A stretch of 64,000 nt of DNA, taken from positions 41,441-105,440 of the IMG/VR virus record IMGVR_UViG_3300037245_003487. One strand, given 5' to 3'. The DNA comes from a virus (taxonomy: Duplodnaviria; Heunggongvirae; Uroviricota; Caudoviricetes). The notes beneath the pieces were generated by a model. The model did no database searches. It saw nothing but the letters and a program-made list of their open reading frames with translations, and was not told the origin of the DNA. Within the stretch, counting starts at the first letter, position 1, and every line of letters begins with the position of its first letter. Shown piece by piece: positions 1 to 64,000 of this stretch. The translations under genes were made by a program, and so were the position numbers.

Positions 1-120
1 ATTTACTCATTATATCAGCTTCATCATATATTTGAAGCCAGTAAGTATTATTCTCTTCTCTTATTTTTCTTATTTTATTTAAGATTATATTTGTTCTATC
101 ATAATCTTTTTCATTATATT

Positions 121-303
121 TTAACATTTATTCTGTAATTCCTTAACTTGTTTTCTAAATTTACAACATTGTTGATATAGATTTTCAGACTTTAAATTCT
201 TAGGCATATCCTTGATAATCATTTCTGTCCAATCTAAAATTTGATCTGTTATGTTGTTTATTTCATTTTTACCTTCACATCTGCATATTGAAAAGTCGCT
301 CAT
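121..303 (-). CDS. hypothetical small protein
   Basis: 60-aa ORF in the minus-strand gene array; no recognisable motif. Confidence 0.3.
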   Translation of the reverse strand: MSDFSICRCEGKNEINNITDQILDWTEMIIKDMPKNLKSENLYQQCCKFRKQVKELQNKC

Positions 304-307
304 TTAT

Positions 308-493
308 TTATCTCCTTATTACATATATTATAAATGTAATTATTATTAATATAATCAATGTTCCCAATTCAATCCATAAAGGAATAAAAACTATCCACCA
401 AAACCAGGCCAAAACACCAGCTAATTTTAATATTATAAATATTATTAATACCACAGTGCCTATTCCAAGTCCACCCTTTTTTGTATCACTCAT
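308..493 (-). CDS. small hydrophobic membrane protein
   Basis: 61 aa, two predicted TM helices (LGIGTVVLIIFIIL... WFWWIVFIPLWIELGTLIIL). Confidence 0.35.
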   Translation of the reverse strand: MSDTKKGGLGIGTVVLIIFIILKLAGVLAWFWWIVFIPLWIELGTLIILIIITFIIYVIRR

Positions 494-1052
494 TTATTTT
501 CTCTATCCATTCACTTTTTAAAATTCCATACCCATGTATATCTATGTATTCGCCATCGAGATAAGTTGCATCTCTAAATTCAGCTTCTTTTTTCATACCA
601 AGCTTTTTAAATACATTGAGCATCCCAATATTTGTTGCCGCTGTGCCGCTCCAAATACGATGTAGGTTCATTTTCCTAAAGGCATGATCATATAAAAACT
701 CAATAGCTTGTGTTGCTATTCCTTTGCCATGATAGCCAGTTTCACCTATCAGTATTGCCATCTCACATGATCTATTTACATAGTTAAATGACTGCAACGA
801 AACATTTCCAATATGCTTATTGTTTGATTTATTTATGATGGCCCACACCAGTGCTTCTCTATTATCAATCGCTTTAAAATAATCCTCAAAGTCTTGATCT
901 GACATTTGCCAAAGACCATGGGAATTGAAGCGTGTAGCTTTTTCGTCCATAAACCATTGGTAGTAGTCGCTATCTACCGACTCAATTAAATCCATAGATA
1001 ATGGACATAACATTATAGTTTTATTTTCATATATTGTTATTGGCATTTTCAT
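486..1052 (-). CDS. GNAT family N-acetyltransferase (RimL/PseH-like)
   Basis: 188 aa; GNAT core and acetyl-CoA binding region (IGNVSL...EMAILIGETGYHGKGIATQA...LHRIW). Confidence 0.65.
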   Translation of the reverse strand: MKMPITIYENKTIMLCPLSMDLIESVDSDYYQWFMDEKATRFNSHGLWQMSDQDFEDYFKAIDNREALVWAIINKSNNKHIGNVSLQSFNYVNRSCEMAILIGETGYHGKGIATQAIEFLYDHAFRKMNLHRIWSGTAATNIGMLNVFKKLGMKKEAEFRDATYLDGEYIDIHGYGILKSEWIEKINE

Positions 1053-1053
1053 T

Positions 1054-1248
1054 TTAACTTTCCTCTGTACAATCAGTAAAAGTACAACCTGTTATATTAG
1101 TATCATGTACTTCGCATATATCTCTAAATACGTTTAAAGCCTTTTGAATTGTTTTATTATCTTTATTGCTATTTAATATTTCTATTATAGCTTCCCTAGC
1201 CTCTATAATCGCTTCCTTTGAAGCTCCTATATTAATCATTTCACTCAT
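1054..1248 (-). CDS. hypothetical protein
   Basis: 64-aa ORF, 4-nt overlap with upstream gene. Confidence 0.3.
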   Translation of the reverse strand: MSEMINIGASKEAIIEAREAIIEILNSNKDNKTIQKALNVFRDICEVHDTNITGCTFTDCTEES

Positions 1249-2054
1249 TTTAACATCTCCTTTAATTCCTTTTTAGTTATTATTTTATGATTGTCTTCTG
1301 TTATGAAGTTGTCTGTATAACAAAATAAATTGTCGTTTTTAATTAAATTATCTTTTTCCCATAAAGGCTGTATATTACTATAATGAAAACAAAGCTTTTG
1401 TTGCTCAGGATCTTTTAAGTCAAACCATATGCAGGGAACCATATGGTCCATATGAATTTCACCATTCATAAATTTATCCCATGTCATTCCAATTATAAAT
1501 TGATTACTAAAATATTTTTTAAATTCTTCTAAAGAGCATCCTAATAATTCCATGGTTGTTTTTGATTTTTCTTTATCTTTAACAAATTTATTAATTCTAT
1601 TTCTTAGATTGACAACTATTTTTCTATTTGGATCGCTGTTGTATTTTTCTCTTTCGTTTCTATTGCGTCTTTCTTTGTTATCTTGCTTATACTGTTTTTG
1701 ATACTCCCTTACTTTTTCTATATTATTATTATGCCATATTTTATTTCTAGTCTGAACCTGATCTTTATTTTCTTGGTAATGCTTTTTATTATCCAATAAT
1801 ATTTTGTCTTTATTTTCTAAATAAAACTCCTTTTGCCGTAAATGTATTTTATCTTTATTATTATCGCCATATATTTTTGATTTTATTTTTAACTTTTCTT
1901 TATTATTTTCTCTGTAAATTTTATCCTGCAATGCTTTACATTTTTTACATTCAGTACTAAACCCATCTTTTTTACTTTTATTACTATGAAAAAATTCATA
2001 ACTTGCAAGAAACTCTATCTTGCATTTGCAGCATTTTTTATATTCTAAATCCAT
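1245..2054 (-). CDS. HNH endonuclease with N-terminal Zn-ribbon and Lys/Asn-rich repeat region (paralog of 47155-47865)
   Basis: C-terminal His-Me finger (GMTW...HMDHMVPC...CFHYSNIQPLWEKDNLIKN); N-terminal CxxC...CKKC; 17-nt overlap with the PseB-like gene. Confidence 0.6.
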   Translation of the reverse strand: MDLEYKKCCKCKIEFLASYEFFHSNKSKKDGFSTECKKCKALQDKIYRENNKEKLKIKSKIYGDNNKDKIHLRQKEFYLENKDKILLDNKKHYQENKDQVQTRNKIWHNNNIEKVREYQKQYKQDNKERRNRNEREKYNSDPNRKIVVNLRNRINKFVKDKEKSKTTMELLGCSLEEFKKYFSNQFIIGMTWDKFMNGEIHMDHMVPCIWFDLKDPEQQKLCFHYSNIQPLWEKDNLIKNDNLFCYTDNFITEDNHKIITKKELKEMLK

Positions 2055-2982
2055 CTATATCCTTTTTAGTCAATCTTCTTACATTATCACTATCCAACAT
2101 AAATCTTGTTTCATTCCAAGTACTTTCATCTATCACATAATAATTATCGTGTTCAACGCAATGATGTGATTCTTCGTAGCCAATTAAACATTCAGCTAAT
2201 TTCTCGCCTCTTCTCAGTCCGATATCCTTAATAATAGCATCTGGATATAAAATATCTATTAAATCTTTTATATTCATACTTTTTACTTTTGGAATCAATA
2301 TAGTTCCAGATTTACCATGAACAGCTTTTGTTAAAATAAAATCACAAATCGTATTGGCATCCACAAAGAACCTGGTCATCTCAGGAGAGGTCAATCCTAT
2401 GGTTTTATTTTTACTATACATCTCTTTAAACATAGGTAAGATACTGCCCGTACTCCCATATATATTGGGATAACGCACGGTGATTAATTTAGTCCTAAAT
2501 CCTGAATAATTGCTAGCATACATCATCATTTTTTCACCAGCAGCTTTCGTAATTCCATAAAAATTTATACCATATACGCTCTTATCTGAATTAGTATAAA
2601 TTACTGTATCTACTTTCTTTTCGATAGCAGCATTAATTACATTTTCAGTCCCATCTATGTTAGTTTTTTTAGCCTCCATAATGTTTGTTTCTGCTATAGG
2701 CAGCTGTTTCATCGCACAAGCATGTATAATGATATCAACGCCTTCACACGCTCTGCATAATCTTTGATAATCCCTGATATCGCCAACACAAAATTCAATA
2801 TTCTTATGCTTTTTAAATTTTAATTTCATCTTCCGATGATTCTCTTCATTTCTTGCATAAATCCTCAAACCTTTCGGATTATAATTTTCAACCAACATCT
2901 CTGTTAATTTATTACCAAGAAACCCTGTTCCGCCTGTAATTAGAATCTCCTTACCTTCATAAAATTCACTACTCATTTCCAT
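2038..2982 (-). CDS. UDP-sugar 4,6-dehydratase/epimerase, PseB/CapD (polysacc_synt_2) family
   Basis: Rossmann ILITGGTGFLGN, GDIRD, HACAMKQLPIAE, YGITKAAGEK (YxxxK). Start moved to MEMSS (RBS GAGGAG) from the longer ORF-track call. Confidence 0.7.
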   Translation of the reverse strand: MEMSSEFYEGKEILITGGTGFLGNKLTEMLVENYNPKGLRIYARNEENHRKMKLKFKKHKNIEFCVGDIRDYQRLCRACEGVDIIIHACAMKQLPIAETNIMEAKKTNIDGTENVINAAIEKKVDTVIYTNSDKSVYGINFYGITKAAGEKMMMYASNYSGFRTKLITVRYPNIYGSTGSILPMFKEMYSKNKTIGLTSPEMTRFFVDANTICDFILTKAVHGKSGTILIPKVKSMNIKDLIDILYPDAIIKDIGLRRGEKLAECLIGYEESHHCVEHDNYYVIDESTWNETRFMLDSDNVRRLTKKDIDGFRI

Positions 2983-3190
2983 CCATCTCCTCGTGATCAA
3001 ACATATCTTCCCCAGGTAAAATTTCACTACCATCTTTCAATACCACTTTGCCAAGTTTGCAATTAATAGAAATTACGTCTCCATTATCTAATTCATCCAT
3101 GTCACTATTTAAGCTACAGCAAAATGCATATTGGGGATCGCGATCCAACATGATGCACCATTTTCCAGTATTATTATCTCTACACTTCAT
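2969..3190 (-). CDS. hypothetical protein
   Basis: 73-aa ORF. Confidence 0.25.
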   Translation of the reverse strand: MKCRDNNTGKWCIMLDRDPQYAFCCSLNSDMDELDNGDVISINCKLGKVVLKDGSEILPGEDMFDHEEMDGNE

Positions 3191-3323
3191 TAATTCCCCT
3201 TATCTATATTACTATTCATCTCTACTTGATTTTTAATAATAGTACCCTGATTTTCTACTGTTCGCTTTATATTTATATTATTTTCTATAAGTATAAATAT
3301 GATAATAATTAATAATACATATA

Positions 3324-3578
3324 TCATTTACTCTCCCAAAATATACACCCATAGTCTTTGTGTAACGCCAACTCACATTTATAACTCTTTAATGTGCCTT
3401 GCGTCTCTAATAAATCATGAGTTACATGAGTATAGGCGTCATGAACTAATATTTTAAACTTTTCTTCATAAGACTCAGCTTCCATTTGAATTTCATTACA
3501 ACAAAATCCATACTTTTCAGAATATTCCAATTCTCTTTGCTTATTACGCCAAAACTTACAGTCTTTACATTTATTCAC
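3324..3578 (-). CDS. hypothetical Cys-rich protein
   Basis: 84 aa with CxxC...CC N-terminus. Confidence 0.3.
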   Translation of the reverse strand: MNKCKDCKFWRNKQRELEYSEKYGFCCNEIQMEAESYEEKFKILVHDAYTHVTHDLLETQGTLKSYKCELALHKDYGCIFWESK

Positions 3579-3856
3579 TCAATCACCTCAAAATCTTCAT
3601 ACGTATATCTTAAACAAAATTCATCTGTATTGCTTTTATTTAATTTATCTAATTCTTGTAAACATTTTTTTTCGCTTTTATACACAGCTATAATTTGTTC
3701 GAAAATTAAATCTGATATTATATACACTTTCATGATTTTTCTTTTCATCATCCCTCTCATATCATCTCTTATTTTAATAAAGTCTTCTGCCTTTACATCA
3801 CATGCATCGCCCATTTTCATCACCATATAAACATACATCCAATTATAGCTATCCAA
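3575..3856 (-). CDS. hypothetical protein
   Basis: 93-aa ORF, 4-nt overlap with downstream gene. Confidence 0.3.
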   Translation of the reverse strand: MDSYNWMYVYMVMKMGDACDVKAEDFIKIRDDMRGMMKRKIMKVYIISDLIFEQIIAVYKSEKKCLQELDKLNKSNTDEFCLRYTYEDFEVIE

Positions 3857-3952
3857 ATTCCAACCATCACACTACTTAAAAGCATTGCAGTTATACTTAA
3901 TCCAAACACGCCTAAAGTAAGAATCGCTTTTACCATATTATCACAATCCATA

Positions 3953-4837
3953 TCAATCCCTCATTCCAGTCACTGGATCAGCTCTTAAAACCAAATCATC
4001 TTTTGTTAATTCAAATTCACCATCATTAATCATCTCTAATTGATCTAGATAACAAAACAGGTTTATACAATCACTTTCAGTCCACACGTGATTATACTGT
4101 GTTTCAGCGCCTTTACGATCGTCTAAATCAAAATGTAGTTCTATTATTTCAGCACCGTTATTAATTGCTTGTCCTACTACTTCAGGAGAAACTGAATGAT
4201 CACTGTATCCAACATTCATAAATACTGAACTAAAATTCTTATCATCTGAGAATTTAACCTCACTTCCTATCATTTTCATTCCACTAAATAAATCTTTTGA
4301 TATTAAATCATCAATTTCAAATATTCTACTAACACAGGAATCTTTAATTTTAGTTGGATACTTAGAAACGCAATGCTGAAAACAAACTTCTTCCTCAATC
4401 CTTAATTCATTACATATTTTTATTATATCACTTATATTTTGATCTTCAGCTAAACCACATGATATATAAACAGGCTTTTTCTTACTTAAGCAAGCCATTA
4501 TTAAATCTTTTCGTAAAATATCAAAACTTGAAATTTTATAGAAATCTATATAAGGCTCTACTTGATCTACGCCTTCTAAATAGAATGGAGTTATACCTAT
4601 TTTCAACCCAATCCTTTTACAATAAGATGAAATTAAAGGCAGTAATGTTAAATCAAACTCTCTATCTTTTAAAATTTCTTTATTTTTACCATCTTTATAT
4701 AAAGTATCAGCCTTAAATGCCTGGAATTTTATTCCATAAAAACCTAACTCATAAGCGCTATCTATTAGTTTTTTAATACGCTCTATATCAGAATTTCCAT
4801 TTGAACCTATTTCGGCTATAAACTTTGTATTAGTCAT
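3953..4837 (-). CDS. nonulosonic acid synthase (NeuB/PseI/LegI family)
   Basis: N-terminus FIAEIGSNGNSD...ELGFYGIKFQAF matches the NeuB TIM-barrel signature (AEIG.NHNG...KFQ). Confidence 0.7.
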   Translation of the reverse strand: MTNTKFIAEIGSNGNSDIERIKKLIDSAYELGFYGIKFQAFKADTLYKDGKNKEILKDREFDLTLLPLISSYCKRIGLKIGITPFYLEGVDQVEPYIDFYKISSFDILRKDLIMACLSKKKPVYISCGLAEDQNISDIIKICNELRIEEEVCFQHCVSKYPTKIKDSCVSRIFEIDDLISKDLFSGMKMIGSEVKFSDDKNFSSVFMNVGYSDHSVSPEVVGQAINNGAEIIELHFDLDDRKGAETQYNHVWTESDCINLFCYLDQLEMINDGEFELTKDDLVLRADPVTGMRD

Positions 4838-6095
4838 TCAATGTAAACCTCCCATTATAAACTTTTAAAAACGCTAAATATATATCTTCTATATCGCTAT
4901 CTTCAAGAGGCAAACTATGAAGCAGTGTGATAAATAACTCTTTCTCTTGCATTCTTTTTAAAACAGGAAAATCATCAATGCTATGCTTACCTTTAAAAAT
5001 TGGAAAGGATCCTAAAAAACTTATATACCCATTATTAATCTGTACACCCTTATCAAGTCTACCTTCTTCTTCAGTTAACTCAGCTCTAACAGCTTCCAAA
5101 AACACGTCTCTTTCTATACCAATTGAATCTTCATCATAAATAAATGGAAGTACATAATAAGAGTTGACATCACAATTATTTTTTGCTAAACTTATTCCAG
5201 GAACAGAGCATAATTTATCTGATAATTTTTTAACATTATTTTTTCTTAATAATACAATATCATCAAGTTTCTTTAATTGCTCCCTTAAAATAACAGCCTG
5301 AATCTCTGACATCCTTAAATTCATCCCAGGATAATTGAAGTCTTTAAATTTATTTTGACCTTCTACTGGCATGTCATTAATAACAGCATCTAAATGATTT
5401 CTTCCTAATGCACACTTTATAAATAACTCATCACTATCAGTTACTATCATTCCGCCTTCACCACAAGTTAAGGTTTTGCCTTGTGTAAAACTGAAACATC
5501 CTATATGACCAGCAAATCCAGCATAAACACCATCTCTTTTACTATTTATAGCTTGAGCTGCATCCTCTATCACATATAAGTGATTATCCAATGCTATTTT
5601 ATTTATAGCTTTATAATCATATATATTACCAAATAGATCTACAACTATAATAGCTTTGGTATTTTTAGTTATTTTTCTTTTAACATCTTCAGGATCTAAA
5701 CAAAAGCTATCATCTATATCTGCAAATACAGGTATAGCACCATAATGCATACAAATAGTAGCACTGCATGACATTGAATATCCGGTAACTATAACCTCAT
5801 CACCAGGCTTTAATCCTATAGCTCCACATGCCACATATAATGCCGATGTACAGCTATTAACTGCTAATGCATTATAATTAGGATTGAATTTACGTGAAAA
5901 CTCTCTTTCGAGTTCCTTTACCTCATGGCCTCCCATAAAGTTCGATCCAAAGTTGCCACGAAAAGCTGATAGAACCTTGCTTTCCATAACCCTTTGCACT
6001 GCTTTTGCTTCCTCAGTACCTATTGTTTTTTGACTTGGAAACAGTGTTGTACGAACCTTATTTCCACCTTTTATTGCAAGTTTATCCATTAACAC
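4830..6095 (-). CDS. DegT/DnrJ/EryC1/StrS-type PLP aminotransferase (PseC-like)
   Basis: 421 aa; GDEVIVTGYSM, FSFTQGKTLTCGEGGMIVTD (PLP-lysine region); 8-nt overlap with NeuB-like gene. Confidence 0.7.
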   Translation of the reverse strand: MLMDKLAIKGGNKVRTTLFPSQKTIGTEEAKAVQRVMESKVLSAFRGNFGSNFMGGHEVKELEREFSRKFNPNYNALAVNSCTSALYVACGAIGLKPGDEVIVTGYSMSCSATICMHYGAIPVFADIDDSFCLDPEDVKRKITKNTKAIIVVDLFGNIYDYKAINKIALDNHLYVIEDAAQAINSKRDGVYAGFAGHIGCFSFTQGKTLTCGEGGMIVTDSDELFIKCALGRNHLDAVINDMPVEGQNKFKDFNYPGMNLRMSEIQAVILREQLKKLDDIVLLRKNNVKKLSDKLCSVPGISLAKNNCDVNSYYVLPFIYDEDSIGIERDVFLEAVRAELTEEEGRLDKGVQINNGYISFLGSFPIFKGKHSIDDFPVLKRMQEKELFITLLHSLPLEDSDIEDIYLAFLKVYNGRFTLND

Positions 6096-6345
6096 CTACT
6101 TTTAATAATTCTAAATCAGATTCAAAACATCTAATCTCTTCAATTTTACCATTATTATTTATGTATTCAACATCATAAACATAACATTCTTTTTCTTTAC
6201 ATAATCTCATAATTACTCCATTTAAATCATGAGTAATCAATTTAACTTTATCATCGATACCAAATTTAAAATTCATGGTATTCGGAGGATAACATCCTAT
6301 TTTACCACAATTAGGCGTTCTTATATTCGGGGTACACCAACACAT
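6082..6345 (-). CDS. hypothetical protein
   Basis: 87-aa ORF. Confidence 0.3.
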   Translation of the reverse strand: MCWCTPNIRTPNCGKIGCYPPNTMNFKFGIDDKVKLITHDLNGVIMRLCKEKECYVYDVEYINNNGKIEEIRCFESDLELLKVGVNG

Positions 6346-6357
6346 ATTTTTTCTCCT

Positions 6358-6978
6358 TTATTTTGTAAAATCTCTATATTTTAATTTAGTAATAATCCGC
6401 TCTCCATTTCTGCATTTTAATTCAATTTCTGGTCTAGCAACAATGCCTTCAGCAATAAAGTCACCCCATTGAGAATTAAAACCTTTTTTGGTAATTATTA
6501 TCATATCACGCAATGTTCCGCTCCCTATAATTGGAGTAACTTCAATTTCCAGTTCTAATGCTATTTTTTCTATATCAACTCTATTTAACCACCAGTCACC
6601 TATACTAATGTCAAATAATACAAAATCATTTACATCCTTATATTTTCCGCCTTTTTGTATTTTAGGTCCATAACCCTCTCCATACAAACAAACATCGCAA
6701 TTAAATAATTCTTTAAATTTCTCATGTTTAGATAAAAATTTACTATTCAATTCATTTAGTAATCCGATTGGTATTTGAGCATTATCAGTTTTTCCATTAA
6801 ATAATATTTTGCTATCTTTAAATTGAATTCTTATATTTGTACCATCAATTTTCTCAGTAAAAATCCATTTATTATCCTGTAAATACTCAAATTCTGGTAA
6901 TGAATATTCACTTGTTAATATTTTCATATCATCAGGATCTCTTTTAAAAACTGTTTGTATTTTATGATATTTTTTCAT
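6358..6978 (-). CDS. minimal ATP-dependent polynucleotide ligase (Rnl-like nucleotidyltransferase)
   Basis: Nucleotidyltransferase motifs I KIDGTN, III VLFDISIG, IV IAEGIVARP, V ITKLKYRDF in a 206-aa protein. Confidence 0.55.
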   Translation of the reverse strand: MKKYHKIQTVFKRDPDDMKILTSEYSLPEFEYLQDNKWIFTEKIDGTNIRIQFKDSKILFNGKTDNAQIPIGLLNELNSKFLSKHEKFKELFNCDVCLYGEGYGPKIQKGGKYKDVNDFVLFDISIGDWWLNRVDIEKIALELEIEVTPIIGSGTLRDMIIITKKGFNSQWGDFIAEGIVARPEIELKCRNGERIITKLKYRDFTK

Positions 6979-7156
6979 TTTCTCTCCTTAATTTTTTATT
7001 ATTTATAACAAGACTTTAATTTACCATTTGATTGATATATACCAGAATTAATTAATTCCTGTCTTGCTTGTTCAGGTGTATAATTTTTTATTTCCTCATG
7101 ATGTCTTCTTAATATTTCTAATTCTTTTTTTGTTTCGTTAGATATATATTCTTTTA

Positions 7157-8149
7157 TCACCTTTTATTCCTTAAATATTCTATTACTTTATGAACCTGAA
7201 CCGCATCTTCTGCAGTACATTTAAGTTCTTCATTATTATCTAAATGACTTACAACATTATCATACATATTAGGTAGGCAATTAGTTAATTCTATACTTCC
7301 ATCAATATCTGCAGTTCCAGATAAACTAGCATAATTACCATATGTATCTTCTTGTGTTACTGGGTAGAACTTAAATCCCTGAAACCAATCATCTAGAACT
7401 ATTTTACCTTGTTCTGTAATTATTTCCATTTCAAAACAAGCAGCTTTCCTGCCATCAACTGGAACCATAAATATATTAGGACATTTTTCATAAGACATCC
7501 AGATTGGAACTGTTGGGTCCTCACTTGATAAATCATTAATCCATACAGAGTCGTTCCCTAAAATTCTTCCGTCTCTAAATTCTCCAAAAAACCAATTGCA
7601 AATATCTATAGCGTGTGGTGCGTCCCTTAATAAACCTCTGTTATAATTAAATACAGCACTATAAATATTTCCAAACTTACCTTCCTTTAGATCATTTCTA
7701 AAGGCTTGAATTTCATTAGAATATCTTCTTGTGTAATTTATAGAAATCGGTATTAAATTAGAATAAAATTGATTATAAATATCTCTAGCATTTCTTAAAT
7801 TATCACAAAACGGTTTTTCACAAACAATAATCAGTGGCTCTAATATCTTTATAATTTCACTTAATAATAAATAATGAGAAGTAGTTGCTGATGAAATAAC
7901 TATTATATCTACGCTTTCCTTAATATCTGTAAAGTATAAATAGGGCTTAGTATCCCATTTTTTTGCAGCTTCAATGGCTTTTTCAAAATCCATATCTATA
8001 ACTCCAACTAAATTTATATTTTCATTTTTACAAATTGCATTTGCATGTGTTTTTGGAACAGTGTCTTTACTGTCAAATACAACGTCTTTAGATGTGCCTA
8101 TAGAGCCACATCCTATTATTATTGCATTATATTTCATAAATGACTCCAT
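7157..8149 (-). CDS. Gfo/Idh/MocA family NAD(P)-dependent sugar oxidoreductase
   Basis: N-terminal Rossmann AIIIGCGSIGTSK plus family-typical C-terminal alpha/beta domain. Confidence 0.65.
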   Translation of the reverse strand: MESFMKYNAIIIGCGSIGTSKDVVFDSKDTVPKTHANAICKNENINLVGVIDMDFEKAIEAAKKWDTKPYLYFTDIKESVDIIVISSATTSHYLLLSEIIKILEPLIIVCEKPFCDNLRNARDIYNQFYSNLIPISINYTRRYSNEIQAFRNDLKEGKFGNIYSAVFNYNRGLLRDAPHAIDICNWFFGEFRDGRILGNDSVWINDLSSEDPTVPIWMSYEKCPNIFMVPVDGRKAACFEMEIITEQGKIVLDDWFQGFKFYPVTQEDTYGNYASLSGTADIDGSIELTNCLPNMYDNVVSHLDNNEELKCTAEDAVQVHKVIEYLRNKR

Positions 8150-8652
8150 GTTCTTCTACTAACTATACCATTTATTCCACCTACGGAATAACCAAACTTT
8201 TTCCCTATTTCTTTCTTGGAGCATTTTCCAGAATCATGCATTTTCCTGATCTCTAAAACTTGCTCATTAGATAATCTTGATTGTGAAGATTTCTCTCCTC
8301 TATTTGAACTTAATCCATTTTTAAATGCGTGTATCATATTTTCATGACAGTCACACCATTCTAAATTATCTACATGATTATTATCTTTATTACCATCCTT
8401 ATGATTAACTTGTGGTTTATTACCTATATTAGTTATAAAATGTATTGCAACTAATCTATGGGCCTTACAAGACTTGTTTTTTGAATTACCCCATAAATTA
8501 ACTATACAATATCCATTTTTATCCTTTCTGTGTTTTTTCACAACACCTTTATATAATCTATTCCTTATAGTCCTATCTAAAGATCTGGTTCTGCCATAAC
8601 TTGATACTTGATAATAGCCTTCATAACCATCGATATCTTTCCAAATTTCCAT
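8134..8652 (-). CDS. HNH homing endonuclease with NUMOD4 motif
   Basis: WKDIDGYEGYYQVSSYGR (NUMOD4) then NHKDGNKDNNHVDNLEWC (HNH_3); 16-nt overlap with the oxidoreductase gene; RBS AAGGAG. Confidence 0.75.
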   Translation of the reverse strand: MEIWKDIDGYEGYYQVSSYGRTRSLDRTIRNRLYKGVVKKHRKDKNGYCIVNLWGNSKNKSCKAHRLVAIHFITNIGNKPQVNHKDGNKDNNHVDNLEWCDCHENMIHAFKNGLSSNRGEKSSQSRLSNEQVLEIRKMHDSGKCSKKEIGKKFGYSVGGINGIVSRRTWSHL

Positions 8653-8690
8653 ATTGCTCCTTAATTTAAAACTTTATTTACAAATTTACT

Positions 8691-8718
8691 GGGGACCCTC
8701 TACCACTGAGGTAATAGC
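8691..8718 (-). ncRNA. tRNA 5'-half-like fragment (acceptor + D-arm)
   Basis: Minus-strand GCTATTA-CCTCAGTGGTAGAGG. No matching anticodon or T-arm downstream; abuts the RBS of the HNH gene. Confidence 0.3.
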
Positions 8719-8769
8719 TTATTAGGCTTCTAAATAACTTATCATGAGTATTATTTAAAAGTTTTCCAT

Positions 8770-8805
8770 TACGCTATGCAGGATTCGAACCTACGACAGA
8801 ACCCC
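8770..8805 (-). ncRNA. tRNA 3'-half-like fragment (T-arm + acceptor 3' strand)
   Basis: Minus-strand GTAGG-TTCGAAT-CCTGC-ATAGCGT; no 5' partner found. Confidence 0.3.
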
Positions 8806-8830
8806 TAGTAAATCGATAATTAAATAAAAC

Positions 8831-8948
8831 GGATAGAGAGAAAGGATTTGAACCTTTCATGCCTCTAAGTGTATATATGCGCACAAGTAAATCAACTCGA
8901 AACACTTATTTTTCCATGAGAGCTTAGCCATTCAGCTTATCTCTATCC
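8831..8948 (-). tRNA. tRNA-like gene with an insertion of about 45 nt (118 nt overall)
   Basis: Acceptor GGATAGAG/CTCTATCC, D-arm AGCT-GAATGGCTA-AGCT, perfect T-arm AAAGG-TTCAAAT-CCTTT. No canonical anticodon arm; about 45 extra nt before the T-arm. Confidence 0.35.
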
Positions 8949-9067
8949 TAATTTAACTGAATGTACTACTAGATTTACACTCAGGTAATTTCAATCTTAA
9001 TTAAGAATAACACAATATGTAAATTATGTCAAGTCTATTTATATGTCATTTACATTTAATTTACAAC

Positions 9068-9829
9068 CTAATCTACTCCTGGAATTTTACTTATCTTAGA
9101 GCTATTAGCATCAAGGATATGCGGACATCTCTTGATTAGATCTATAATATCATTATATGTAAAATCAATTCTATTAAAGTAATTAATTATTTTTTTAATA
9201 ACAATTAAATCTTCTGGATGATCTAAGACTAATCTAACTTCTGGCATAAAATCATCTGCAGATTTATTTCCAACCATTATTCCGAGATTGAATAAATTCT
9301 GCAATTCACCTAAGTTATTAATAATATTCCAACCGATATGCGTTCTGTGCTGTTCATTTTCAACAATTTTATTAACTGATAATAAAATATCAGCATCAAA
9401 TATTTGTATATCAGCACCATCAAAAAAGCTTCTTGTTAGAGTATTTGAATAAAAATTATATCCGTAACTATGAAATTCATCTAACATACTATCAATCATT
9501 TCTGGGCAAATTAACTGGCAATCGCTCGTCAAATCAATAATAGTATCATTATAAAAATTAAAATCATCAATCAATCCACATACCCTTTGCATTACATCAT
9601 TCTCGCTACCAATATAATAATGCCATCCATTTTGAATACAAAGCTCAACAAGCTCCTTGTCAGCTGGATTATCAGTTGTTGCAATAAAAATTTTATCAAT
9701 TTTCTTAGATAATCTCAATCGCTCTACCATAAATTCCAATGCTGTCATGTGGCCGAAAACTGTTTGCATGATCTTGCCAGGAAATCTCGTACTACCTAGT
9801 CTACATTGTATAATTGCTATATTACTCAT
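9068..9829 (-). CDS. acylneuraminate/pseudaminate cytidylyltransferase (NeuA/PseF/SpsF family)
   Basis: N-terminus IAIIQCRLGSTRFPGKI matches the CMP-sugar synthetase P-loop-like motif. Confidence 0.65.
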   Translation of the reverse strand: MSNIAIIQCRLGSTRFPGKIMQTVFGHMTALEFMVERLRLSKKIDKIFIATTDNPADKELVELCIQNGWHYYIGSENDVMQRVCGLIDDFNFYNDTIIDLTSDCQLICPEMIDSMLDEFHSYGYNFYSNTLTRSFFDGADIQIFDADILLSVNKIVENEQHRTHIGWNIINNLGELQNLFNLGIMVGNKSADDFMPEVRLVLDHPEDLIVIKKIINYFNRIDFTYNDIIDLIKRCPHILDANSSKISKIPGVD

Positions 9830-9879
9830 ATAATCCTCCTATTAATAAAATAAAAAGCCCAAATTAATGGGCTAATAAA

Positions 9880-10251
9880 TTAAAGTTCTTCTAATGCTTT
9901 TTTCAATTCTTCTTCAGACATATTTTCTAAAGATGCATCTTGTTTTTTTTCAATAATAGAAAGTATTTTCTCTTTCTTTTCTTTTTTTACAGTAATATCT
10001 CTTTTAATTTTATTCTCTTCTTTTTTAGTATTCAAAACATGAAGCACAATATCAAATTTTAATTTAATAACACCATCTTCTTTACTGATATCTTCAAGAA
10101 AATCTTCTTCATCCATAGATTTAATTTTTTTATTCAATCCTTTGGCAATTGAATTTAAATCCTTAAGTGTGAAATCCCACAAATCTTCTACTGTTAAATT
10201 TCCTCTTGAAGATGGAAATCTTAATTTCATTTTTGCTGCTTTTTCAAACAT
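9880..10251 (-). CDS. hypothetical Lys/Glu-rich protein
   Basis: 123-aa ORF, charged C-terminus. Confidence 0.35.
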   Translation of the reverse strand: MFEKAAKMKLRFPSSRGNLTVEDLWDFTLKDLNSIAKGLNKKIKSMDEEDFLEDISKEDGVIKLKFDIVLHVLNTKKEENKIKRDITVKKEKKEKILSIIEKKQDASLENMSEEELKKALEEL

Positions 10252-10261
10252 ACTTAACTCC

Positions 10262-12319
10262 TTATATTTTTATTTTTATTATTCTTTTAAAACTACCTTC
10301 AACTTTAACAATAACATTGTTTCTTTGAGTTGAAGAAAAACCTAATCCAGATAATTGATTATTAGATGGCTCTACTCTCATTTTACCACCTAGAGCCTCA
10401 AAAACTCTTTTATGAGGTATTAATTCATCCTTAAGGAACTCATTATAAAATCCCCTTGGCTGTCCATCGTTTTTACAGTCGTCTAAAAAGAAAAAGTAAT
10501 GCTTGTTACCAATTCCTTTTTGACCATCCCAGAAATTAGGACTAAACATCAAAGATGATACCTTAGTAAATTGATTAGTATTTACACCCCAAACCTCTCT
10601 TGATGAGGATGTTGAATCTAATTCATGCTCAATAGTGAATTCACCATTTTTTAAAGTAACCTCTGCTATTGTAATCCATTCATGATGATTGGTTTTAGGG
10701 TATTCATATTGAAAAAGATTGCCATTAAATTCTATCTCAGCCTTACCTCTGCCTCCGCTTACTCTATAATTCCAATTATGAATTTTACAAATATATTTAC
10801 CTTCTGGCATCTTAGCTAGCGATGGAAAGGTTATGTTTTCTACAGGAATGTAGCCTTTAGGTGCTTGGTTAACATAATCAACATCTTGAACTCCGCCAGA
10901 TTCATAATCTTTTCTATTATTCCACCCAACTCTTCTTCCGTCGCCATAAGTATTGTGTGTTTTACGGTTACTATGAGAGTTGCCAGGCATAAACACATGT
11001 AAATCCATCAAAGACTGATTGGGTTCTATTTCATTCCATGAATGAGTAAACCTAAACACGCCATCCACTCTTCCTCCAGCCGCCTTTACTTTTTCTCTTA
11101 AAGAATCAGTAACATTACCAACATATGAATGAGTAAAATTATTACTCCACTTCATCATACTCGGAGCATTATTATCTTTAGGAGCTATTAAACTCATTAA
11201 ATTAGACTGATGTCTTGACTCAACCATCAACTCAATATTACTTGCGCCTGGAGCTATCTTCTCTACGAAATCTTTAATACTAACCTCTTCAACTTTATCA
11301 AGTTTTCTAGGATTAATAACTACTTCATCTTTTAAATCATCAAATACCGATGAGTTGGTCTTTTTAGCAACACCGTTTTTCCATATAACATTATTTATAG
11401 TAATATCTTCTAATGTAGCATGTTTTCTACTTAAAGAATTTTCATAACCAAGATCTTTAATTGTTTTTTCAGCTTCTTCAACCATTTTTTTAGTAAAAAT
11501 AGCTTTAGGTCTTTTATAGTTAGTCGGAGCAACAACTGCCTCAAACTTTTTAACAGCTGTATTTAAATCCATATCTTCTGATAAATTTATTAATAACGTC
11601 CCAATAGCTGAATTTCTTATTCTAGAAACAGGACCTGTTGAATTTAGCCAACACCAATTATCTCTGTTTTTAACAGGTACTTTATCATATTTATTTTTTA
11701 ATTTAACAAATTCTTGGATAACATACATAAATTCATCGCCTTTATAAAGCGATCCTTGACTTATAAGATCAAGTATTGTTTCTGCAGCATCTAAAGTCAA
11801 CTCCTTCATCGCTCTTTCAAATACGTTCTTAGCATCCCTGTGCTTACCCTGAACACTACCTATGGAATCACTTATCACAAACTTATTTGGAAGTTTATAA
11901 TAAAAGTGTGACCAAGTTTTTACAGTACCATCTTCTAGTAATTGCTTATTATCATCTATTCCTTGATGATATTCATTAGATACAAATACATCTCTAATAG
12001 CTGCTGATTTAACAAGCTCTGACATTTTAGCAGCCACAATATTAAATGGAAACTCTAAATCTTCTGCGTCCCAAATAGAAACAAGCTTATTTCTTTTAAT
12101 AGATACTACATTTCCACATCTTCTAATAAATTGCTTACAAGCCACACAATCATATTCCCTTCGTTCTTTATGAACTTCATTTGTTCCTTCAGGAAAACTA
12201 TCTAAATAAGTATTCCAAAGATCTTCTTTTGTCACATCAGTTTTAAATAACCTATCTTCTTTTACCATGACAGTAAACTGATCACTCACTGGTTGTTTAA
12301 AACTTTTAAAATTACTCAT
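10262..12319 (-). CDS. large conserved protein of unknown function
   Basis: 685-aa uninterrupted ORF with own sigma70-like promoter and RBS; no motif recognised by eye. Confidence 0.5.
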   Translation of the reverse strand: MSNFKSFKQPVSDQFTVMVKEDRLFKTDVTKEDLWNTYLDSFPEGTNEVHKERREYDCVACKQFIRRCGNVVSIKRNKLVSIWDAEDLEFPFNIVAAKMSELVKSAAIRDVFVSNEYHQGIDDNKQLLEDGTVKTWSHFYYKLPNKFVISDSIGSVQGKHRDAKNVFERAMKELTLDAAETILDLISQGSLYKGDEFMYVIQEFVKLKNKYDKVPVKNRDNWCWLNSTGPVSRIRNSAIGTLLINLSEDMDLNTAVKKFEAVVAPTNYKRPKAIFTKKMVEEAEKTIKDLGYENSLSRKHATLEDITINNVIWKNGVAKKTNSSVFDDLKDEVVINPRKLDKVEEVSIKDFVEKIAPGASNIELMVESRHQSNLMSLIAPKDNNAPSMMKWSNNFTHSYVGNVTDSLREKVKAAGGRVDGVFRFTHSWNEIEPNQSLMDLHVFMPGNSHSNRKTHNTYGDGRRVGWNNRKDYESGGVQDVDYVNQAPKGYIPVENITFPSLAKMPEGKYICKIHNWNYRVSGGRGKAEIEFNGNLFQYEYPKTNHHEWITIAEVTLKNGEFTIEHELDSTSSSREVWGVNTNQFTKVSSLMFSPNFWDGQKGIGNKHYFFFLDDCKNDGQPRGFYNEFLKDELIPHKRVFEALGGKMRVEPSNNQLSGLGFSSTQRNNVIVKVEGSFKRIIKIKI

Positions 12320-12340
12320 ATATTCCTCCTTTGATAATGC

Positions 12341-12369
12341 AATATAATATAATAAAACATAAAAGTCAA
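12341..12369 (-). promoter_or_regulatory. sigma70-like promoter (TTGACT-N17-TATATT) for the 685-aa gene
   Basis: Minus-strand TTGACT, 17-nt spacer, TATATT, then AAGGAGG RBS and ATG at 12319. Confidence 0.45.
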
Positions 12370-12381
12370 ATTTATTTACAT

Positions 12382-12696
12382 TTATTTTACTCCTATATCT
12401 AAATCATCTTCTGTAAATTCACCTACATCAAATATATAAAGTTTATTTTTAGCAATTACTGCTAATGCATGTCTCATATTATTAACCCATGCCTCACCTA
12501 TCATAAACCCTACTCTTTCGGATTCATTTATCTTCTCTATAACACTTTCCTTATTCCAATCAGCTCCAAGTAAAATTGACCCAGTTATAAAATTATGAAT
12601 CATTTCACCTTCATATTGCTCAACACATTTTATAGCTTCATCTTTTTCAATAAGATACACACCCTCGCTTCCTTCTGGTATTACTTTAATTTTCAT
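12382..12696 (-). CDS. hypothetical protein
   Basis: 104-aa ORF. Confidence 0.35.
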   Translation of the reverse strand: MKIKVIPEGSEGVYLIEKDEAIKCVEQYEGEMIHNFITGSILLGADWNKESVIEKINESERVGFMIGEAWVNNMRHALAVIAKNKLYIFDVGEFTEDDLDIGVK

Positions 12697-12699
12697 ATT

Positions 12700-12981
12700 T
12701 TACTCCTTTACATGAATTCTAAATGCACCCAAGTACATTCTGTTAAAAGTTATAGAATCACTATTTTCATCCTGTTTACCAGAAATACCTCCATAACGAA
12801 CGTTGAAGCCACAGCTAAAATCCTTTCCTTCTACAGAAAAAAACATTGAATCTTGACCACTTGGCTTTAATGTCATATCGGTGATCTCGGTATCTATGAC
12901 TCCATATTCAAAATCCTGCATTTTACCACCAATCCACCTTTCCTTTTTCTTAACAAATTGTTCCCAAATTGATTCTCTCAT
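12700..12981 (-). CDS. hypothetical protein
   Basis: 93-aa ORF. Confidence 0.3.
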   Translation of the reverse strand: MRESIWEQFVKKKERWIGGKMQDFEYGVIDTEITDMTLKPSGQDSMFFSVEGKDFSCGFNVRYGGISGKQDENSDSITFNRMYLGAFRIHVKE

Positions 12982-13416
12982 TTAACACTCCTTTAAAATA
13001 TTTAATGTATATATATATTTTCTTATTCTCTCTAAGTCTCTTTGCTTTAAATTACTTGAATTTTTAATTCTATCAGGAAGTAAATTATGTCTTATATCCT
13101 GAATTTTAACGCACACAGCTATAGCGCTAGACATAACCCTTTTGATATAAACATCATAATTTTCACCCTTTCTTTTAGTCAAACAATCAATCGCAAATAT
13201 AACCGACTCACTTAATCCTAATTTTTCTTTTAAATAATCTAATGTAATATCAGTGTCTTCAACTACATCATGCAACACGCCAGCTATTTTATCATTATAA
13301 TCATCCAGATGCATCATAACCCATAATGGATGCAATATATATGGCTCACCTTGCAAATCCACTTGTCCTTTATGTGCATTAGATGCCAATACTATAGCAT
13401 TTTCAAGTCTGTTCAT
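12982..13416 (-). CDS. HD-domain (p)ppGpp hydrolase (small alarmone hydrolase, SpoT/Mesh1-like)
   Basis: HKGQ...GEPYILHPL...AGVLHDVVEDT signature of the RelA/SpoT HD hydrolase domain. Confidence 0.65.
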   Translation of the reverse strand: MNRLENAIVLASNAHKGQVDLQGEPYILHPLWVMMHLDDYNDKIAGVLHDVVEDTDITLDYLKEKLGLSESVIFAIDCLTKRKGENYDVYIKRVMSSAIAVCVKIQDIRHNLLPDRIKNSSNLKQRDLERIRKYIYTLNILKEC

Positions 13417-13901
13417 ATTTCACCCTCCTTTGGCACATTGTACCTTCTATATAAAATTTCATCATCTAATTCATCGTAAGTAAAAATTCTCTCTATATCA
13501 TCGTAACTATCATATACTTGATTACTTGTGCCATCATAAAACTCGCCATCAATATAAGCTATGGCATGATCGTTAGTAGTTACAACACATCCTTCATTGC
13601 CATGATATGTTTCTATAATTTCTAAAAATAATATAGATAGATCTTCACAGTCGCCTGTCCCTAGTGTCACAGTTTCTTTCCAAGACTGCCAATACTCATC
13701 TAAACCATGAACATCCTTATCTGTTTTATACTCTATATTATCAAATATCCACTCTAAGTACCTGCGATATGGCTGCTTAAAATCAGATATCTGATTCATA
13801 TCCTTAATAAATTTATAATACTTAGGATTAACATATACATACTCTGAATTTTTACATGAAAACATTAATATAATAATACACAGTAAGTATATATTTTTCA
13901 A
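13413..13901 (-). CDS. lipoprotein, possible transglutaminase-like cysteine peptidase fold
   Basis: Signal peptide with lipobox LMFSC; GDCEDLSILF...HAIAYIDGEFYDGT (Cys/His/Asp spacing). Confidence 0.4.
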   Translation of the reverse strand: MKNIYLLCIIILMFSCKNSEYVYVNPKYYKFIKDMNQISDFKQPYRRYLEWIFDNIEYKTDKDVHGLDEYWQSWKETVTLGTGDCEDLSILFLEIIETYHGNEGCVVTTNDHAIAYIDGEFYDGTSNQVYDSYDDIERIFTYDELDDEILYRRYNVPKEGEI

Positions 13902-14938
13902 TATAATTCACCTCTACGAAATCTCCTTTCTGATACAGAATCCCTTTTAATAGCATTTAAAAATGGATTTATAGAGAAATAAGGATTATCGTATTTTCTG
14001 ATTGACCAATGCAAATGCGTACCTAATGTTTTGCCTGTATCCCCTACGAGCCCTATCAATGTTTTATAAGTTACTTTAGTAAATCCAATTTTACCATTAT
14101 ACATTGTTTTCAATGGCACTTTAATCTCTGCCAAATGACAATAATTAATTCTAAATGTTTCCATTTTACCTGTGACTTCATTTTTCCTATGACAACGTAT
14201 CACAACTGTATTACCAAATATCTTATGATTATTATAAATACTAATTACATACCCAATTGCTGGAGCATAAACTGCTTTATTTTTCTTATTTACAATATCA
14301 ATTCCAGTATGAAGCTGAGTGAATATTATAATATTTTCTTTAACCTTGACATTATAACATCTACCCCATTCTGGAATATTAAGTACCTGCTTCCAGCTTC
14401 CAGTATCCATACCAAGTCCAGTAAGGAATTCATTTATATCATCAGTTCTATTCAACCAAATTGTTCTGGAATCATATTCACTTGTAATTACAGTATTTGG
14501 ATCAGGCTTACTAAGATCTTTTGGATCTCTAATTGGAAACTTGATCCAGTCATATCTCATTATATAATTACTAATCCCATGTTTCTTAGTATATTCAGTT
14601 AAGTACATCTCATCATCAAGTTTATCAAAAATGTTATCATTAATATCCGTGTTAGTGTCACCAGCAAGTAATTCAATACCAGAGATAATATTTGCTAACT
14701 CAGCATTAACATATTTAACTTCATTTTTAAACTTACTTATAAGAGCTGTTTTAATAGCCAGTTCTTTTTCAAGTTGAGCTTTTTCCTTAGCTAATTTCTC
14801 AGCCTTAGATCGTTCTTGCTCTTCAATTGCTCTTGTTAATGCTAAATCTAACTTGATCTTATCCTGCTTATCTTCGTAAAAGTAAACAGCTAAACCAGCA
14901 ATCATAAATAAAAGCAAGAAAAAACTAATCAATTTCAT
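13898..14938 (-). CDS. M23 family metallopeptidase with N-terminal TM anchor and coiled coil
   Basis: HTGIDI ... GDTGKTLGTHLHWSI (HxxxD and HxH motifs of LytM/lysostaphin family). Confidence 0.7.
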   Translation of the reverse strand: MKLISFFLLLFMIAGLAVYFYEDKQDKIKLDLALTRAIEEQERSKAEKLAKEKAQLEKELAIKTALISKFKNEVKYVNAELANIISGIELLAGDTNTDINDNIFDKLDDEMYLTEYTKKHGISNYIMRYDWIKFPIRDPKDLSKPDPNTVITSEYDSRTIWLNRTDDINEFLTGLGMDTGSWKQVLNIPEWGRCYNVKVKENIIIFTQLHTGIDIVNKKNKAVYAPAIGYVISIYNNHKIFGNTVVIRCHRKNEVTGKMETFRINYCHLAEIKVPLKTMYNGKIGFTKVTYKTLIGLVGDTGKTLGTHLHWSIRKYDNPYFSINPFLNAIKRDSVSERRFRRGELY

Positions 14939-15306
14939 TACATCCCCCTAAAAATATTACTCATTATTTTGCCAAGCTTCTCAGCTCTTTCTTTTTGAAA
15001 TACAATACTTTCTAAACGCAACTCTTCTTTTTTGATTCTTCTTTTTTCTTGTTGTTCAGAGGAGTGATATCTTATTCGAGCTTTTTTATTTCTAAGCAAT
15101 CTGCCTTTCTCTATTTTTTCATTCTCTTCATCAATTAAGGCTTGATTACTAGCACGAATTTCATTATTAGTATCGCCACAACATTCACATATAGCATTAG
15201 TACATTGATTGAATTGTGTAAATGGAACACAGCAATCTTCGCACACTGGCTCTTCACAAGATTCGCATTTCCAATCAGTTTTCTTTCCACAAACATGACA
15301 TTTCAT
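14938..15306 (-). CDS. Cys-rich zinc-finger protein with basic C-terminus
   Basis: CHVCGKKTDWKCESCEEPVCEDCC... then Lys/Arg-rich tail. Confidence 0.35.
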   Translation of the reverse strand: MKCHVCGKKTDWKCESCEEPVCEDCCVPFTQFNQCTNAICECCGDTNNEIRASNQALIDEENEKIEKGRLLRNKKARIRYHSSEQQEKRRIKKEELRLESIVFQKERAEKLGKIMSNIFRGM

Positions 15307-15324
15307 AATTATCTCCTAAAAATA

Positions 15325-15543
15325 TTATAAGTTATTTTGCTTAATGACTATTTTAGTATTTTCAATAAAATAAGAATATTCATGGCTATAATCATTAAAT
15401 TGTTGAGTTAAATACTCTAACTCACTTATTTTAGATAATGCTTTTTTTAAAAGTATTAGCAATTGTTTGTTTTTACCCTCAAGACATTCTATTATGTTTT
15501 CTCCAAACTGAGAGCATTTATTCTTACAAATATAACATTCCAT
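15325..15543 (-). CDS. hypothetical small Cys-containing protein
   Basis: 72-aa ORF, RBS AAAGGAAA upstream. Confidence 0.3.
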   Translation of the reverse strand: MECYICKNKCSQFGENIIECLEGKNKQLLILLKKALSKISELEYLTQQFNDYSHEYSYFIENTKIVIKQNNL

Positions 15544-15636
15544 AATTATTTCCTTTAAGTTGTATTTTTTAACTATTCTTAACAGAGGATAACATAATTT
15601 TTTTATAAGTAAAGTTTATTTACAATTAAATTACCA

Positions 15637-15673
15637 GTTCCAATACAAGAATTCTTTTAAGTTATATTATAAC
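15637..15673. repeat. 37-bp direct repeat copy 1 (GTTCCAATACAAGAATTCTTTTAAGTTATATTATAAC)
   Basis: Perfect 37/37 identity with copy at 15713-15749, separated by 39 bp. Confidence 0.8.
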
Positions 15674-15712
15674 AGTTTTTTATTAATAAAATGATTTTGT
15701 TCTCCAGTGCTG

Positions 15713-15749
15713 TTCCAATACAAGAATTCTTTTAAGTTATATTATAACT
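15713..15749. repeat. 37-bp direct repeat copy 2
   Basis: Identical to 15637-15673; has a terminal 13-nt palindrome GTTATA-T-TATAAC. Confidence 0.8.
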
Positions 15750-15891
15750 TTTAGCTTTAAATTGATCCATAGCATAGTCATTAATTCATTTGCCAATTTA
15801 TAAGAAAAATAACTAAAATCCCGTATTCGCTTATACTTTTCATTTTTAATATCTTTATCTTTATCATTAATATATAATTGTATTTTTCTTG

Positions 15892-16287
15892 TTACCATAA
15901 ATTCTTTTCCTTTAATTCTTTAAGTAGTTGCTTAAAAGTTTTCTCAAGTGCTAAAAACTCATCAATATCACGTTTAACCAATACATTCTTAAGTGCATCG
16001 AGCTTTTCATATTCATCCTCACCATGCTTTTCCTTAAATGCTTTTATGTATTCATGCACGTTACCACTCAAATAACGATTGCAATAAATACATTGTGCGC
16101 TGACATTGAGTAAGTTGAACTTAATTGACTTAAACCTTCTGCTAAATAAATGACCACAATCCATTTTCCTTGGATCTCGTTCTACCTTATTGCAAGATAT
16201 ACATTGCCAGCGATCACGTTCACGAACATAATCACTCATCGCTTTAAGTGCCTTTTTCTCAGCACCTTTCTTTGTTAATTTACCCAT
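15892..16287 (-). CDS. NinG/Rap-like recombination endonuclease (tentative)
   Basis: CISCNKVERDPRKMDCGHLFSRR...CIYCN pattern resembles lambda NinG family. Confidence 0.35.
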   Translation of the reverse strand: MGKLTKKGAEKKALKAMSDYVRERDRWQCISCNKVERDPRKMDCGHLFSRRFKSIKFNLLNVSAQCIYCNRYLSGNVHEYIKAFKEKHGEDEYEKLDALKNVLVKRDIDEFLALEKTFKQLLKELKEKNLW

Positions 16288-16502
16288 TACTCATCCTTAA
16301 TTACTCTTTCAAATTTTCTATAAATTTTATAGTTCTTAATTATTTTCTCTAAATAATAAACATGATCTATATTATCAATATCTATTAATATAGAACTGAG
16401 TAATTCCTTTAGCTTACTCTTACTATCCTCTAACTCTTTTTCTTCATCAAATTCATATAAATAGCTATAATGTCCCATTATATCCTCAACTCCATAAACC
16501 AT
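16287..16502 (-). CDS. hypothetical protein
   Basis: 71-aa ORF. Confidence 0.3.
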   Translation of the reverse strand: MVYGVEDIMGHYSYLYEFDEEKELEDSKSKLKELLSSILIDIDNIDHVYYLEKIIKNYKIYRKFERVIKDE

Positions 16503-16786
16503 ACTTTAATATCATAGATTATTTGCAATAAAAATCTCATAACATCAAAATTCTTTTTTAATAATCTTCTTGCTAATTTTAATAATGATTTCCTGTATTT
16601 GTTTTTAAAATTTTCTATATAATCATTACAATTCTTTCCATACTTATAAGAGCTGCAAAAATTCCACCTCCTTTTAAAATTGCATTCCCAATAACTACTA
16701 ATCATTTGTTTATCTCTAACAAATAAGCAATTATAGCACTTATAGCACTTATAGCACTTTAATTCATTTTTCATTTCTCCTCCCAT
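16478..16786 (-). CDS. hypothetical Cys/Tyr/Lys-rich protein
   Basis: Contains 3x tandem 9-bp DNA repeat tatagcact (16731-16760) encoding CYKCYKCY. Confidence 0.3.
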   Translation of the reverse strand: MGGEMKNELKCYKCYKCYNCLFVRDKQMISSYWECNFKRRWNFCSSYKYGKNCNDYIENFKNKYRKSLLKLARRLLKKNFDVMRFLLQIIYDIKVWFMELRI

Positions 16787-16928
16787 AATAAATCATATAA
16801 ATAAAACAACACTAAATTACTACAATTAAATATCACTGTGAACCAAATAGGCTGTTTCACAAATACACATAAGGTAAATGTGAAGCCTATCATTATTACA
16901 CGCCATATAATACTTTTCCAAATTCTTC

Positions 16929-18257
16929 TCAAACTCTTAATATATCCTTTATTTCATTTTCATAATCAATACCTTGATATATTTTATCGCCATAAATACA
17001 TTTACCATCAATAACTACGACATGATTTATATTAAATCTATTATCTGTAGACTTAACTACTGCGAAGCCTTCTTGCCAGTCAGGGTTAGAAACCTTACCA
17101 GGGACTCTGTCATCAGTATGACATGTACACCCTATCTGAGTAACAGTTATTTGCTCATTAGTTCCCGTGAACGTCTTGGATAACCTTTCTATACTATGTC
17201 CATGAGCTTGAATCACAGATACATTAGTCCTTTCAAGTTCCTTCTTGATATTTACATATTCGCCATGAATGACTTTAAGTTTATTATTAATATAATATTC
17301 ACCACTTGGATAATCTTCAATAAAAGTAATTCCTAGATCATCCATTCCCAATAAATGATTCAATGAATAAGGAATATGATTAGTTCCATAAGGCTTAACT
17401 TGATACGCATAAAGCATATGCTCTTGAACAGCTTTATTTAGTCTTATCTCGTGGTTGCCATTTAAAAATATTATATCACCATCAAATATATTTCTTATTT
17501 TACTTAACAAATATCCTAATTCATTTATCGCTGGCTGCAAAGTGAAATAAAATTCCTTCTTTTTTTCATACTTACTAGCCTCTGTCATATCAAGCATATC
17601 GCCAAGTAAAATAACTTCATCAGGGTTAATATCCTCGATAATCTGTAGAATAACATCAATGCATTTCCTATCATGGAAAGGTATTAATTCTCCAGTCTGT
17701 TGGTTCTTTAAAAAACCTATTTGAGAATCAGCAAATATTAATGATGTTTTAATATTGCCTTTAAGTCTTAAACTATTCATCTTATTAAATGAATCAGCTC
17801 TTTTTTTAGGTAAGTTAAATCTAATTGGTTTAATTACTGGCAAGATCTGTTTGTCTGGATTACGCTTCACCATTTCAGCTTTAACTGACCAATTGCCAAG
17901 CCAACTTGATATCTTATGTTCTTTTATGATCCATTCTTTTTCGTTGATGCCAGCTCGTTTTTTAAGCTCCTCAAGCGATGTTATTTTAGTATCTGTAACA
18001 GTTACTTCTTTTTCATTATGCCTTTGTTCTGATTCTAACTTTGGTATTTCAATTTTTGGCATTTCTACATAAACGTCATTTTTTGGAAAAATATTCTCTC
18101 TATTATTCCAAATAGAATCAGTTTTCTGATCATGATAAAACCTTCTGCCGCAATCTTTACATTTTCTATCTAAAACCATATATCCTAATTTCTTGATAAA
18201 AACTTTACCTTTTGAATTACTACTATTACTTTCACATCTTGGACATTTTATACCCAT
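16929..18257 (-). CDS. calcineurin-like metallophosphoesterase with N-terminal zinc ribbon
   Basis: CPRCES...CKDCGRRF then MPP motifs ILLGDMLD, FLNGNHE, HGHSIE. Confidence 0.6.
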   Translation of the reverse strand: MGIKCPRCESNSSNSKGKVFIKKLGYMVLDRKCKDCGRRFYHDQKTDSIWNNRENIFPKNDVYVEMPKIEIPKLESEQRHNEKEVTVTDTKITSLEELKKRAGINEKEWIIKEHKISSWLGNWSVKAEMVKRNPDKQILPVIKPIRFNLPKKRADSFNKMNSLRLKGNIKTSLIFADSQIGFLKNQQTGELIPFHDRKCIDVILQIIEDINPDEVILLGDMLDMTEASKYEKKKEFYFTLQPAINELGYLLSKIRNIFDGDIIFLNGNHEIRLNKAVQEHMLYAYQVKPYGTNHIPYSLNHLLGMDDLGITFIEDYPSGEYYINNKLKVIHGEYVNIKKELERTNVSVIQAHGHSIERLSKTFTGTNEQITVTQIGCTCHTDDRVPGKVSNPDWQEGFAVVKSTDNRFNINHVVVIDGKCIYGDKIYQGIDYENEIKDILRV

Positions 18258-18266
18258 TACTTCTCC

Positions 18267-18752
18267 TTATTTAAATATTATAATCATTGAAGGAAACGGT
18301 GCTGAATTTTTAGATTCACTAAATTTTAACCTTCCCTTTATAAATCTTATTTTAACTCCTGGCCTGGTCCTATTATTTTCTCTATCCCAAATATATTTAT
18401 GAAATCCAATAGTGTCAGTTCTAGCTGGTAAAAGAAAAACGCCCATAGTCTCAAAGTCTCTTCCTTTATTTATTTTAATTTCATTAATCATTTTTTCAAC
18501 CCATTTTTTCCATTCGGAATAAGGGGGGTTGCACCAGGCCACTTCACCATACCAACTTTGTTCTAAACCATTATTATCTTTTGTATAATAATTATTACAT
18601 TTAGCATTTTCCCAATTAGCAGCAACATCAATGGTAAAACAAAATTCTTCATTTAATTCTTTATATAGATCATTTGGCGTTTCCCATTCATCTGAATTAC
18701 TTGTAAAACAAGCTTCTTTATTACTCATTAATTTCACTCCATTTCTTATCAA
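18267..18752 (-). CDS. dam: phage-type DNA N6-adenine methyltransferase (Dam, N6_Mtase family)
   Basis: DEWETPNDLY...FTIDVAA...NAKC...WCNPPYS. Confidence 0.75.
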   Translation of the reverse strand: MIRNGVKLMSNKEACFTSNSDEWETPNDLYKELNEEFCFTIDVAANWENAKCNNYYTKDNNGLEQSWYGEVAWCNPPYSEWKKWVEKMINEIKINKGRDFETMGVFLLPARTDTIGFHKYIWDRENNRTRPGVKIRFIKGRLKFSESKNSAPFPSMIIIFK

Positions 18753-19065
18753 GGGCTTTTTCTATTAATTGTATTATTCTATCGCATCCAGACCAACCCA
18801 CATCAAACAACGCATTAGTCTCTTTTACCATATAAATCAAAGCCTTAATCATTTCAGGCGCACAAGCAATTAATGTTTGATTTGCTTTAGCTTGCTTCAA
18901 TGTTATTGTATCTTGAAGTCTCTCATAATTTTTACTAAGTGGATCATTCACTTTAACTTTAACGATAGTAGCTCCGCCTAAATTAAATATATATCCACAA
19001 TCACATCCATTTATATCATTTAAACAAACACCGCCCCATTCTCCATCTGTAAAATCAAATTTCAT
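18721..19065 (-). CDS. hypothetical protein (C-terminal LIEK..KKWSEI motif)
   Basis: 114 aa; shares C-terminal peptide with adjacent gene. Confidence 0.3.
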   Translation of the reverse strand: MKFDFTDGEWGGVCLNDINGCDCGYIFNLGGATIVKVKVNDPLSKNYERLQDTITLKQAKANQTLIACAPEMIKALIYMVKETNALFDVGWSGCDRIIQLIEKALDKKWSEINE

Positions 19066-19394
19066 ATTTCACTCCATTTTTTACCAGTTATTTTTTCTAT
19101 TAAATTAACTTCTTCTTCCATTAATTCATTAAAAAACTTTAATCCTTTTTTATCCTTTAAATTTTTAACATAAATTTCATACATAAATTTAGATTTATCG
19201 ATTAAATTTTTTAATAACTCATCTTCATAATTATCAACTGGATTACGTGGTTTGTATCTTACACAGTTTATTCCGTGTTCAGGCTCATCTATAACCGCCT
19301 CATCACAACTTGACACGTAATAAGCTCCATCACAAGCATCCATTATAGTATACAAGATACAGCTACCGCAACATTTGTTTGCTATTTGCTTCAT
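19062..19394 (-). CDS. hypothetical Cys-rich protein (C-terminal LIEK..KKWSEI motif)
   Basis: 110 aa. Confidence 0.3.
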   Translation of the reverse strand: MKQIANKCCGSCILYTIMDACDGAYYVSSCDEAVIDEPEHGINCVRYKPRNPVDNYEDELLKNLIDKSKFMYEIYVKNLKDKKGLKFFNELMEEEVNLIEKITGKKWSEI

Positions 19395-19488
19395 AATTAC
19401 TCCTTTAATAAAAATAGCAGGATTTTCACCCTGCCATACTTTAACATTTTTATTTAATTCTGTAAAGCCTATTTACATTTGTTTTACA

Positions 19489-22400
19489 TTAACCGCAACG
19501 GCTCCATGAACATTTTGGGCATTTAACACATCCTTCTTGGAATATCAACTCTCCACCACACTGGCATTTCTCTGTAGACTTAGTGCCTTCTTTAATGTAC
19601 TTCTTTAATGCTCTAGCTATACATTTCTCAAAGTCAGCTAATAACCCACCAGACTTATTTATCTGCTCAATAATAAAGTGCAATGGAACTTGATGTCTTA
19701 AGCAGGTTGAAACTAATCTAGTTACAGCTTCATGAGTTTTATTATCAAATATAGCATTAAGATCTGATATAATAATTTCATCTTCAATTTCTATTTGATA
19801 TCTACCTTTTGTAGCCTTGATAATATTAACTTCTTTAACTTTCGATGGTATATCTACATTTTCTATTTTTCCAGCAAAAGTTTCATAAGGACAATCATCT
19901 ACAATACCAATAAATACAATCCATTTCTCGCCATTAACTTGCACTCTATGAACATCATGATGAACAGATTTAGGTCTTTTAGGAGCACATCTTTCGCAGT
20001 CCTCATCGTTGGTAATAAGTATACCTTCTCTGCTACCTTTACGATAAACAGTTACACCGATTATACCTTTCTTATGAGCCGCTTTATAAATATCACTTAT
20101 TTCTTTCTTTGATATATTTTCAGGTAAATTCAAGGTTTTGCTTACTGATAATGATACATTGTTAGCAACTTTCTCTAGTATATTTAAATGCTCCATTGGA
20201 GTTAAATCATTTGATACTTGAAAAATAGCTTTATGTTCATCTGATAAATATTTAGATTCTTGACATGATCCAGTTAAGGAAACTTCTAATAAAATCTTAG
20301 ACTTATCCTCAAGATAATTTTCAGATAAAAACTCATCAAATACAGGATCTGTTTGATACATAATCTCATACTCACCATTACCTAACTCAACTTTTCTTTT
20401 ATACGTTAAAGCGAATACAGGCTCTATTCCACTTGATGTGTCTGCAATCGTTGATATACTTCCTGTCGGTGCAATTGATGTAATACATGAATTTCTAATT
20501 CCATATTTTTTTATATCCAATTTTAATTGTTTAATATTTACATCTAAAATTTTATCTTCAGTAAAAAATCTTTTATTGGCATCCATAAAAACATCATAAT
20601 CAAACGCTGGATAAGGACCTAGTTTTACAGCAATTTTAACAGATACTTCCATTCCTTTAATTGTCATATATCTATTTATCTTTTCAGTAAAATTCAAAGC
20701 TAGTTGAGAGTCATAAGGGATTCTTAATTTATACATAGCATGAGCTAATCCCATTTCTCCTAATCCTATAGGGCGTATCTTTTCTGTAACTTCTTTAATT
20801 TTGGGAATAGGAAATTTATTTACATCTATTACTTTATCAAGGAAAATAACAGATCTTTTGATTTGTCTGCCTAATTCATCCCAGTTAAATTCACCATCGT
20901 CAACAAATTTAACTAAATTTATAGAACCTAAGTTACAGCTTGCATAAGGCACATTTATAAACTCAAAACAATTTGAAATATTTAATCCATTACACCAAAA
21001 TGTATGTGAATCATTATCAACTGTAATATCAAAAACTTCCATTTCACCTAATTCTGTTTTTTCTTTAATATCAAAATTCACTTTATTTCTATTGGATTTT
21101 TTAATTTCTTTTACTATTTTAGCTAATTTATCATTTTTATATTTCTGTATAAATGCAATATCATGGTAAAATAAATCTCTATCAGATGTTATATTTAAAT
21201 CATACGACTTTTTACTGATATACTCTCCATTATCCCATTTTATTTTTGATGGTTTATTAGTTGTGTAATAAGATTTAATCCCTATGGAAGACAACATTAT
21301 CTGTACTTGTTCTATCAATTTAAGTGACGTAGCCTTCAAAGTAACTCTTTCGCCACAGATAGATCCGTTAGCTGAATACAATCCTCTTAAAAATGATTTA
21401 ATTGAATTTGATGTTGTATACATATATCTTTCAGGTATTTCTCTTATAGGCAACAAATCTAACTCTTCTTTTTTTACATTAGTTTTAACTCGGTAAGTTT
21501 TAGGATCACTTGGATAGGTTTTTTTAAGAATAAAACTACTTATCTCTGAATTAAAATAGTCGTGGTCATTTTCTCCTATAGTCAAGTAAACATCATAATT
21601 TTTACCTGGATTTAAATTTCTCGATCCATCGCCAACAATTAATCCATCCATAATTAATTGAAGATCAAATTCATCAAACTTTTCATAATTGCCAACCAAC
21701 ACATCTATATTTTCAGCTTTTTTTAGTTCTATTTTTAATCCTTTAGACATAATTTGATGATTGTCGGTAGCATATAAATGCCCTGCGCTAGTAACCCACT
21801 TATGAACTTTTTTTATTCCACTCGACCATTTATTAGTAATTTTAGTCCATCCTTCGCCAGACCATACACAATCGCCTATATTCAAATCCTTTAATTGTTT
21901 AGGTCCATATGGCGTTAATAGTATTGAAAATTCTGGAATACATGGATTTGGGCATACAGTGGTATCAACGTTCTTAACCGAACACCTATCCCATGCGATA
22001 TCATAATTTATCAAACTTGGCTCTGCATTAGCCCATGATAATTCTATAATTTCATCCCATAACTCTTCAACGCTTACTTCCTGAAAAGTACCATCTATTA
22101 ATTTTATACTTTTACCGTTTTTAAATTTAACCTTATGCACATCATTAGGTTGATTATCTAGTTTATCGTAAAAATCATTATACATTTTAACAGATAGATT
22201 AAATCTTGCTAAAGGAGCTTTTATTTTACCATCTGCGACCAATTTTTTTATTTCCAAAGACAACACCTTTGATCTTATAAAATTTAGTATATCCGGGTGA
22301 TATACACTAAGTATTCCTCCGCCAGCTCCTTTTCTAGCCCCACCTTGATTTATGCTATTCAAAACATCATTAAAATTAGATAAAAATGGCATTGGACCAG

Positions 22401-22755
22401 ATGATTTAGCATTATTTAATGTTTTAATTATCTCATAAGAGCTTCTTAATGGAGAAAAATCATATCCAACTCCTCCACAAGCCTTAGTTACCAAAGCACA
22501 CTCTTTAATTGAATCATAAATTCCTTCTATACTATCTTCTAATTTCATAGGAAAACATGATGATAAAGTTCCTTCCCTTTTACCACCAGTATTAGCATTC
22601 ATTAATGTAGGTGTTGAAGGTATAAACCTCATTTCTAATATATCATTTTCTATTTCTGGGTAGATATCTGACACTCTTTTAGTAAGTTCTTCCCAGGACG
22701 ACTCACCTTCAATAAAATATCTATCTCGTAATAATTTTAATATTGACTCTTTCAA
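19489..22755 (-). CDS. ribonucleotide reductase catalytic subunit (probably class II NrdJ-like), interrupted by an intein
   Basis: Extein motifs ...CPNP|C...FEFINVPYASCNLGSINL, GLGEMGLAHAM, C-terminal CxxC...CxxC. 764 aa after intein removal. Confidence 0.75.
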   Translation of the reverse strand: MKESILKLLRDRYFIEGESSWEELTKRVSDIYPEIENDILEMRFIPSTPTLMNANTGGKREGTLSSCFPMKLEDSIEGIYDSIKECALVTKACGGVGYDFSPLRSSYEIIKTLNNAKSSGPMPFLSNFNDVLNSINQGGARKGAGGGILSVYHPDILNFIRSKVLSLEIKKLVADGKIKAPLARFNLSVKMYNDFYDKLDNQPNDVHKVKFKNGKSIKLIDGTFQEVSVEELWDEIIELSWANAEPSLINYDIAWDRCSVKNVDTTVCPNPCIPEFSILLTPYGPKQLKDLNIGDCVWSGEGWTKITNKWSSGIKKVHKWVTSAGHLYATDNHQIMSKGLKIELKKAENIDVLVGNYEKFDEFDLQLIMDGLIVGDGSRNLNPGKNYDVYLTIGENDHDYFNSEISSFILKKTYPSDPKTYRVKTNVKKEELDLLPIREIPERYMYTTSNSIKSFLRGLYSANGSICGERVTLKATSLKLIEQVQIMLSSIGIKSYYTTNKPSKIKWDNGEYISKKSYDLNITSDRDLFYHDIAFIQKYKNDKLAKIVKEIKKSNRNKVNFDIKEKTELGEMEVFDITVDNDSHTFWCNGLNISNCFEFINVPYASCNLGSINLVKFVDDGEFNWDELGRQIKRSVIFLDKVIDVNKFPIPKIKEVTEKIRPIGLGEMGLAHAMYKLRIPYDSQLALNFTEKINRYMTIKGMEVSVKIAVKLGPYPAFDYDVFMDANKRFFTEDKILDVNIKQLKLDIKKYGIRNSCITSIAPTGSISTIADTSSGIEPVFALTYKRKVELGNGEYEIMYQTDPVFDEFLSENYLEDKSKILLEVSLTGSCQESKYLSDEHKAIFQVSNDLTPMEHLNILEKVANNVSLSVSKTLNLPENISKKEISDIYKAAHKKGIIGVTVYRKGSREGILITNDEDCERCAPKRPKSVHHDVHRVQVNGEKWIVFIGIVDDCPYETFAGKIENVDIPSKVKEVNIIKATKGRYQIEIEDEIIISDLNAIFDNKTHEAVTRLVSTCLRHQVPLHFIIEQINKSGGLLADFEKCIARALKKYIKEGTKSTEKCQCGGELIFQEGCVKCPKCSWSRCG
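20971..21942 (-). mobile_element. intein with LAGLIDADG homing-endonuclease domain inside the RNR gene
   Basis: Starts CIPEFSILL after NP; DOD blocks LIMDGLIVGDGS and FLRGLYSANGS; C-terminal block FDITVDNDSHTFWCNGLNISN followed by Cys+1. Confidence 0.7.
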
Positions 22756-23111
22756 TTGTTCTCCTTTTTAGTATTTTTTTCCATATACTTCATTTTTAAT
22801 TCTATATGTTTTTCAATATCAATACCTAATCCACCACATAAATCAAATAATCTGATAAATGTATCGCAAATTTCATCCTCAAATTGATCTTTTATTTCAG
22901 TTTCAAATAAAGATTTAAATTCCCAGCCATCTTTTAATAATTGATTATACATATCAAAATCAGTAAATCTACCCTTTCTATGGGCCTCTATAGCCTCACC
23001 AAGCTCCGACACTACTAACATAAGTAATTCACCTACATTACGATCTTTATCCCAAAAACCTTTCTCTTTTGCCGTCTCATGACACTGTTCTACTAAGTTC
23101 TTTAATTCCAT
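22752..23111 (-). CDS. mazG: MazG-like nucleoside triphosphate pyrophosphohydrolase
   Basis: EKGFWDK...ELLMLVVSELGEAIEAHRKG signature. Confidence 0.7.
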   Translation of the reverse strand: MELKNLVEQCHETAKEKGFWDKDRNVGELLMLVVSELGEAIEAHRKGRFTDFDMYNQLLKDGWEFKSLFETEIKDQFEDEICDTFIRLFDLCGGLGIDIEKHIELKMKYMEKNTKKENN

Positions 23112-23121
23112 TTATTCTCCT

Positions 23122-23358
23122 TTAATTATTTATTATTATCGTACCATAATTAGTAATATTATATTCGTTCTTTATTATTGGTGTCGCAGTAGGTTCTACC
23201 GTTGGTATGGGAGTCATTAATTCCCTGGAAATTCTATTACTTTGCATTTGACATGGAATAGTGCATAAAAATACAAGTATTACCATAATTACAAGTATAG
23301 CAATTAAAGTTTTTGCGTCTCCATCACTATAATCATCGTCGCCATCATAATATCCCAT
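23122..23358 (-). CDS. small membrane-anchored Pro/Thr-linker protein, paralog 1 of 3
   Basis: TM helix, PT-rich linker, C-terminal NYGTIIINN. Confidence 0.35.
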   Translation of the reverse strand: MGYYDGDDDYSDGDAKTLIAILVIMVILVFLCTIPCQMQSNRISRELMTPIPTVEPTATPIIKNEYNITNYGTIIINN

Positions 23359-23630
23359 TATAATTCTCCATAATTATTTATTATTACTGTTCCGTAATTA
23401 TTTATTACTATATCACCTTTCATCGGTGTTGGAGTATGGGAAGGCGTTGCAGTAGGCGTAATGCTTAATTCTCTATATTTCCTTATTGCTCTTTCTTTTG
23501 AAATACTACTAGTTGTTGAAGTTATCATTCGGGTTTTATCACGATTCATTTGACATTCAATCGTTAATAATGTTACAATTATTACTATTATTATAATTGT
23601 TATTATAATTCCTTTGTAATTTTTACCCAT
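23358..23630 (-). CDS. small membrane-anchored Pro/Thr-linker protein, paralog 2 of 3
   Basis: TM, TPTATPSHTPTP linker, INNYGTVIINNYGEL. Confidence 0.35.
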   Translation of the reverse strand: MGKNYKGIIITIIIIVIIVTLLTIECQMNRDKTRMITSTTSSISKERAIRKYRELSITPTATPSHTPTPMKGDIVINNYGTVIINNYGEL

Positions 23631-23950
23631 TACAATTCTCCATTATATATATTAATTATTCCACCATCATGGTTATCGATTATAATATTACCTCGTGGTG
23701 TCATTGTTGGCGTTGGTGTTACATAGTAATATCCTGTTGGTATTGGAGCAAATGTCGGTGTTGGAGAACTACATTGATCCTCATTTTTATCCGTATTTCC
23801 TCCTTTTAAAGCCATTGATCCAGAAAAAACAACAAGAAATATCCCTACCAATCCAAATACTACGACTACGCTATCTTTTTCCTCATGCACTAAACATAAA
23901 AGCACAACTATCACTATTACACTTATTAATAAAAAAATCACTGCCCACAT
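23630..23950 (-). CDS. small membrane-anchored Pro/Thr-linker protein, paralog 3 of 3
   Basis: Two TM helices, PTPTFAPIPT...TPTPTMTP, IINIYNGEL. Confidence 0.35.
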   Translation of the reverse strand: MWAVIFLLISVIVIVVLLCLVHEEKDSVVVVFGLVGIFLVVFSGSMALKGGNTDKNEDQCSSPTPTFAPIPTGYYYVTPTPTMTPRGNIIIDNHDGGIINIYNGEL

Positions 23951-23975
23951 ATTAAACTCCTTTATAAATTAAAAT

Positions 23976-24046
23976 TGCTCCCACCTGGAGTCGAACCAGA
24001 ATTCACAGATTAAAAATCTGTTACTTTACCATTAAGTCATGGGAAC
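23976..24046 (-). tRNA. tRNA-Lys (anticodon UUU)
   Basis: Hand-folded cloverleaf: acceptor GTTCCCA/TGGGAGC, D ACTT/AAGT, anticodon arm ACAGA-TTTTTAA-TCTGT, T TCTGG-TTCGACT-CCAGG. Confidence 0.8.
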
Positions 24047-24048
24047 AT

Positions 24049-24133
24049 TGCGCCATGGTGGAGTTGAACCACCCGAGCCAATTAAGACACCAAATTTACA
24101 GTCTGGACCGCTACCCCTACGGTATAATGACGC
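24049..24133 (-). tRNA. tRNA-Tyr (anticodon GUA), long variable arm
   Basis: 85 nt; acceptor GCGTCAT/ATGGCGC, anticodon arm CCAGA-CTGTAAA-TTTGG, T GGTGG-TTCAACT-CCACC. Confidence 0.7.
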
Positions 24134-24164
24134 GTAAAACGAGGTGAATTAACACCCCCTAAAA

Positions 24165-25163
24165 TTATTTACTTTCTGCGTTATTAATCACATCTGCTTT
24201 TTGAAGTGATTTCAATGAAACAGCATTAATTTGCTTGTAAGCATCATCAAGTTTTTTAGCAATTATAACAGCTTCTTTTTCAAGTTGAGCAATTCTATCA
24301 TCTTTCATTGTAACTGAATTATTTAAAACTTTAATATCAGCTTCATAACTAGCAGTAATGAATCTTTTAGCAGTTTCAACTTTTTTCTTAGTCAAACCAT
24401 CAATTCCTTCTTCCAATTTAGCTAATCTTACAGATTCTTTTTCAGCTTCTACAGTAAATTTAATTCTAAGCTCTTCAATCTCTGTAGTTTTTTTATCAGC
24501 TTCTTCAATTTTATCTGCAACTTGTTTTTCTTTCACTGCAATTCTTGCATCAACAACTTTTTCTTTACCTTTTAAGTTTTCATTAATTTGATTTTCAGTA
24601 TCTCTTTTATCAATCTTAAGATCATATTCCTGTTGCTCTTGAGTCCTTGCAAGATCTTCTTCATTGTCTGATTTTAACTTAGCTATAGTTGCAGTAGTTT
24701 CTTTTAACTTTGCATTATAGTTTTTAGTTAATTCAGTATCCATCTCAGAATACTTAGTTTTCAACTCTTTTGTATCAGTTGCATTGTCAAGTCTTACAGC
24801 CTTCTGTGCATCAATCAATCCAGCTAATGTTTCAGTCTCTTTTTTAACTCCATAAAGTTCTTCTAATTCAGCTTTCACTAATTCAATAGCAGTCTGAATA
24901 TTTTTGTACTCTTTTGAAGCAAATAATAAACCTGAATTTAGACCATCAAGCTCACTGATTAACTGATTTTTGATCTCATTAATCTGCTCTCCATAACCCT
25001 CAATTGTAGTCTCTACTTTACCTAAAATTGCTTTGTTTTCAGCATTCTTAGCATCTGCCACAGGATTGAATTTTCCTGCTTTAAGCTCTTTAATTTCTGT
25101 GATTTTAGTATCTAAGTAAGCTAAAATTTCCTTCTTAGTACTTTTCTCATTAATTTTCGCCAT
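24165..25163 (-). CDS. coiled-coil protein of unknown function
   Basis: 332 aa, Glu/Lys-rich heptad-like sequence throughout. Confidence 0.4.
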   Translation of the reverse strand: MAKINEKSTKKEILAYLDTKITEIKELKAGKFNPVADAKNAENKAILGKVETTIEGYGEQINEIKNQLISELDGLNSGLLFASKEYKNIQTAIELVKAELEELYGVKKETETLAGLIDAQKAVRLDNATDTKELKTKYSEMDTELTKNYNAKLKETTATIAKLKSDNEEDLARTQEQQEYDLKIDKRDTENQINENLKGKEKVVDARIAVKEKQVADKIEEADKKTTEIEELRIKFTVEAEKESVRLAKLEEGIDGLTKKKVETAKRFITASYEADIKVLNNSVTMKDDRIAQLEKEAVIIAKKLDDAYKQINAVSLKSLQKADVINNAESK

Positions 25164-25177
25164 TTACACTCCTTGTT

Positions 25178-25559
25178 TTATTTTGATTTAAAATTATATA
25201 TAGGCTTAACAAAACAATGAATATCAACAGTTTCACTTATTGCATTTATAATCATATCTTTATCTTTGTACGCTCCTTTTACTTCGTCTAACGTCTCTTT
25301 ACATAAAGAAGTAGTATAAATACCCTTTTCTTCCATTGATTTTCTTGCATCTTCTAAGCTTAATTCTTTTTTAGCTTTTGACCTGGACAAAACTCTACCA
25401 GCTCCATAATGACAATCAGGCATAATAGCAATATAAGATTTTCCAAATGCAGGATGATTAAGAAAACCATAAATTTGTTTCCTTGTTGCTTCATCTAAAT
25501 ATGAGTCATCTGGAAGCATAATGTTCGCAGAATTATACTGCGCTTTAATTGTAATCATT
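25178..25559 (-). CDS. RtcB N-terminal-domain-like protein (truncated relative to RtcB RNA ligase)
   Basis: LDEATRKQIYGFLNHPAFGKSYIAIMPDCHYGAGRV aligns with the RtcB N-terminal region (AVMPDVHLGKG). Only 127 aa; start set at MITIK with RBS AAGGAG. Confidence 0.4.
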
Positions 25560-25604
25560 TTATACTCCTTTCCTATCACTAATATCTGTTCTAATATAAT
25601 ATCC

Positions 25605-25907
25605 TTATCTACTAAAATCGTACTTCTTAACAATATCTTCAACGCAATGCATTACATCAAATAACATTTCCTGTTTTGTTGTTAGATTACCATCTGAAGA
25701 TGCTAAAAGCTTACCTAATCTTTCCTGAAGATTATTTTCTTTAGCTCTTATAATAGCTACTCTTTTAGCTTTTTGTTTATCCCATTGATCTAATGGATTA
25801 CATAAGCTATAACCAATTTGATCCTTAGATATAGCCACGACTACACCAACAGGCTTTCCACGACCTTTTTCATCAGCTTTCTTTTCCCTCAAATACTTTA
25901 TAACCAT
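25605..25907 (-). CDS. hypothetical protein
   Basis: 100-aa ORF. Confidence 0.3.
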   Translation of the reverse strand: MVIKYLREKKADEKGRGKPVGVVVAISKDQIGYSLCNPLDQWDKQKAKRVAIIRAKENNLQERLGKLLASSDGNLTTKQEMLFDVMHCVEDIVKKYDFSR

Positions 25908-25921
25908 ATTATTCTCCTTTA

Positions 25922-26080
25922 TTTAATAATTTATCATAAGCTTCTCTATCATTTTGATAAATCCAGTAAAGCCCAATAACTATCAATGCCTTTATAGGCT
26001 CATCACCTAAATCATCAACTATAATAGGCCATGATTCCTTAAAATTATCTGGAAATTTTTCTAATTTTTCAAACATATTC
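25922..26080 (-). CDS. hypothetical small protein
   Basis: about 52-aa ORF MFEKLEKFPDNFKESW... not in the supplied track. Confidence 0.2.
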
Positions 26081-26273
26081 AATCCTTTAATAAAAATACA
26101 ACCAAGGAATTTGCAGCCCTGGTTGTTTTTAGTTTAGTTTTTACTGAACTATAACAGGCATTTTCATTACGCTCTGATTTACTTCAGCCGATCTTGTTAC
26201 ATTAAGACATGAACGCTATAGTTTTTACCGTTGTTAATAGTCAACTTTCCAGACATCTGCATAATATCTGTAT

Positions 26274-26347
26274 TAGCTAGGGTGGGAATCGGACCCACAT
26301 TTGACTGCCTTATGAGAGCAGTGTGTTACCAGTACACTACCTAGCGA
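26274..26347 (-). tRNA. tRNA-Met (anticodon CAU; elongator-type or Ile2-type)
   Basis: D GTGT/ACAC, anticodon arm CTGCT-CTCATAA-GGCAG, T GTGGG-TCCGATT-CCCAC; C1-U72 mismatch. Confidence 0.65.
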
Positions 26348-26349
26348 CG

Positions 26350-26497
26350 TATTGCCAACAGTAGGACTTGAACCCACGAATGCCAACATACACAAGTTAT
26401 CAACTTATAAATGCTTGTTTAAATGCTGATGAAACATTCAATTCAAATAGGCAACCTCCAGTTTAATCTGGTGCTCTGCCACTGAGCTATATTGGCG
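26350..26497 (-). tRNA. tRNA-like gene with an insertion of about 70 nt (148 nt overall)
   Basis: Acceptor GCCAATA/TGTTGGC, D-arm GCTC-AGTGGCA-GAGC, T-arm GTGGG-TTCAAGT-CCTAC. No canonical anticodon arm; TGTTGGCA occurs twice flanking the T-arm. Confidence 0.35.
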
Positions 26498-26502
26498 TTA
26501 AA

Positions 26503-26970
26503 TTACTTCAATTCATCAAATAATACTACAGAATTCTCTAACACTTTCATTAACTGCTTCGTAATATTAAACTTCTTTGAATTAATCTCAATGGAAGTTT
26601 TAATATTACCATCATTATGTCTTTCACTGGCAGCTTTCCAATCACAAAACATTTCAATAATATCTATAATAGTCATATCATTAACACCGTTTTTAAAGTG
26701 ATTTGGATGGTGTCTATTATTTGCATAGTGATGATCGAGTGCTGGTTTCATTTCTTCCAGGAAGCCCTTGTATTCTTCGCTATTATACGTTGATTCAGCT
26801 AATCTTGGTGTATACTCAGCAAACACCTCTAATTCTGGACTTTCCAATTTACTATTATCGTGATTTAACCCCCTAGTAATTAACTGTTTACACACAAGCA
26901 TTAAATATTCATTAACTTTTTCCCTATGCTTCCTAGTGGATTCATTAGAGACTAATTCTTTCGTATTCAT
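26503..26970 (-). CDS. hypothetical protein
   Basis: Start moved to MNTKEL (RBS AGGAGAA); the longer ORF-track call would overlap tRNA-Glu. Confidence 0.4.
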   Translation of the reverse strand: MNTKELVSNESTRKHREKVNEYLMLVCKQLITRGLNHDNSKLESPELEVFAEYTPRLAESTYNSEEYKGFLEEMKPALDHHYANNRHHPNHFKNGVNDMTIIDIIEMFCDWKAASERHNDGNIKTSIEINSKKFNITKQLMKVLENSVVLFDELK

Positions 26971-26999
26971 AATTCTCCTACAAATATTATAAAAAATAT

Positions 27000-27070
27000 T
27001 AACGCTATGGGGAGTTGAACCCCGCTTGATGGGTCGAAAACCCACGATCCTACCGATAGATGATAGCGTC
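27000..27070 (-). tRNA. tRNA-Glu (anticodon UUC)
   Basis: Acceptor GACGCTA/TAGCGTT, D ATCT-ATCGGTA-GGAT, anticodon arm GTGGG-TTTTCGA-CCCAT, T (C)GGGG-TTCAACT-CCCC(A). Confidence 0.7.
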
Positions 27071-27124
27071 ATTCACACACTCTACCATAATTATTAATCA
27101 AAGTAAAGTATTTTTACGTTTATT

Positions 27125-27715
27125 TTACATATTTTCTAATAATTTATTCATTTTACTATCAATATCATCTTTTTTAATTCTATTATACTCTCTAATTTCC
27201 TTAAATCTATCAGTAACATAATTTCTAAACTGTTCAAACTGAAGTGGCTTTACAATAAAATATCTATAGCTAAAAGTTTGAATTTCAAAGCCATACCCCT
27301 CGTTCCAAATACAATATGTCTCACCTCCTATACTAAGGTAAAAATAATTCGAGCTACTATCTTCAAGACGTAATTTATCTTTATGTTTATTTAAAAATTC
27401 AATATCTATAAATTCAACACTAACAGCATCTCCATCTTTTATTATTTCTTTTTTAAGTTTAGCCAAATAAGCTTTATACTCTTTACTACCAACTTGTCTA
27501 AAAGTAGGTTTTGGTGTTATCACAGGCTTCATAGTCGGTTCAGGTGTAACATAAACAATAATAGTCTCAGGTCTATAAAATTCTGGTGTAACGTAAATAG
27601 TTATAACTTCTGGCTCTACAACTTCCTCTCTATAAGTCCCATTGCACTTAATAATAAAGAACGTACCAATAAACACTATAACTAGCACTATTACGTATTT
27701 CAATAAATCACTCAT
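27125..27715 (-). CDS. membrane-anchored protein with PE/PT-rich repeats
   Basis: N-terminal TM; repeated ...IYVTPEFYRPETIIVYVTPEPT... Confidence 0.35.
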   Translation of the reverse strand: MSDLLKYVIVLVIVFIGTFFIIKCNGTYREEVVEPEVITIYVTPEFYRPETIIVYVTPEPTMKPVITPKPTFRQVGSKEYKAYLAKLKKEIIKDGDAVSVEFIDIEFLNKHKDKLRLEDSSSNYFYLSIGGETYCIWNEGYGFEIQTFSYRYFIVKPLQFEQFRNYVTDRFKEIREYNRIKKDDIDSKMNKLLENM

Positions 27716-28140
27716 AATATCCTCTTTACTAGCTGACTTAAAAATTTACCATCATATTTATTAGGATGGTTATCTTTAAACCACATCATGATCTTACTAA
27801 AGTTATTTTGAAGTAAAACTAAATGACTAATCATGGTAATCATTTCCATTTCAGAAAGTTGTTCTGGAAGATATTGTTTAAGAATTTCTATCTCACAATT
27901 ACATGAATTAATACGAGCTTCGTAACTCTGGGGTTTTTCTTTTTTAAAAACATTTCTATTAATTTTTAAGTTATTAATATACTTCTTAACAATATCAACT
28001 ACTTGATATTCCATGATAACACCATTATTATCTTTCATGTGCTTTTGAGCATCACTCATGACACATTTAAGCAAATTACATTTAAACTTATCACCATTTT
28101 TCATAGCAAAATTAATATCTTGCCTTATCTTTTCGTACAT
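27712..28140 (-). CDS. GatB/YqeY domain protein
   Basis: MYEKIRQDINFAMKNGDK...YLPEQLSEMEMITMI pattern; start set at MYEK with RBS GGAGGAA (the longer ORF is mostly hydrophobic junk). Confidence 0.5.
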   Translation of the reverse strand: MYEKIRQDINFAMKNGDKFKCNLLKCVMSDAQKHMKDNNGVIMEYQVVDIVKKYINNLKINRNVFKKEKPQSYEARINSCNCEIEILKQYLPEQLSEMEMITMISHLVLLQNNFSKIMMWFKDNHPNKYDGKFLSQLVKRIL

Positions 28141-28141
28141 A

Positions 28142-28381
28142 TTAATATTCCTCCAATTCTTTAATATACATAACTTTTCCACCCCTTGACTCGAATATAT
28201 TATTATCATTACAATCAAAAAATCTATAATTAATACATGTGGTAAAAATACAGCTATCCCATTTTTCATAATAACAAGCATCGATACTTATTTTACTTCC
28301 ATTAATAAACATAATCTCGTATGTTTTTCCAAAAGACGATAAACAAATAAACAAAAACAAAACAATTAAAATTTTCTTCAT
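28142..28381 (-). CDS. small secreted Cys-rich protein
   Basis: Signal peptide MKKILIVLFLFICLSSFG. Confidence 0.35.
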   Translation of the reverse strand: MKKILIVLFLFICLSSFGKTYEIMFINGSKISIDACYYEKWDSCIFTTCINYRFFDCNDNNIFESRGGKVMYIKELEEY

Positions 28382-28384
28382 AAC

Positions 28385-28591
28385 TTACTCCTCATCTTGA
28401 TCTACCAAGTATTCCTTTAAATCATCATGTGAAATTTGACTTAAATTAAAATCACAAAAATAAAGATCTCCGTTGGTAATTCCTCTAGCTAATACATAAT
28501 CATTACCCACAACCTCTATGCGCTTATCTTCATATGAATCTCTACCAAAATAACCACCACAATATCCATATAAAATTGAACCTACATACAT
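28385..28591 (-). CDS. hypothetical protein
   Basis: 68-aa ORF. Confidence 0.3.
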   Translation of the reverse strand: MYVGSILYGYCGGYFGRDSYEDKRIEVVGNDYVLARGITNGDLYFCDFNLSQISHDDLKEYLVDQDEE

Positions 28592-28601
28592 ATTTTACTC
28601 C

Positions 28602-28835
28602 TTAAAATTCACCCATAACCGCTTTATCATTCATGTATTTAAAAAACACTTTATCATCTTCTGTTTCTGGTCCAAAAAAACCAGAAAATTTAACATCTGA
28701 ATTATTTTTACGAAAATCAATAATAGCTTGAAACATCCTAACTTTTGCTTCTAATTTTTTAATGCTATAATTTCTATAATCCCATCCACAAGTACAAATA
28801 TGATTCCAGCAATGACTACAATCACTTAATGACAT
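28602..28835 (-). CDS. hypothetical protein
   Basis: 77-aa ORF. Confidence 0.3.
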   Translation of the reverse strand: MSLSDCSHCWNHICTCGWDYRNYSIKKLEAKVRMFQAIIDFRKNNSDVKFSGFFGPETEDDKVFFKYMNDKAVMGEF

Positions 28836-28838
28836 ACT

Positions 28839-29210
28839 TTACTCCTTTTCATGTGGATATGGCACAAATCTAAAAGCAGAAAACTTACTAACACTATATA
28901 CTTCTAAATCTGGATTAACCCCATCTCTATTCATTAAATAGCAAGCTGTTGAATTCATAAGACATCCTCCGCCTCTATTACATAAATAACCACCAAACAT
29001 ATATATTGGCCCACCAAGATCTTCTACAAGATTATGTTTATCGGAAATTACAAATACATTTCCAGTTTCACCAATAATTACATCACCAATACCAGGCTTC
29101 CATTTTTCTTGAATATTTTTATTGAAAATACAATCAATCATGTATTGCTTACTCAAGCCTTTAAAATTATTAGGCAAATGAAATTCCAAAGCCTCTTTAT
29201 TAAATTTCAT
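28839..29210 (-). CDS. hypothetical protein
   Basis: 123-aa ORF. Confidence 0.35.
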   Translation of the reverse strand: MKFNKEALEFHLPNNFKGLSKQYMIDCIFNKNIQEKWKPGIGDVIIGETGNVFVISDKHNLVEDLGGPIYMFGGYLCNRGGGCLMNSTACYLMNRDGVNPDLEVYSVSKFSAFRFVPYPHEKE

Positions 29211-29212
29211 AT

Positions 29213-29590
29213 TTACTCCTTAGAAAACTCATCGAGCTTCTTTCTAACATCAACCATTACTTCGCAAACATCAATGCCTTTTCCATAACTACTTATAGCT
29301 GTTTTTAATAACTCTCTCGATATTATACCAAGTTGACATGCTCTTAAAATCCCTATAGTTTTAGTTAAATCCTCACCACAAACATCTTTATATAACATCC
29401 AAATATCAGCTCCGTATATCTCGCATGTGTCCATCATTAACACAGCTCCCGTTCCACCCATTGCACCTTGTGGATCTATAGACTCTGCTTTTTCAATAAT
29501 CTGCATTAATACAGAAATTGCACCTGGATTTCCATCACTCATTTTTAACAATGCTTCCATTGTTGAATCATTTCCGTTAATTTTACTCAC
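29213..29590 (-). CDS. hypothetical protein
   Basis: 125-aa ORF. Confidence 0.35.
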   Translation of the reverse strand: MSKINGNDSTMEALLKMSDGNPGAISVLMQIIEKAESIDPQGAMGGTGAVLMMDTCEIYGADIWMLYKDVCGEDLTKTIGILRACQLGIISRELLKTAISSYGKGIDVCEVMVDVRKKLDEFSKE

Positions 29591-29593
29591 ATT

Positions 29594-29755
29594 TTACTCC
29601 TTTATTAAATCATAATCCTCAATATAAAATACATCAGTATCACCGCTTAAAATATATATCAATTGACCTAATCTTAATTGTGGTTGCTTAAGCCATAAAT
29701 TATATAACTTCCAGATCATTTCATATTTTTGACTTTCTTTAATTGCTCTTTTCAT
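29594..29755 (-). CDS. hypothetical small protein
   Basis: Start moved to MKRAIKE (RBS AAGGAG); longer ORF-track version overlaps tRNA-Gly. Confidence 0.3.
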   Translation of the reverse strand: MKRAIKESQKYEMIWKLYNLWLKQPQLRLGQLIYILSGDTDVFYIEDYDLIKE

Positions 29756-29772
29756 AAATACTCCTTTAACAT

Positions 29773-29844
29773 AGCAGGTAGACGGAATCGAACCGACATC
29801 CAATGGATGGAAACCACTTATAATAACCATTATACTATACCTGC
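29773..29844 (-). tRNA. tRNA-Gly (anticodon UCC)
   Basis: Acceptor GCAGGTA/TACCTGC, anticodon arm AGTGG-TTTCCAT-CCATT, T GTCGG-TTCGATT-CCGTC (one mismatch). Confidence 0.6.
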
Positions 29845-29935
29845 GAATTAAGCAAGTCCAGCATAAGACCATCCTATTATTAAAGTACTTTCATTTAACA
29901 TATAAATGGATCGTTTACATACCTGTAACTTGCAT

Positions 29936-30006
29936 TATGACAAAGTAGATTCGAACTACTGCATCCCAGATTTTCAGTCTGGTACCCTACCACTAGGTGA
30001 TTGCCA
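29936..30006 (-). tRNA. tRNA-Phe-like (anticodon GAA), imperfect acceptor and D stems
   Basis: Perfect anticodon arm CCAGA-CTGAAAA-TCTGG and T-arm AGTAG-TTCGAAT-CTACT; acceptor and D stems do not pair canonically. Confidence 0.4.
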
Positions 30007-30011
30007 CATAT

Positions 30012-30036
30012 CAGGCATTAGGTGATTTGAACACCT
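30012..30036 (-). ncRNA. tRNA 3'-half-like element (T-arm AGGTG-TTCAAAT-CACCT + acceptor 3' strand), preceded by A10 run
   Basis: D-arm-like 5' element GGCGTAT-TA-GCTT..AAGC lies about 90 nt upstream (30111-30140). Could be one tRNA-like gene with a large insertion. Confidence 0.3.
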
Positions 30037-30489
30037 TTTTTTTTACAACTTAGGTATGCGCTTTTTTACATATGATATTACAAGCAACAGTGACTAAGAC
30101 TTACATAAAACGCTTTATACCAATATTAAGCTAATACGCCTATAAAATTAAGTAAACATGAAGGCGATGCGATCCATGGTTGGAATTTAACAGCTTACCT
30201 GCATTCACTTCCCTCATGACCATTTACTTGAGGTGCTTACTTAATTGATTGATTGTTGTTGTTTCAAATGCTCGCATTAGGAATCACCTCTCGCTTAACA
30301 TTAAGATAGTTTTATGACTTCTTAACGGTCCTACTAATTAGATTTCCGTTTTCTTTGAAAAACGATAAACAGGTATCTATCTGGGTCCACAGTCATGGAA
30401 TCGTACTATTTCTACTCACAGCTTGCCAGCCTTGTAGGAGCTATCATATCCATGCTTTATACGTACGCAGCTACCGCACGATGCTTAAT

Positions 30490-30559
30490 TTGCATTGACT
30501 GGAATCGAACCAGCTACTATACCAGCGAACCGATACTTGCTACCAAACAATCCAATGCA
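30490..30559 (-). tRNA. tRNA-like gene (anticodon arm unresolved)
   Basis: Perfect 7-bp acceptor TGCATTG/CAATGCA, T-arm GCTGG-TTCGATT-CCAGT, D-loop TTGGTAG; anticodon stem not foldable by hand. Confidence 0.35.
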
Positions 30560-30567
30560 CCCAATAA

Positions 30568-30801
30568 TTAACTTTTCATTTTATCAGCCAAAGCATTAAG
30601 AATTTCTAATTCATCAATACCTTTATCGACTAATTTTTTCCAAAACCCAAAAATCTTACCTACATCTCCAGCTTTAGCATCTAATGCACGACCAGCTTCA
30701 GCAACTAATTCCTTTTGCTCTCCAGTTCTTTCTCTTTTCTCATCTTCCAACTCATTCCAAGAAGTAAAAAGAACCTTAACTTGTTTTAACTTATCACTCA
30801 T
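30568..30801 (-). CDS. hypothetical protein
   Basis: 77-aa ORF. Confidence 0.35.
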   Translation of the reverse strand: MSDKLKQVKVLFTSWNELEDEKRERTGEQKELVAEAGRALDAKAGDVGKIFGFWKKLVDKGIDELEILNALADKMKS

Positions 30802-30911
30802 TATTAACTCCTTTTTTGCACGATAACTTTACTCATGATAACGTGCGAAATATAAGTTATAATAACACAATTAAATAATATTGCAATATATTTTACACTT
30901 ACATTACAATA

Positions 30912-31070
30912 TTTATTTTATCGTATCACAATTGTTAAACATTAATCCTATGTAGCTCTTAACAGTACATATTCTACCACATTCACATTTAGTATTAAGA
31001 TTATGATCTTTTTTACCAGCAACATCCTTTTTACAATCAGGACACCAGAATATTTTATTTTTTCTACCCA
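30912..31070 (-). CDS. small zinc-ribbon protein
   Basis: 52 aa, CPDCKK...CECGRIC; not in the supplied track. Confidence 0.25.
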
Positions 31071-31336
31071 TCAATCACTCCATCATAATAATCTTGCGCT
31101 TTCTTTTTAAGCTCTTCAGCGTTTTCTAAGTAATATTCAGAATTATATTTACGTTTCTTATTGATATTATCCTGGTAATATTCTTTTGAACTTTCCTTAG
31201 ACTTTTTATTACGACACTTCTTACATGTAGTTCGTAGGGACTTACCATTCTTGTGAAAGAATTTAGGATCATGTGGTAATATATCTCCACAATCACCTTT
31301 ACATGTAATATACTTTTGATTACCAATCTTTTCCAT
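31064..31336 (-). CDS. Zn-finger/Lys-rich protein homologous to the N-terminal domain of the HNH paralogs (no HNH domain)
   Basis: CKGDCGD...CKKCRNKKSKESSKEYYQDNINKKRKYNSEYY resembles N-termini of 1245-2054 and 47155-47865. Confidence 0.4.
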   Translation of the reverse strand: MEKIGNQKYITCKGDCGDILPHDPKFFHKNGKSLRTTCKKCRNKKSKESSKEYYQDNINKKRKYNSEYYLENAEELKKKAQDYYDGVIDG

Positions 31337-31441
31337 ATTGTTCCTTAATTTAAAAATAAAAATGCAGTAGAATTATGGCTATACCTTGCCTAAGGTGGAT
31401 TTATGCATCTAGCGACCACGCACAAAACTACTGCATTAAAT

Positions 31442-31514
31442 TAACGGCAGGTGGATTTGAACCACCGATCACGATATCAAAAACCGTTGCATTTGGCCAG
31501 ACTATGCTATACCG
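31442..31514 (-). tRNA. tRNA-Gln (anticodon UUG)
   Basis: Acceptor AGCGGTA/TGCCGTT (two GU), D GCAT/ATGC, anticodon arm ACGGT-TTTTGAT-ATCGT, T GGTGG-TTCAAAT-CCACC. Confidence 0.7.
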
Positions 31515-31523
31515 CTATAATTA

Positions 31524-32474
31524 TTATTCTATAGACATTAGTAAACTACTGCCTTCAGGTAATATTTTACTTGGCAATTGTCCATTCCAAGCTTTTGACC
31601 AATTCAATCTTGCTTGTGCATTCATTAAAGCTATTTCAATACCTACTTGTTTTTTTCTTGCGTCTGCAGCTGCGGCAAATCTCAATGCTGCTTGTTTTTC
31701 TGCTTCTGCCATTGATATGTTTTTTGTATTAATCTCAGCCTGTGCATCTTTTTCCATTTCTGCAACAAACTTTTTATTAATAGCAGTTTGAATTGCTTTA
31801 TCTCTATAAACTAATCCACCTGAGAATCCTATAGTAGTTATAGTTAACCCATAACTCTTATATTCTTTATTTATATAAGTTGATAATGCTTCTGATATTT
31901 CAGTTTTTTTAGATCTTCCATCAGCTAAATCATATTTAGAAAATTCACTTGTTAAAAACTTAACCGCAGAGGCTCTAACATTTTTATCCATAACATGTCC
32001 ATTTAATGACTTGCCTGTATAATAATATAGAAATCTTGCAGTATCTTCTTCAGTAACCATTCCGGTACATACAACTCCAACTGAAAATTCTATAGAATCT
32101 TTTGACTCAACCCATATAGCCTGTTTTTTAGCTTCAGTTCCTGTGTCCGAAGAATCAGTCCACTCTCTACTAACTGGGCTTCTATTAACTTTAATCAATA
32201 ACATGGTTTCAATCCATTTACCCATAGAATTATATCTTCCAGTTTTTAGCCATCTCGTAGGCATAGTAATACGTTTAGCACCAACTTTTGCTTCTTCAAG
32301 AAACTCAATTGAATTAAATTTAGCTTGACCTTTTTTTGAAGATCCCTCAAGCGGTATCAAGAAAGCTGTTTCATTAGCTTTAATCTCTCTAATAACTTCT
32401 TTTTGATATGGCTTTCTACATGAAATAGATCCTAAAACCATAATAACTACTAATAATAAAATAAATTTTCTCAT
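31524..32474 (-). CDS. SPFH/band-7 domain lipoprotein
   Basis: Signal peptide with SISC lipobox; SPFH domain and Ala/Glu/Lys-rich C-terminal helix. Confidence 0.55.
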   Translation of the reverse strand: MRKFILLLVVIMVLGSISCRKPYQKEVIREIKANETAFLIPLEGSSKKGQAKFNSIEFLEEAKVGAKRITMPTRWLKTGRYNSMGKWIETMLLIKVNRSPVSREWTDSSDTGTEAKKQAIWVESKDSIEFSVGVVCTGMVTEEDTARFLYYYTGKSLNGHVMDKNVRASAVKFLTSEFSKYDLADGRSKKTEISEALSTYINKEYKSYGLTITTIGFSGGLVYRDKAIQTAINKKFVAEMEKDAQAEINTKNISMAEAEKQAALRFAAAADARKKQVGIEIALMNAQARLNWSKAWNGQLPSKILPEGSSLLMSIE

Positions 32475-32744
32475 TCAATACTCCTTGTAAAAATATTTTT
32501 TTAATAAAACTATACCACGTATAGTAAATAAACAATAAATAAAAATATAAGACATGTTTATAATCTTTAAAATACCACCACTAGCTACAAACCTCGATTG
32601 AGCATATCCGTCATCATTTAATTGACCGATAGCACTCTCAACTTCAATTGTTACAGTAGCAATATTATTATAAACCTGTATTACTATAAACTGAGATATA
32701 ATTAAAACTATTATCATAATTCCCAATATAATTAAACCTTTCAT
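32475..32744 (-). CDS. small membrane protein
   Basis: 89 aa, two TM segments. Confidence 0.35.
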   Translation of the reverse strand: MKGLIILGIMIIVLIISQFIVIQVYNNIATVTIEVESAIGQLNDDGYAQSRFVASGGILKIINMSYIFIYCLFTIRGIVLLKKYFYKEY

Positions 32745-32760
32745 TTTTTACGCTCCTTTC

Positions 32761-33198
32761 TTAACACTCCATTTTATATTCCCACAGCATCTCTTTAATA
32801 TCCATCCCAATAGCCTCAATCTTTTTAACGATAAAATTTAAAAACTCTTTAAACTTCATCTCATCAATACTATCAAAGGATATACTCTGTGTTTCTCTCT
32901 GAACTTCTCCAGTTAAAGGATTCTCAACATCCTTATATCCAAAAAACTCTTGCTTAAAAGCCATATGAACATAATCTGGTGAAAGGTCCTTAAAGTGACC
33001 TACAGCATGAACTATCTGCCAATACTTTCCTAATGATTTTAAAGAACGACCTTTTGATATCTTTACTTGATATACTTCGCCTTCTTTAAGTTGTTTCTCA
33101 ACAAGTACCATTTCTTCAAATGTTGTTGGTACAAAGTATGGCCTGCTACCATCTCTTGATCTATCAAATACTAATTTACATGTTATCTTTTGCATCAC
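32761..33198 (-). CDS. hypothetical protein
   Basis: 145-aa ORF. Confidence 0.35.
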   Translation of the reverse strand: MMQKITCKLVFDRSRDGSRPYFVPTTFEEMVLVEKQLKEGEVYQVKISKGRSLKSLGKYWQIVHAVGHFKDLSPDYVHMAFKQEFFGYKDVENPLTGEVQRETQSISFDSIDEMKFKEFLNFIVKKIEAIGMDIKEMLWEYKMEC

Positions 33199-33377
33199 TC
33201 ACTCTCCAGTCTATCATCCAATCCTTTATCAATCACTTGATAGGTTTTATTACCTAAATTGATTGTATTTTTATATATTTCACTTTCTGTTATCCAGGAT
33301 AATCCTGATTGCCAGATGTTAAATAAAACAACTAAAAATATTATCAATATACATGCCTTAATAATCCATTTAATCAT
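33195..33377 (-). CDS. small membrane protein
   Basis: 60 aa, one TM. Confidence 0.3.
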   Translation of the reverse strand: MIKWIIKACILIIFLVVLFNIWQSGLSWITESEIYKNTINLGNKTYQVIDKGLDDRLESE

Positions 33378-33459
33378 ATTGTCCTCTCCTTTAAAACTTA
33401 TGTAAAACAGTTATACTATATCTATTTTAATAAGTCAAACTTTTTTACAGTTAAGTTAC

Positions 33460-33490
33460 AAAAAAAATGGGCATCTAATGACACCCATTT
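33460..33490 (-). terminator. rho-independent terminator downstream of ssb
   Basis: Minus-strand hairpin AAATGGG...CCCATTT followed by T8. Confidence 0.45.
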
Positions 33491-33501
33491 AAATATTACA
33501 T

Positions 33502-33915
33502 TTAGAAGGGGATCGAATCATCTCCATTATTTTGTGGTGTATAGCTTTGATCTGCATTAGTTGCAGGAACTGATCCACCTTGAACTGGAGTTAAAAATTG
33601 AACTGTATTAGCTACAATTTCAACTTTAGATCTTCCTTGCTGTGTAGTTTCATCAGTCCATCTGTTTTGCCTCAACATTCCTGTTACAGCAACCTTACTG
33701 CCTTTCTTTAGGTACTTTTCACAGTTTACAGCCTGATTGCTCCATACTACAATATCAAAAAAATTAACTTCTTCTTTAATTTCTTCACCTTGTTTAAATG
33801 TGTAATTATTAGCTATTGACATTTTAGTCACTGGAGTCCCTGCTGAAGTAAACTTAATTTCGGGGTCCCTCACTAAATTCCCAATTACACTAACAATATT
33901 TAAGTCTTTTCCCAT
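33502..33915 (-). CDS. ssb: single-stranded DNA-binding protein
   Basis: OB-fold N-terminus (IVSVIGNLVRDPEIKFTSAG...VVW...KYLKKGSKVAVTG) and acidic tail DDSIPF. Confidence 0.85.
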   Translation of the reverse strand: MGKDLNIVSVIGNLVRDPEIKFTSAGTPVTKMSIANNYTFKQGEEIKEEVNFFDIVVWSNQAVNCEKYLKKGSKVAVTGMLRQNRWTDETTQQGRSKVEIVANTVQFLTPVQGGSVPATNADQSYTPQNNGDDSIPF

Positions 33916-34105
33916 TATTTCTCCTTATTAAATTATTTGTAAAATCATAAATATAATAGTAATTATCACATATATAACAAATGGTGATAATCCAATAAAG
34001 TAAAAAACTACTGGATTCCATATGTTACAAACATTACATATATAATCACCTGCTATAAATAGAATTATACCTAATACAGCACATGAAACCATTGCAATAA
34101 TCATA

Positions 34106-34354
34106 TTATACTCCTAGCTCACCATCGTCATCAATAAACATATTATCTCCATTTTTAAACATATTAAATCTTTGTATCCAATAATCTATCTCTGTTTTAT
34201 CTTCGGATGACAAAGCTTTATCTATGAATATTAAAAATTTTAATATTATACTTTGTTGATTAATAGTGACATTGTTAAGAAATTTTTCTTCAGACTTTTC
34301 TTTAATCAATTCTTGCTGCTCTTCAAATTCCTTTCTTTTTTCTTCATCACTCAT
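34106..34354 (-). CDS. hypothetical protein
   Basis: 82-aa ORF. Confidence 0.3.
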   Translation of the reverse strand: MSDEEKRKEFEEQQELIKEKSEEKFLNNVTINQQSIILKFLIFIDKALSSEDKTEIDYWIQRFNMFKNGDNMFIDDDGELGV

Positions 34355-34365
34355 TGAACCCCCTA

Positions 34366-35433
34366 TTATTCTACTCCAGGTGGCAGTGCTTCATTTTTTT
34401 GCTCACTATCAGCATTAAATTCAAGATCAGGTTCTTTTCCATCAGAGTCTATTTCAGGTCCTTTAGAAACCTTTTCCTGTCTTTCCTGTTCTTTTTTAGC
34501 ATCAACCTTTTTTATTAAATCCTCAATATAATATTTGTCTTCAAGATATTTTTCCTCAGTATAAGGTTTATTTTTTTGTTTAAAAAGAACTTTAAAATAA
34601 TTAAGTTTATCATCGCCTATATTCAGATGAACTTTTGTTGCTAATTTTTTTATTTCATCTCTAGCATTATTATAATTAAAAACTGTTTTAACTGGCCTAT
34701 TACCGATAGTATTATGTGGTCGTGTATCCCGAAGTGGTGGTTTTTTAACTAATTTTTCTACTTCCTCACCTGAATTCAACCAATCCATTAACATCTCACC
34801 AGTCTCTTTTGTAATAATACAATCCTTACCCTCAAATAAATGAGTCCTGTCTTTATCTGAACTAGCAACATGATTTTTATTCAATGCCAAAATTGTTGTT
34901 AATTCAAAATCAGTATCCTCTCTCTGTACAGGTGCAGTACCAACTTTTTCTATAGTCATTTTACCATTAGAATTTTTTCCAGTTTCGTAGTGAGGCTTAG
35001 CTCTTAATGTACATATTATATGCATTGGCGAACTTAATATTGTATCAATAAATAAATCATGCCTTGGAGTTACCTTTCCCCATGCAATATAAGAGTTTCC
35101 TCCTATTTTATTTACTATATCAAGACATCCACCTTTACCTTTCCATTCATGGCTAATACTGTCAATAATAAGCACATCATATCCAGCTTCTTCAGCATCT
35201 TTAATTCCTTGAATATAACTCTCAGGTGTATATGGAGGTTTAAGTTCCATAGTATCAAAATCAAAATGATCTGAATAAAGACTCGCAGATCCTTTTTCTG
35301 AATCTAAAACAGCTATATTATTAGATATACCAGATGCTAATAATAAAGAGCTATATGTTTTTCCGCTTCCAGAAGCGCCTTGAATACCCATCTTTAATTT
35401 TTGCTGTTTTTTTGCAGCTTTTTTAAATCCCAT
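34366..35433 (-). CDS. RecA-fold ATPase (AAA_24/Sak4-like) with C-terminal extension
   Basis: Walker A GIQGASGSGKTYSS, Walker B VLIIDSISHEW. Confidence 0.55.
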   Translation of the reverse strand: MGFKKAAKKQQKLKMGIQGASGSGKTYSSLLLASGISNNIAVLDSEKGSASLYSDHFDFDTMELKPPYTPESYIQGIKDAEEAGYDVLIIDSISHEWKGKGGCLDIVNKIGGNSYIAWGKVTPRHDLFIDTILSSPMHIICTLRAKPHYETGKNSNGKMTIEKVGTAPVQREDTDFELTTILALNKNHVASSDKDRTHLFEGKDCIITKETGEMLMDWLNSGEEVEKLVKKPPLRDTRPHNTIGNRPVKTVFNYNNARDEIKKLATKVHLNIGDDKLNYFKVLFKQKNKPYTEEKYLEDKYYIEDLIKKVDAKKEQERQEKVSKGPEIDSDGKEPDLEFNADSEQKNEALPPGVE

Positions 35434-35442
35434 TAATCCTCC

Positions 35443-35736
35443 TTACCGTATATTTTGTGTTCCAATTAATGATGCGTTAACACCTGTTAATGTTTCAAAT
35501 TTCTTTGCTAAACCCCTGATATTTTCTAACCATTTATCGTCTATGTATTCTACTTTTATATCGTCAACTGTAAACCCAACAATACTATTTTCCATGTCAG
35601 CATCATAATACAAATTCATTATTACCATGCCATTTTGTTCTACCCAGTCACAGGGATCGCTTTCAAATTCCTCTGGAATAATTATTTGATCTCCACTATT
35701 ACCTACAATCATTCCTCCGCTATAATCAAATCCCAT
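35443..35736 (-). CDS. hypothetical protein
   Basis: 97-aa ORF. Confidence 0.3.
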   Translation of the reverse strand: MGFDYSGGMIVGNSGDQIIIPEEFESDPCDWVEQNGMVIMNLYYDADMENSIVGFTVDDIKVEYIDDKWLENIRGLAKKFETLTGVNASLIGTQNIR

Positions 35737-35951
35737 TAATCCTCCTCGTTAAATTGATCGCCAATTTTATCACTAACCCACTTAATTAACGATTTAATTT
35801 TATAAAATGGTATAATGCTTAAAAATACATCTTTTTTTGAATCAAAAATATCATCTAAATAACCACAATCAATACCACTGCATATACAAGCCAAAATTAC
35901 TATTTCATAAATAATAGCAAATATAATTATTAAAGTTATAAGCACACCCAT
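35736..35951 (-). CDS. small TM protein with IPFY motif, paralog 1 of 3
   Basis: N-terminal TM, ...IIPFYKIK... Confidence 0.35.
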   Translation of the reverse strand: MGVLITLIIIFAIIYEIVILACICSGIDCGYLDDIFDSKKDVFLSIIPFYKIKSLIKWVSDKIGDQFNEED

Positions 35952-36172
35952 TACACGCCCTCCTTATCAAATTGCTCATTAACTACATATTTAATTTTTA
36001 TAAATAGTAATTTTAAACCATAAAAAGGTATCCAACTTTTAATAAAGTTATTTTTTGTTAAAAACATACCTTCAAGTTCCCGACAATCAATTGAAATAAA
36101 CGTAACTCCAATCATAATTACATAATATAAAACCAATAGAAATACTAAGATACCTATCAATATCCCCATCAC
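35951..36172 (-). CDS. small TM protein with IPFY motif, paralog 2 of 3
   Basis: N-terminal TM, ...WIPFYGLK... Confidence 0.35.
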   Translation of the reverse strand: MMGILIGILVFLLVLYYVIMIGVTFISIDCRELEGMFLTKNNFIKSWIPFYGLKLLFIKIKYVVNEQFDKEGV

Positions 36173-36357
36173 ACACCCTCCTTACAATCAACAAATAACT
36201 TATATCCACCATAAAATGGTATAGAATAAGTCCATGGAGTTTCTAGAAATTTCTCCATTACAACTTCACTAATTGAAGTACCTGAAAAATACAGTACTGC
36301 ATAAACCCCACCAAAAATAACGTAATAAAAAAACAATAACATAAAAATCGCTACCAT
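36169..36357 (-). CDS. small TM protein with IPFY motif, paralog 3 of 3
   Basis: N-terminal TM, ...SIPFYGGYK... Confidence 0.35.
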   Translation of the reverse strand: MVAIFMLLFFYYVIFGGVYAVLYFSGTSISEVVMEKFLETPWTYSIPFYGGYKLFVDCKEGV

Positions 36358-36369
36358 ATCAACTCTCCT

Positions 36370-37206
36370 TTAATAATATTTTTTTACTGATGATATTATT
36401 TCAACACCAGATGGAATAATATATGATACACCATCCCAATTCCTATAATTATTTATAGAAACCTCATTAGCAAATCGTCCATCTTCAACGTCTTGCTCAT
36501 CTAATTTAAATAACTTATAATTATACAAGTTATCGTATTCAAATATAAAGAAATAAAAATAACTCGGCTTACCTGTTATCTGTTCAAGCCCATCGCCATA
36601 TAAAGCAGCTTGTCTGTGATAATTAAACTTCCTTATGCTATAAATAAATTTATCAACATCATCAGTTTTTTTTAAATCTATAATAATATTGTGATTAGGA
36701 TATTCAATCCATATATCCATCTTACCTTTCATTTGCATGGTTTTTTCAGTTATAAAATCTTCATCATCCCAATATATCGCCATTTCTTTTTTACATTCAT
36801 CCATATTAAATATTTCAAAAAATCTAACACTTGACGACATATCATCACATAATTCATTGAAATCATATTTTATTTCATAATTCATTATGTTATTATTTAT
36901 AGATTTTATTCTTTGAAAATCTTTATTTAATATTAATTCCTTACCAACATTATCAGTTTTTATTTTCTTATAATCTTTACTTCTACGATCCTTTATGGAT
37001 TCATCAAGAACAAGGTATTGCTCTTTGAATAATTCAGGTTGTAAAATATAATCATGAACTGATAATCCTATTTCCATGGCCTTAGTTCTTTTAAAGCCAT
37101 CTTTTAAATACTGAGGACCTTTATCGAATAACAATAATTTGCTATTCGATAGTCCTTCTGATGCAAAGTACTCAATGTCGGATATTTTTTTAATTAAATT
37201 TGCCAT
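36370..37206 (-). CDS. PD-(D/E)xK nuclease (RecB/Cas4/lambda-exonuclease-like)
   Basis: D(IWIEY)...IIDLKKT...YHRQAALYG (D-EXK plus QxxxY). Confidence 0.55.
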   Translation of the reverse strand: MANLIKKISDIEYFASEGLSNSKLLLFDKGPQYLKDGFKRTKAMEIGLSVHDYILQPELFKEQYLVLDESIKDRRSKDYKKIKTDNVGKELILNKDFQRIKSINNNIMNYEIKYDFNELCDDMSSSVRFFEIFNMDECKKEMAIYWDDEDFITEKTMQMKGKMDIWIEYPNHNIIIDLKKTDDVDKFIYSIRKFNYHRQAALYGDGLEQITGKPSYFYFFIFEYDNLYNYKLFKLDEQDVEDGRFANEVSINNYRNWDGVSYIIPSGVEIISSVKKYY

Positions 37207-37262
37207 TCTTAATTTATATCATAATTAAAAAACAATGTCAATATGTTTTACAATCTCCTTAC
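37207..37262 (-). promoter_or_regulatory. promoter TTGACA-N17-TATAAA with conserved upstream element GTAAGGAGATTGTAAAACATA; near-leaderless start of nuclease gene
   Basis: -10 ends 6 nt before ATG at 37206; 26-nt element identical to copy at 38056-38081. Confidence 0.45.
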
Positions 37263-37298
37263 AATATAATCCAACTATCTCTGACTTAAATCCTCCTT

Positions 37299-37324
37299 AA
37301 AAAAGAGACTACAGAGGTAGTCTC
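37299..37324 (-). terminator. rho-independent terminator (stem GAGACTAC/GTAGTCTC + T6)
   Basis: 8-bp perfect stem, 4-nt loop, T-run on minus strand downstream of gene 37348-38007. Confidence 0.5.
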
Positions 37325-37347
37325 GAGTTTATAATTATTAATATAAA

Positions 37348-38007
37348 TTAAATAGCACCTTTTATATGAGGAGCTGAATATCTGCAATCATTACCACTTA
37401 ATGATAATTGAGAATACCAAACTAATTGCGGCATCAATTCACGAGTTAATATATTAGTTTCCTCATATGTTTTTGAACTATCTTCTGGGCCATGAACTAA
37501 ATACCATGAATAATTAATTCCAACAGCTTTCAGCTTTTGACAAATTTCTTTTAATTGGTCATTACTAAATTTAGGTTTATTATAACTATCTCTTAATTTT
37601 TCATTTGCAGATTCAACCCCAAACCAAACCTCTCTTATCCCTTTTTTATATAGCTCTTCAATTTTATCAATATAATTTTTATAAAAAAATGCCACACATC
37701 CCTCGATTGTTAATGGAGTCTCATTTTGATATTGTAATACTTCAAATATATCAGTATTACAATCTTCAAAAAAATCCAATACAAACAACCAGGTTTTCGT
37801 GTTTTTAAATCTACTTATTTCATTTTTTAAATTATTAAGCTTCACAGATTCAAGCTTTAAAACATGATGGTCAATATCAGCTGGCGCGCATCCACAACCA
37901 TTATCGCACGCAGATTCGCTTATATTTGGGTTTCTATACTTTTCAAAGCAATAATGACCACATTCATTTCTTATATTAATAACATTATATAAAATTCTAT
38001 GACTCAT
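37348..38007 (-). CDS. radical-SAM-like protein with atypical Cys motif (tentative)
   Basis: CGHYC...CDNGCGC near N-terminus; REVWFGVESANEKLRDSYNKPKF...LKAVGINYSWYLVHGPEDS resembles the radical SAM barrel. Confidence 0.3.
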   Translation of the reverse strand: MSHRILYNVINIRNECGHYCFEKYRNPNISESACDNGCGCAPADIDHHVLKLESVKLNNLKNEISRFKNTKTWLFVLDFFEDCNTDIFEVLQYQNETPLTIEGCVAFFYKNYIDKIEELYKKGIREVWFGVESANEKLRDSYNKPKFSNDQLKEICQKLKAVGINYSWYLVHGPEDSSKTYEETNILTRELMPQLVWYSQLSLSGNDCRYSAPHIKGAI

Positions 38008-38013
38008 AAATCC

Positions 38014-38081
38014 TCCTTTGATATTTAATTACTTATAACATATATATTTCAATGAGTCAATATGTTTTACAATCTCCTTAC
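38014..38081 (-). promoter_or_regulatory. promoter TTGACT-N17-TATAAG with the same conserved upstream element
   Basis: Second copy of GTAAGGAGATTGTAAAACATATTGAC, followed by leader with AAGGAGG RBS. Confidence 0.45.
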
Positions 38082-39758
38082 GTTATCTCTAATTTCCTGC
38101 AATGTAAAGTCTTTAAGTAATTTACCATCTTTAAATACCGTTTTTAAAATACCAGTCTTCTCAACTTCTGGAGTAACTTCTTCATGTAGTTTAAAGTTTT
38201 CATCAACCATAAGCAATCCTTTTGCTGATTTTTTAAGGCCATCATCGGTTACAGGATCTTTGAAGATATTACGAGCCTCACCATTAACTACTCCATATGT
38301 AGCCTTCATTGCAAAACCCAGCGAGTCCCTTGTTAAAAAATTGTAGGAAAATGACCCGATCCCTAAAACAACATTTGTTGACGTAAACCCTTTAGATTCA
38401 AGCCTTTTACAGATTTCCTCACATCTCTTCATTGTTATTGCATCGCCATAAATAGCTCCAATATGGGTATCAAGCTGCTTAAAGCCTTTACTATTGACTT
38501 CGCCACCAAATGTATTCCATAGAAGCTCAATAACGCCTAAATCTTCAGGTCTAACCTCTAATCTTTCATAACTAACTGATTTTATTCCATCAACAACATA
38601 ATGATCATTATCATTCATATCATGCATTTTGCCTATTTCAGCTATTACTACAACTCTATAGATTTCAGATCCTATTTTACAAGTATCATTATATTCATCA
38701 CAATAACTATCGTCATCACAGTTTTCTACAAAGAAATCCCATGCAACATCGGTATAATAAGATTTTATATCATTAGTAGATGTTAAATATTTATCGCATT
38801 GAGTAAATACTTTTCCACATATTATATCTACAGGATCTCCGCTATCAGGTCTAATTACAACCTTACCATCTCTTGCCATAACTTCATTTTTAAGTTTTGG
38901 TAAATAATCAGTTAATACTTTCCATAAATCCCATGTATCAGATACAAGTGATATTATTCCAGATGGATATACTTTTGTGATTAGTCTTTTAAAAAGACCA
39001 AATTCGTCATTATCACCATTTAATGAAACAACAGAATGCTCAGTCGCACCAACGCTTCCGCCCACTAACTCTTTATCACAATTAGCACCATAATATTCTT
39101 CCATAAACGGTATTGCAGGTATCGTATCAGTTCCAGTAAATGATGTTAAATGACCTGACATTGAAGCGAGTTCTAATCCACCCATTCCCCTAAATGAAAA
39201 ATCATGTCCTTGCCAATCTACAAACTCTGGTATATCACTTGTTTTTTCTGCATAACCATCAAGTATTTCTCTATATTTAGCAGCAATAGTAGCGGTCGTC
39301 ATCGGAGACCAAATAATACATGACATTATACTTTCAATATAATTTGTCACCCAAAAAAATTCAGGTAAAGTATTCTTAATTGTAATACATGGAATTCTCA
39401 TTGGGCATTTAGTTCCTTCTTCCATAGCTTTAATCTCAAGTGGTAAATAACCAAGATCATGTAAAGCCTCGATATGATCCATTTTCACTACATCCGGACC
39501 TAATGAATTATCAAGTATTCTTTTGTATTCACCAACAACTTGCTCTTTAGGTAAATCAAAAAATCCTTCATTAAATTGATTAATCAGATATTCTTTAATA
39601 AAATACTGTAATCCAAATACGACTACTTCATTAATCCCTTCAATCCTTGAGCCTCTTGGTGTCCAATTTGAATAGACCATCTCAGTTCCTTCTGGATACT
39701 GATAAATATGACCTGTCTTGTAAAAATCTGCTAACAGCAGTGGGTTAATTCTTCTCAT
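38067..39758 (-). CDS. nicotinamide phosphoribosyltransferase family protein (NadV/NAMPT-like; candidate Namat)
   Basis: N-terminal LLADFYKTGHIYQYP signature of NAMPT; 563 aa. Confidence 0.7.
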   Translation of the reverse strand: MRRINPLLLADFYKTGHIYQYPEGTEMVYSNWTPRGSRIEGINEVVVFGLQYFIKEYLINQFNEGFFDLPKEQVVGEYKRILDNSLGPDVVKMDHIEALHDLGYLPLEIKAMEEGTKCPMRIPCITIKNTLPEFFWVTNYIESIMSCIIWSPMTTATIAAKYREILDGYAEKTSDIPEFVDWQGHDFSFRGMGGLELASMSGHLTSFTGTDTIPAIPFMEEYYGANCDKELVGGSVGATEHSVVSLNGDNDEFGLFKRLITKVYPSGIISLVSDTWDLWKVLTDYLPKLKNEVMARDGKVVIRPDSGDPVDIICGKVFTQCDKYLTSTNDIKSYYTDVAWDFFVENCDDDSYCDEYNDTCKIGSEIYRVVVIAEIGKMHDMNDNDHYVVDGIKSVSYERLEVRPEDLGVIELLWNTFGGEVNSKGFKQLDTHIGAIYGDAITMKRCEEICKRLESKGFTSTNVVLGIGSFSYNFLTRDSLGFAMKATYGVVNGEARNIFKDPVTDDGLKKSAKGLLMVDENFKLHEEVTPEVEKTGILKTVFKDGKLLKDFTLQEIRDNVRRL

Positions 39759-40570
39759 AAATCCTCCTTTATTAATTTAATTTGTCTATATTTATATACT
39801 TCTAATATTTTTTCATCCCATAAAGTAACACTATATATACTGCTTATCAATCCATCAAATACACCTAATCCTTTACTAAAAATACCATGAGATACAAATA
39901 ACCTTACTGTCTCAGCACCACGATCTTTAAGTATTTTAGCTATCTCAATAAAGGTCCTTCCTCCATCACAAATATCATCTATGATTAAACAATCTTTGCC
40001 TTTAAAATTATCACATTTTATTTCAGTATGAATTATTTCACCTGTATGTGGGTTTCTAATTTTACTACATCCAGCAACTGCCAAATCAAGTTTATTACCT
40101 ATTGCCCATATTTTCTTTCTAGCACCTTCATCTGGTGAAATCAAAATTGTGTTGCCATGAATTGGAACTTGCTTAATTAAAGGCATTATATCAATTTCAT
40201 AGCACTTATTTAATAACGCTGTACTTACTGGGGAATGATTATCAAGAGTGCGTACTACGTTATAATTCTGACTATTAATTAAATCACAAAATACTTTAAT
40301 ACTTAATGATTCACCTGGAACCATAACACGATCTTGTCTTGCATATGGCACGTAAGGAAGAATGAGTCTCATAAAACCTGGGCCTATGCGCCTTAGTGCA
40401 TCAGTAACTAATAACAACTTCATTATATCATTTGAATTTCGTATAAAAGCTTCAATAGTTATAACTGGATCAATTTCACCTTTAATTTTTACATGCTCTT
40501 CGCCACCATTAAAAGTAAAAAATTCACATTCTATTTTTCTATAACCAAAACCGTAAACTTTAATCATCAT
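39755..40570 (-). CDS. ribose-phosphate pyrophosphokinase family protein (Prs-like; candidate Adps)
   Basis: LPYVPYARQDR and PRPP-binding LIIDDICDGGRT; 4-nt overlap with the NAMPT-like gene. Confidence 0.65.
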   Translation of the reverse strand: MMIKVYGFGYRKIECEFFTFNGGEEHVKIKGEIDPVITIEAFIRNSNDIMKLLLVTDALRRIGPGFMRLILPYVPYARQDRVMVPGESLSIKVFCDLINSQNYNVVRTLDNHSPVSTALLNKCYEIDIMPLIKQVPIHGNTILISPDEGARKKIWAIGNKLDLAVAGCSKIRNPHTGEIIHTEIKCDNFKGKDCLIIDDICDGGRTFIEIAKILKDRGAETVRLFVSHGIFSKGLGVFDGLISSIYSVTLWDEKILEVYKYRQIKLIKEDL

Positions 40571-40880
40571 TCACTCCTTTATTATTTTCATTAAAATAAT
40601 CTTGTTCTTTTGACTCATACTCAGTAACATATCGCTTACCAAATTTTATTACAAACACACAAAAACAACAATCAATTCCATCTAATGTTAATTTATCAAA
40701 TGCATTAAGACCATCTTTTTTGCTTTTAAAATAAGCATGAGAACTAAATCCTTGATCGCATCCATTATGTTGACTTTTTTTAATATCAGTAGTCCAGTCC
40801 TCGCATTTATAACACCACCAATGTCTATCCCATCTTACAATTTCATAGCTAACTGAGTAAATTCTCCTTAACCATTTCAT
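40560..40880 (-). CDS. hypothetical Cys/Trp-rich protein
   Basis: 106-aa ORF. Confidence 0.3.
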   Translation of the reverse strand: MKWLRRIYSVSYEIVRWDRHWWCYKCEDWTTDIKKSQHNGCDQGFSSHAYFKSKKDGLNAFDKLTLDGIDCCFCVFVIKFGKRYVTEYESKEQDYFNENNKGVNDD

Positions 40881-40939
40881 AATTACACTCCTTTAAGTTA
40901 ATTAGTTATATCATGACATTTAATTAATGTCAAATTTAT

Positions 40940-42199
40940 TTACACATTACTTACAGAGGGAGGGTGTTTTAGATACCAAAGCTTTGGATTAACAAATCTC
41001 CTCATGGGGCAATTAAATATCATATCGTAATTTAATCTTCTTCCACCACGATTCTTCTTAACAAAAAATCTTAATAATCTAGCGTTTCCATTATTACCAA
41101 CAGACTCATTAATTGTTTTCATCATAATAACAACATCTGCATCATTGGCTATCTTGCCGTTACCTCTAATATGAGCTGTTTCAGGCTCTTCATCCTTTTT
41201 TCCCTCCTTGGTTATTGCACATAAAGCACATATCGGTATTTTTAACTTTTTAGCTAATTTTTTTAGGTTTTTAGATGTATATCTCGAGTCATTATCTTGA
41301 TTTTTTGGCTCATCAATCATTTGAAGGTAATCAACATATACCATATCAACATTAAAATCCTGCTTCATAGTAATAATATTGCCTTTAACATCATCCCATT
41401 GATCTAACTCATCAACAATAAATATTGGAAGCTCATACATTCTCTCTAATGCATTTATAAATTTATCTTTTTCAACTTCTGATAATTCATTTAGTTCTAA
41501 CTTAAGATTATCAACGCCTGCTAGACTACATGCCATTAATTGGTAAATTTCATCACTTTCCATTTCACATGAAATCAATCCAACTTTTACGCCTTCTTGT
41601 GCTTGCTTAATAATTCTTTGTATAATATAACTTGTTTTACCAACGCTTTCACCTGCTGCTATGAGAATAAAATCTGTTTTTTTATAGCCCCTTTGCATAT
41701 CATCAATAGCCTCAATAGCACTATGGACCTTTGGAATTTGAAATCCTTGCTTAAGTTTTTCTATAAGTTTGTAACAAGCATCCTTTGTGTCTTGAATATT
41801 TTTCTCTTCAGGAAGTTTAATATTATCAATAAATGCTTGCATTGTAGCTTTAATCTCATGAATACTCTCATCTTTACGATCATTAAGTTGATGGCCATAT
41901 ATATTGACTTTTCTGACTAAATTCCTTGCTAGTATGTCATTTAAGTGAATTATATACTTTTCTTCTTCAAATTCAGAATCATATATTTTATAAAATTCAT
42001 TTAAAGGAAAGTTTCTTTGCTCAGTGATATAGTTTATTATACTATCCCTTGTGAATCCAGAATTTTTTTTATGCAAAGTATCTATGATATCATATAGTTT
42101 TATAGATAAATCATCTGCAAATATGTTTCCATGTTCCTTTAAATTTTCAAATAAAATAGGATTGTTTATTACAACTCCTAATAAATTATGTTCAAGCAT
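40940..42199 (-). CDS. DnaB-like replicative helicase
   Basis: RecA-fold core AAGESVGKTSY (Walker A), YVDYLQMID (H4), DnaB-like N-terminal domain. Confidence 0.65.
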   Translation of the reverse strand: MLEHNLLGVVINNPILFENLKEHGNIFADDLSIKLYDIIDTLHKKNSGFTRDSIINYITEQRNFPLNEFYKIYDSEFEEEKYIIHLNDILARNLVRKVNIYGHQLNDRKDESIHEIKATMQAFIDNIKLPEEKNIQDTKDACYKLIEKLKQGFQIPKVHSAIEAIDDMQRGYKKTDFILIAAGESVGKTSYIIQRIIKQAQEGVKVGLISCEMESDEIYQLMACSLAGVDNLKLELNELSEVEKDKFINALERMYELPIFIVDELDQWDDVKGNIITMKQDFNVDMVYVDYLQMIDEPKNQDNDSRYTSKNLKKLAKKLKIPICALCAITKEGKKDEEPETAHIRGNGKIANDADVVIMMKTINESVGNNGNARLLRFFVKKNRGGRRLNYDMIFNCPMRRFVNPKLWYLKHPPSVSNV

Positions 42200-42200
42200 T

Positions 42201-42392
42201 TTAACTCCTCATGATCTTTTTACCAAACTCTTTCCATTGCCTGCCATTCCAATTTTTCATATCATTTTCTAATTCCATATTAGCAAAATACATTTCAATC
42301 AATTGCTGCTTAAGCCATTTATCTGATTCATATTTTATTAGAATTTCATAATCTAAATTTTCAATTGCATTTCTAATTTCTTCCTTTGTCAA
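42201..42392 (-). CDS. hypothetical protein
   Basis: 63-aa ORF. Confidence 0.3.
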   Translation of the reverse strand: MTKEEIRNAIENLDYEILIKYESDKWLKQQLIEMYFANMELENDMKNWNGRQWKEFGKKIMRS

Positions 42393-43204
42393 AATTCAAT
42401 ATCCTGAATATCTTCATAATTTAAATTCTTAGGACCATCACTGCCTATTGGTTGTACACTACAACTCTCTCTAACCCACTGAATTATAGCACCATAATCA
42501 GATGCGTAAGTCTTATCATTTGCAAGCTTATATCCACATAACTTCTCAATCATTTTTTCTGTCTGTTTCCTACCATATTTATCTATTAGTGAGTTATAAT
42601 CCTTCTCTCTGATCCAAATATTATCACGATATTGTTTTATATCATCATAATCTAAATATTTTTTAGTCTTAGTGGTTGTTTTAGTAATTACTTTTTTAGG
42701 TTTCTCACTAACTTGTTTTTTTTGCGGTTGTGAAACTGAAGTTTCATCCGTATTTATATTAGTATTAATATTAATATTAAGATTAATATAGTTCGAAGGC
42801 TTTGAAAGGCTTTCGAAGGCTATATAAAGGCTTTCTCCATCCTTTATTAAAGCGTTTCCACAGAGCCAGGTAACTAATTCAATTGGAGACTCATTAATTA
42901 TCTTTTCTATGCCTGTTTTTATATTTGGATTTAATTTTTGATGTTTTATTGTATTTCTGCAAACTATAAAGTCATTTTTATATAAAATTTTACCATCAGC
43001 TTCGAATTTTTCAAATATTTTTAATATCTCATCATTTTTTAAACCAGTTTCATACGATATTCTATTTATTCCAACTTCATAAATACCTGCAATATTTGCG
43101 GATGGATTTGTAAAGCAGTAAATAAATAAATATCTCTCTGTTGATTCTAATTTTTCAACATACGGATCTCTCCAAAAATCTGTATTAAAGTATCTATTTG
43201 GCAT
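42389..43204 (-). CDS. phage replisome organiser / replication initiator (N-terminal Phage_rep_org_N-like)
   Basis: FWRDPYVEKLESTERYLFIYCFTNPSANIAGIYE; low-complexity linker encoded by the iteron region. Confidence 0.5.
   Translation of the reverse strand: MPNRYFNTDFWRDPYVEKLESTERYLFIYCFTNPSANIAGIYEVGINRISYETGLKNDEILKIFEKFEADGKILYKNDFIVCRNTIKHQKLNPNIKTGIEKIINESPIELVTWLCGNALIKDGESLYIAFESLSKPSNYINLNININTNINTDETSVSQPQKKQVSEKPKKVITKTTTKTKKYLDYDDIKQYRDNIWIREKDYNSLIDKYGRKQTEKMIEKLCGYKLANDKTYASDYGAIIQWVRESCSVQPIGSDGPKNLNYEDIQDIEF
42751..42840. repeat. putative origin: AT-rich tract plus four AAGGCT(TT) iterons inside the initiator gene
   Basis: attaatattaatattaagattaatata then gaaggcttt/gaaaggcttt/cgaaggct/aaaggctttc at 9-14 bp spacing. 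Confidence 0.45.
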
Positions 43205-43580
43205 TATCTCTCCTTAATTGCTCTTCATATATTTCAAATGCTTTTTCACAGGCTGCAATTAATGCTTTTTCCCTATCGTCCTTTCTGTATATTTCACATT
43301 CATCATCGTTTCCAATTGTTGACCAATGTTTATTTGCTGGTCTATTTTTACCTGTGTCTATATCAATATCTTTCTCATCAAAGAAAAAAGGCATTATGGA
43401 TAATATAAAATCATTATCGATATATTTTATGGACTTCCAATTATCTCCATAATGAAAATATTTATCATCACTTCTCTGCTCTGAATATTCAGTCTGTCTC
43501 CATAAATTTTTATATTTACTCTGAATCCACTTATAAAATTCTCTCCACCCATTTTCATGGATTATCATTTTTTCAAACAT
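43194..43580 (-). CDS. hypothetical protein
   Basis: 128-aa ORF. Confidence 0.35.
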   Translation of the reverse strand: MFEKMIIHENGWREFYKWIQSKYKNLWRQTEYSEQRSDDKYFHYGDNWKSIKYIDNDFILSIMPFFFDEKDIDIDTGKNRPANKHWSTIGNDDECEIYRKDDREKALIAACEKAFEIYEEQLRRDNAK

Positions 43581-43589
43581 ATTAACTCC

Positions 43590-44864
43590 TTAGTAATATT
43601 TTTTAACGATAAATTCCAAATCTTTATCGTTAAAATCTTTGTATTTAACGTTATTTTTATCTAGCTCATTTTTTAAATAATCAGCTATTTTTAAATTTAA
43701 TATATTTTTTATATGTGGTATGGATATTAAAGTTATTCCATTTTCTATACATAATCGCTTTTTCCTTTCATCTCGCTCTTGTTGATCAATAAAGCCTTGT
43801 TCGGTTCTATGAAACCAGGGCGAAAATTCATAATGTTGCAATCCATTATGTTCAAAACCTAATTTTAATTCTTCATTGTATATATCTATCTCTAATCTAC
43901 CCCATCCTATTGGAACTATTTTATTAAATTTCTTATTAAAAATTAATTCGATAATTTCTTTACAACACGCTTCGCTTTTATAAAAATTATTAGTATAGCA
44001 CGTAGGACACCAGTGACCATTTTGTATTGGTGTCCAAGCAATCTTCCATTGATGCCCAAATTCACATTTCCAAATATACTTCGTTTTATTGTTTATATAT
44101 TTAATTGATAAACATTCCCCATTTTTACCTTGTGCAAATTGTTGAAGGTCTTCAATAATATATCCCCTTTTTTTTTCACCGTTTTTTCTATAAGCACATT
44201 TCCTACACCATTTCCCACTTTTTACACTTCCAGGAGTTGCTTCCCATGTATGTCCTTCTAAACATTGCCACTCTAATTTTGTACTGTTATTTATATATTT
44301 ATCAGATAAACATAATCCACATCTGTATTCAGCCAATTTTTTCATTTCTTCAATTGTTAATAACAATCTATTTGCACATTTAGGACACCATTCCCCTCTT
44401 TTGATATTTTCCCATCTCGCTCCCCAGACATAACCGCACTGGCACTTCCATTTATATTTCGTACCCATACTTATATATTTTTCTGATAAACATTTACCAT
44501 CTTTCTTAATTGCAAATTCTTGTAAATCATTAATTGTATGAACTCTATTTCCTATTGCATTTTTAATAAAAGCACATTTCGGACACCAATGACCTCTTCT
44601 TATATCATTCCATCTTGCTTCCCAGATATGCCCCTCAGAACATATCCATTTATATTTTGTTTTTGTATTATTATATTTAACAGATAGACAATCTCCTCTT
44701 TTCTTTTTTGATTCATTTTTTAAATCATCAATTATATAATAATCCTTTTTTTCTTTTACTTTTTTATTCCCACTTTTAGCAGCATGGCTTTTACAACAAT
44801 TTTTAGCATTTTTATTCTTAGTCTTAAATTCCTCTCCGCACCACTCACATTCTTTAATTTCCAT
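43590..44864 (-). CDS. five tandem zinc-ribbon repeats plus C-terminal Vsr/PD-(D/E)xK-like domain (putative homing/nicking endonuclease)
   Basis: 5x (GH.WEA.W..I..G.WCPKCA); C-terminus WGRLEIDIY...FEHNGLQH...ENGITLISIP. Start set at MEIKECEW (RBS AAGGAGAGG) rather than TTG at 44882. Confidence 0.45.
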   Translation of the reverse strand: MEIKECEWCGEEFKTKNKNAKNCCKSHAAKSGNKKVKEKKDYYIIDDLKNESKKKRGDCLSVKYNNTKTKYKWICSEGHIWEARWNDIRRGHWCPKCAFIKNAIGNRVHTINDLQEFAIKKDGKCLSEKYISMGTKYKWKCQCGYVWGARWENIKRGEWCPKCANRLLLTIEEMKKLAEYRCGLCLSDKYINNSTKLEWQCLEGHTWEATPGSVKSGKWCRKCAYRKNGEKKRGYIIEDLQQFAQGKNGECLSIKYINNKTKYIWKCEFGHQWKIAWTPIQNGHWCPTCYTNNFYKSEACCKEIIELIFNKKFNKIVPIGWGRLEIDIYNEELKLGFEHNGLQHYEFSPWFHRTEQGFIDQQERDERKKRLCIENGITLISIPHIKNILNLKIADYLKNELDKNNVKYKDFNDKDLEFIVKKYY

Positions 44865-44883
44865 ACCTCTCCTTATAATCAAA

Positions 44884-44915
44884 AAAAGAGGTGTTAATCA
44901 CCCCTTTTAACGATA
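44884..44915. terminator. bidirectional hairpin terminator
   Basis: A7-GAGGTG-TTAAT-CACCCCT-T4; readable on both strands. Confidence 0.4.
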
Positions 44916-45102
44916 AGCTTTAATTCTAAAGACAAAGCTTATATAAAACTTATTTTATAGTATGATCTTAAATCATCTAAATTGATATTATCATACCTGG
45001 GAAAATAAATCAAGCGATTTATATGGTTGCTACAATTTATTTACATTTAGATCAAAAAATAGTCCGATCTAAGGAGCAAGATCGAACTATTAAAGGAGTG
45101 AA

Positions 45103-45127
45103 TGAAAAAGTTAACCGAAGTTAACTT
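45103..45127 (-). terminator. terminator hairpin overlapping the stop codon of gene 45121-45486
   Basis: AAGTTAAC-TTCG-GTTAACTT followed by T5 on minus strand. Confidence 0.45.
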
Positions 45128-45486
45128 GTATTAGTTGCAATTGCAATTCCTGCAATAACTCCACTTACCACTGATACACTAAGAAAACAAGCTCCTACCG
45201 TAACACCTATTAAAATAGCTTGACGTTTGCGTAATATCTGGTATTCCATTTCTAAAGCATCAAATTGAGTAGAGAGATCTTTATTTGAGTTTTCTAATAT
45301 TTCAATTTTATCTAAAGCTAATGGATGTTTTTCTTGAAGTGTTAAGTATTCTATAATATACTCCATAGGTATCCATCCACCAGATTGACCATTATAGTCC
45401 ATTGGAATAGCTTTATTTGCGTTTATGATTGGCGTTGATACTATTAAAAATATCAGCAGCATCCATATTATTGATTGTCTCATCAA
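45121..45486 (-). CDS. secreted/membrane protein (signal peptide + C-terminal TM), lysis-region
   Basis: MMRQSIIWMLLIFLIVSTPIINA; C-terminal TM. 74-nt overlap with upstream gene (spanin-like arrangement). Confidence 0.35.
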   Translation of the reverse strand: MMRQSIIWMLLIFLIVSTPIINANKAIPMDYNGQSGGWIPMEYIIEYLTLQEKHPLALDKIEILENSNKDLSTQFDALEMEYQILRKRQAILIGVTVGACFLSVSVVSGVIAGIAIATNTS

Positions 45487-45730
45487 TCTTTTCCTCTTGC
45501 TTATTTATTTTATCAATTTTCTCTTTAGTTTCTTTAACTATTTTATTTTTTTTCTTAACTATTTTCTTAGCTTTCCCAGTGAGATTATTACCACCGCTAG
45601 TTAATAAGCCAGCTCCTAGTATTAATCCAGCTACTTTATAAGCGCCTAATGCTATTAGTATTGTAATTGTAATTATAGCTATTGCTAATATTATTATAGT
45701 TATTTTGTGTTTTTTTATAAATTTCAACAT
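45413..45730 (-). CDS. N-terminal TM protein with Lys-rich coiled tail (holin or i-spanin-like)
   Basis: Two hydrophobic segments then KKKNKIVKETKEKIDKINKQEEK. Confidence 0.35.
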   Translation of the reverse strand: MLKFIKKHKITIIILAIAIITITILIALGAYKVAGLILGAGLLTSGGNNLTGKAKKIVKKKNKIVKETKEKIDKINKQEEKIDETINNMDAADIFNSINANHKRK

Positions 45731-45731
45731 A

Positions 45732-45941
45732 TCAATCTCCTTTGAAATATTTAGACATAGCCCATTTTTCCAAGATCACTCCTCCGATAAATGTTACGCT
45801 ATTTAGCATTATCATTACTACTAAAGGTACACCAATTATATTTAATAATGTAGGTGATGTTATTAAAGTAATAAAATATATAGCAATGTAAATAAGCATA
45901 GTTGTAAAAAAACCTATAACTTTTCTGCTTTTAAAATTCAT
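45732..45941 (-). CDS. two-TM small protein (holin candidate)
   Basis: 69 aa, 2-3 TM helices directly upstream of M23 peptidase. Confidence 0.4.
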   Translation of the reverse strand: MNFKSRKVIGFFTTMLIYIAIYFITLITSPTLLNIIGVPLVVMIMLNSVTFIGGVILEKWAMSKYFKGD

Positions 45942-45950
45942 ATTTTCTCC

Positions 45951-46436
45951 TTAAATGTATATATCACTGTTCTTGCAATAATTAAAAAGCTGCATAGGAT
46001 CAAAATAGATCCTCGGCTTCCTTTCTTTAGCCACATAAGAATTCATATTATGCTTCAGTGATTTGATGAATTTCTTATCTAATTGATAGGTGAAAATTTC
46101 ATAGTGGGCGTGAATTCCTGTGCTGTTACCTGAGCTACCTGCAATACCAACTATGTCATCAGGTCTTAAAAACATATTTCTCTGTAACCAATTTGGCTTT
46201 TCTTGTAAATGAAATATATTAATATAAAACATAACTTCATTTAGTTTCGTTTTCAATTGCACGAAAAAACCTTCTCGCTCACCTTCTGAAATTCTATTCA
46301 CCAGCGATGAAAACCCTGCCCACACGTGTAATTTATCATCAAATCCATAATCTACACCAACGTGGTATTCTGACTCACCACGAAGCTCTCTGAGTCCAAA
46401 TGGAGATGTTATTCGTAGATCCTTATATTTATTCAT
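45951..46436 (-). CDS. M23 family peptidase (endolysin candidate)
   Basis: HVGVDYG ... GSSGNSTGIHAHYEI (HxxxD / HxH). Confidence 0.65.
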   Translation of the reverse strand: MNKYKDLRITSPFGLRELRGESEYHVGVDYGFDDKLHVWAGFSSLVNRISEGEREGFFVQLKTKLNEVMFYINIFHLQEKPNWLQRNMFLRPDDIVGIAGSSGNSTGIHAHYEIFTYQLDKKFIKSLKHNMNSYVAKERKPRIYFDPMQLFNYCKNSDIYI

Positions 46437-47088
46437 TACCTTTCATTCCATTTAATACTTTTTTCAATTCACTTATTTCATTGTCATATTCTACACTAAC
46501 ACTTTTAATTCCATCAAATATATAAGATAAATGCTTATCGAAAATAAATTTAGTTTCATTTTTTATATCATCACAAACTTTTTCATATGAAACACCAAAA
46601 ATATCTCCATCATATATTTTTCTACCATATTCAATGACACTAGTTAATATATATTTTATCTTATCAGAGCGATAATTATTCCAATGCATACCTGTTTTAC
46701 TACTTAATGAATTATTGTATATTGCTACAACAATAAGCTCGTATGTGAATGCTTTAAGCTCATTAAGATAACTCTTTAGGAGACGACCGATCATTGAATT
46801 TGAATCAACTTCTAGTGCATTACAGTGCAAATTAAATAACTCCGCATATAATATATCTTGCTCTTCTCTCGCAAGCCTCTTTTCCTCTTTTATCTTTTCA
46901 TGTTTTAATTCTGCTATTCTAGCTGCAGTCCTCTCTATGCCGTCTTCTTTTAATCTTCTATTATAAGTATCTTTTTTCTTATACATCTTTGTTTGAATGA
47001 AGATCACTATATTTGGTATGCTTATGATTATAGCTGTAACTATACCAACGATTAAACTACTTAAAGCCCTTATATCTCCAAAATTCAT
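46429..47088 (-). CDS. membrane-anchored coiled-coil protein
   Basis: N-terminal TM then Glu/Lys-rich coiled coil. Confidence 0.35.
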   Translation of the reverse strand: MNFGDIRALSSLIVGIVTAIIISIPNIVIFIQTKMYKKKDTYNRRLKEDGIERTAARIAELKHEKIKEEKRLAREEQDILYAELFNLHCNALEVDSNSMIGRLLKSYLNELKAFTYELIVVAIYNNSLSSKTGMHWNNYRSDKIKYILTSVIEYGRKIYDGDIFGVSYEKVCDDIKNETKFIFDKHLSYIFDGIKSVSVEYDNEISELKKVLNGMKGNE

Positions 47089-47154
47089 TATAAATCCTTT
47101 TCCAAAATTGTATTTTTTTAAGCAATTCCTTTCGCTTAGCTTTTTTATTAATTA

Positions 47155-47865
47155 TCATATTATTTTATCTTTTTTTATTAAATTATCATTTTTCCATAAA
47201 GGCTGCATATTAGTATAATGAAAACAAATCTCTTGTTCTTCTGAATTTTTTAATTCAAAGGCGGAACATGGTAAAATATGATCTATGTGCCAACCGTGAT
47301 AACCGTAATTCTCCCAAGTCATGCCTGGTGTAAATAGTGATTCAAGGTGTTTTTTGAAATATTCAACAGAACACCCTAGTAAATTTTCAGTTGTTTTAGA
47401 TTTAGAATTTCCATTTAATACTTTATTTATTCTATTTCTTGAATTATGTAATATTCTATAAGACATATCTGTATTATATCTATTTTTTTTATAAATAAAA
47501 TGATTATAATCTATTCTTTTTTTATTTTCATTATAATATGCTATAAATTTATCTTTATTATTCTTATAATATACTTTTCTTTTTTCCTTTATCTCTTCTT
47601 TATTATCCTCATAATATTTTTTTTTATACTTCTTATTGTACTCTTTATTTTTTTCTTTATTTTTTATACTATATATTCTAGATTTTTCATTAATTTTATC
47701 TCTATTTTTAGCCCTATATTCATTTGCGTATATTTTTTTACATATTTTACATTGAGAAGCAAAGCCATATTTACCGCTTTTTTCTTTTTGAAAATTATTT
47801 AAATTTAATTCTTTTCCACACTTCGTGCAAATTTTTGTTTTATTATTTTCCAAATTTTTTTCCAT
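47155..47865 (-). CDS. HNH endonuclease with N-terminal Zn-ribbon and Lys/Asn-rich repeat region (paralog of 1245-2054)
   Basis: CTKCGK...CKICKK; GMTWENYGYHGWHIDHILPC...CFHYTNMQPLWKNDNLIKKDK. Confidence 0.6.
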   Translation of the reverse strand: MEKNLENNKTKICTKCGKELNLNNFQKEKSGKYGFASQCKICKKIYANEYRAKNRDKINEKSRIYSIKNKEKNKEYNKKYKKKYYEDNKEEIKEKRKVYYKNNKDKFIAYYNENKKRIDYNHFIYKKNRYNTDMSYRILHNSRNRINKVLNGNSKSKTTENLLGCSVEYFKKHLESLFTPGMTWENYGYHGWHIDHILPCSAFELKNSEEQEICFHYTNMQPLWKNDNLIKKDKII

Positions 47866-48101
47866 ATTTTATTATCTTTTTTTCTAGCCGTATTCTTAAT
47901 AACTTCATTTAGTAAATCCCACCCTGAGTAATCTTTACTTTCTCCATAATACTTACTTAAAATTTTAACGATAGCTTCTATATCCCCCTGGTGTTGAGGT
48001 AGATAGTTTAATCCACGTTCCACACCAGTTGAATGAATAATTTCTTCCAGATCTATGATTCTCGCCTTGAGAGATATTAAAAGTTCATTATTGAAATGCA
48101 T
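47805..48101 (-). CDS. hypothetical protein
   Basis: 98-aa ORF. Confidence 0.3.
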   Translation of the reverse strand: MHFNNELLISLKARIIDLEEIIHSTGVERGLNYLPQHQGDIEAIVKILSKYYGESKDYSGWDLLNEVIKNTARKKDNKIWKKIWKIIKQKFARSVEKN

Positions 48102-48109
48102 GTTTTATC

Positions 48110-50287
48110 CTATGTAAAAATATCCCCTGTGGAATAGTTATCTGATATTTGAGTATCACCAGAATCAATCCAATTGTTACTAGCATTTAATGCGGCATCA
48201 CTTGTTAGCGCAGAACCATATGTACAACCATTAAATCCATTGGCTACACCACTAGAAGAGGTAATGCTATCAGCTTCACATGCAGAAAATGTAGAGCAAC
48301 TACTAAACCCCCTAGCGTCTCCACTATCAGCACTTATTGAAAAAGCTTCACTAGCTGATATTTTAGTGCAACTAGCGAATCCATAAACTGTTTGATTTCC
48401 ATTTCCAATTAAGGATTGGGCAAAGCAAGCTGACATTCTTGAGCATCCAGAAAATCCAGTTAATGCATAATTTCCGTTTTGTGTAAAAGTAAAAACACCG
48501 CAGCTAGTCATTCTACCGCAAGAATTAAATGCTATAGCAGTACCTGATGAATGTGTTAAACCAGTAACATAACATCCGCTTATATAAGAACAATTGCTAT
48601 ATATAACCAAGGTATTTGAAGAATCTGATATTACGGTTTTAATTTGCACATTGCTTATGCAATTACTACTATCGACAACCTTTACGATATCGGCTCCGCC
48701 ACCAGAATAGGTAAAATTAGATATAATTCCACCTGAAACATTATCACAATTCGATAAAGCTCTCGTTTCATTGTTTCCAGATCCAGAATTTTCTAAATCA
48801 TCTATAGTAAAGCCTGTAACACAGTCGCAATTTTTAAGTCCATAAAGATCACAAGATACTGTATCTAAATCTGATATTTTTATACTTGAAATATTATTAC
48901 TATCTATTATCCCACATAAATCGCCAGTACCAGAAGTATCTAGTGTTTCTATCCTACAGCTAGAAACTTGAGTACATGCATTCATTCCTTCAACAGTACC
49001 TGCACTATTATGTGATTTATTTAACTGTAATATTAAGCTACTACCGATTTCAGTACATGAATGCATTCCATAAACAGAGCCACCAACTGATTTAACTTCA
49101 AGATCATATATTGATATAGCAGATAATCTTTCTGCATATTGACATCCATATACATCACCGCCTGATGCGCCCTTACCTAATGCAAGTATAATAACAGCTG
49201 ATATATTATAACAAGCGGTTAGACCTGCAGCTGCTCCTTTAATACCATGCACATCACCACTCGTACAGTCAAGATCTTGTATAGATCCAGCTGATATATA
49301 TAAGCTTCCAGTTCCACTAAGACCTCTGATACCAATTGTCCCTGAAACTGAGTCTAGCTCTTTTATTTGAAATGCATTTAAACGGTTACATCTTTCTATT
49401 CCATACGTAAAACTTGCCGTAGAATTAAGTTTTTCAATTATAATTCCTGCTAGATAATTACATGCTAACATTCCTATGCATATACCTGAAGATTCAAGAT
49501 CGTATACTTGACAACTTGACATGTTCCAGCATGATGAAAATCCCGTCATTGTACCATTATTTGTATCGCAATTCTGAATTAAACAACCTAAGTACTTAGT
49601 TGTTCTATTTTGGTCAGATGTACCACCTTGAAATCCTACAAAATTTGTAGTACTATATCTTTGAGTGGTTTTACAATTTTGAAATAATACTTTTTCTGCA
49701 TTTAAACAAAATGATTGAGTTACTGTATTTGTATTAGTTCCAGCACCTCTAACTTCAACATTATAAAGTGCAGCACTTTCAGTGGTTACATCTATATAAC
49801 CTCTCGCATTACCAAAATTAAAATATCCACCTGGCTCTGCAAATATAATTTCGCAATTATTAGTTTGAATATAACCCCATGTTTCAGCGCCTTCTAAAAA
49901 TGATATAGGACCACTACATAGATACCCACCAGTTATGGCAGATATATAAATAGATTTATATTCATCTTTTATTTGATATTCATTTGCGCCACCAGTGGAC
50001 TCAATCATAGCATTAAATTCAGCCTGAGAATTTACAACATAGTCATAAATATCCCTTCTAGCTATTGCCTGAGTCAAACCATCCTTAGTATCGCTTCCTT
50101 GCGATTGTATCGCAATACCTTGTGACTCAACAGCTCTACATATTTCTTCTTGCACATTAGTAAGCCAAGCTGCAGGAACCGTAGTCCCTGGAGGCCCATC
50201 TTTAAATATATTTCTACCTTCTGAATCTGTTGTTTTATTTGCAGCTTCTATTCTTGATGCCATAATTAATCTCCTGCAATTCCCCAT
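48110..50287 (-). CDS. tail fibre / tailspike protein with beta-helix repeats
   Basis: Conserved fibre N-terminus (PAAWLTNVQEEICRAV), then Ser/Gly/Cys/Thr-rich pseudo-repeats (GFSSC..., GFNSC...). Confidence 0.6.
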   Translation of the reverse strand: MGNCRRLIMASRIEAANKTTDSEGRNIFKDGPPGTTVPAAWLTNVQEEICRAVESQGIAIQSQGSDTKDGLTQAIARRDIYDYVVNSQAEFNAMIESTGGANEYQIKDEYKSIYISAITGGYLCSGPISFLEGAETWGYIQTNNCEIIFAEPGGYFNFGNARGYIDVTTESAALYNVEVRGAGTNTNTVTQSFCLNAEKVLFQNCKTTQRYSTTNFVGFQGGTSDQNRTTKYLGCLIQNCDTNNGTMTGFSSCWNMSSCQVYDLESSGICIGMLACNYLAGIIIEKLNSTASFTYGIERCNRLNAFQIKELDSVSGTIGIRGLSGTGSLYISAGSIQDLDCTSGDVHGIKGAAAGLTACYNISAVIILALGKGASGGDVYGCQYAERLSAISIYDLEVKSVGGSVYGMHSCTEIGSSLILQLNKSHNSAGTVEGMNACTQVSSCRIETLDTSGTGDLCGIIDSNNISSIKISDLDTVSCDLYGLKNCDCVTGFTIDDLENSGSGNNETRALSNCDNVSGGIISNFTYSGGGADIVKVVDSSNCISNVQIKTVISDSSNTLVIYSNCSYISGCYVTGLTHSSGTAIAFNSCGRMTSCGVFTFTQNGNYALTGFSGCSRMSACFAQSLIGNGNQTVYGFASCTKISASEAFSISADSGDARGFSSCSTFSACEADSITSSSGVANGFNGCTYGSALTSDAALNASNNWIDSGDTQISDNYSTGDIFT

Positions 50288-50874
50288 CTACCTGGTGAAA
50301 AATACCATTTTCCTGTAACGCTATCAGGTGCGCTCATATCTTGAACTGTAATACCTAACATGTATACACTATCAGCCGCTAATGACCAGTTTATACTACC
50401 TGGACCAGAAGTAATGCTAGCTAAATAAATTGGATTATTGATTGGTATTGAAGCTACTGAGTATAATGAGTGATATACTATACCTTCTAATAATATTTCT
50501 AATGTTGTAGCATTTGATGCTATTGTTGGTTCATTCATTACCAAACCAACTCTGCCGTTCATTGTAGATGTAGTAGCTTCTGCTCTTACCCATTCGCCAT
50601 CTGTTGATTGTTTTACTGGAGCCATCCAGCTTAAATCAGATCCAGCTGTTTGACTATAAAGCTTCCAGCCCTTTCCAGTTTTATCTGTTGTTATGTAATC
50701 AGACTTTGGCTTGTTCCAGAAATCACCTGGATTTACAAATTCTGGTTCCATTATTGTTACTAAAAAATCCCTTATGTCTTGTGCTGAAATTTGCCCAGTG
50801 ACATTATCAGCCATGAGTGTTATCAACGCTGCACGTGTTCTTTGTGTATCGCTCAAAATATTTCTCCTATTCAT
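50266..50874 (-). CDS. tail fibre-associated / baseplate wedge protein
   Basis: Position between gp48-like and fibre genes; 22-nt overlap with fibre gene. Confidence 0.35.
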   Translation of the reverse strand: MNRRNILSDTQRTRAALITLMADNVTGQISAQDIRDFLVTIMEPEFVNPGDFWNKPKSDYITTDKTGKGWKLYSQTAGSDLSWMAPVKQSTDGEWVRAEATTSTMNGRVGLVMNEPTIASNATTLEILLEGIVYHSLYSVASIPINNPIYLASITSGPGSINWSLAADSVYMLGITVQDMSAPDSVTGKWYFSPGRWGIAGD

Positions 50875-50904
50875 GTTTCCATGATTTATTTTTTATTTTT
50901 TCCA

Positions 50905-51711
50905 CTATTGTGGTTTTTTAAATCCTAATCCAAACTCAGAATGCGAACAATGTCCACCTGAATCTCTATCAAATTGTTGTGAAAATGCTTGATGAAAACT
51001 TCCTTTCCAAGCAATTCCATCATAATCTTTATTATTAGCGAATGCATTTGAAAACATTCCATCATAATCTAATTCTTTTTCTTGTAATAATCCCCATGAA
51101 TTATCATAAGAAGGAACTCTACTAAATCCTCTACCAAAAGCATTAGTGAATTCTACATTGTAAAATTGATATAATAAATGAGTATGAGCTGGTTTAAGTT
51201 TTTGAAACTTAGACATTAATCTGCTTATGTTAACTTCATATGGCTCCTCTACAGAAGCTATATCTATATCAACTCTCCAATAAAAGATATTGTTTTGATC
51301 TCCACATGGATCTCCAGCTTGTCCAAATCCAGCCCAAAAAGGTCTAAATTCTGTTACATCAATATCATAACCTAAATTTTCAGCTAATTCTTGAAAATAA
51401 GCCTCATCTTGTTCACCTCTTTTTAACAAAGATAAAGTTAATTCATCTTTTCTTCTATCTATTGTATTCCCTAAAGTCAAGCCTTCTTCTGGTAAATCAA
51501 AATCGGTTTCATGTTCTGTTATAAGTTCACTTGTTGTTGATATAAAACTTTCATCTACTAAATCATCAGTTCTATCATCAAGTCTATTAAATTCTATTGC
51601 CAATCCTTTAAAGAAATTAACAAATAATGTTCCAGACTGTCTTGTCCAATATTTACCTCTTGGCAATAAGGATAATAATAAATTTTTATAATTTTCTGAA
51701 GTTTTTGCCAT
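50905..51711 (-). CDS. Mu gp48-like baseplate protein (DUF2313/YmfQ family)
   Basis: LLSLLPRGKYWTR...LAIEFNRLDDRTDDL pattern and gene order. Confidence 0.55.
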   Translation of the reverse strand: MAKTSENYKNLLLSLLPRGKYWTRQSGTLFVNFFKGLAIEFNRLDDRTDDLVDESFISTTSELITEHETDFDLPEEGLTLGNTIDRRKDELTLSLLKRGEQDEAYFQELAENLGYDIDVTEFRPFWAGFGQAGDPCGDQNNIFYWRVDIDIASVEEPYEVNISRLMSKFQKLKPAHTHLLYQFYNVEFTNAFGRGFSRVPSYDNSWGLLQEKELDYDGMFSNAFANNKDYDGIAWKGSFHQAFSQQFDRDSGGHCSHSEFGLGFKKPQ

Positions 51712-51713
51712 AA

Positions 51714-52817
51714 TTACCCGCTATAATCACTAAAAGTTATGTCACCTAAAACATGTACTCTATTGGTCGCTACAGAAACATCATCCGTAGGTGATAATAT
51801 CCTACATCTTTCCTCTCCTAATGATAAGGAAATAGCTTCATACATTCTTGATAAATATATAGTTTTTCCAGGCCCACCATCATTAAGAAATAAATCCTCT
51901 AATTGAGCTGTTATAGTAGCCTGAACAGCTGTAGTATTTGGGTATATTTCTATCGACATATTAATAGTATCTGCAGATGCATCAATAACAAAAAATCCTG
52001 GCTCCGCAGTTACTGGTATTCCTATTTGTTTACCAGTAATATCATCTGTGTGTTGAACTATCCACGCTCTTAAAGCATCTCTATCAGTTGAATCTGGAAA
52101 AATATTATCCTCTCCATCTCTAACATAAACAAGACCAATTGTTCCAACTCCATAATATTCAGGCAAAGGCCATGCCCTTGTAATTGTTGTAGAATATTCT
52201 AATGCCCAAGCTTCGTAATCAGATTCTGCTCCACCATGTGGTGGTTGTCTTTTTCTTGTTAAAATTCTAGCTCTATAACTATCATTTGATTCTTCATCAA
52301 TTCCGCCTGTAATTCCAACAGAAGAAACTGTTAAAGATGACGTAACCCCTACTATTGGGGATATAAACGTTAATGTCGTACTTCCATTTTCATTATAATC
52401 AGATCCAGATTCATCAGCTTGTATGCTTAATGTAGCTCCACCACTTGCTATAGTTGCTATAGCTGTTGTATTATATATATTACCAGTACTTGATTGTAAT
52501 TGAGTTCCAGCAGCTATTACTATTCCATTAGTACCGCCAACAGTGCCTGTTCCAGATGCCTGTGTACCAAAATCTTTTGATATTCCATATTCTGATCCAT
52601 GTACCTGTAAAGATTCTGCATCTGCTGTTGTTATAAAAATTTGATTTTTAGTATAAGCTAAATAATCATATGTTAAATGAAAAGCTCCAGCTAAAACTTT
52701 TGCTATTATTTTAAAAACAGACCTTCTTAAAAAGTCAGTTGGAGAGCTAATCTCAGCTTTTATATCTGATTCAATTCTATCTTTTATTGTAGCTATCGTA
52801 GGTCTTGTAAAAGGCAT
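51714..52817 (-). CDS. baseplate J-like protein (Mu gp47 / P2 gpJ)
   Basis: PTIATIKDRIESDI...AGAFHLTYDYLAYTKNQIFITTADAESLQVHG. Confidence 0.65.
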   Translation of the reverse strand: MPFTRPTIATIKDRIESDIKAEISSPTDFLRRSVFKIIAKVLAGAFHLTYDYLAYTKNQIFITTADAESLQVHGSEYGISKDFGTQASGTGTVGGTNGIVIAAGTQLQSSTGNIYNTTAIATIASGGATLSIQADESGSDYNENGSTTLTFISPIVGVTSSLTVSSVGITGGIDEESNDSYRARILTRKRQPPHGGAESDYEAWALEYSTTITRAWPLPEYYGVGTIGLVYVRDGEDNIFPDSTDRDALRAWIVQHTDDITGKQIGIPVTAEPGFFVIDASADTINMSIEIYPNTTAVQATITAQLEDLFLNDGGPGKTIYLSRMYEAISLSLGEERCRILSPTDDVSVATNRVHVLGDITFSDYSG

Positions 52818-52818
52818 A

Positions 52819-53289
52819 CTATACTCCTAATTGTGATTCCCATAAATCATTAAATTTAAATACTTCCAATGATTCGTCAAATTTAAAAATTCTTACTTCC
52901 ATATTTAATATATCATTCCCAGGAGTTCCTTCCCTTGTAACGTCTACTTCAATTGTTTGACATACTTCATCATCGACCATCCACTCTAATGCTTCTAATG
53001 CATATTGCTGCGTCAACTCTAGTACTTCATCTGTAGTTTTCATTCTTTCGATAAGCCAAAGTTTAGACCCGATTTTATCTTCTTGAACATCTGATAAGGT
53101 ATCACCCCACCAGCCTCTTTTATCATTAAAGTCATCAATATTATCATAAATATCAGCCCTTCTATTTGTGAATAGACTTATATTTACAGCAGTTTCAAAT
53201 CCTTCTTCTCTGTCAAAATCACCGTTATTTAAAGTGAAATTTCCAGTTCCTGTGTCTTGATCATAACTTAATTTTATATCTTTTGCCAT
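52819..53289 (-). CDS. Mu gp46-like baseplate protein (Phage_GP46)
   Basis: GDFDREEGFETAVNISLFTNRRA...RGWWGD...SKLWLIER. Confidence 0.6.
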   Translation of the reverse strand: MAKDIKLSYDQDTGTGNFTLNNGDFDREEGFETAVNISLFTNRRADIYDNIDDFNDKRGWWGDTLSDVQEDKIGSKLWLIERMKTTDEVLELTQQYALEALEWMVDDEVCQTIEVDVTREGTPGNDILNMEVRIFKFDESLEVFKFNDLWESQLGV

Positions 53290-53660
53290 TATTCTGTATC
53301 CGTTTTTACTTTAGTTTGATTTGCATCTGTAATCTCAACATCAACTGTAAAATTACATACTGTTTGTGCATCTGGCTCTAATCCAATAACATTAATTGTA
53401 ACTTCATCGCCTTCTGTCATAACACTTGAGTTCCAAACCTGACACTTTGTCTTAGATGCAACTGGCATACTACCAGCGCCTGAAGCGCCACTACAAGAAT
53501 CCTTACTTGCTCCTGTAACTGCTATAATAACACCTTGTAAATAAGCACCCTTTCCTTCAGGTTTAAATTTTGTAGAAGGAGAACTCGCAGGAATAGCTGT
53601 TCCATTTTCAGTACAATCCAAAGTCATTCCAACTACTGCTACTAATTTTTGTCCAGCCAT
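53289..53660 (-). CDS. small Gly/Ser/Cys-rich baseplate-associated protein
   Basis: Position between spike and gp46-like genes. Confidence 0.3.
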   Translation of the reverse strand: MAGQKLVAVVGMTLDCTENGTAIPASSPSTKFKPEGKGAYLQGVIIAVTGASKDSCSGASGAGSMPVASKTKCQVWNSSVMTEGDEVTINVIGLEPDAQTVCNFTVDVEITDANQTKVKTDTE

Positions 53661-54247
53661 TATTGTAATACCTCCAAACTAGGCAATGGGCCACTGCCAT
53701 TTATAGTTACTTTAGTTGCTTCCATTGTTATATCATTACCATTTAAATCTTCTAATACCATTCCAGTACTATTCATTGTTATTGTGTTGGTATTTTTATC
53801 TTCAATTATAATTCCATTAGAATCAATTGTTATTAAATTACCATCAAATGTTTTAATCTCAATAGTATTATCAGGTTTAATAGTAATCCTATTACCATTA
53901 CTATCTGTACTATCCTTGCCATATAAACAAACTTCACCTTCATTCAAGTCATTTGGACGAAGATCTCTGTCATGTATTAATATATTTACAGCACTATCTC
54001 TAAATCCAGATATATTTAAATTAATACCTTCTGCATCTATATAAGGATAGGTTTCTAATCCGTAAGGCTGTAATCTTTCTATATCAGTGTTAGCACCATC
54101 ATCACTATCACCACCTAACCCTTGAGTTTGAATTAACTGTGTTTTAGTTGTTTTAGTATTAATATCTTTTAATATTACTCTTGCAACTAAATTACGTATT
54201 CTTCTGCTATATGGTTGTATCATTCTTCCAAAATCACTTAATGTCAT
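53660..54247 (-). CDS. baseplate spike (Mu gp45 / P2 gpV family)
   Basis: MIQPYSRRIRNLVARVI...ERLQPYGLETYP...NEGEVCLYG then repetitive beta-strand C-terminus. Confidence 0.55.
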   Translation of the reverse strand: MTLSDFGRMIQPYSRRIRNLVARVILKDINTKTTKTQLIQTQGLGGDSDDGANTDIERLQPYGLETYPYIDAEGINLNISGFRDSAVNILIHDRDLRPNDLNEGEVCLYGKDSTDSNGNRITIKPDNTIEIKTFDGNLITIDSNGIIIEDKNTNTITMNSTGMVLEDLNGNDITMEATKVTINGSGPLPSLEVLQ

Positions 54248-55437
54248 CTTCCACCCCTAGTTAAAGATCCGCCTCTATTAATAAATCTTGGCATAACTAC
54301 ATTGATTCTTGATGTATTAAACCTAGAAGCGCCTGGTGTTTTTCTTTCAACAACAGAGTCTCCTGCAGTACCATCAGATAATGTATTATATTTATCTATA
54401 TCAATATTTGCAGCATAAGTACTAGGATGAACTAATTTTAATTTAGTTTTAAAACCACTTCCTTGACTATAAGTAAAAACAACTTCTGATATCAATAATG
54501 GTCTAAAAATAAATAAATTATAATCTAATACCATGATCTCTTCATTTATTTTCCAATTAACTTGAGAAATTGGCTTTGTCCATCCTTCAACTACATATTC
54601 TAATGATCTTGAATGACCAGCTCTGTAGTTACGTTCAAATAAAGCTCTTGTCATGCAACTTGCGGCATTTGTTGATCTATCTTCTATTATAACATAAGGC
54701 CTATGCCTTTGAATTTTATCATCATTAAAATGAGCACCTATTTTCATCCAATCTTCTGGTTTGCTTTTTTCATCACCGCCATTGTCCCCGCCTATACAAA
54801 TATATTCACCGAATCTATCAGTATTGCTTTGATTAAATCTAGCCTCTAAAACCATATCTGATGATAATTTACCAACTACAATTTTCGATGGTCCTTTTGT
54901 TATTGTTAAATTTCCATCACCCATTGAAATAGGCATAACGCCAATTTGATGACATACCTTTAAAATGGCTTCTAATATAGTTTCTCCAACCTCTGCGCTA
55001 ACTCCTTTACCTGGAATCTTAGTTTTCATTTCTTTAATTGCTGTTTTATCAATAACTAAATTTATCCCAAATGGAGATATTAGTTTGGTGAACCAAAATT
55101 CTGGAGTTACAGATTTAGCTTCTAAAGTTCTGTCCACATGACAATCAACTATATCACAAAGTTTATCTCTACCAGCAAAATCTATACTCATACTAGTTGC
55201 ATTATATGCGACAGGTATTTTTTCTATGTATCCATTTCCAACTAATTGACCATTAATTAAAGCCAAATATTCATTTTCTAAAAAAACACCTTCTATCAAT
55301 GGGTCTTGAGGATTAAACATCGCAGTTTTTAAAGATATAGATCCACATAAATTATCCATACTTTGAGTTATACGAATGGATTTCCAGTTTGTTAAAACCT
55401 TCCATTTATTAACAATTAAGGTAAATTCATTAATCAT
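54244..55437 (-). CDS. baseplate hub / late-control-D-like protein (Mu gp44 / P2 gpD)
   Basis: Size, position after DNA-circulation protein and before spike. Confidence 0.45.
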   Translation of the reverse strand: MINEFTLIVNKWKVLTNWKSIRITQSMDNLCGSISLKTAMFNPQDPLIEGVFLENEYLALINGQLVGNGYIEKIPVAYNATSMSIDFAGRDKLCDIVDCHVDRTLEAKSVTPEFWFTKLISPFGINLVIDKTAIKEMKTKIPGKGVSAEVGETILEAILKVCHQIGVMPISMGDGNLTITKGPSKIVVGKLSSDMVLEARFNQSNTDRFGEYICIGGDNGGDEKSKPEDWMKIGAHFNDDKIQRHRPYVIIEDRSTNAASCMTRALFERNYRAGHSRSLEYVVEGWTKPISQVNWKINEEIMVLDYNLFIFRPLLISEVVFTYSQGSGFKTKLKLVHPSTYAANIDIDKYNTLSDGTAGDSVVERKTPGASRFNTSRINVVMPRFINRGGSLTRGGR

Positions 55438-56405
55438 TTATCTAAAATCCTTATTTTGTCTCCTCCTGGTAAGAATCCAGGATGCTTGATTTGTTCTTTA
55501 TTTCTAAAATAAATTTCTTCACTTCTATTTATATCTTCGTATTTATCATAAGCTAATACTAAAGAATTCTCGGGTCCAGCTTTTGGTATATAATTATAAG
55601 ACTTCGATAATCCTTCTGCTAATAATAACATTTGATTTATAATAGTCTCTCTCATTCTATCGCCAACTTCAAATAATACATTATTATCAACCTGTGTTGT
55701 ACTACTGCCAACGCCTATAGCTGATGCTCCTGTTGATTCAGTTGAACTTAAATCATTTAAATAATTATCAAATCCAGTTTTAATTAAATCTTTATATTCT
55801 AATAACTCTTCTTGACTAAAAAAATCAGTCCTTATAGCTATTCTACATATATTAGTTAGCATTAAATATTTAAATGTTTCAATTATCAGAACAATATTAT
55901 GTGATTGTTCAGTTGTTGCATATCCTAGATCCACAATAACAAAATTATTAATAGCGTATAACATATTATTAATCAAAGATCTTCCTAGTGAATTAGGAAC
56001 TACATCGCCATTTAGTTTTACAAATGTACCTCTTGATATACCAGAATACTCACCTATTTCACCGCCTGAAAGGATAGTTGAAATTGTCATGAATATTGCA
56101 TATCTATCTGTGTCTTTTTGATTAACTATATAATCATTCTGAGTAGCGAATCCTTGGGTAGATGCTTGTTCATTTTGTATTTTTGATCCTAGTCCAGCTA
56201 TTATAGAAAATGAATTTGCTGAATTTTTTAATGCATTAAAAACGTCTGTTGAATTATCTATAACTGAAGTTATGGTACTTCTAATATAATTAATATTATT
56301 TTTAGTTTCATCTATAGCTTGTGTAGGAATTCCAATTATATTAGATATAGATTCCTGACAAGTCTCTAAGCATCTTAAGATTGTTGTGTATGTATTTAAA
56401 GCCAT
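55434..56405 (-). CDS. tail protein, probable C-terminal part of Mu gp43-like DNA circulation protein
   Basis: Follows DNA_circ_N homolog; 4-nt overlaps. Confidence 0.35.
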   Translation of the reverse strand: MALNTYTTILRCLETCQESISNIIGIPTQAIDETKNNINYIRSTITSVIDNSTDVFNALKNSANSFSIIAGLGSKIQNEQASTQGFATQNDYIVNQKDTDRYAIFMTISTILSGGEIGEYSGISRGTFVKLNGDVVPNSLGRSLINNMLYAINNFVIVDLGYATTEQSHNIVLIIETFKYLMLTNICRIAIRTDFFSQEELLEYKDLIKTGFDNYLNDLSSTESTGASAIGVGSSTTQVDNNVLFEVGDRMRETIINQMLLLAEGLSKSYNYIPKAGPENSLVLAYDKYEDINRSEEIYFRNKEQIKHPGFLPGGDKIRILDK

Positions 56406-56419
56406 TATTTATCCTAATA

Positions 56420-56926
56420 TTAATTTTGCATGAATTGGCCAGACGTGTCCATGTTTTGTGTAAAATTATCAGCTGATTGATCAGTACTTACGTTTGAAAA
56501 ATTGTCAACAATTTCTTTTCCTTCCTGAATAAAATTAGGTAATCTCGCTCCAGCCTCAACAAATGTAGCTGTAAATCTAACAATTCCACCTTCTTGGAAG
56601 TTTTCTTTAATTTTAGCTTGGCCTTTTATAGAAACCCTTTTTACACCTAAAAATGGATGAACTAAAACACCAGGTCCAAAACTTTGAAAAGCAGTCATTA
56701 ATCTATTTCTATCTGTGAAATAATTAAAATCATTAGTTGTGTTTTGAACGATATAACCTTCAATTGTATACTCAGTAGCCTTTCGACCTAAATCCTGCAC
56801 ATATGGGTTACTTCTATTCGCATATTCATGAACAACAGTTCTTCTACCCACAGATGTTTCAGCTGAACTTACCTTAAATGATATATTTTTAAAACTTGCA
56901 TTGAGTAATTTATTTCTCCATGACAT
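56420..56926 (-). CDS. DNA circulation protein N-terminal domain (Mu gp43 N-like)
   Basis: MSWRNKLLNASFKNISFKV...VGRRTVVHEYANRSNPYVQDLGRKA...FGPGVLVHPFLG. Confidence 0.55.
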   Translation of the reverse strand: MSWRNKLLNASFKNISFKVSSAETSVGRRTVVHEYANRSNPYVQDLGRKATEYTIEGYIVQNTTNDFNYFTDRNRLMTAFQSFGPGVLVHPFLGVKRVSIKGQAKIKENFQEGGIVRFTATFVEAGARLPNFIQEGKEIVDNFSNVSTDQSADNFTQNMDTSGQFMQN

Positions 56927-56927
56927 A

Positions 56928-59060
56928 TTACGCTCCTGGTGTTATGAATGGTGCTGTTCTACCAAATAGACTTTCATTTAATATAGCTAGAGGACCTGTA
57001 ACGTTTATTTGTCTTGCATCATTTCCGTCTTTAGCTATTTCATTGCCTTCTGCTAACAGGTCATTTACTTTTTTTTGCTCATCAAGCACTTTATTTAATA
57101 CTGGAACTACCCCTGCATTAAGCGCATCTATTGATTCATTACGACCAAATCCTTGCGATATATAAGAGTCAAGCACGTTCTTTTTTATTTTTCCATCTGC
57201 CCAGAATATTCTTTTATTTTGTTCTTTGAGTGAATTAGCCTTTCTACTTTCCCTATCTTGTTGAAAATTAAAAAATATTCTTCTTGTTTGAAGTACTTGA
57301 TCTGAAAAATTATTTAAGTCATCATTTAATTCTTTAAATGTTCCAAATCCTTCTGATGTTCCCCTAGCCTTCCCAAGTTTACTTTTAGCGTCAAGATATC
57401 TAAATGATTCAGAAAACGGAACATTTTTACCATATTTTCTTTCAATTTCATCTACTATAGGTTTATAAAACGCTATATCACTCTCAGCATCTCTCTTTTT
57501 TAATTTTTTTAATTGTGTTAATCCTGGATCTTTTATAAAAGCTTGTTTTTCAAGAACTTTTTGTGTAAACAATTCTTGTCTTTCCAAAATTTTTCTATTC
57601 ATCCTACCAACTTCTTCTTTTGATAAGTTTTCTACACCCTTTCTTGCTTCATCTAAAGCATTTCTATAATCACCGTATGTACCAGTTAATTCCTTATTCA
57701 ATCTTATTAATTTTTCTTGCGCTGTTTCAGCTTCATGAAATTGCATAACTATACTTGCTATTGCAATACCTAGTAATGTAAGTGCGACTATGGCTAGTGC
57801 TATTGGATTTGCAGCTAAAAAACCTATTGCCACGCTTATTTTTCCAATAATTATTAATAATGGACCCAGTGCTGCTGTTATAGAAACTATTCTTAATACC
57901 ATTTCCTTTTGCTTTTTTGTCATCTTAGAAAGAGCGTCTGCAAAACTTGAAAATTTATTAACCCACTTTTCAAATTTTGGCAATAAAACCTCACCAAAAC
58001 TTGAAGCCAGCTCCTGTATAGTTGCTATAAATTTATTCCATGCAACTCCAGCTCTATTTATGTGATTTTGCTGAATATCAAATGCTAGATTAGTAGCCCC
58101 CATAGAAGTGAACATTTCTTTGTATTTACTTTCAAATTCCTCTACTTGATTACCAGTTAATGCAAAAGCAGCTAAAAGTGCTCTTACTCTAGGAAATAAA
58201 GCAGCCATTGCTTGTTCATTACCTTTAGTAAATTCTTTAAGTTTTTGCATCATAGTAAGAATACCATCTTCTTTTAAGGTTTTTCTTAAACTTCCTTGAA
58301 AATGTACAATTGCTGCATCCATACCTTTAGTTGGCTTTAATAATCCATTAAATATACCTCTCATTTGAACAGCCACTTCGTTAGCATCACCAGTGATACC
58401 AGTTAACGCTGCGAATGTTCCAAATAAAGATTCTTGTTTAATGCCTAATTGCGCTGATAATGCAGTAACTTTTGTTATAGCATTGGCCATATCAGGAAAA
58501 GATGTTTGACCTAATTCATTTGTTTTAAATGCAAGATCTGATACTTTTTGTAATGCTTGATTAGAAGTATCGCCATAAGCTTTCGTTACAGCAGAAAGTA
58601 AATTTAAAGCGCTTGAAGTATCGGTACTTCCAGCTACAGCAGCTTTAGTAACTATACGCATTTTTTCCATAGCGTTAATACTTTCTTCTGCTGTTTTAGG
58701 AGGAAATGCTGATATAACCCAAAATAAACCTTGGGCTATGTCTTTAGAGCTTTTACCTGTCTCTTTAGATAGCTCAAAAACACCCTTTTTCAATTTATCT
58801 ATAGCTGCTAATGCTGGTCCCTTGCCAAATTTAGCTAATAAAGTACCGACCCTACCCATTGATTTATTAAAATCGTTAGCTGTTTTAATGGCAGCTACGC
58901 CTAAACCAACTAATGGTAATGTTACACCCATGGTCATTTTACGACCAGCTGCTGACATTTTTTTTCCAAATACACCCATTTTTTGAGATATAGTTTTTAA
59001 TCTTTTAGTAAGACGATCATCTAATTTTATTAGTACCGAAACGGTAGATGTTTTGCCCAT
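56928..59060 (-). CDS. tail tape measure protein
   Basis: 710 aa, helical with central TM-like segment, TP901-core-like region; 3-nt overlap with downstream gene. Confidence 0.75.
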   Translation of the reverse strand: MGKTSTVSVLIKLDDRLTKRLKTISQKMGVFGKKMSAAGRKMTMGVTLPLVGLGVAAIKTANDFNKSMGRVGTLLAKFGKGPALAAIDKLKKGVFELSKETGKSSKDIAQGLFWVISAFPPKTAEESINAMEKMRIVTKAAVAGSTDTSSALNLLSAVTKAYGDTSNQALQKVSDLAFKTNELGQTSFPDMANAITKVTALSAQLGIKQESLFGTFAALTGITGDANEVAVQMRGIFNGLLKPTKGMDAAIVHFQGSLRKTLKEDGILTMMQKLKEFTKGNEQAMAALFPRVRALLAAFALTGNQVEEFESKYKEMFTSMGATNLAFDIQQNHINRAGVAWNKFIATIQELASSFGEVLLPKFEKWVNKFSSFADALSKMTKKQKEMVLRIVSITAALGPLLIIIGKISVAIGFLAANPIALAIVALTLLGIAIASIVMQFHEAETAQEKLIRLNKELTGTYGDYRNALDEARKGVENLSKEEVGRMNRKILERQELFTQKVLEKQAFIKDPGLTQLKKLKKRDAESDIAFYKPIVDEIERKYGKNVPFSESFRYLDAKSKLGKARGTSEGFGTFKELNDDLNNFSDQVLQTRRIFFNFQQDRESRKANSLKEQNKRIFWADGKIKKNVLDSYISQGFGRNESIDALNAGVVPVLNKVLDEQKKVNDLLAEGNEIAKDGNDARQINVTGPLAILNESLFGRTAPFITPGA

Positions 59061-59175
59061 TATGTTCCTTTTGAGTTAAGCCATTTAACACCATCAAACC
59101 AAAAAAATAAATCTGATACTGTCATTTCCCAGATTTCAGATGGTTGAAAAGAGTATTTTTCAGCTATTACCCATA

Positions 59176-59475
59176 CTAGCTCGTAGTAGTTTCTAGGGAT
59201 TCCTCGGACTCCCCCATCATTAACCCCGAAACAATCTCTACTAGACTCATGTAGTCTACAACATTTACTTCTTCAATGTCTGCTTCAGTTAATCCAGTTA
59301 ATTCTGCAATTACTGGAATATATTTATGAGGGGATAAGTCTGTGCCATTATATAATTCTGCTGGTATTAATTTTAAATGTTTTGTTTTTAATTCTTTGAT
59401 TGTAACGTTTGTGATTGTAGTTGTTTTTCCATCATTTTCAATTTTGACTGGTTTTTTTAGTTTATATTTTTTCAT
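59176..59475 (-). CDS. tail assembly chaperone (tentative)
   Basis: Small acidic protein between tube and tape measure genes. Confidence 0.4.
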   Translation of the reverse strand: MKKYKLKKPVKIENDGKTTTITNVTIKELKTKHLKLIPAELYNGTDLSPHKYIPVIAELTGLTEADIEEVNVVDYMSLVEIVSGLMMGESEESLETTTS

Positions 59476-59507
59476 AAAATTTGCTCCTTAAGCTATTATG
59501 TTTTAGT

Positions 59508-59909
59508 TTAGCTTCCTGGTTCTTCTTCCCATTTGGCTCCCATGAACCTTAATGCTGTTTCACCTTCTCCTGCTGTTACAGTGAAGTTGTTAGAACAAGT
59601 TGCTTCTCTCATTGTATATTTTTTACCATTACCACCAGCTGCCTGGAATAGTAATGTTCCATTTTCAAATACTTGTGCATAAGTTTCCAGAGCAAATCCA
59701 GCTGTATCTGTTACTGTTACTTCACAAGCTGCTATTACTGGTTCTTCAACAAATCCATGAAGACCTGTATCTCCCAAAACTTCCTTTCTTTCTACTGGGA
59801 TACCACCAGGGGTATTAAGCCCTATTCCACTTGCTGTAGCTCCAGCTTTATTAATTAGTAGTTCTCCATTAAGATAAATTTCAACTCTACCTAATACTTT
59901 TCCTGCCAT
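59508..59909 (-). CDS. tail tube protein
   Basis: 133 aa directly after sheath gene (Mu M-like position). Confidence 0.55.
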   Translation of the reverse strand: MAGKVLGRVEIYLNGELLINKAGATASGIGLNTPGGIPVERKEVLGDTGLHGFVEEPVIAACEVTVTDTAGFALETYAQVFENGTLLFQAAGGNGKKYTMREATCSNNFTVTAGEGETALRFMGAKWEEEPGS

Positions 59910-59985
59910 TATTTTCTCCTATAGCAAGCAGGGCGATTAAACCCTGCATATATTTTGTTATTTTAAAAACCTGTATACCCTTTGT

Positions 59986-61545
59986 TTATAGGATGAACTG
60001 TAATTTTGATGCTGCGATCCTAAATTGGTTGATCAAGTCTGCGGGTAATAAAATATTGACTCTTGATTTATCAGTTTCATCTCTTTCAACTATTAGATTG
60101 GTTTTAAACTCTTCTAAATTTTCAATTAAACCTCTGTCCCTTAACTGTGAAAATAATGCAATTATCTCGCTCCTAATAACACTAGGAGTAACAACATTAC
60201 TTCCTGGGAATACTGGAAAAGAATTATCAGCAAGTTTCATTCTTGGTATGATAAATCTAGTTAACATTCTTGCTTTAAATTGATATCTTATTTCAGATAT
60301 TGTTGCTAAAGTATTTACATCTAAATAACTTGCATCAGAAATTCCAATACTATTTGTTTGATAGGTTGTTATAGCTCTATCAATTACAACATTTCCATTG
60401 AAATCAACTCTATAAGTAGCTATACCATCGGTTAATAAAACGTCCCTTTCAGCCCTTGTGAATCTATTAACTACAGGTGGTGGTAAAATTTCATCTAATT
60501 TAATATAATGCAATGGCCTTGCTGGATCATCATTAAGATACTTAGCAGCTTTTGCTCCATATGCAGCAGCCCATTCATCTGGTCCTGTTGGAGAATCATG
60601 ACATCCCATAATTGTATTATGAGGACTATTTCTTGTATTTCCTAATGTTGTACAGCTAGCAAGTGCCCCTCTTACAAATGTAAATCCTTGACCTTGTAGA
60701 TCTTCCAAAGGATCATATCTATTTGCAAGTTCGTCTTCTATAGAAGTAAGTGCATCAGCTTCAATTGAAGGTTGAATTATATATTCATATTGTTGATTAT
60801 CAACAATAGCCCAGACATCATCTAAATCTGCATAAGCACCAACCCCACTATTAGTGACCATAAATGTACTCATTGATGGAGCAACATTAGAGCCATTAGC
60901 GGTTCCAAAACATGTAGGATAATCCTGGCCGTCATAATAATTAAATCTTACATCGATATAATTACCATTTAATCCAGAATTTTTAGCATTCAAGTGTAAG
61001 ACTGCGCTTACAGCATCAAGACTAGCAAATACTGGATAACTATTATTAGCAGTTGATTGTGCATCACCGATTTTTGTAAAAATTACACTTGCTATATCAC
61101 TAGCTAACCATCCTGAAGTGATTTGAGTATAACACTTATATCCACCAATAAGTAAATATAGATATTCACCATTTGTAGAAGCACTTCCTCCATTATGACT
61201 TAAGATTCCTGAAAAGTCTATTTTAGCACTTGCTCTTGCTGTACCAGTACTAACCGTAACAGCATGTAGCTCTGTATTAGGATTGTTAATCTTAAATACA
61301 TTACACATTCTTGCTAATTCACATCCTGGCCCAAAAAAACCATCAGCCAAGCCATCAGATGTTATATTGTATAAAGTCAATGTTTCAGCAGTTGCATTAT
61401 ATCCATCATATGCATTACTATTGCCTATCATAAGCACTTTATGGGGATTAGCTACTAGCCCTTTTAAAGCTCTTGAGTTATCAACCTCTGTATATATTGA
61501 TGGAGTTCTTACGGTATCAGGTATATTGTTAAAACTAATAGCCAT
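59986..61545 (-). CDS. contractile tail sheath protein
   Basis: 519 aa; N-terminus MAISFNNIPDTVRTPSIYTEVDNSRA typical of sheath proteins. Confidence 0.7.
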   Translation of the reverse strand: MAISFNNIPDTVRTPSIYTEVDNSRALKGLVANPHKVLMIGNSNAYDGYNATAETLTLYNITSDGLADGFFGPGCELARMCNVFKINNPNTELHAVTVSTGTARASAKIDFSGILSHNGGSASTNGEYLYLLIGGYKCYTQITSGWLASDIASVIFTKIGDAQSTANNSYPVFASLDAVSAVLHLNAKNSGLNGNYIDVRFNYYDGQDYPTCFGTANGSNVAPSMSTFMVTNSGVGAYADLDDVWAIVDNQQYEYIIQPSIEADALTSIEDELANRYDPLEDLQGQGFTFVRGALASCTTLGNTRNSPHNTIMGCHDSPTGPDEWAAAYGAKAAKYLNDDPARPLHYIKLDEILPPPVVNRFTRAERDVLLTDGIATYRVDFNGNVVIDRAITTYQTNSIGISDASYLDVNTLATISEIRYQFKARMLTRFIIPRMKLADNSFPVFPGSNVVTPSVIRSEIIALFSQLRDRGLIENLEEFKTNLIVERDETDKSRVNILLPADLINQFRIAASKLQFIL

Positions 61546-61784
61546 TATTTACCTTCCTTTTTATTTTTAATTTCTTTTTTAATTTCTATTTTAGGTGGAT
61601 CGCAAATAACAATGCTTTTATCATTTAATCTACGTCTCCAATATTTTCCAGCCCGTCCTACCCAGGCCACCCACATTCCTTTAGTAGGTAATGGAGTAAG
61701 TTGTAAAGGATCTCTAACAAGCAATCCCTCAACAGGTTTTACATATTTATAACCTTTCATATTAATCTCCTGTATATTTCTCAA
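61545..61784 (-). CDS. hypothetical tail-module protein
   Basis: 79-aa basic protein upstream of sheath. Confidence 0.3.
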   Translation of the reverse strand: MRNIQEINMKGYKYVKPVEGLLVRDPLQLTPLPTKGMWVAWVGRAGKYWRRRLNDKSIVICDPPKIEIKKEIKNKKEGK

Positions 61785-62529
61785 ATCCAGATTGGAATCC
61801 TCTTGCGAACTGTCCTTGTTCTGGATGGTCTTTCATATCTATATAAACTGCTGTATTATCAGGCAACCTAACAGTTGGGAATCCATCATCAACTGGTAAA
61901 TCACCAGTATAAGGAATTCTTGAGCTAGGTGTCAGGATAATATTAGCATATATAATATCCCAATTATAAGCCTTTTGATCGTAATCATGAGGTCTTGGTG
62001 CTAATGCATATATAAGATCAGTTGTTTTCTGTTTTGTTAAAGGATCTATATCTGTTACGTATTCAGGTCTTAATCTTGAGTAATACTCAAATTCGAACTG
62101 ATAAAACATATAAGCATTATTAACACTTATCATTCTTTCACCACGAAAATAAACCAAGCTCTCGCTATTTTCAGTTTCCCATCCTATCATCGATCTAAAC
62201 AATCCATTTCGTATATCGTGCAGTTTATCAAAAGCCACAATTCCAGTTTTCTGTTTTTGTGATTCATCATTTCCTAATGCAACTACAATACCAAATCTTT
62301 CATATACTCTTTGAATTACAACATTATCACTTGTATTTGGATCTGCATCTGCAAATAATGGAATTACAAAGGCCATATCAGCTCTTAGTGTGTTTTTAAC
62401 AGCCATATCAAGTTCAGCTGCACCAGCAATTAAATCTCCAAAATATGGGATTATATTGCCATCTGAAACATAAGAAATTTTTTGTTTATCATCTCTTAAC
62501 TTTAGAACTATTTCACCAATTCGCATCAA
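61762..62529 (-). CDS. hypothetical virion/tail completion protein
   Basis: 255 aa in structural operon. Confidence 0.35.
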   Translation of the reverse strand: MMRIGEIVLKLRDDKQKISYVSDGNIIPYFGDLIAGAAELDMAVKNTLRADMAFVIPLFADADPNTSDNVVIQRVYERFGIVVALGNDESQKQKTGIVAFDKLHDIRNGLFRSMIGWETENSESLVYFRGERMISVNNAYMFYQFEFEYYSRLRPEYVTDIDPLTKQKTTDLIYALAPRPHDYDQKAYNWDIIYANIILTPSSRIPYTGDLPVDDGFPTVRLPDNTAVYIDMKDHPEQGQFARGFQSGFEKYTGD

Positions 62530-62962
62530 TTATCCTTTTAATCATCCTCGCTACATCCTCTGCTACGGTCAACCTATCGGCTGCAGGAAAAACAGAAGGT
62601 CTTGCGAGCATATTTTTAGTACCTTCTTCAAGATAATTAATATAAAATCCACTATCATTAAAAGTTACAGTCGCCTGTTTATTTGGAAGATCAAAACGAC
62701 TGATCATACTTTTGATTAAATTACCAGTTGCAATTGCAGGTGGAAATCCAGGTTTAGACGGCTTGTAATATCTACCATCTTTTCCTAAATATTTAAATCT
62801 ACCTGAATCTTTTTGGGTATTTTTCATGGAATTATAAATGTCTTGTCTTAACTTTTTAACTTGTCTATATAATTCTTTATTTAATTCAGATTCAATTACA
62901 CTTGAAGCTATTTTAAATTTTTGCATAGCTTCTTTTATACCTATGACTCTAAATACCATCAT
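62513..62962 (-). CDS. HK97 gp10-like neck / tail-completion protein
   Basis: ...KPSKPGFPPAIATGNLIKS... and position. Confidence 0.5.
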   Translation of the reverse strand: MMVFRVIGIKEAMQKFKIASSVIESELNKELYRQVKKLRQDIYNSMKNTQKDSGRFKYLGKDGRYYKPSKPGFPPAIATGNLIKSMISRFDLPNKQATVTFNDSGFYINYLEEGTKNMLARPSVFPAADRLTVAEDVARMIKRIIDANW

Positions 62963-62963
62963 T

Positions 62964-63476
62964 CTATTCGGGATAACCAGTACCTCTCTCTTCTTCTTCC
63001 ATACACTTTAAGGTAATCATTCTGCTATGTACATCATCAGGTATTACTTTTGTTATTCTAAAAAGCTTACCTCTGTATTGATTTTCTCTTTCAAGAAAAA
63101 CAAAATAATCAGCCTTAATTGGATTCATATCTATTACAGAATCAGTTCCTTCGCCAAATGCATTTGTAAAGGCAGTGCCTAAAGCATTTGTACTCCAACT
63201 ATCATATCCGTTACCAAAACCATCACCCATGCCTTTATGCGTTTTACCAATTACACTTGAGTATCTAACGACAAATCTATGAGATTCATAAACTTCATCA
63301 TTAGTTCCACGAATTGGATAATAACCAGCAACATTGCCAGTTCTTACATAATCTAATTTAGCCCATAAGCGAACTAATTTTTTATAAGTTAAATCGAATC
63401 CACCATCTGATCTAGGTGTTTGAATACCTCTCCATATTTGAATACGATTCCTTAATTTCGGTGCAAGCCATGCCAT
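62964..63476 (-). CDS. head-tail joining (head closure) protein
   Basis: RNRIQIWRG...W..L...WAKL...SHRFVVRY...GKLFRITKVIPD...ITLKCME matches Phage_H_T_join pattern. Confidence 0.6.
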   Translation of the reverse strand: MAWLAPKLRNRIQIWRGIQTPRSDGGFDLTYKKLVRLWAKLDYVRTGNVAGYYPIRGTNDEVYESHRFVVRYSSVIGKTHKGMGDGFGNGYDSWSTNALGTAFTNAFGEGTDSVIDMNPIKADYFVFLERENQYRGKLFRITKVIPDDVHSRMITLKCMEEEERGTGYPE

Positions 63477-63862
63477 TAATATTTAATCCCTTGATCTGTT
63501 CTAAATATATCCATTATAAACCTTGCTTTTGGTGGTAATGGCGTAGTAAAATCCCTTGTTTCATATAATTTTGTTACACCAGTCATTATTCCGTCTTTAA
63601 TTTCATGTGGCACACTTGATGCCGCTGCTCCATATCCTGCTATATATGTTATTCTATAGCCACCTACTTCTCTTTCTGAATTTTCAGGCAATGCAGCACT
63701 TTTCTTTATTATTAATCTTCCAGGTAATGAATCTGTATCTGTCATATAATTATCACTCGAATAAGTAGTTGCAGTATCATCCTCATCAACCGTTTCAACA
63801 CTTGTCACAGAAATTAAAGGAGACATAGGTAATTCTATAATATTAGTATTCCATGAATCCAT
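63476..63862 (-). CDS. gp6-like head-tail connector protein
   Basis: 128 aa, ...GGYRITYIAGYG... and position. Confidence 0.45.
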   Translation of the reverse strand: MDSWNTNIIELPMSPLISVTSVETVDEDDTATTYSSDNYMTDTDSLPGRLIIKKSAALPENSEREVGGYRITYIAGYGAAASSVPHEIKDGIMTGVTKLYETRDFTTPLPPKARFIMDIFRTDQGIKY

Positions 63863-64000
63863 GGATAATCTTATAGTTTGAGTGATTATAGATTTTCCTA
63901 AGTATAATTCGACTTGTTTTCTTATAGTTTTTATAAACCCTTCAAGTAGTTCGTCTTCATCGGTACCGTCTATTCTTGCGAATATTTTAACTTCTTCTAC

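Follow-up and report, generated by a model that had tools for sequence, protein, structure and literature searches.

A likely nonulosonic acid protein-glycosylation module in a clade of uncultivated myoviruses

In the Maf flagellin glycosylation islands of Campylobacter, Helicobacter, Aeromonas, and Magnetospirillum, the enzymes PseB, PseC, PseH, PseG, PseI, and PseF are encoded together with a Maf transferase. To our knowledge, flagellins are the sole acceptors that have been established by experiment for Maf enzymes. The legionaminic acid (Leg) pathway of Bacillus subtilis consists of SpsM, SpsC, SpsD, SpsG, and SpsE, together with SpsF, and its analysis indicates that enzyme-family content alone cannot tell a pseudaminic acid (Pse) pathway from a Leg pathway (PMC7439481). 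In the ElaABC system of A. baumannii KL49, ElaA is a Gfo/Idh/MocA enzyme (PMC13656337), and the prophage EpaAB system shows that phages do carry nonulosonate-tailoring genes (PMC12053666). Glycans are also found on virus particles: VP4 of HRPV-1 bears 5-N-formyl-legionaminic acid, and this legionaminic acid derivative on the virion spike affects adsorption (PMC6137143), and glycosylation of mycobacteriophage capsids and tails has been described (Freeman et al. 2023, as cited in PMC13477221).

We analyzed a 64,000-nucleotide stretch (the window) of the ~122 kb genome of a tailed phage, a myovirus whose viral hallmarks include a tail sheath, a tape measure, a baseplate hub, RNR, NAMPT, and seven tRNAs. 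Positions 1–9873 of the window, together with one gene just outside it, are likely to form a nonulosonic acid protein-glycosylation module of a widespread clade of uncultivated myoviruses with Mu-like tails, and the gene set most likely builds an activated nine-carbon sialic acid-like sugar that is attached to protein by a Maf-type enzyme. A first-pass annotation had read six enzyme families here on one strand, and Pfam matches confirmed all six, each on the minus strand and no more than a few codons away from the position it gave. An intrinsic-terminator-like hairpin (9856–9873, minus strand; AGCCCA...TGGGCT followed by TTTTATTTT) terminates the upstream unit and sets the 5′ boundary of the cassette.

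The SAF-less NeuB-family nonulosonate synthase (3953–4837, 294 aa; PF03102, 8.5e-34) retains all of the residues that are invariant in NeuB, PseI, and LegI (E9, N13, K37, Q39, K101, S104, S126, S212-D-H214, E233, and H235). The first-pass annotation held that loss of the catalytic residues from this ORF would speak against its reading, and we found that the catalytic and metal-binding residues are all conserved. The AF2 model (pLDDT 91.9) had 6NCS, PseI (8H2C), and NeuB (1XUU) as its top folds (TIM barrel), and structures of canonical NeuB mutants were listed among its structural matches. No SAF domain (PF08666) was found in the protein. In canonical NeuB, an arginine of the SAF domain (R314 of N. 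meningitidis NeuB) binds the N-acetyl group. The phage enzyme is presumed to condense PEP with a free sugar.

The PseB/FlaA1-type UDP-GlcNAc 4,6-dehydratase (2038–3033; an SDR of the Polysacc_synt_2 family, PF02719, 1.1e-72) has a longest ORF of 331 aa, and its true start is probably at 2976, where the gene caller of the source contig puts it. By sequence, it is nearest to the inverting dehydratase PseB/FlaA1: it scored 279 bits against PseB (TIGR03589, cutoff 408), 194 against FnlA, and 76 against LegB, and its closest PDB entry was FlaA1 (2GN4, 1.8e-61, versus ~1e-26 for PglF/WlaL), with the S-x9-Y-x3-K triad aligned. The DegT/DnrJ/EryC1 PLP aminotransferase (4830–6095, 421 aa; PF01041, 2.2e-71) scored 167 bits against PseC (TIGR03588, cutoff 423), which is still its top-ranked NCBIfam model, and in profile comparisons with PDB entries it scored 251 bits against BtrR, 224 against KdnA, and 147 against PseC, with the PLP lysine aligned. 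The GNAT N-acetyltransferase (486–1052, 188 aa; Acetyltransf_3, 3.4e-22), which is presumed to N-acetylate the amino sugar, scored only 35 bits against PseH (TIGR03585, cutoff 93); YdaF, AAC(6'), and SpeG were its best profile matches in the PDB, and PseH was not among them. No cassette protein reached an NCBIfam equivalog cutoff. The earlier labels PseC and PseH are correct at the family level but not as equivalogs, the aminotransferase being nearer to the BtrR/KdnA type and the acetyltransferase nearer to RimL-like, AAC(6'), and SpeG enzymes.

The SpsF-like CTP_transf_3 cytidylyltransferase (9068–9829, 253 aa; PF02348, 4.5e-20) had as its best PDB match 6OEW (2.1e-32), which covered the full length and aligned at the R-x-G-S-x-R-x-P-G-K motif, and it is predicted to yield the CMP-activated sugar; JGI names this protein SpsF and the synthase SpsE. 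In the Gfo/Idh/MocA NAD(P) sugar oxidoreductase (GFO; 7157–8149, 330 aa; PF01408, 2.3e-09), the G-x-G-x-x-G and E-K-P motifs and a His are invariant in 37 homologs, and the top profile matches among PDB entries were DgpA (4e-17) and inositol 2-dehydrogenase (8e-16).

The gene for a 902 aa nonulosonate protein glycosyltransferase of the Maf type, which carries a C-terminal TPR domain, lies 420 bp past the left edge of the window. Its Pfam matches were MptE-like (3.7e-43) and Maf_flag10_N (6.7e-11), both above cutoffs, and TPR. The clear top structural match of its AF2 model (pLDDT 91.5) was Magnetospirillum Maf (5MU5; 761 columns, E = 7e-16), and next in rank came OGT and SPY, matched in their TPR domains. 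In the pseudaminyl-transferase FlmG, the TPR domain binds the acceptor (PMC7591256). Directly preceding the Maf gene is a conserved 97 aa small ORF (cluster c10) for which no family match was found; it corresponds to 14711–15004 of L002 (window −166 to 127), is cut by the window edge, and has its 5′ part (~42 codons) at 1–127 on the minus strand. In 26 loci, homologs of this ORF are the next gene upstream of Maf.

Across 66 loci, the seven gene clusters with the broadest distribution are precisely the seven cassette genes, and their order is conserved. In 26 of the 41 informative loci, Maf has all six partner genes upstream of it, and individually the DegT gene was found in 38, the SDR and GNAT genes in 37 each, the GFO gene in 35, and the cytidylyltransferase gene in 33. 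The GNAT gene is mostly directly ahead of Maf, and the GFO gene is a conserved partner of two others, being the neighbor of DegT in nearly all loci and side by side with the cytidylyltransferase gene in most related cassettes. Recurrence of the same ordered gene set in dozens of independent viral contigs (23–67% GC) goes far beyond what chance would give. The cassette genes diverge in step with Maf; their nearest homologs are in other viral contigs, and in GTDB the family occurs only in MAG contigs with incoherent taxonomy. The cassette is a phage-specific core feature. It adjoins a tail-fiber and baseplate module in most relatives, and a BNR sialidase-like gene lies within it in seven; in the genome studied here, the tail module is at 48–64 kb and the Maf gene is not beside tail genes. 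No Maf homolog was found among 50,697 deposited phages, and within searchable scope the combination of donor synthesis with Maf was absent from deposited phage genomes and from the literature.

Selfish elements had been proposed to have colonized the cassette, and this holds: the genes for a pair of HNH endonucleases and for an RNA ligase do interrupt it, as does tRNA-like sequence, the last comprising T-arm motifs and a weak YrlA match. All are on the minus strand. A His-Me/HNH-type homing endonuclease (1245–2054, 269 aa; PHROG endonuclease VII, 2.9e-13), which has a Zn-finger and an H-x-D-H...N motif and a paralog at 47155–47865, is missing from most relatives and is a mobile insertion outside the pathway. 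Between the GFO and cytidylyltransferase genes lies a NUMOD4 + HNH_3 homing endonuclease gene (8134–8652, 172 aa; PF07463, 4.6e-16; PF13392, 3.8e-06), whose cluster (c23) is in only six loci and is positioned elsewhere. The Rnl-like RNA ligase (6358–6978, 206 aa; PF09414, 8e-17) has no homolog in related cassettes and is an insertion with no relation to the sugar pathway. Small minus-strand ORFs of 43–93 aa at 3034–3952 matched no Pfam, NCBIfam, or PHROG family, have no homologs in related loci, and are not PseG. The gap at 8653–9067 contains a structured noncoding RNA region (8670–8960; fold z = −3.45) with a YrlA-like (Y RNA-like) element at ~8681–8813, for which the Rfam YrlA match (24 bits, E = 0.19) is under threshold, and a tRNA-like part at ~8830–8950; two T-arm motifs, GGTTCGAATCC and GGTTCAAATCC, are present, and ARAGORN called no tRNA in the gap. 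One relative (L004) has, at the equivalent position, YrlA (E = 2e-5) adjoining a TROVE/Ro60 gene.

We infer the following order of steps. The PseB-type SDR would turn UDP-GlcNAc into a UDP-4-keto-6-deoxy-HexNAc, the DegT aminotransferase and the GNAT would put on an acetamido group, an enzyme not recognizable in the phage would take off the nucleotide, and the SAF-less synthase would form a nine-carbon 2-keto-3-deoxy acid by condensing the free sugar and PEP. The SpsF-like enzyme would then form the CMP-sugar, the GFO may tailor the sugar or provide a keto group for DegT, and the 902 aa Maf-type enzyme would move the sugar onto protein Ser/Thr, its C-terminal TPR domain choosing the acceptor protein. 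The reported lack of PseG extends to the relatives: neither the window nor any of the related cassettes yielded a PseG-, NeuC-, or LegG-type enzyme (~40 kb of the 122 kb genome lay outside the sequence examined), and one obligatory step is therefore without an assigned enzyme. The ORFs at 3324–3856 and 6082–6345, which had been suggested as places to look for a PseG-like hydrolase, encode 84–93 aa, match no family, are not conserved in relatives, and cannot be PseG. A phage-borne CMP-nonulosonate pathway, as the first-pass annotation proposed, is supported by the residues and fold of the synthase, the PseB-like SDR, and the nearby Maf gene. Because a PseG/NeuC-type enzyme is lacking, DegT is no equivalog of PseC nor GNAT of PseH, and the GFO step is unplaced, the sugar is probably Pse-like, with the L-series favored, but could be new.

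A product that is not a Pse/Leg-type sugar, but another ulosonic acid made from PEP or one bearing an extra amino group, is unlikely. The inositol-dehydrogenase-like GFO and the BtrR/KdnA-like DegT would oxidize and then transaminate the free sugar or the ulosonate, like KdnB/KdnA for Kdo8N, and the AAC(6')/SpeG-like GNAT would acetylate the resulting amine. The profile matches of these three enzymes fit such a scheme, as do the adjacency of GFO and DegT in almost all loci and the loss, with the SAF domain, of the N-acetyl-binding arginine of canonical NeuB. ElaA/ElaB also provide a precedent for a Gfo/Idh/MocA enzyme able to oxidize a CMP-nonulosonate (PMC13656337). However, a PseB-type dehydratase leaves a 4-keto intermediate on which either a reductase or an aminotransferase has to act, and no transaminase other than DegT is present; PseC is its best NCBIfam model, and a Maf-type transferase and a CTP_transf_3 enzyme are typical of nonulosonates. 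It is highly implausible that the cassette is a decaying, nonfunctional remnant overrun by homing endonucleases. It does contain interruptions, namely the pair of HNH genes, the RNA ligase gene, the orphan small ORFs, and noncoding RNA, and one pathway step is absent, but the seven ORFs are all intact with conserved catalytic motifs, the structure models are confident, the gene set is kept across dozens of divergent phages, and the insertions all fall between genes.

Our leading candidate for the acceptor, a tentative one, is a virion protein such as a tail fiber, and host flagellin is the second and less likely candidate. The same CMP-nonulosonate pathway may instead serve a Maf-TPR enzyme whose target in the infected cell is a surface protein of the host, flagellin or some other, which is possible but rather improbable; the benefit could be that flagellotropic competitors are blocked, motility is altered, or receptors are masked. 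Characterized Maf enzymes all act on flagellins, the fold match is a flagellar Maf, and a phage without PseG may need a host with a Pse/Leg pathway of its own, as flagella-glycosylating bacteria typically have. Nevertheless, the cassette belongs to the syntenic core of the whole clade across loci of widely differing GC content, unlike a sporadic host-specific moron, tail-fiber and baseplate genes adjoin it in most relatives, the neighboring genes encode neither a flagellin-like protein nor a flagellar chaperone, and a lytic phage would seem to profit little from altering a filament that still needs export and assembly. The first-pass annotation had suggested virion protein glycosylation or host-surface remodeling. 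The conserved Maf-type transferase just outside the window supports glycosylation of a protein or surface, but remodeling of host capsule or LPS, for superinfection exclusion, is very unlikely, given that no transferase is encoded besides the soluble, cytoplasmic protein glycosyltransferase of the Maf type. No membrane glycosyltransferase, flippase, polymerase, or lipid-carrier enzyme was found in the window or the conserved cassette, although the prophage genes EpaA/EpaB tailor capsular nonulosonates in A. baumannii (PMC12053666) and CTP-SDR-NeuB is coupled to GT2 in another phage lineage (L068).

Like the Maf islands, the phage has a PseB-type dehydratase, a DegT enzyme, a GNAT, a NeuB-type synthase, a CMP-transferase, and a Maf-type transferase of the 5MU5 fold, and it would share the logic in which Ser/Thr of a protein accepts the sugar from a cytoplasmic CMP-nonulosonate. 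Unlike those islands, the cassette resides in a lytic-type myovirus and is linked to tail rather than flagellar genes, it has no PseG, no SAF domain on NeuB, and an extra Gfo/Idh/MocA enzyme, its Maf bears a C-terminal TPR superhelix, and its DegT and GNAT are not equivalogs of PseC and PseH. The phage shares with the Sps pathway a CapD/PseB-family UDP-GlcNAc dehydratase, a DegT enzyme, an acetyltransferase, a NeuB-family synthase, and an SpsF-type CTP_transf_3 enzyme. In contrast to the phage, Bacillus has the hydrolase SpsG, a SAF domain on SpsE, and no Maf, and SpsM has an M-type triad and retains the C5 configuration; the triad of the phage SDR is of the Y type, and this enzyme is closest to inverting PseB.

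The pairing of a cytidylyltransferase with an oxidoreductase resembles ElaABC (PMC13656337) and EpaA/EpaB, where the oxidoreductase acts on the CMP-nonulosonate, with no demonstrable sequence link between the phage GFO and ElaA. Those systems only epimerize a sugar that the host makes and depend on a second reductase (the ElaC/EpaB SDR), whereas the phage cassette has no second reductase and also encodes a synthase and a transferase. A SAF-less NeuB-family synthase is also found in the 484 kb uncultured phage LR756508.1 and in L068; the former differs in combining NeuB with four GT29 sialyltransferase-like genes, a GDP-mannose 4,6-dehydratase, and an epimerase, without Maf, DegT, or GNAT, and the latter has CTP-SDR-NeuB-GT2 only. 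Glycan-decorated particles, which we propose for this phage from its genes, are known from mycobacteriophages and HRPV-1. As far as the cited account goes, mycobacteriophages encode glycosyltransferases only and use host sugars, and HRPV-1 encodes no part of the pathway; unlike both, this phage clade encodes donor synthesis and transferase together.

Our best-supported model is that the cassette encodes a CMP-nonulosonate pathway that feeds a Maf-type protein O-glycosyltransferase. All six enzyme families that the first-pass annotation had read in it are present on the minus strand with strong Pfam support: a GNAT acetyltransferase (486-1052), a PseB-type dehydratase (SDR, 2038-3033), a NeuB-like synthase (3953-4837), a DegT-type aminotransferase (4830-6095), a Gfo/Idh/MocA oxidoreductase (GFO, 7157-8149), and a CTP_transf_3 cytidylyltransferase (9068-9829). 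That annotation had assigned them to a Pse/Leg-type pathway, and our profile searches bore this out at the level of families and not at the level of equivalogs: every PseB/C/H/I and LegB/C score that we tested fell below its cutoff.

The transferase lies just outside the window, at 15258-17966 of the source contig (L002), 420 bp beyond window position 1. It is 902 aa long and combines an MptE-like domain (PF01973, 147.7 bits, cutoff 34.6; 3.7e-43) and a Maf N-terminal domain (PF20157, 42.5 bits, cutoff 23.5; 6.7e-11) with a C-terminal TPR domain at about residues 690-900, and we refer to it as Maf-TPR. The clear top structural match of its AlphaFold model (pLDDT 91.5) is the Magnetospirillum Maf 5MU5 (Foldseek E=7e-16, 761 columns), followed by TPR superhelices, among them the ones in OGT and SPY, two protein glycosyltransferases; by domain content and fold, Maf-TPR belongs with the Maf flagellin glycosyltransferases. 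Maf enzymes move CMP-activated nonulosonates onto Ser/Thr residues of flagellins. In FlmG, an unrelated pseudaminyl-transferase, the acceptor-binding module is a TPR domain (PMC7591256). More than 200 full-length relatives of Maf-TPR (35-51% identity) are all metagenomic, and a library of 1.84 billion proteins contains 628 representatives (50%-identity clusters) at E<=1e-30. Maf-TPR is present on 48 IMG/VR contigs, and tblastn found no match to it in 50,697 deposited phage genomes. Distant MptE-like proteins occur in uncultured Caudovirales and in one member of the Mimiviridae.

The 294-aa NeuB-like protein contains the TIM-barrel PEP-condensing domain (PF03102, 8.5e-34) and scores 105 bits against the PseI model TIGR03586 (cutoff 340), which places it in the NeuB family and below the equivalog level. 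Loss of its catalytic residues had been named at the outset as an argument against the pathway; in an alignment with canonical members, all of them are retained. The residues that are invariant in canonical NeuB/PseI/LegI are all kept (E9, N13, K37-x-Q39, K101-x-x-S104, S126-x-G128, C156-x-S-x-Y-P, S212-D-H214, and E233-x-H235), and with them the PEP/metal motifs KFQ, KIxS, SDH, and ExH. The protein lacks the C-terminal SAF/antifreeze-like domain (PF08666), in place of which stands a short clade-specific tail, R-A-x-x-D-P-x-D-G-L-R-P. Its AlphaFold model (pLDDT 91.9) best matched Leptospira NeuB 6NCS, which is a bacterial precedent for a SAF-less NeuB, C. jejuni PseI 8H2C, and N. meningitidis NeuB 1XUU. 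The subfamily to which it belongs consists of SAF-less proteins of 270-300 aa, and canonical NeuB/PseI/LegI proteins with PF08666 match it only at E ~1e-13 or weaker. A tblastn search of 50,697 phage records with this protein gave one weak match.

The top NCBIfam match of the SDR is the PseB model TIGR03589 (279 bits, cutoff 408). Its best PDB match, over the full length, is H. pylori FlaA1/PseB (1.8e-61), followed by FnlA and CapE, with the retaining enzymes PglF/WlaL at ~1e-26, and the S-x9-Y-x3-K triad is aligned and conserved. As judged from sequence similarity, the SDR is closest to the inverting UDP-GlcNAc 4,6-dehydratases. The SDR scored 76 bits against the NCBIfam LegB model TIGR04180 (cutoff 475) and the LegC score was 144 bits (cutoff 420); neither an acetyltransferase of the LbH (LegH) type nor an Epimerase_2 protein (LegG) was found in the window or in its relatives. 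DegT is a bona fide PLP sugar aminotransferase and not a PseC equivalog: it scored 167 bits against the PseC model TIGR03588 (cutoff 423), and when a profile of its clade was run against the PDB, BtrR (251 bits) and KdnA, a transaminase of ulosonates (224 bits), came out well ahead of PseC (147 bits). GNAT scored 35 bits against the PseH model TIGR03585 (cutoff 93). Its nearest matches are RimL-like, AAC(6'), and SpeG enzymes, and PseH structures were missing from its PDB matches in both single-sequence and profile searches. The cytidylyltransferase, labeled SpsF by JGI, matches the 250-aa structure 6OEW (2e-32) and reaches the CTP_transf_3 family level; the PseF model was absent among its matches, the highest of which were KdsB-type subfamily models below cutoff. 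GFO retains its Rossmann, E-K-P, and His motifs across 37 homologs, and resembles only generic C3-type sugar/cyclitol dehydrogenases such as DgpA and inositol dehydrogenase. Single-sequence and profile searches for a relationship of GFO to ElaA, WbpB, or GH109 enzymes returned only generic matches.

The absence of a recognizable PseG, which the first-pass annotation had remarked on, was confirmed, as neither the cassette nor the rest of the window encodes a GT-B/Glyco_tran_28-type or other hydrolase. The two ORFs that it had put forward as candidates (3324-3856 and 6082-6345) are too short, match no family, and are unconserved. Homologs of PseG or NeuC/LegG were likewise missing from the accessory genes that recur in relatives, and a pooled Pfam scan of 40 further intra-cassette ORFs and of the remaining window proteins detected none; therefore nucleotide release is either supplied by the host or non-canonical. 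The conserved accessory genes of relatives, considered as PseG/NeuC candidates, proved to be of other kinds: they encode a BNR sialidase-like protein (cluster c21), a divergent NeuB (c20), a protein weakly like xylose-isomerase-like TIM barrels (c18), and SbcCD-like proteins.

We clustered the ORFs of 66 loci, and the seven most widely shared clusters were exactly Maf, GNAT, SDR, DegT, CTP (the cytidylyltransferase), GFO, and NeuB. They typically run CTP-GFO-DegT-NeuB-SDR-GNAT-(small ORF)-Maf, and in most relatives Maf is followed by convergent tail-fibre and baseplate genes. Forty-one non-redundant loci extend at least 9 kb upstream of Maf; 26 of these carry all six partners, and each single partner occurs in 33-38 of them. 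The loci span 23% to 67% GC. Between pairs of loci, divergence in each cassette gene is correlated with divergence in Maf (Spearman rho 0.26-0.60). Our search for a cellular counterpart by way of the cytidylyltransferase gave only 12 matches, and those examined were other phages or differently built marine contigs. Gene content also varies among relatives. A BNR_2 sialidase-like gene (350-375 aa) lies between NeuB and SDR in seven of them (loci L015, L019, L023, L049, L051, and L052 are named for it; e.g., L023 6244-7344) and is absent from the window. In some relatives a protein of 220-235 aa that is weakly like xylose-isomerase-like TIM barrels (c18) is encoded after a second CTP_transf_3 gene, and others have a 222-aa divergent NeuB (c20) instead of the 280-aa NeuB (loci L005-L008, L013, L017, L030, L037, and L042 for these variants).

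The NUMOD4-HNH endonuclease and RNA ligase that had been described as interrupting the cassette are indeed there. HNH genes, RNA ligase, and small ORFs are unconserved in relatives; they are insertions between cassette genes, which are themselves undisrupted. The 269-aa ORF at 1245-2054 encodes a His-Me/HNH-type endonuclease with a paralog at 47155-47865, and with a third gene at 43590-44882 these make up a set of homing-endonuclease genes on the minus strand, two paralogous Zn-finger/His-Me and one 430-aa HNH. The reported "tRNA-like fragments" correspond to two T-arm-containing structured elements in the gap at 8653-9067, where ARAGORN called no tRNA. Located at 8670-8960 on the minus strand, after the cytidylyltransferase gene, they comprise an element weakly like YrlA (Y RNA-like), in which the T-arm precedes the D-arm, and a second tRNA-like element. 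No Ro60 gene was found within the 64-kb window. In the related locus L004, a YrlA match (1982-2121; E=2e-5) in the same position as the window element lies directly upstream of a TROVE/Ro60 gene (2144-3565), and a tRNA-like element with a 56-nt insertion in the anticodon region (4907-5016; Rfam tRNA, 33 bits) went uncalled by ARAGORN. The RNA ligase is of the Rnl type (6358-6978, minus strand), and a 154-aa ORF at 25178-25642 (minus strand), possibly a fragment or one part of a split gene, matches only the C-terminal 80 residues of RtcB. These two ORFs and the Y RNA-like element, taken as a set, suggest a phage RNA-repair theme.

The cassette sits in the genome of a tailed phage. The window is AT-rich (~30% GC), with all convincing genes on the minus strand, and PHROG/Pfam matches identify a tail sheath (~37% identical to Mu-like sheaths), tape measure, baseplate hub, Baseplate_J, gp46, Mu gp48, tail tube, and tail terminator. 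With the head-completion genes, these are the genes of a member of the Caudoviricetes with a contractile tail and a Mu-like baseplate. RNR, NAMPT, a DnaB-like helicase, and seven tRNAs are also encoded. An identical NeuB-like protein is encoded on the 122.4-kb source contig SRR11832402_6319, no deposited phage has DNA-level similarity to the window, and a search past its right edge recovered only one 6.6-kb contig, which carries head-completion genes. A promoter scan gave motif counts not above those of shuffled sequence. In GTDB, which we searched for a host, Maf-TPR occurs only on MAG contigs with clashing labels (Melioribacteraceae, WWE3, Woesearchaeota, Desulforudis, Thermodesulfobacteriota, and others); because the labels conflict, we treat these as mis-binned phage contigs. 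Several further minus-strand genes were observed. A 725-aa protein upstream of the baseplate genes (48110-50287), which has no Pfam/PHROG match, is probably a tail fibre; its Ser+Thr content (21% vs. a window median of 11%) is too weak a signal to serve as evidence. NAMPT (563 aa) directly adjoins a PRPP-synthetase-like gene (271 aa) at 38067-40570, in what looks like an NAD+ salvage module. The PHROG match of the 1088-aa RNR large subunit (19489-22755) is split between residues 26-163 and 532-1087, a pattern suggestive of an intein or large insertion. At 10262-12319 lies a 685-aa DUF8224/phrog_1735 protein of unknown function; 543 records hold a match to it, and it shares 45-47% identity with proteins from phages of Bacillus, Pseudomonas, Salmonella, Klebsiella, and Caulobacter.

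Family content alone does not separate Pse from Leg, because B. subtilis makes legionaminic acid with a near-identical family set (SpsM, C, D, G, E, and F; PMC7439481). Because the SDR resembles the inverting dehydratases more closely, a Pse-like, L-series sugar is the likelier product. Three roles can be envisaged for GFO. It might form an oxidize-then-transaminate pair with the adjoining DegT; this logic is used by WbpB/WbpE, NtdC/NtdA, and KdnB/KdnA. More speculatively, it might replace PseG by NAD-dependent elimination of the nucleotide, a mechanism of the kind found in GH4/GH109 enzymes. Alternatively, it might carry out an ElaA-like oxidation of the CMP-sugar, as in ElaABC a Gfo/Idh/MocA enzyme and a cytidylyltransferase work together (PMC13656337). 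Of the features that define an ElaAB-type module in that study, the CTP-GFO adjacency is conserved, an ElaC-like SDR is absent, and specific similarity between GFO and ElaA is not detectable.

We favor a virion protein as the acceptor, because the cassette is a clade-wide core feature despite very different host GC, because its nearest homologs are in other phages and not in cells, because it usually adjoins tail-fibre and baseplate genes, and because Maf-type enzymes work in the cytoplasm, where virions are assembled. Host flagellin, the sole proven Maf substrate, is a serious alternative; the Maf-TPR gene is not linked to flagellar genes, and its neighbors in most relatives are phage tail-fibre and baseplate genes. 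We consider remodeling of capsule or LPS, which the first-pass annotation had offered as a purpose, unlikely, because a membrane glycosyltransferase, a flippase, and a polymerase are all absent. Virion glycans have precedents: PMC13477221 cites Freeman et al. (2023) for glycans on mycobacteriophage virions, and HRPV-1, which encodes none of the pathway, bears on its spike a legionaminic acid derivative that affects adsorption (PMC6137143). A virion acceptor also forms part of a bolder and rather unlikely proposal, in which a cosmopolitan phage clade would make its own, possibly new, nonulosonate by a PseG-independent route and would use Maf-TPR to O-glycosylate its own tail fibres or capsid. 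In one version GFO would free the nucleotide by NAD-dependent oxidation-elimination, and in another GFO and the BtrR/KdnA-like DegT would introduce one more amino group.

Bacteria and archaea decorate their surfaces with nonulosonic acids (sialic-acid-like sugars), which govern motility, immune recognition, and phage adsorption. A donor pathway and transferase kept in hosts of widely differing GC content, beside tail genes, would imply virions coated with a bacterial-type sialic acid, with consequences for host recognition, particle stability, and immune recognition of therapeutic phages. If PseG-independent glycosylation of the phage's own virion were true, the phage would be the first virus seen to encode both donor synthesis and transferase for decorating virions with a sialic-acid-like sugar. 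A compact enzyme set that is naturally without PseG and SAF could reveal a new route of nucleotide release or a new nonulosonate, and it offers glyco-engineering a Maf enzyme whose TPR domain, which would bind the acceptor, is separable.

Nonulosonate genes in phages are not unique to the Maf-TPR clade, because other phages carry other clusters. An unannotated 484-kb uncultured phage (LR756508.1, 310781-335449) has a sialic-acid-type cluster of another kind: four GT29 sialyltransferase-like genes flank its SAF-less NeuB, as do genes for a GDP-mannose 4,6-dehydratase, an epimerase, and a GIY-YIG endonuclease. A Mu-portal phage contig (L068, 189-3798) has a CTP-SDR-NeuB-GT2 mini-cassette beside packaging genes, and in a TARA ocean contig (L069, 1292-5235) a CTP_transf_3 gene and an SDR stand beside a fusion of a NeuB domain with an amine-oxidase/GLF-like protein. 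To our knowledge, phages have so far been seen only tailoring nonulosonates (EpaA/EpaB) or passively carrying them (HRPV-1). In the literature that we searched, no phage is reported to encode a nonulosonate donor pathway together with a Maf transferase; one review names "pseI" among phage auxiliary genes, only as a table abbreviation. The closest published phage case, prophage EpaA/EpaB, only epimerizes pseudaminic acid made by the host (PMC12053666). We conclude that the pathway type and the transferase family are both known and that the biological context in which the cassette joins them is new; the cassette is distinguished by the lack of PseG, the SAF-less NeuB, the added GFO, the Maf-TPR fusion, and the linkage to tail genes.

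Follow-up and report, generated by a model that had tools for sequence, protein, structure and literature searches.

A candidate one-spacer CRISPR mini-array without cas genes in an uncultivated contractile-tailed phage

Two identical direct repeats of 37 bp which enclose a single unique spacer were found between two transcription units of an uncultivated phage, and the unit which they form is considered here, at about even chances, to be a CRISPR mini-array with one spacer and without cas genes, which would make use of the Cas proteins of the host. This reading had been proposed in a preliminary description of the DNA and it stood in part: repeat ends of a class 1-like kind, an alignment with published type I-D repeats and an A-B-A layout speak in its favour, but neither a host repeat nor a spacer target came to light. 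Membership in the class of mini-arrays is not claimed because the defining match with a host repeat is missing, and the unit should be regarded as a candidate by its look and its placement.

The repeat reads GTTCCAATACAAGAATTCTTTTAAGTTATATTATAAC on the plus strand (37 bp) and occupies positions 15637-15673 and 15712-15748 of the window, as the whole 64-kb stretch of DNA that was analysed is called here. The two perfect 37-bp direct repeats of the preliminary description were confirmed, the 37-mer being present exactly twice with 0 mismatches between the copies, while two of its measures have to be corrected: the second copy, placed at 15713-15749, was off by one and lies at 15712-15748, and the spacer, given as 39 bp, has a length of 38 bp (15674-15711). 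The whole repeat-spacer-repeat unit therefore takes 112 bp. Read in the orientation of the phage genes, it is composed of the following parts.

15712-15748, minus strand: repeat copy 1, which reads 5'-GTTATAATATAACTTAAAAGAATTCTTGTATTGGAAC-3' in this orientation
15674-15711, minus strand: spacer, unique 38 nt, AGCACTGGAGAACAAAATCATTTTATTAATAAAAAACT on the minus strand
15637-15673, minus strand: repeat copy 2, without a single difference from copy 1

A third copy of the 37-mer is absent from the 64-kb window even if up to 3 mismatches are allowed, and two matches of it were reproduced in 0/100 dinucleotide shuffles. That there are just two repeats was counted against a mini-array. Among perfect direct repeats of 16 nt or more that lie close together, the unit is the only one in the 64 kb, and no other close direct repeats were noticed in about 20 kb of flanking sequence. 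Nor does the spacer recur in the window when up to 3 mismatches are allowed. Compared with the two 38-nt flanks it exhibits 13/38 and 14/38 identities (null 11.2 +/- 2.9), and because it matches neither flank the unit cannot have arisen by simple tandem duplication; what is seen is an A-B-A layout in which B is unique, the expected product of adding one repeat and one spacer. Repeat and spacer lengths had been called CRISPR-like and this is correct, as the 37/38/37 geometry fits that of mini-arrays, in which 2-3 direct repeats of about 24-48 nt alternate, in non-coding DNA, with unique spacers of much the same length.

The structure does not depend on a single assembly. JGI contig Ga0484908_000069 spans an identical repeat-spacer-repeat unit, and both ends of the Logan contig SRR11832402_6319 (122,431 bp) fall inside the two repeat copies, as would be expected of an assembler with k=31 that meets a 37-bp repeat on a genome which is circular or circularly permuted. 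It was therefore rejected that a single assembler had created the structure, since the second one yields it too. Over more than 20 kb the JGI and Logan contigs agree with the window at 100.000% identity, and they probably come from the same sample; they therefore represent the same strain and bring no evolutionary information, and conservation in independent samples was rejected as evidence on account of this 100% identity over 20 kb. The phage itself has a genome of about 122.5 kb with about 30% G+C, is contractile-tailed and carries all its genes on the minus strand. The gene content comprises a contractile tail with Mu-like baseplate parts, DnaB and SSB, an intein-containing ribonucleotide reductase, NAD salvage enzymes, a sugar-modification cluster and seven tRNAs. 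No close cultured relative of the phage was found, and no clue to the host was obtained from cultured-phage relatives by means of the tail sheath or DnaB. The NinG and M23 peptidase proteins led to no close relatives, IMG/VR and the protein collection being nearly empty of them, and the phosphoesterase has 7 distant homologues, located on non-syntenic contigs.

The placement of the unit between genes, upstream of gene 15325-15543, had been described properly: it sits in the 193-bp intergenic region 15544-15736, with an overlap of 12 nt with the end of the upstream ORF. The surrounding features are listed below.

15737-15898, minus strand: upstream ORF of 53 aa, last gene of a minus-strand operon of about 8 kb
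15586-15624, minus strand: predicted promoter of the 72-aa gene, with an upstream element, a -35 and an extended -10
15325-15543, minus strand: downstream Cys-rich ORF of 72 aa, first gene of the next transcription unit
14938-15306: paralogous-looking Cys-rich ORF of 122 aa, next after the 72-aa gene

The 53-aa ORF is called by the JGI and Logan gene callers alike and shares 7 nt with the NinG/Rap-like gene 15892-16287. Its stop codon (15737-15739) is located inside the repeat copy 15712-15748, so that its last three codons and the stop are supplied by the repeat. The operon which it closes is tightly packed, with no intergenic gap of 40 bp or more from 15737 to 23950, and an intrinsic terminator was not found in 15200-16400. 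On the other side of the unit, the 5' ends of the 72-aa and 122-aa genes share 73% DNA identity. Pfam, PHROGs and NCBIfam contain no family matching the neighbouring ORFs of 53, 72, 122, 71 and 102 aa, and a sequence comparison of the 72-aa ORF with the PDB gave no match; several of these small ORFs are Cys-rich and might bind zinc and DNA. Two homologues of the 122-aa protein, 45% identical to it, were found in other phages, where their genes are not preceded by a repeat pair.

The predicted promoter of the 72-aa gene consists of the upstream element TGTAAATAAA (15624-15615), the -35 hexamer TTTACT (15613-15608), a 16-nt spacer and the extended -10 TGT-TATCCT (15594-15586). The upstream element begins 12 bp past the end of repeat copy 2 (15637-15673), and with a predicted transcription start at about 15579 the repeats take the positions of about -58 to -94 and -133 to -169. 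A promoter layout of this kind recurs in the phage, where TGTAAATAAA, TTGAC(A/T), 17 nt and a TATAAT-like hexamer are met in at least 6 intergenic regions; exact TGTAAATAAA copies are found on the minus (gene) strand in 7/7 cases, 5-6 of them intergenic. The hexamers of the 72-aa gene promoter (TTTACT, TATCCT) are weaker than those at other phage promoters (TTGACA/T, TATAAT-like), which are often placed directly after a stop codon or a terminator hairpin, and a generic sigma-70 scan gave no enrichment at the region of the unit. Deprived of the unit, the intergenic region would resemble the other compact promoter regions of the phage, and therefore the 112-bp unit looks like a module added between two transcription units.

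The affinity with CRISPR is seen in the ends of the repeat. The repeat boundaries, which were set only by the end of identity, have the form GTT...AAC, shared by 0.019% of the 37-mers of the window. Against the canonical termini GTTTCAAT...ATTGAAAC, known from published repeat tables (PMC4916379 Table 4, PMC5637354 Table 7), the repeat scores 13/16 on either strand, its plus-strand termini being GTTCCAAT and ATTATAAC and its minus-strand termini GTTATAAT and ATTGGAAC. In this test, which was devised after inspection of the sequence, 13/16 was reached by 2/127,678 other 37-mers of the window (1.6e-5), neither of them intergenic. The termini of class 1 repeats of the Cas6 type, that is a 5' GTT(T/C)CAAT and, at the 3' end, an 8-nt handle of the form ATTGAAA(C/G) or near to it, are present here in a near-canonical, not an exact form. 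Moreover, repeats beginning with GTTCCAATA were found in at least 10 genuine arrays of GTDB genomes, and the other end of the phage repeat, ATTATAAC, is 1 nt away from the tag ATTAAAAC of one array of the GTTCCAATA type.

An alignment with 13 published 37-nt cyanobacterial type I-D ('DR5') repeats points in the same direction. In the gene orientation 26/38 columns are aligned with the type I-D repeat of Calothrix PCC 7507, a score reached by 0/3000 shuffles and by 0.05% of the window 37-mers in a test which was also devised after inspection of the sequence and is not independent of the terminus test. For 12/13 of the published type I-D repeats the gene orientation scores above the reverse one. 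The layout shared with type I-D repeats comprises an AT-rich 5' part, a palindrome and an 8-nt handle at nt 30-37 (ATTGGAAC versus ATTGAAAC), and the resemblance is confined to the termini and the 5' part. Membership in the DR5 (type I-D) family was rejected, as the hairpin core ATCCCTATCAGGGATTGAAAC is absent and AAGAATTCTT is present in its stead. With an nhmmer profile of 12 published DR5 members, 15637-15748 gave no match at E<=1000, which is explained by the missing G:C hairpin core that these members conserve. It can be said that, in terms of sequence, the repeat resembles the general class GTTnCAAT...ATTGAAAC without being a DR5 member.

A host array with a similar repeat did not emerge: no related repeat was found in genomes, viruses, phages, plasmids or Rfam, the scans of the collections being exact-word searches, which would miss repeats differing at scattered positions or hosts absent from the collections. 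The exact 37-mer and its sub-words gave 0 matches in IMG/VR, and the exact 37-mer gave 0 matches in the genomes of 185,579 species (one each). Three periodic copies of the first 10 nt were met at 50 genome loci, of which about 15 are genuine arrays, and none of the 50 is related to the phage repeat beyond the imposed anchor. A two-copy pattern anchored at both ends returned 4 matches in IMG/VR, which were rejected as chance occurrences in coding DNA, and a three-copy 13-nt anchor returned one match in metagenomes, a false positive formed by a 69-nt (23-aa) tandem repeat which belongs to the coding sequence of a 537-aa ORF. When the 112-nt unit was compared by BLAST with cultured phages and plasmids, nothing under E=0.3 was obtained, only chance AT-rich matches. 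The Rfam CRISPR-DR models did not match the repeats at E<=10, and with gathering and permissive thresholds Rfam recognised tRNAs only, together with one sub-threshold CRISPR-DR49 match located outside the repeats. In about 78 kb of the genome examined (the window and about 14 kb beyond its ends) no cas genes were found; a weak PADLOC 'Cas10' match in ORF 47155-47865 was set aside, since it arises from low-complexity sequence in an HNH endonuclease. A known anti-CRISPR or Aca protein was not found near the unit.

No target of the spacer was found in IMG/VR, searched with exact halves of the spacer (0 matches each), or, beyond chance, in the phage sequence examined. The best match of the spacer in about 78 kb of the phage and the fetched relatives is 26/38, which equals the 95th percentile of shuffled spacers. 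A match to a related virus or mobile element, as expected of a spacer target, was not obtained, and BLAST against cultured phages gave none below E=0.3.

The unit is also rich in dyad symmetry, with the following palindromes.

15661-15673, also 15736-15748: 13-bp palindrome GTTATA-T-TATAAC, at the plus-strand 3' end of the repeat
15647-15656, also 15722-15731: 10-bp loop-less perfect palindrome AAGAATTCTT, which contains an EcoRI site
15678-15691: 14-bp AT-only palindrome TTTTATTAATAAAA, within the spacer

In the gene orientation AAGAATTCTT corresponds to nt 18-27 of the repeat, and the hairpin of type I-D repeats is located at nt 19-29. A pair of non-overlapping loop-less palindromes occurs in about 0.1% of 37-bp windows, many of which are the repeats themselves. 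The 13-nt palindrome had been proposed as a crRNA hairpin; the palindrome is there, but the hairpin role did not stand, since neither strand of the unit folds as RNA better than shuffled controls and no stable RNA hairpin is predicted for GTTATA-T-TATAAC. The loop-less palindromes suggest recognition of dsDNA by dimeric proteins over RNA hairpins. Together with the lack of an RNA fold, they fit DNA recognition better than a crRNA hairpin and were counted against a mini-array.

The main rival, although judged unlikely, is that the two repeats are binding sites of a phage or host regulator which controls the adjacent weak promoter of the 72-aa gene; such a regulator, possibly a Cys-rich small protein from the operon just downstream, would activate or repress it. 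Operators or iterons had been named as the alternative in the preliminary description, and the adjoining weak promoter and the loop-less palindromes fit them, but the dispersed copies at other promoters, which that description had named as evidence against the CRISPR reading, were not found. The two perfect palindromes in each repeat (AAGAATTCTT and GTTATA-T-TATAAC, a pair seen in 0.1% of 37-bp windows) and the third one in the spacer suit protein binding, and the unit lies 12 bp upstream of a TGTAAATAAA promoter whose unusually weak hexamers fit a factor-dependent promoter. The centres of the sites are near -76 and -151, thus 75 bp or about 7 helical turns apart, so that bound dimers would be on the same face of the helix and cooperation or DNA looping is possible. 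The regulator reading also agrees with the fact that no RNA structure is predicted and that a CRISPR relative is absent from every collection searched. Nevertheless, 37 bp without a difference, among them the non-palindromic part GTTCCAATAC, go far beyond the requirement of a regulator site; neither extra copies nor enrichment of half-sites were found at other promoters or intergenic regions of the 64-kb window; the neighbouring small ORFs have no recognisable DNA-binding domain; and the homologues of the 122-aa gene in two other phages are devoid of upstream repeats. The CRISPR-like termini (1.6e-5) and the type I-D alignment would be left unexplained. It is quite improbable that the repeat represents an uncatalogued AT-rich 37-nt GTTnCAAT...ATTGAAAC family, with an AT palindrome for the G:C hairpin and an unsampled low-GC host lineage, the phage which borrowed the repeat being so far its only witness, or else, more unusually, a CRISPR-derived pair re-used as dsDNA sites of promoter control; with re-use as DNA binding sites, CRISPR-like termini and loop-less palindromes would be explained together.

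The same termini weigh on the suggestion that the unit has no RNA or protein partner and is a functionless scar or a recently inserted piece, for example a remnant of illegitimate recombination or a short segment of mobile or recombinational origin. Only two copies exist, in a single phage strain with no relatives showing conservation, the perfect identity of the copies would mean a recent origin, and the junction between transcription units is a place tolerant of insertions. However, simple tandem duplication is excluded, CRISPR-like termini and a pair of perfect palindromes are both unexpected in a random scar, and 37 bp is far over the length of a transposon target-site duplication whereas 38 bp is too short for an element; a scar is therefore rather improbable. 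The terminus, alignment and layout evidence could equally be claimed for a CRISPR-derived decoy, in which a Racr-like or Cracr-like RNA would sequester host Cas6 and Cas backbone subunits, or misdirect them through partial complementarity to a host cas or defence promoter, without targeting another virus. The spacer matches no virus searched, small ORFs without annotated function flank the unit as is usual in an anti-defence setting, and the repeat is degenerate in comparison with known families and has no G:C hairpin, as viral decoys can be (PMC10651486; bioRxiv 10.1101/2024.10.29.618823). Against a decoy, a Racr is solitary by definition, in contrast to the pair of full repeats seen here; the spacers of Cracrs tend to be shorter than normal ones, with 21-24 nt in the example cited as compared with 38 nt here; and there is no anti-CRISPR or Aca protein known nearby. 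A decoy is a sub-case of the mini-array reading, inseparable from it by sequence alone, and is held to be distinctly improbable.

For the preferred reading, a mini-array dependent on host Cas proteins, we infer the transcription, processing, orientation, Cas type and target of the unit as follows. Since there is no terminator at the end of the upstream minus-strand operon, read-through into the unit is proposed, and it would give a transcript with the order 5'-repeat-spacer-repeat-3' in the gene orientation. The minus-strand orientation of the repeat is suggested by the direction of all the genes and by the better alignment with published repeats in that sense. A host endoribonuclease of the Cas6 type (class 1; type I-B, I-D or III-like) would cut the repeats 8 nt from their 3' end, and the product would be a crRNA in which the 38-nt spacer is preceded by the handle AUUGGAAC and followed by a 3' tail derived from the repeat. 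Such a crRNA might be loaded into effector complexes of the host and aimed at a competing virus or element. Another use could be to tie up or re-programme the Cas proteins of the host, as is the case for Racr and Cracr RNAs.

If the unit is a mini-array, a moderately large (122-kb), virulent-looking phage would employ the CRISPR machinery of its host without cas genes of its own. The repeat would then be a direct probe for the host, as a matching array in the same metagenome would reveal both the host and its CRISPR type, and screens which start from known repeats would miss units of uncatalogued repeat families. If it is a regulator site, it belongs to ordinary phage gene control. Phage mini-arrays and regulator sites are both known in outline, and the value of the unit is therefore incremental either way; phage-borne mini-arrays have already been recognised, and the unit, if confirmed, would add one more.

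In phages, operator and activator sites usually have 12-22 bp, are imperfect repeats, occur in at least 3 copies or at several promoters and lie beside the gene of the protein which binds them. The unit is like operators and iterons in having direct repeats with internal dyad symmetry next to a promoter, with a spacing close to whole helical turns, and unlike them in that its two 37-bp copies are perfect and confined to one locus, with no gene beside them recognisable as coding for a DNA-binding protein.

Racrs are solitary repeat units, and the pipeline by which they were discovered sets repeat pairs within 100 bp aside as mini-arrays (PMC10651486). The unit was not accepted as a Racr or solitary repeat unit, as a second full repeat lies 38 bp away and the published pipeline would place it among mini-arrays. 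Cracrs possess short pseudo-spacers with partial matches to the promoters of host cas or toxin genes (bioRxiv 10.1101/2024.10.29.618823). Both are often degenerate in comparison with the repeats of the host and often found among anti-defence genes, and their RNAs bind host Cas proteins. The unit shares with them the state of an intergenic, cas-less repeat element in a phage, among small genes; it differs in its two full identical repeats and full-length spacer, and the recognised similarity to host repeats is missing here.

In mini-arrays borne by viruses the repeats are identical to host CRISPR repeats and most spacers target related viruses (review PMC11656645). The mini-arrays of the Saccharolobus portogloboviruses SPV1 and SPV2 are similar to the unit, having 1-2 spacers between full repeats and no cas genes, with reliance on host Cas proteins proposed; the unit is unlike them in that a host-identical repeat and a spacer target in a related virus were not found. 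A cas-less array is known also from the Nostoc cyanophage N-1, where five repeats and four spacers follow an AT-rich leader and transcription has been shown (PMC4916379). Its repeats are 37 bp long, its spacers have 29-37 bp and no database match, and ordinary phage genes are placed on both sides (PMC4916379). In contrast to N-1, the unit has two repeats, one spacer and no separate leader, and its repeat is detected neither by the family profile nor by Rfam models. The N-1 repeats resemble the arrays of known hosts and keep the CCCTATCAGGG hairpin, whereas here the AT palindrome AAGAATTCTT replaces the hairpin and no host array was found. Nevertheless, the unit is like the N-1 array in being phage-borne and without cas genes, with 37-bp repeats of the GTTnCAAT...ATTGAAAC kind and a spacer without a database match, and the phage repeat aligns with the N-1 repeat family at up to 26/38 columns, in the functional orientation.

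Small CxxC-rich ORFs lie around the repeat unit, at the following positions:

14938-15306, minus strand, CxxC-rich ORF (122-aa gene)
15325-15543, minus strand, CxxC-rich ORF (72-aa gene)
16478-16786, minus strand, CxxC-rich ORF
19062-19394, minus strand, CxxC-rich ORF

Across their starts and upstream regions, the genes for the 72-aa and 122-aa products are 73% identical in DNA sequence, which suggests a small family of putative zinc-binding proteins of unknown function. Predicted promoters of the phage have a common layout, frequently placed right behind a terminator hairpin, in which TGTAAATAAA stands directly 5' of TTGAC(A/T), with a TATAAT-like hexamer following after 17 nt. Every exact copy of this upstream element in the window (7 of 7) is on the gene strand.

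8673-8682, 12371-12380, 15615-15624, 40935-40944 and 45036-45045, minus strand, promoter upstream-element sites
33378-33501 and 37207-37347, similar promoter sites

Further genes of note are these:

486-9829, minus strand, putative nonulosonic-acid sugar gene set, continued at L067:11473-14181 (phage sequence just past the window start)
19489-22755, minus strand, ribonucleotide reductase of 1088 aa with a LAGLIDADG intein
38067-40570, minus strand, neighbouring genes for nicotinamide phosphoribosyltransferase and a PRPP-synthetase-like protein

The sugar set comprises an acetyltransferase, a PseB-like dehydratase, NeuB, a DegT aminotransferase, a GFO/IDH/MocA oxidoreductase and a CMP-sugar synthetase, and looks like a complete phage-encoded pathway for a nonulosonic acid of the pseudaminic or legionaminic type. 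Beside it a Maf/MptE-like glycosyltransferase of 902 aa is encoded, and enzymes of this type are employed in flagellin glycosylation. The combination may hint at a flagellated host with glycosylated flagellin, or else at modification of the virion or of the host surface. The intein was assigned from the precomputed Pfam annotation of an identical gene. The nicotinamide phosphoribosyltransferase and its PRPP-synthetase-like neighbour form a pair for NAD salvage, such as phages use to restore NAD.

Two regions carry RNA-like features:

8653-9067, minus strand, intergenic region of 415 bp with two tRNA T-arm-like motifs
26353-26496, minus strand, tRNA match (Rfam)

Despite its T-arm-like motifs (GGTTCAAATCC and GGTTCGAATCC), no tRNA was called in the intergenic region. 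A match to YrlA, a Y RNA-like family of Rfam, covers 8681-8813 and is sub-threshold (24 bits, E=0.007, against a gathering score of 69). RtcB and an RNA ligase, frequent companions of Y RNA-like RNAs, are also among the phage genes. The tRNA match at 26353-26496, in which a 71-position model is stretched over 144 nt, was not called by ARAGORN and may be a tRNA split by an insertion or intron.

Two HNH-type endonuclease genes are 45 kb apart:

1245-2054, minus strand, HNH-type endonuclease gene
47155-47865, minus strand, HNH-type endonuclease gene

They have a 107-nt segment in common (81% identity), as would fit homing endonuclease genes that are mobile. The PADLOC Cas10 match on 47155-47865 is spurious, as it falls on a lysine-rich low-complexity region of the endonuclease. 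In a contig of a distant relative, a perfect direct repeat of 55 nt with a period of 53 nt adjoins the phosphoesterase gene (L066:10865-10972); it is a true tandem duplication, whose sequence is unrelated to that of the 37-bp repeat unit of the phage.

What the first reader, a model, noticed from the sequence alone, without database searches (positions are those of the whole stretch)
26350..26497. tRNA-like genes interrupted by 50-75-nt insertions between anticodon region and T-arm (three instances)
Three loci show the same anomaly (8831-8948, 26350-26497, 30012-30140). Each has a perfect 7-bp acceptor pairing or a D-arm-like 5' element, and a textbook T-arm. Between them lie 118-148 nt in total, far longer than any normal tRNA, and no canonical anticodon stem. 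Neighbouring tRNAs (Lys, Tyr, Met, Glu, Gly, Gln) fold cleanly, so this is not just an AT-rich artefact. The phage also encodes a minimal Rnl-type ligase (6358-6978) and an RtcB N-terminal-like protein (25178-25559). The possibilities are intron- or insertion-containing tRNAs needing end-healing and ligation, permuted or chimeric tRNAs, or decayed pseudo-tRNAs. At 26350-26497 the 3' acceptor strand TGTTGGCA is duplicated on both sides of the T-arm, which hints at a duplication or recombination scar.
Basis: seen in the sequence. Interest (0 to 1): 0.65.

Follow-up and report, generated by a model that had tools for sequence, protein, structure and literature searches.

The report
Oversized tRNA-like genes in a phage
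A large phage carries several over-long tRNA-shaped genes: one is an isoleucine tRNA gene broken by a 62-base insertion that does not look like an intron, another belongs to a Y-RNA (Ro60-partner) locus, and none shows evidence of splicing, so the find is unusual but probably not a new tRNA-intron system.

Summary
Locus 2 (26353-26496, minus strand) is real: Rfam's tRNA model scores it 43.4 bits with about 72 extra nt. A canonical anticodon arm (AUAAG-UUGAUAA-CUUGU, Ile GAU) lies inside the "insertion". The true extra piece is 62 nt (26409-26470) between the D-arm and that arm, plus a 13-nt variable hairpin. Removing it gives a clean 82-nt tRNA-Ile.

The insert has no group I, ribozyme or bulge-helix-bulge features. 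The "RtcB" ORF lacks about 330 central residues. A syntenic relative has an ordinary tRNA-Thr in this slot, and no homolog was found in any collection searched.

Locus 1 (8831-8948) lies beside a permuted, YrlA-like tRNA mimic (8672-8820). In a relative, the same slot encodes Rsr/Ro60 with Y RNAs and another tRNA-like RNA whose anticodon arm is replaced. Locus 3 is weak.

The three inserts are unrelated in sequence. The closest precedents are T4 RNAC/RNAD and bacterial or phage Y RNAs.

Best reading: tRNA-derived RNAs in a decaying RNA-repair and tRNA region. Locus 2 is a disrupted tRNA-Ile gene, not an intron-bearing one.

The parts
26353..26496 (-). Locus 2: 144-nt tRNA-derived gene (tRNA-Ile(GAU) body plus insertion). 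It starts 7 nt after the DUF5662 stop codon and ends about 5 nt before tRNA-Met.
   Evidence: Rfam tRNA 43.4 bits over the full-length model. Found by the strict custom detector. MFE fold keeps the acceptor, D and T arms, z = -2.85.
26473..26487 (-). Locus 2 D-arm, GCUC-AGUGGCA-GAGC. The acceptor 5' strand GCCAAUA is at 26490-26496.
26409..26470 (-). 62-nt insertion between nt 26 and the anticodon stem. It folds as two hairpins (CCAG-AUUAAA-CUGG, and a 9-bp hairpin at 26419-26441) and contains the direct repeat AGCAUUUA twice.
   Evidence: Brute-force excision with ARAGORN, fold, repeats. No Rfam match at E <= 10. No other copy in the window.
26392..26408 (-). Canonical anticodon arm AUAAG-UUGAUAA-CUUGU, with anticodon GAU at 26399-26401, U33, A37 and A38.
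   Evidence: Read directly from the sequence.
26378..26390 (-). Expanded 13-nt variable region with a small hairpin AUG-UUGG-CAU. It carries the internal copy of UGUUGGCA (26381-26388).
26353..26377 (-). T-arm GUGGG-UUCAAGU-CCUAC (26361-26377), acceptor 3' strand UGUUGGC, and discriminator A (26353).
8831..8948 (-). Locus 1: 118-nt tRNA-like RNA with a 9-bp acceptor-type stem, a D-like hairpin (AGCU-GAAUGGCUA-AGCU), a 62-nt middle arm and a 6-bp T-arm.
   Evidence: Fold z = -3.25, 0 of 200 shuffles as stable. Found by the relaxed detector. No Rfam tRNA hit. Lies in the slot syntenic to the Rsr/Y-RNA locus of L039.
8672..8820 (-). Permuted tRNA mimic of the Y-RNA (YrlA) type. Order: long closing stem, T-arm (8778-8794), capped acceptor-like hairpin with a 54-nt loop region, D-arm (8697-8711).
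   Evidence: Rfam YrlA 24.1 bits, below the cutoff of 69. Fold z = -4.42 reproduces the permuted cloverleaf. The relative's counterparts score 36.7 bits and lie next to TROVE.
9004..9032 (-). Promoter-like site (TTGACA, 17 nt, TG-extended TATTCT) about 50 nt upstream of locus 1.
   Evidence: This is a consensus match only.
30012..30141 (-). Locus 3: weak tRNA-like element with a T-arm (30020-30036), a D-like arm and a 6/7 acceptor stem. It ends about 4 nt before tRNA-Phe.
   Evidence: Found by the relaxed detector only. No Rfam hit. Fold z = -1.48. Not restored by any single excision.
30490..30559 (-). Normal-length degenerate tRNA with a perfect 7-bp acceptor stem and an aberrant anticodon arm (6- or 8-nt loop).
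   Evidence: Rfam tRNA 27.4 bits, just below the cutoff of 29. Detector hit. Missed by ARAGORN.
25178..25558 (-). RtcB remnant, 126 aa. It aligns only to residues ~54-72 and 402-464 of the 481-aa P. horikoshii RtcB.
25605..25907 (-). 100-aa protein homologous to the 83-aa gene that directly follows TROVE/Rsr in relative L039.
   Evidence: tblastn 33% identity over 73 aa, E = 4.6e-13.
6358..6978 (-). 206-aa RNA ligase, an Rnl2-type nucleotidyltransferase domain without the C-terminal domain.
   Evidence: PF09414 E = 8e-17. phrog_548. Matches T4 Rnl2 residues 26-165.
8134..8652 (-). HNH/NUMOD4 homing endonuclease gene, occupying the place where the relative has rsr, an 83-aa gene and DUF7873.

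Best explanation
The three loci are tRNA-derived RNAs of different kinds, not one class of intron-bearing tRNA.

Locus 2 is a tRNA-Ile(GAU) gene inside the phage's tRNA array. It has gained a 62-nt two-hairpin block between the D-stem and the anticodon stem, and a roughly 9-nt expansion of the variable loop. These probably arose by local duplication or slippage; two 8-nt direct repeats mark the region.

Inferred: it is co-transcribed with the neighbouring tRNAs. Its intact acceptor/T-arm helix and elbow should still allow cutting by RNase P and the 3' processing enzymes, and CCA addition. That would give a 144-nt tRNA-shaped RNA. The block wedged at the hinge (position 26/27) most likely stops it decoding, and it is not removed by splicing. 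On this reading it is a recently disrupted tRNA gene whose product, if stable, is a tRNA mimic.

Locus 1 and the adjacent permuted element (8672-8820) are Y-RNA-type tRNA mimics with their own promoter-like site. They are what remains of an Rsr (Ro60)/Y-RNA module that a related phage still has intact in the same slot.

Locus 3 and the element at 30490-30559 are decaying tRNA genes.
For: Shown for locus 2:
- Rfam tRNA match at 43.4 bits.
- Excising 26409-26470 gives an 82-nt tRNA-Ile(GAU) with a 6-bp anticodon stem, U33 and A37, ARAGORN score 118.8.
- No excision rescues loci 1 or 3.
- No intron or ribozyme family matches at E <= 10.
- The syntenic relative L038 (neighbouring protein 83% identical) has an ordinary 76-nt tRNA-Thr in the same slot.
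- No homolog of the insert or of the Ile half was found in INPHARED, IMG/VR, JGI metagenomes or GTDB genomes.
- Two 8-nt direct repeats lie inside 144 nt.
- The adjacent RtcB is a deletion remnant.
- Another degenerate tRNA lies at 30490-30559.
- ATT and ATA are among the eight most-used codons, and the intact phage tRNAs track the top codons, so an Ile tRNA fits the set.

Shown for locus 1 and 8672-8820:
- Relative L039/L040 has, between the same flanking genes (CTP_transf_3 and GFO_IDH_MocA), a TROVE protein, four tandem Y-like modules (one scoring YrlA 36.7 bits, E = 3e-5), a second permuted module, and an Rfam tRNA hit (33.3 bits) with 56 nt replacing the anticodon arm.
- The window's permuted element scores YrlA 24.1 bits and folds as a permuted cloverleaf, z = -4.4.
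- A promoter-like site lies upstream.
- The 100-aa gene beside locus 2 and RtcB is homologous to the gene that follows TROVE in L039.
Against: - Every stem of the locus 2 tRNA body is intact (25 bp), as are all the core tertiary nucleotides. The whole RNA folds better than shuffles (z = -2.85). This fits either a very recent disruption or selection for a functional tRNA-shaped RNA, and the data cannot tell these apart.
- The only other copy of locus 2 (L036) comes from a 99.99%-identical contig, so there is no covariation or conservation test.
- No expression data are available.
- The window's Y-like elements lack the GAAyUGA...UACAUCG motif shared by the relative's four Y RNAs.
- No rsr gene was found in the window or in 9.5 kb beyond its low end. 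About 48 kb of this phage's genome was not examined.
- A second TROVE-bearing phage locus (L042) has no detectable tRNA-like RNA.
Confidence: 0.5

Rival explanations
1. Locus 2, and perhaps loci 1 and 3, are purpose-built stable tRNA-like non-coding RNAs. The tRNA body would serve as a processing and stability scaffold (RNase P, CCA addition, tRNA modification enzymes). The inserted hairpins would carry the function, for example as decoys for host tRNA-targeting nucleases, or as partners of Rsr or RNA-repair proteins. This is the same kind of molecule as T4 RNAC/RNAD or Y RNAs.
For: - T4 encodes RNAC (139 nt) and RNAD (119 nt) inside its tRNA cluster next to a homing endonuclease. RNAC has a canonical T-arm, an acceptor-like closing stem and about 100 nt of hairpins, z = -4.6.
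- Both T4 RNAs are expressed, and their functions are still unknown (PMC9697503, PMC3014915).
- Y RNAs with tRNA-like modules are substrates of tRNA enzymes (PMC4201824).
- All stems and core nucleotides of locus 2 are intact.
- Three long tRNA-like elements in one window exceed chance, P = 0.015.
- The relative's Rsr locus holds a tRNA-like RNA whose anticodon arm is replaced by 56 nt.
- The gene next to locus 2 is homologous to an Rsr-adjacent gene.
Against: - Locus 2 is not conserved in the one syntenic relative.
- No homolog was found anywhere else.
- The inserts share no sequence with each other, with T4 RNAC or with the relative's element.
- The Y-RNA motif is absent.
- Keeping a perfect anticodon arm is unnecessary for a scaffold RNA and points to recent descent from a working tRNA.
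Confidence: 0.3
2. Locus 2 is a functional split tRNA-Ile(GAU). The 62-nt block at position 26/27 would be a new kind of protein-dependent intron. A nuclease (for example RNase III acting on the insert hairpins, or an unidentified phage enzyme) would cut it out, and the phage Rnl2-type ligase would rejoin the halves after end-healing.
For: - One excision gives a near-perfect tRNA-Ile.
- The phage encodes an RNA ligase domain and a metallophosphoesterase ORF.
- Ile codons are heavily used, and no intact phage tRNA-Ile is present in the window.
Against: - There is no bulge-helix-bulge motif, because the exon ends GAGCAC and AUAAG cannot pair (read from the sequence).
- There is no group I or group II core and no small ribozyme.
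- Position 26/27 is not a known bacterial intron site (established knowledge).
- RtcB is a remnant.
- The ligase lacks the Rnl2 C-terminal domain.
- No splicing endonuclease family appeared among about 50 ORFs scanned.
- The spliced product would still carry an abnormal 13-nt variable arm for an Ile tRNA.
- Loci 1 and 3 cannot be rescued by any excision.
Confidence: 0.07
3. The loci are chance look-alikes in AT-rich intergenic DNA, with no relation to tRNA.
For: - A single relaxed-criteria long hit arises in 26% of shuffled windows.
- Locus 3 has no covariance-model support and folds no better than shuffles.
Against: - Locus 2 has Rfam E = 6.5e-6 over the whole window.
- The strict detector expects 0.06 long hits per window.
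- All three hits lie on the coding strand in gene-free gaps that abut tRNAs or tRNA mimics.
- Locus 1 has z = -3.25 and a syntenic Y-RNA context.
Confidence: 0.03

Closest known systems
Bacteriophage T4 species 1 and species 2 RNAs (RNAC/rnaC, 139 nt; RNAD/rnaD, 119 nt)
   Same: - They are long stable RNAs encoded inside a phage tRNA gene cluster, next to a homing endonuclease gene.
- RNAC has a canonical T-arm followed by an acceptor-like 3' strand that pairs with the 5' end, with about 100 nt of hairpins in between.
- Their sizes are close to those of loci 2 and 1.
- Their function is unknown.
- There is no Rfam family for them.
   Different: - There is no detectable sequence similarity.
- RNAC has no clear D-arm or anticodon arm and gets no tRNA-model hit, whereas locus 2 keeps every tRNA element and passes the Rfam tRNA threshold.
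- The host group and the phage family are different.
Bacterial and phage Y RNAs: YrlA (Rfam RF02553) and D. radiodurans Yrn1, partners of Rsr/Ro60
   Same: - They are tRNA mimics with T- and D-arms that are handled by tRNA enzymes (PMC4201824).
- Element 8672-8820 has the YrlA topology: closing stem, T-arm, capped acceptor-like hairpin, D-arm.
- The syntenic relative encodes TROVE with four or five such modules.
- Yrn1 keeps the D-to-T order with its ends in the acceptor-equivalent stem, as loci 1-3 do.
   Different: - The scores are far below the Rfam cutoff: 24.1 and 36.7 bits against 69.
- No rsr gene was found in the window or in the flank examined.
- The motif shared by the relative's Y RNAs is absent from the window.
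- Loci 1-3 are not permuted.
- Locus 2 has a genuine anticodon arm.
Intron-containing tRNA genes (archaeal/eukaryal bulge-helix-bulge introns; bacterial group I introns in tRNA-Leu, fMet, Ile, Arg, Asn, Asp)
   Same: The tRNA gene is interrupted by non-tRNA sequence, and one excision restores a canonical tRNA-Ile.
   Different: - At 62 nt the insert is too short for a group I intron, and it matches no intron model.
- It is not in the anticodon loop.
- It has no bulge-helix-bulge motif.
- No endonuclease was found, and RtcB is truncated.
tmRNA tRNA-like domain, and class II tRNAs with long variable arms
   Same: The topology is acceptor strand, D-region, long internal domain, T-arm, acceptor strand. 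The MFE fold can present most of the extra sequence as a giant branched variable arm.
   Different: - ARAGORN makes no tmRNA call.
- There is no G3:U70 pair, no tag reading frame and no pseudoknot domain.
- Class II variable arms are at most about 20 nt and occur in Leu, Ser and Tyr tRNAs, not Ile (established knowledge).

Membership tests
tRNA (Rfam RF00005) | Covariance-model score at or above the curated cutoff (29 bits) | tested here: met
   Locus 2 scores 43.4 bits over model positions 1-71. Not met by locus 1 (no hit at E <= 10), by locus 3 (no hit) or by 30490-30559 (27.4 bits).
tRNA (functional decoding tRNA) | Contiguous cloverleaf of about 70-95 nt, with the anticodon stem directly following nt 26 and a 7-nt loop | tested here: not met
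   Locus 2 is 144 nt. A canonical anticodon arm exists but is separated from the D-arm by 62 nt. ARAGORN in default mode does not call it.
Group I intron-containing tRNA | Intron of about 200 nt or more with a conserved catalytic core, usually in the anticodon loop | tested here: not met
   The insert is 62 nt. There is no Intron_gpI or any ribozyme match at E <= 10 in 26200-26700. It sits at position 26/27.
Bulge-helix-bulge (archaeal/eukaryal type) tRNA intron | Two 3-nt bulges separated by a 4-bp helix at the exon-intron junctions | tested here: not met
   By inspection, the 5' exon end (GAGCAC) and the 3' exon start (AUAAG) cannot pair to form the flanking helix. The MFE structure shows no such motif.
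Bulge-helix-bulge (archaeal/eukaryal type) tRNA intron | Splicing endonuclease plus a functional RtcB- or Trl1-type ligase available | tested here: not met
   RtcB aligns only to residues ~54-72 and 402-464 of 481. No endonuclease family appeared among the ORFs scanned. Host enzymes could not be examined.
YrlA-type Y RNA (Rfam RF02553) | Covariance-model score at or above the cutoff (69 bits) | tested here: not met
   Window 8681-8813 scores 24.1 bits. Relative L039 3966-4105 scores 36.7 bits.
YrlA-type Y RNA (Rfam RF02553) | Permuted tRNA-like module: closing stem, then T-arm, capped acceptor-like hairpin and D-arm | tested here: met
   Met for 8672-8820 in the Rfam alignment and in the MFE fold, z = -4.42. 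Loci 1-3 have the D-to-T order, so they are not of this type.
YrlA-type Y RNA (Rfam RF02553) | Encoded next to an rsr (Ro60/TROVE) gene and bound by Rsr | tested here: inconclusive
   There is no TROVE in the window or 9.5 kb beyond it. The syntenic slot of relative L039/L040 does encode TROVE. Binding cannot be tested here.
T4 RNAC/RNAD-like stable RNAs | Sequence or covariance homology to T4 rnaC or rnaD | tested here: not met
   Local alignment of the inserts gives p = 0.5-0.98 against shuffles. The resemblance is limited to location, size and the T-arm/acceptor layout.
tmRNA | tRNA-like domain with G3:U70, a tag reading frame and pseudoknots | tested here: not met
   ARAGORN finds no tmRNA in the window. 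The third acceptor pair is C-G in locus 2 and A-U in locus 1.

The most novel reading that the evidence does not exclude
Locus 2 is a working tRNA-Ile(GAU) despite its 62-nt block at the D/anticodon hinge. Either the block is removed by a previously unknown, protein-dependent cut-and-rejoin pathway that uses the phage's minimal Rnl2-type ligase, which would be a new class of bacterial or phage tRNA intron at position 26/27. Or it is kept as a fifth arm on a decoding or regulatory tRNA.
Probability: 0.07. Interest if true: 0.85.

Novelty: new variant of a known kind. Interest (0 to 1): 0.4.

Why it matters
If the best reading holds, this window captures how phage tRNA arrays and RNA-repair islands (Rsr, Y RNAs, RtcB, RNA ligase) break up and recycle tRNA genes into tRNA-shaped RNAs. 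That bears on where Y RNAs and the long-unexplained T4 RNAC/RNAD came from.

It also shows that standard tRNA finders miss such elements, and that a covariance hit with a long "loop" can hide a complete anticodon arm.

If the insert were spliced, it would be a new type of bacterial tRNA intron, but nothing found here supports that.

Tried and rejected
1. ARAGORN with intron options gives forced solutions: Tyr(AUA) with a 57-nt intron for locus 2, and Phe(AAA) and Val(UAC) at 80% thresholds for loci 3 and 1. All have weak stems, so I rejected them.
2. A Leu(UAA)-like reading of locus 2 uses the CCAG-AUUAAA-CUGG hairpin plus a long variable arm. It needs a 6-nt loop or mismatched pairs, so it is less canonical than the Ile(GAU) solution.
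3. I considered that the three inserts are copies of one element or a mobile repeat. There are no repeats in the window and no significant pairwise similarity. Loc1 vs loc2 gives p = 0.04 before correction for 10 tests, and the loc3 vs L039 match is only a poly-A run.
4. I considered that the locus 2 insert carries the Y-RNA motif (GAAUUGAAU...CAUCAG). An HMM built from the relative's four modules does not hit it. The best window hit has E ~0.1 and lies in a tail gene.
5. I tried to find homologs by DNA pattern. The 5' half plus hairpin, the conserved downstream anchor, and the anticodon-to-T-arm pattern gave zero hits in IMG/VR and JGI metagenomes. The only GTDB and JGI hits fall inside a Mur-ligase-like coding sequence of a Cloacimonadota genome.
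6. blastn against 50,697 phage records gave only generic D-arm and T-arm matches.
7. Thirty-four DUF5662-bearing viral loci contain no long tRNA-like elements. The single detector hit there bridges two adjacent normal tRNAs.
8. A homology search with the 100-aa neighbouring protein returned only the protein itself.
9. The 344-nt gap at 30141-30484 was tested as a structured RNA, tmRNA or group I intron. It gave z = -0.6 and no Rfam match.
10. A second TROVE-bearing phage locus (L042) has no tRNA-like RNA and no RtcB. The Rsr/long-tRNA-like association is therefore not general.
Full report
**Context.** The window comes from a ~122-kb myovirus-like phage with about 30% GC and all genes on the minus strand. 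The contigs Logan SRR11832402_6319 and JGI 3300043219 are 100% and 99.99% identical to it. Its proteins are only about 45% identical to those of large Bacillus and Clostridioides phages, and megablast finds no close isolate. ARAGORN calls seven ordinary tRNAs: Lys, Tyr, Met, Glu, Gly, Phe and Gln. These track the phage's most-used codons.

**Locus 2, the observation.** Rfam's tRNA model matches 26353-26496 (minus strand) over its whole length at 43.4 bits (cutoff 29; E = 6.5e-6 for the window). It places 81 nt where 9 are expected. The acceptor stem (7 bp), D-arm (GCUC/GAGC with G18G19), T-arm (GUGGG-UUCAAGU-CCUAC), U8, A14, A21 and a G15:C48 pair are all present. A strict home-made detector (T-arm, perfect 7-bp acceptor, D-arm) recovers it, and shuffled windows give 0.06 such long hits. 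The TGTTGGCA duplication is real, at 26353-26360 and 26381-26388. A second 8-nt repeat, AGCAUUUA, lies inside the insert. A shuffled 144-mer has at least one 8-nt repeat 11% of the time, so two repeats are only mildly suggestive of duplication or slippage.

**Locus 2, the anatomy.** I deleted every contiguous segment in turn and re-ran ARAGORN. Removing 61-62 nt just after the D-arm (26409-26470) leaves an 82-nt tRNA-Ile(GAU). It has a 6-bp anticodon stem (CAUAAG/CUUGUG), the loop UUGAUAA (U33, GAU, A37, A38), a small variable hairpin (AUG-UUGG-CAU) and the intact T-arm, and it scores 118.8. A canonical anticodon arm therefore does exist, at 26392-26408. The extra sequence lies between nt 26 and the anticodon stem, not between the anticodon and the T-arm. 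A competing Leu(UAA)-like solution needs a 6-nt loop or mismatched pairs. ARAGORN's own intron mode gives an unconvincing Tyr(AUA) solution. The unexcised RNA folds with the tRNA arms intact and the insert as two hairpins, z = -2.85.

**Is it an intron?** Nothing supports that.
- No group I, group II or small-ribozyme family matches at E <= 10, and 62 nt is far below group I size.
- The exon ends cannot pair to build a bulge-helix-bulge motif (read from the sequence).
- The 'RtcB' ORF (25178-25558) aligns only to residues ~54-72 and 402-464 of the 481-aa P. horikoshii enzyme. It is a deletion remnant.
- The 206-aa RNA ligase is real but is only the nucleotidyltransferase domain of an Rnl2-type enzyme.
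- No splicing endonuclease family appeared among about 50 ORFs scanned.

**Comparative evidence for locus 2.** The adjacent DUF5662 protein has just two relatives above 65% identity. One of them (L038, 83%) is syntenic and carries an ordinary tRNA-Thr(UGU) in the locus 2 slot. It is followed by an odd Met-like tRNA and by the same 55-aa and 100-aa genes. The other (L037) is not syntenic. Pattern scans of IMG/VR, JGI metagenomes and GTDB genomes, and blastn against 50,697 phage records, found no homolog of the insert or of the Ile half. The only pattern hits lie in a bacterial Mur-ligase-like gene. There is therefore no conservation or covariation evidence for locus 2. The tRNA array is clearly being reshuffled between relatives.

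**Locus 1 and its neighbour.** Locus 1 (8831-8948) has a 9-bp acceptor-type stem, a D-like hairpin, a 62-nt middle arm and a 6-bp T-arm, with z = -3.25. It gets no Rfam tRNA hit and cannot be rescued by any single excision. Seventeen nt downstream, Rfam gives a weak YrlA (Y RNA-like) match of 24.1 bits. The region 8672-8820 folds as a permuted cloverleaf (long closing stem, T-arm, capped acceptor-like hairpin, D-arm) with z = -4.42. A promoter-like site (TTGACA, 17 nt, TG-extended -10) lies upstream.

The decisive context comes from a relative found through the upstream cytidylyltransferase gene (58% identity; L039 and L040). Between the same flanking genes it encodes:
- a TROVE (Rsr/Ro60) protein;
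- four tandem Y-like modules sharing GAAyUGA...UACAUCG, the fourth scoring YrlA 36.7 bits (E = 3e-5);
- a second permuted module (z = -4.2);
- an Rfam tRNA hit (33.3 bits) in which 56 nt replace the anticodon arm.

In the window that slot holds locus 1, the permuted element and an HNH homing endonuclease. No TROVE gene is present in the window or in 9.5 kb beyond it. Chen et al. 2014 (PMC4201824) reported likely Y RNAs near Ro60 genes in more than 250 bacteria and phages. Those RNAs have tRNA-like modules and are handled by tRNA enzymes. Locus 1 is therefore best read as part of a Y-RNA-type locus that has lost its rsr gene, although the relative's motif is absent from the window.

**A link between the two regions.** The 83-aa gene that follows TROVE in L039 is homologous (E = 4.6e-13) to the window's 100-aa gene at 25605-25907. 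That gene lies between the tRNA-Met/locus 2 pair and the RtcB remnant. Both anomalous regions of the window thus look like pieces of a fragmented Rsr, Y-RNA, RtcB and ligase island. This is an inference from gene content and from the known rsr-yrlBA-rtcBA arrangement in Salmonella (PMC4201824, PMC7790460).

**Locus 3 and other elements.** Locus 3 (30012-30141) has a good T-arm and a D-like arm. Its acceptor stem is 6/7, it has no Rfam hit, its fold is not significant (z = -1.5), and no excision rescues it. Upstream, 30490-30559 is a normal-length tRNA just below the Rfam threshold (27.4 bits) with an aberrant anticodon loop. With relaxed criteria, exactly loci 1, 2 and 3 are found as long tRNA-like hits. 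Shuffles give 0.36 per window and P(>=3) = 0.015. The trio therefore exceeds chance, but locus 3 alone does not. The inserts are unrelated in sequence.

**Precedent.** T4's tRNA cluster encodes RNAC (139 nt) and RNAD (119 nt) beside the segB homing endonuclease. RNAC has a canonical T-arm, an acceptor-like closing stem and about 100 nt of hairpins (z = -4.6), and it has no Rfam family. Both are expressed, and their functions are still unknown. Long tRNA-shaped RNAs in phage tRNA arrays are therefore a known but unexplained kind.

**Verdict.** Locus 2 is a tRNA-Ile(GAU)-derived gene with a 62-nt non-intron insertion at the D/anticodon hinge and an expanded variable arm.
- Most likely (about 0.5) it is a recently disrupted tRNA gene whose product is a non-decoding tRNA-shaped RNA.
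- A selected tRNA-mimic function, like T4 RNAC or a Y RNA, is the main rival (about 0.3).
- Splicing is unlikely (about 0.07).

Locus 1 belongs with the adjacent Y-RNA-type mimic, and locus 3 is probably a decayed tRNA. Its splicing interpretation is not supported, while its 'decayed or chimeric' alternative is supported.

Noticed in passing
window 8672-8820 (-): A permuted tRNA mimic of the YrlA/Y-RNA type (T-arm before D-arm, long closing stem). The window has no rsr gene, but the syntenic slot in relative L039/L040 encodes TROVE/Rsr.
   Followed up: yes
L039 3596-4128 and 6698-7146: The relative's Rsr gene is preceded by four tandem Y-like modules sharing GAAyUGA...GAAwUACAUCG. It is followed, after DUF7873, by a second permuted module overlapping a tRNA-like RNA with 56 nt in place of the anticodon arm, and then by a T-arm-less class II-like tRNA 5' half with a CCU anticodon loop.
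   Followed up: partly
window 30490-30559 (-): A normal-length tRNA-like gene with a perfect 7-bp acceptor stem but a 6- or 8-nt anticodon loop. It scores Rfam tRNA 27.4 bits, just under the cutoff, and is missed by ARAGORN.
   Followed up: partly
window 30142-30489 (-): About 345 nt of gene-free sequence, richer in GC than its surroundings, between the degenerate tRNA and locus 3. It has no Rfam match and folds no better than shuffles. It remains unexplained.
   Followed up: partly
window 25178-25558 (-): An RtcB remnant in which about 50 N-terminal residues (...MPDCHYGAG) are fused to about 80 C-terminal residues. The junction lies in a GAG motif shared by both parts (MPDxHxGxG and HGAGR), which suggests an internal deletion between the two similar motifs.
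   Followed up: yes
window 26197-26275 (-): The ~66-nt stretch just downstream of tRNA-Met is about 95% identical to relative L038, while the whole intergenic alignment averages 78%. It contains a small ORF (MQMSGKLTINNGKNYSVHVLM; conserved in L038 from the second ATG).
   Followed up: no
window 25605-25907 (-) and L039 5648-5899: A small protein of unknown function is conserved next to Rsr in the relative and next to the RtcB remnant in the window (E = 4.6e-13). It may be an uncharacterised component of phage RNA-repair islands.
   Followed up: partly
window 8134-8652 (-): An HNH/NUMOD4 homing endonuclease gene sits exactly where the relative has rsr, the 83-aa gene and DUF7873. T4's RNAC and RNAD also lie next to a homing endonuclease gene (segB).
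   Followed up: partly
L038 ~720-800 (+): The relative's counterpart of tRNA-Met has a CAU anticodon arm but a 16-nt D-loop and terminal acceptor mismatches, and ARAGORN does not call it. It is another atypical tRNA in this lineage.
   Followed up: no
window 26274-26346 (-): The tRNA-Met(CAU) has a C1xA72 mismatch, an initiator-like feature. ATA is the sixth most-used codon, so a lysidine-modified Ile2 role cannot be excluded.
   Followed up: no
window 19489-22755 (-): The ribonucleotide reductase large subunit (1088 aa) carries a LAGLIDADG domain, probably an intein. This comes from the precomputed Pfam annotation of L035.
   Followed up: no
window 2038-9829 (-) and 38067-40570 (-): There is a nonulosonic-acid-type sugar pathway (Polysacc_synt_2, NeuB, DegT aminotransferase, GFO_IDH_MocA, CMP-type cytidylyltransferase). 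There is also an NAD salvage pair (NAMPT-like protein and PRPP synthetase).
   Followed up: no
L008/L015, L022 (DUF5662 loci): DUF5662 genes in distant phages often sit inside large tRNA arrays of 13-18 tRNAs, one array including a CUA-anticodon suppressor-type tRNA. This hints at a tRNA-related role for DUF5662.
   Followed up: no
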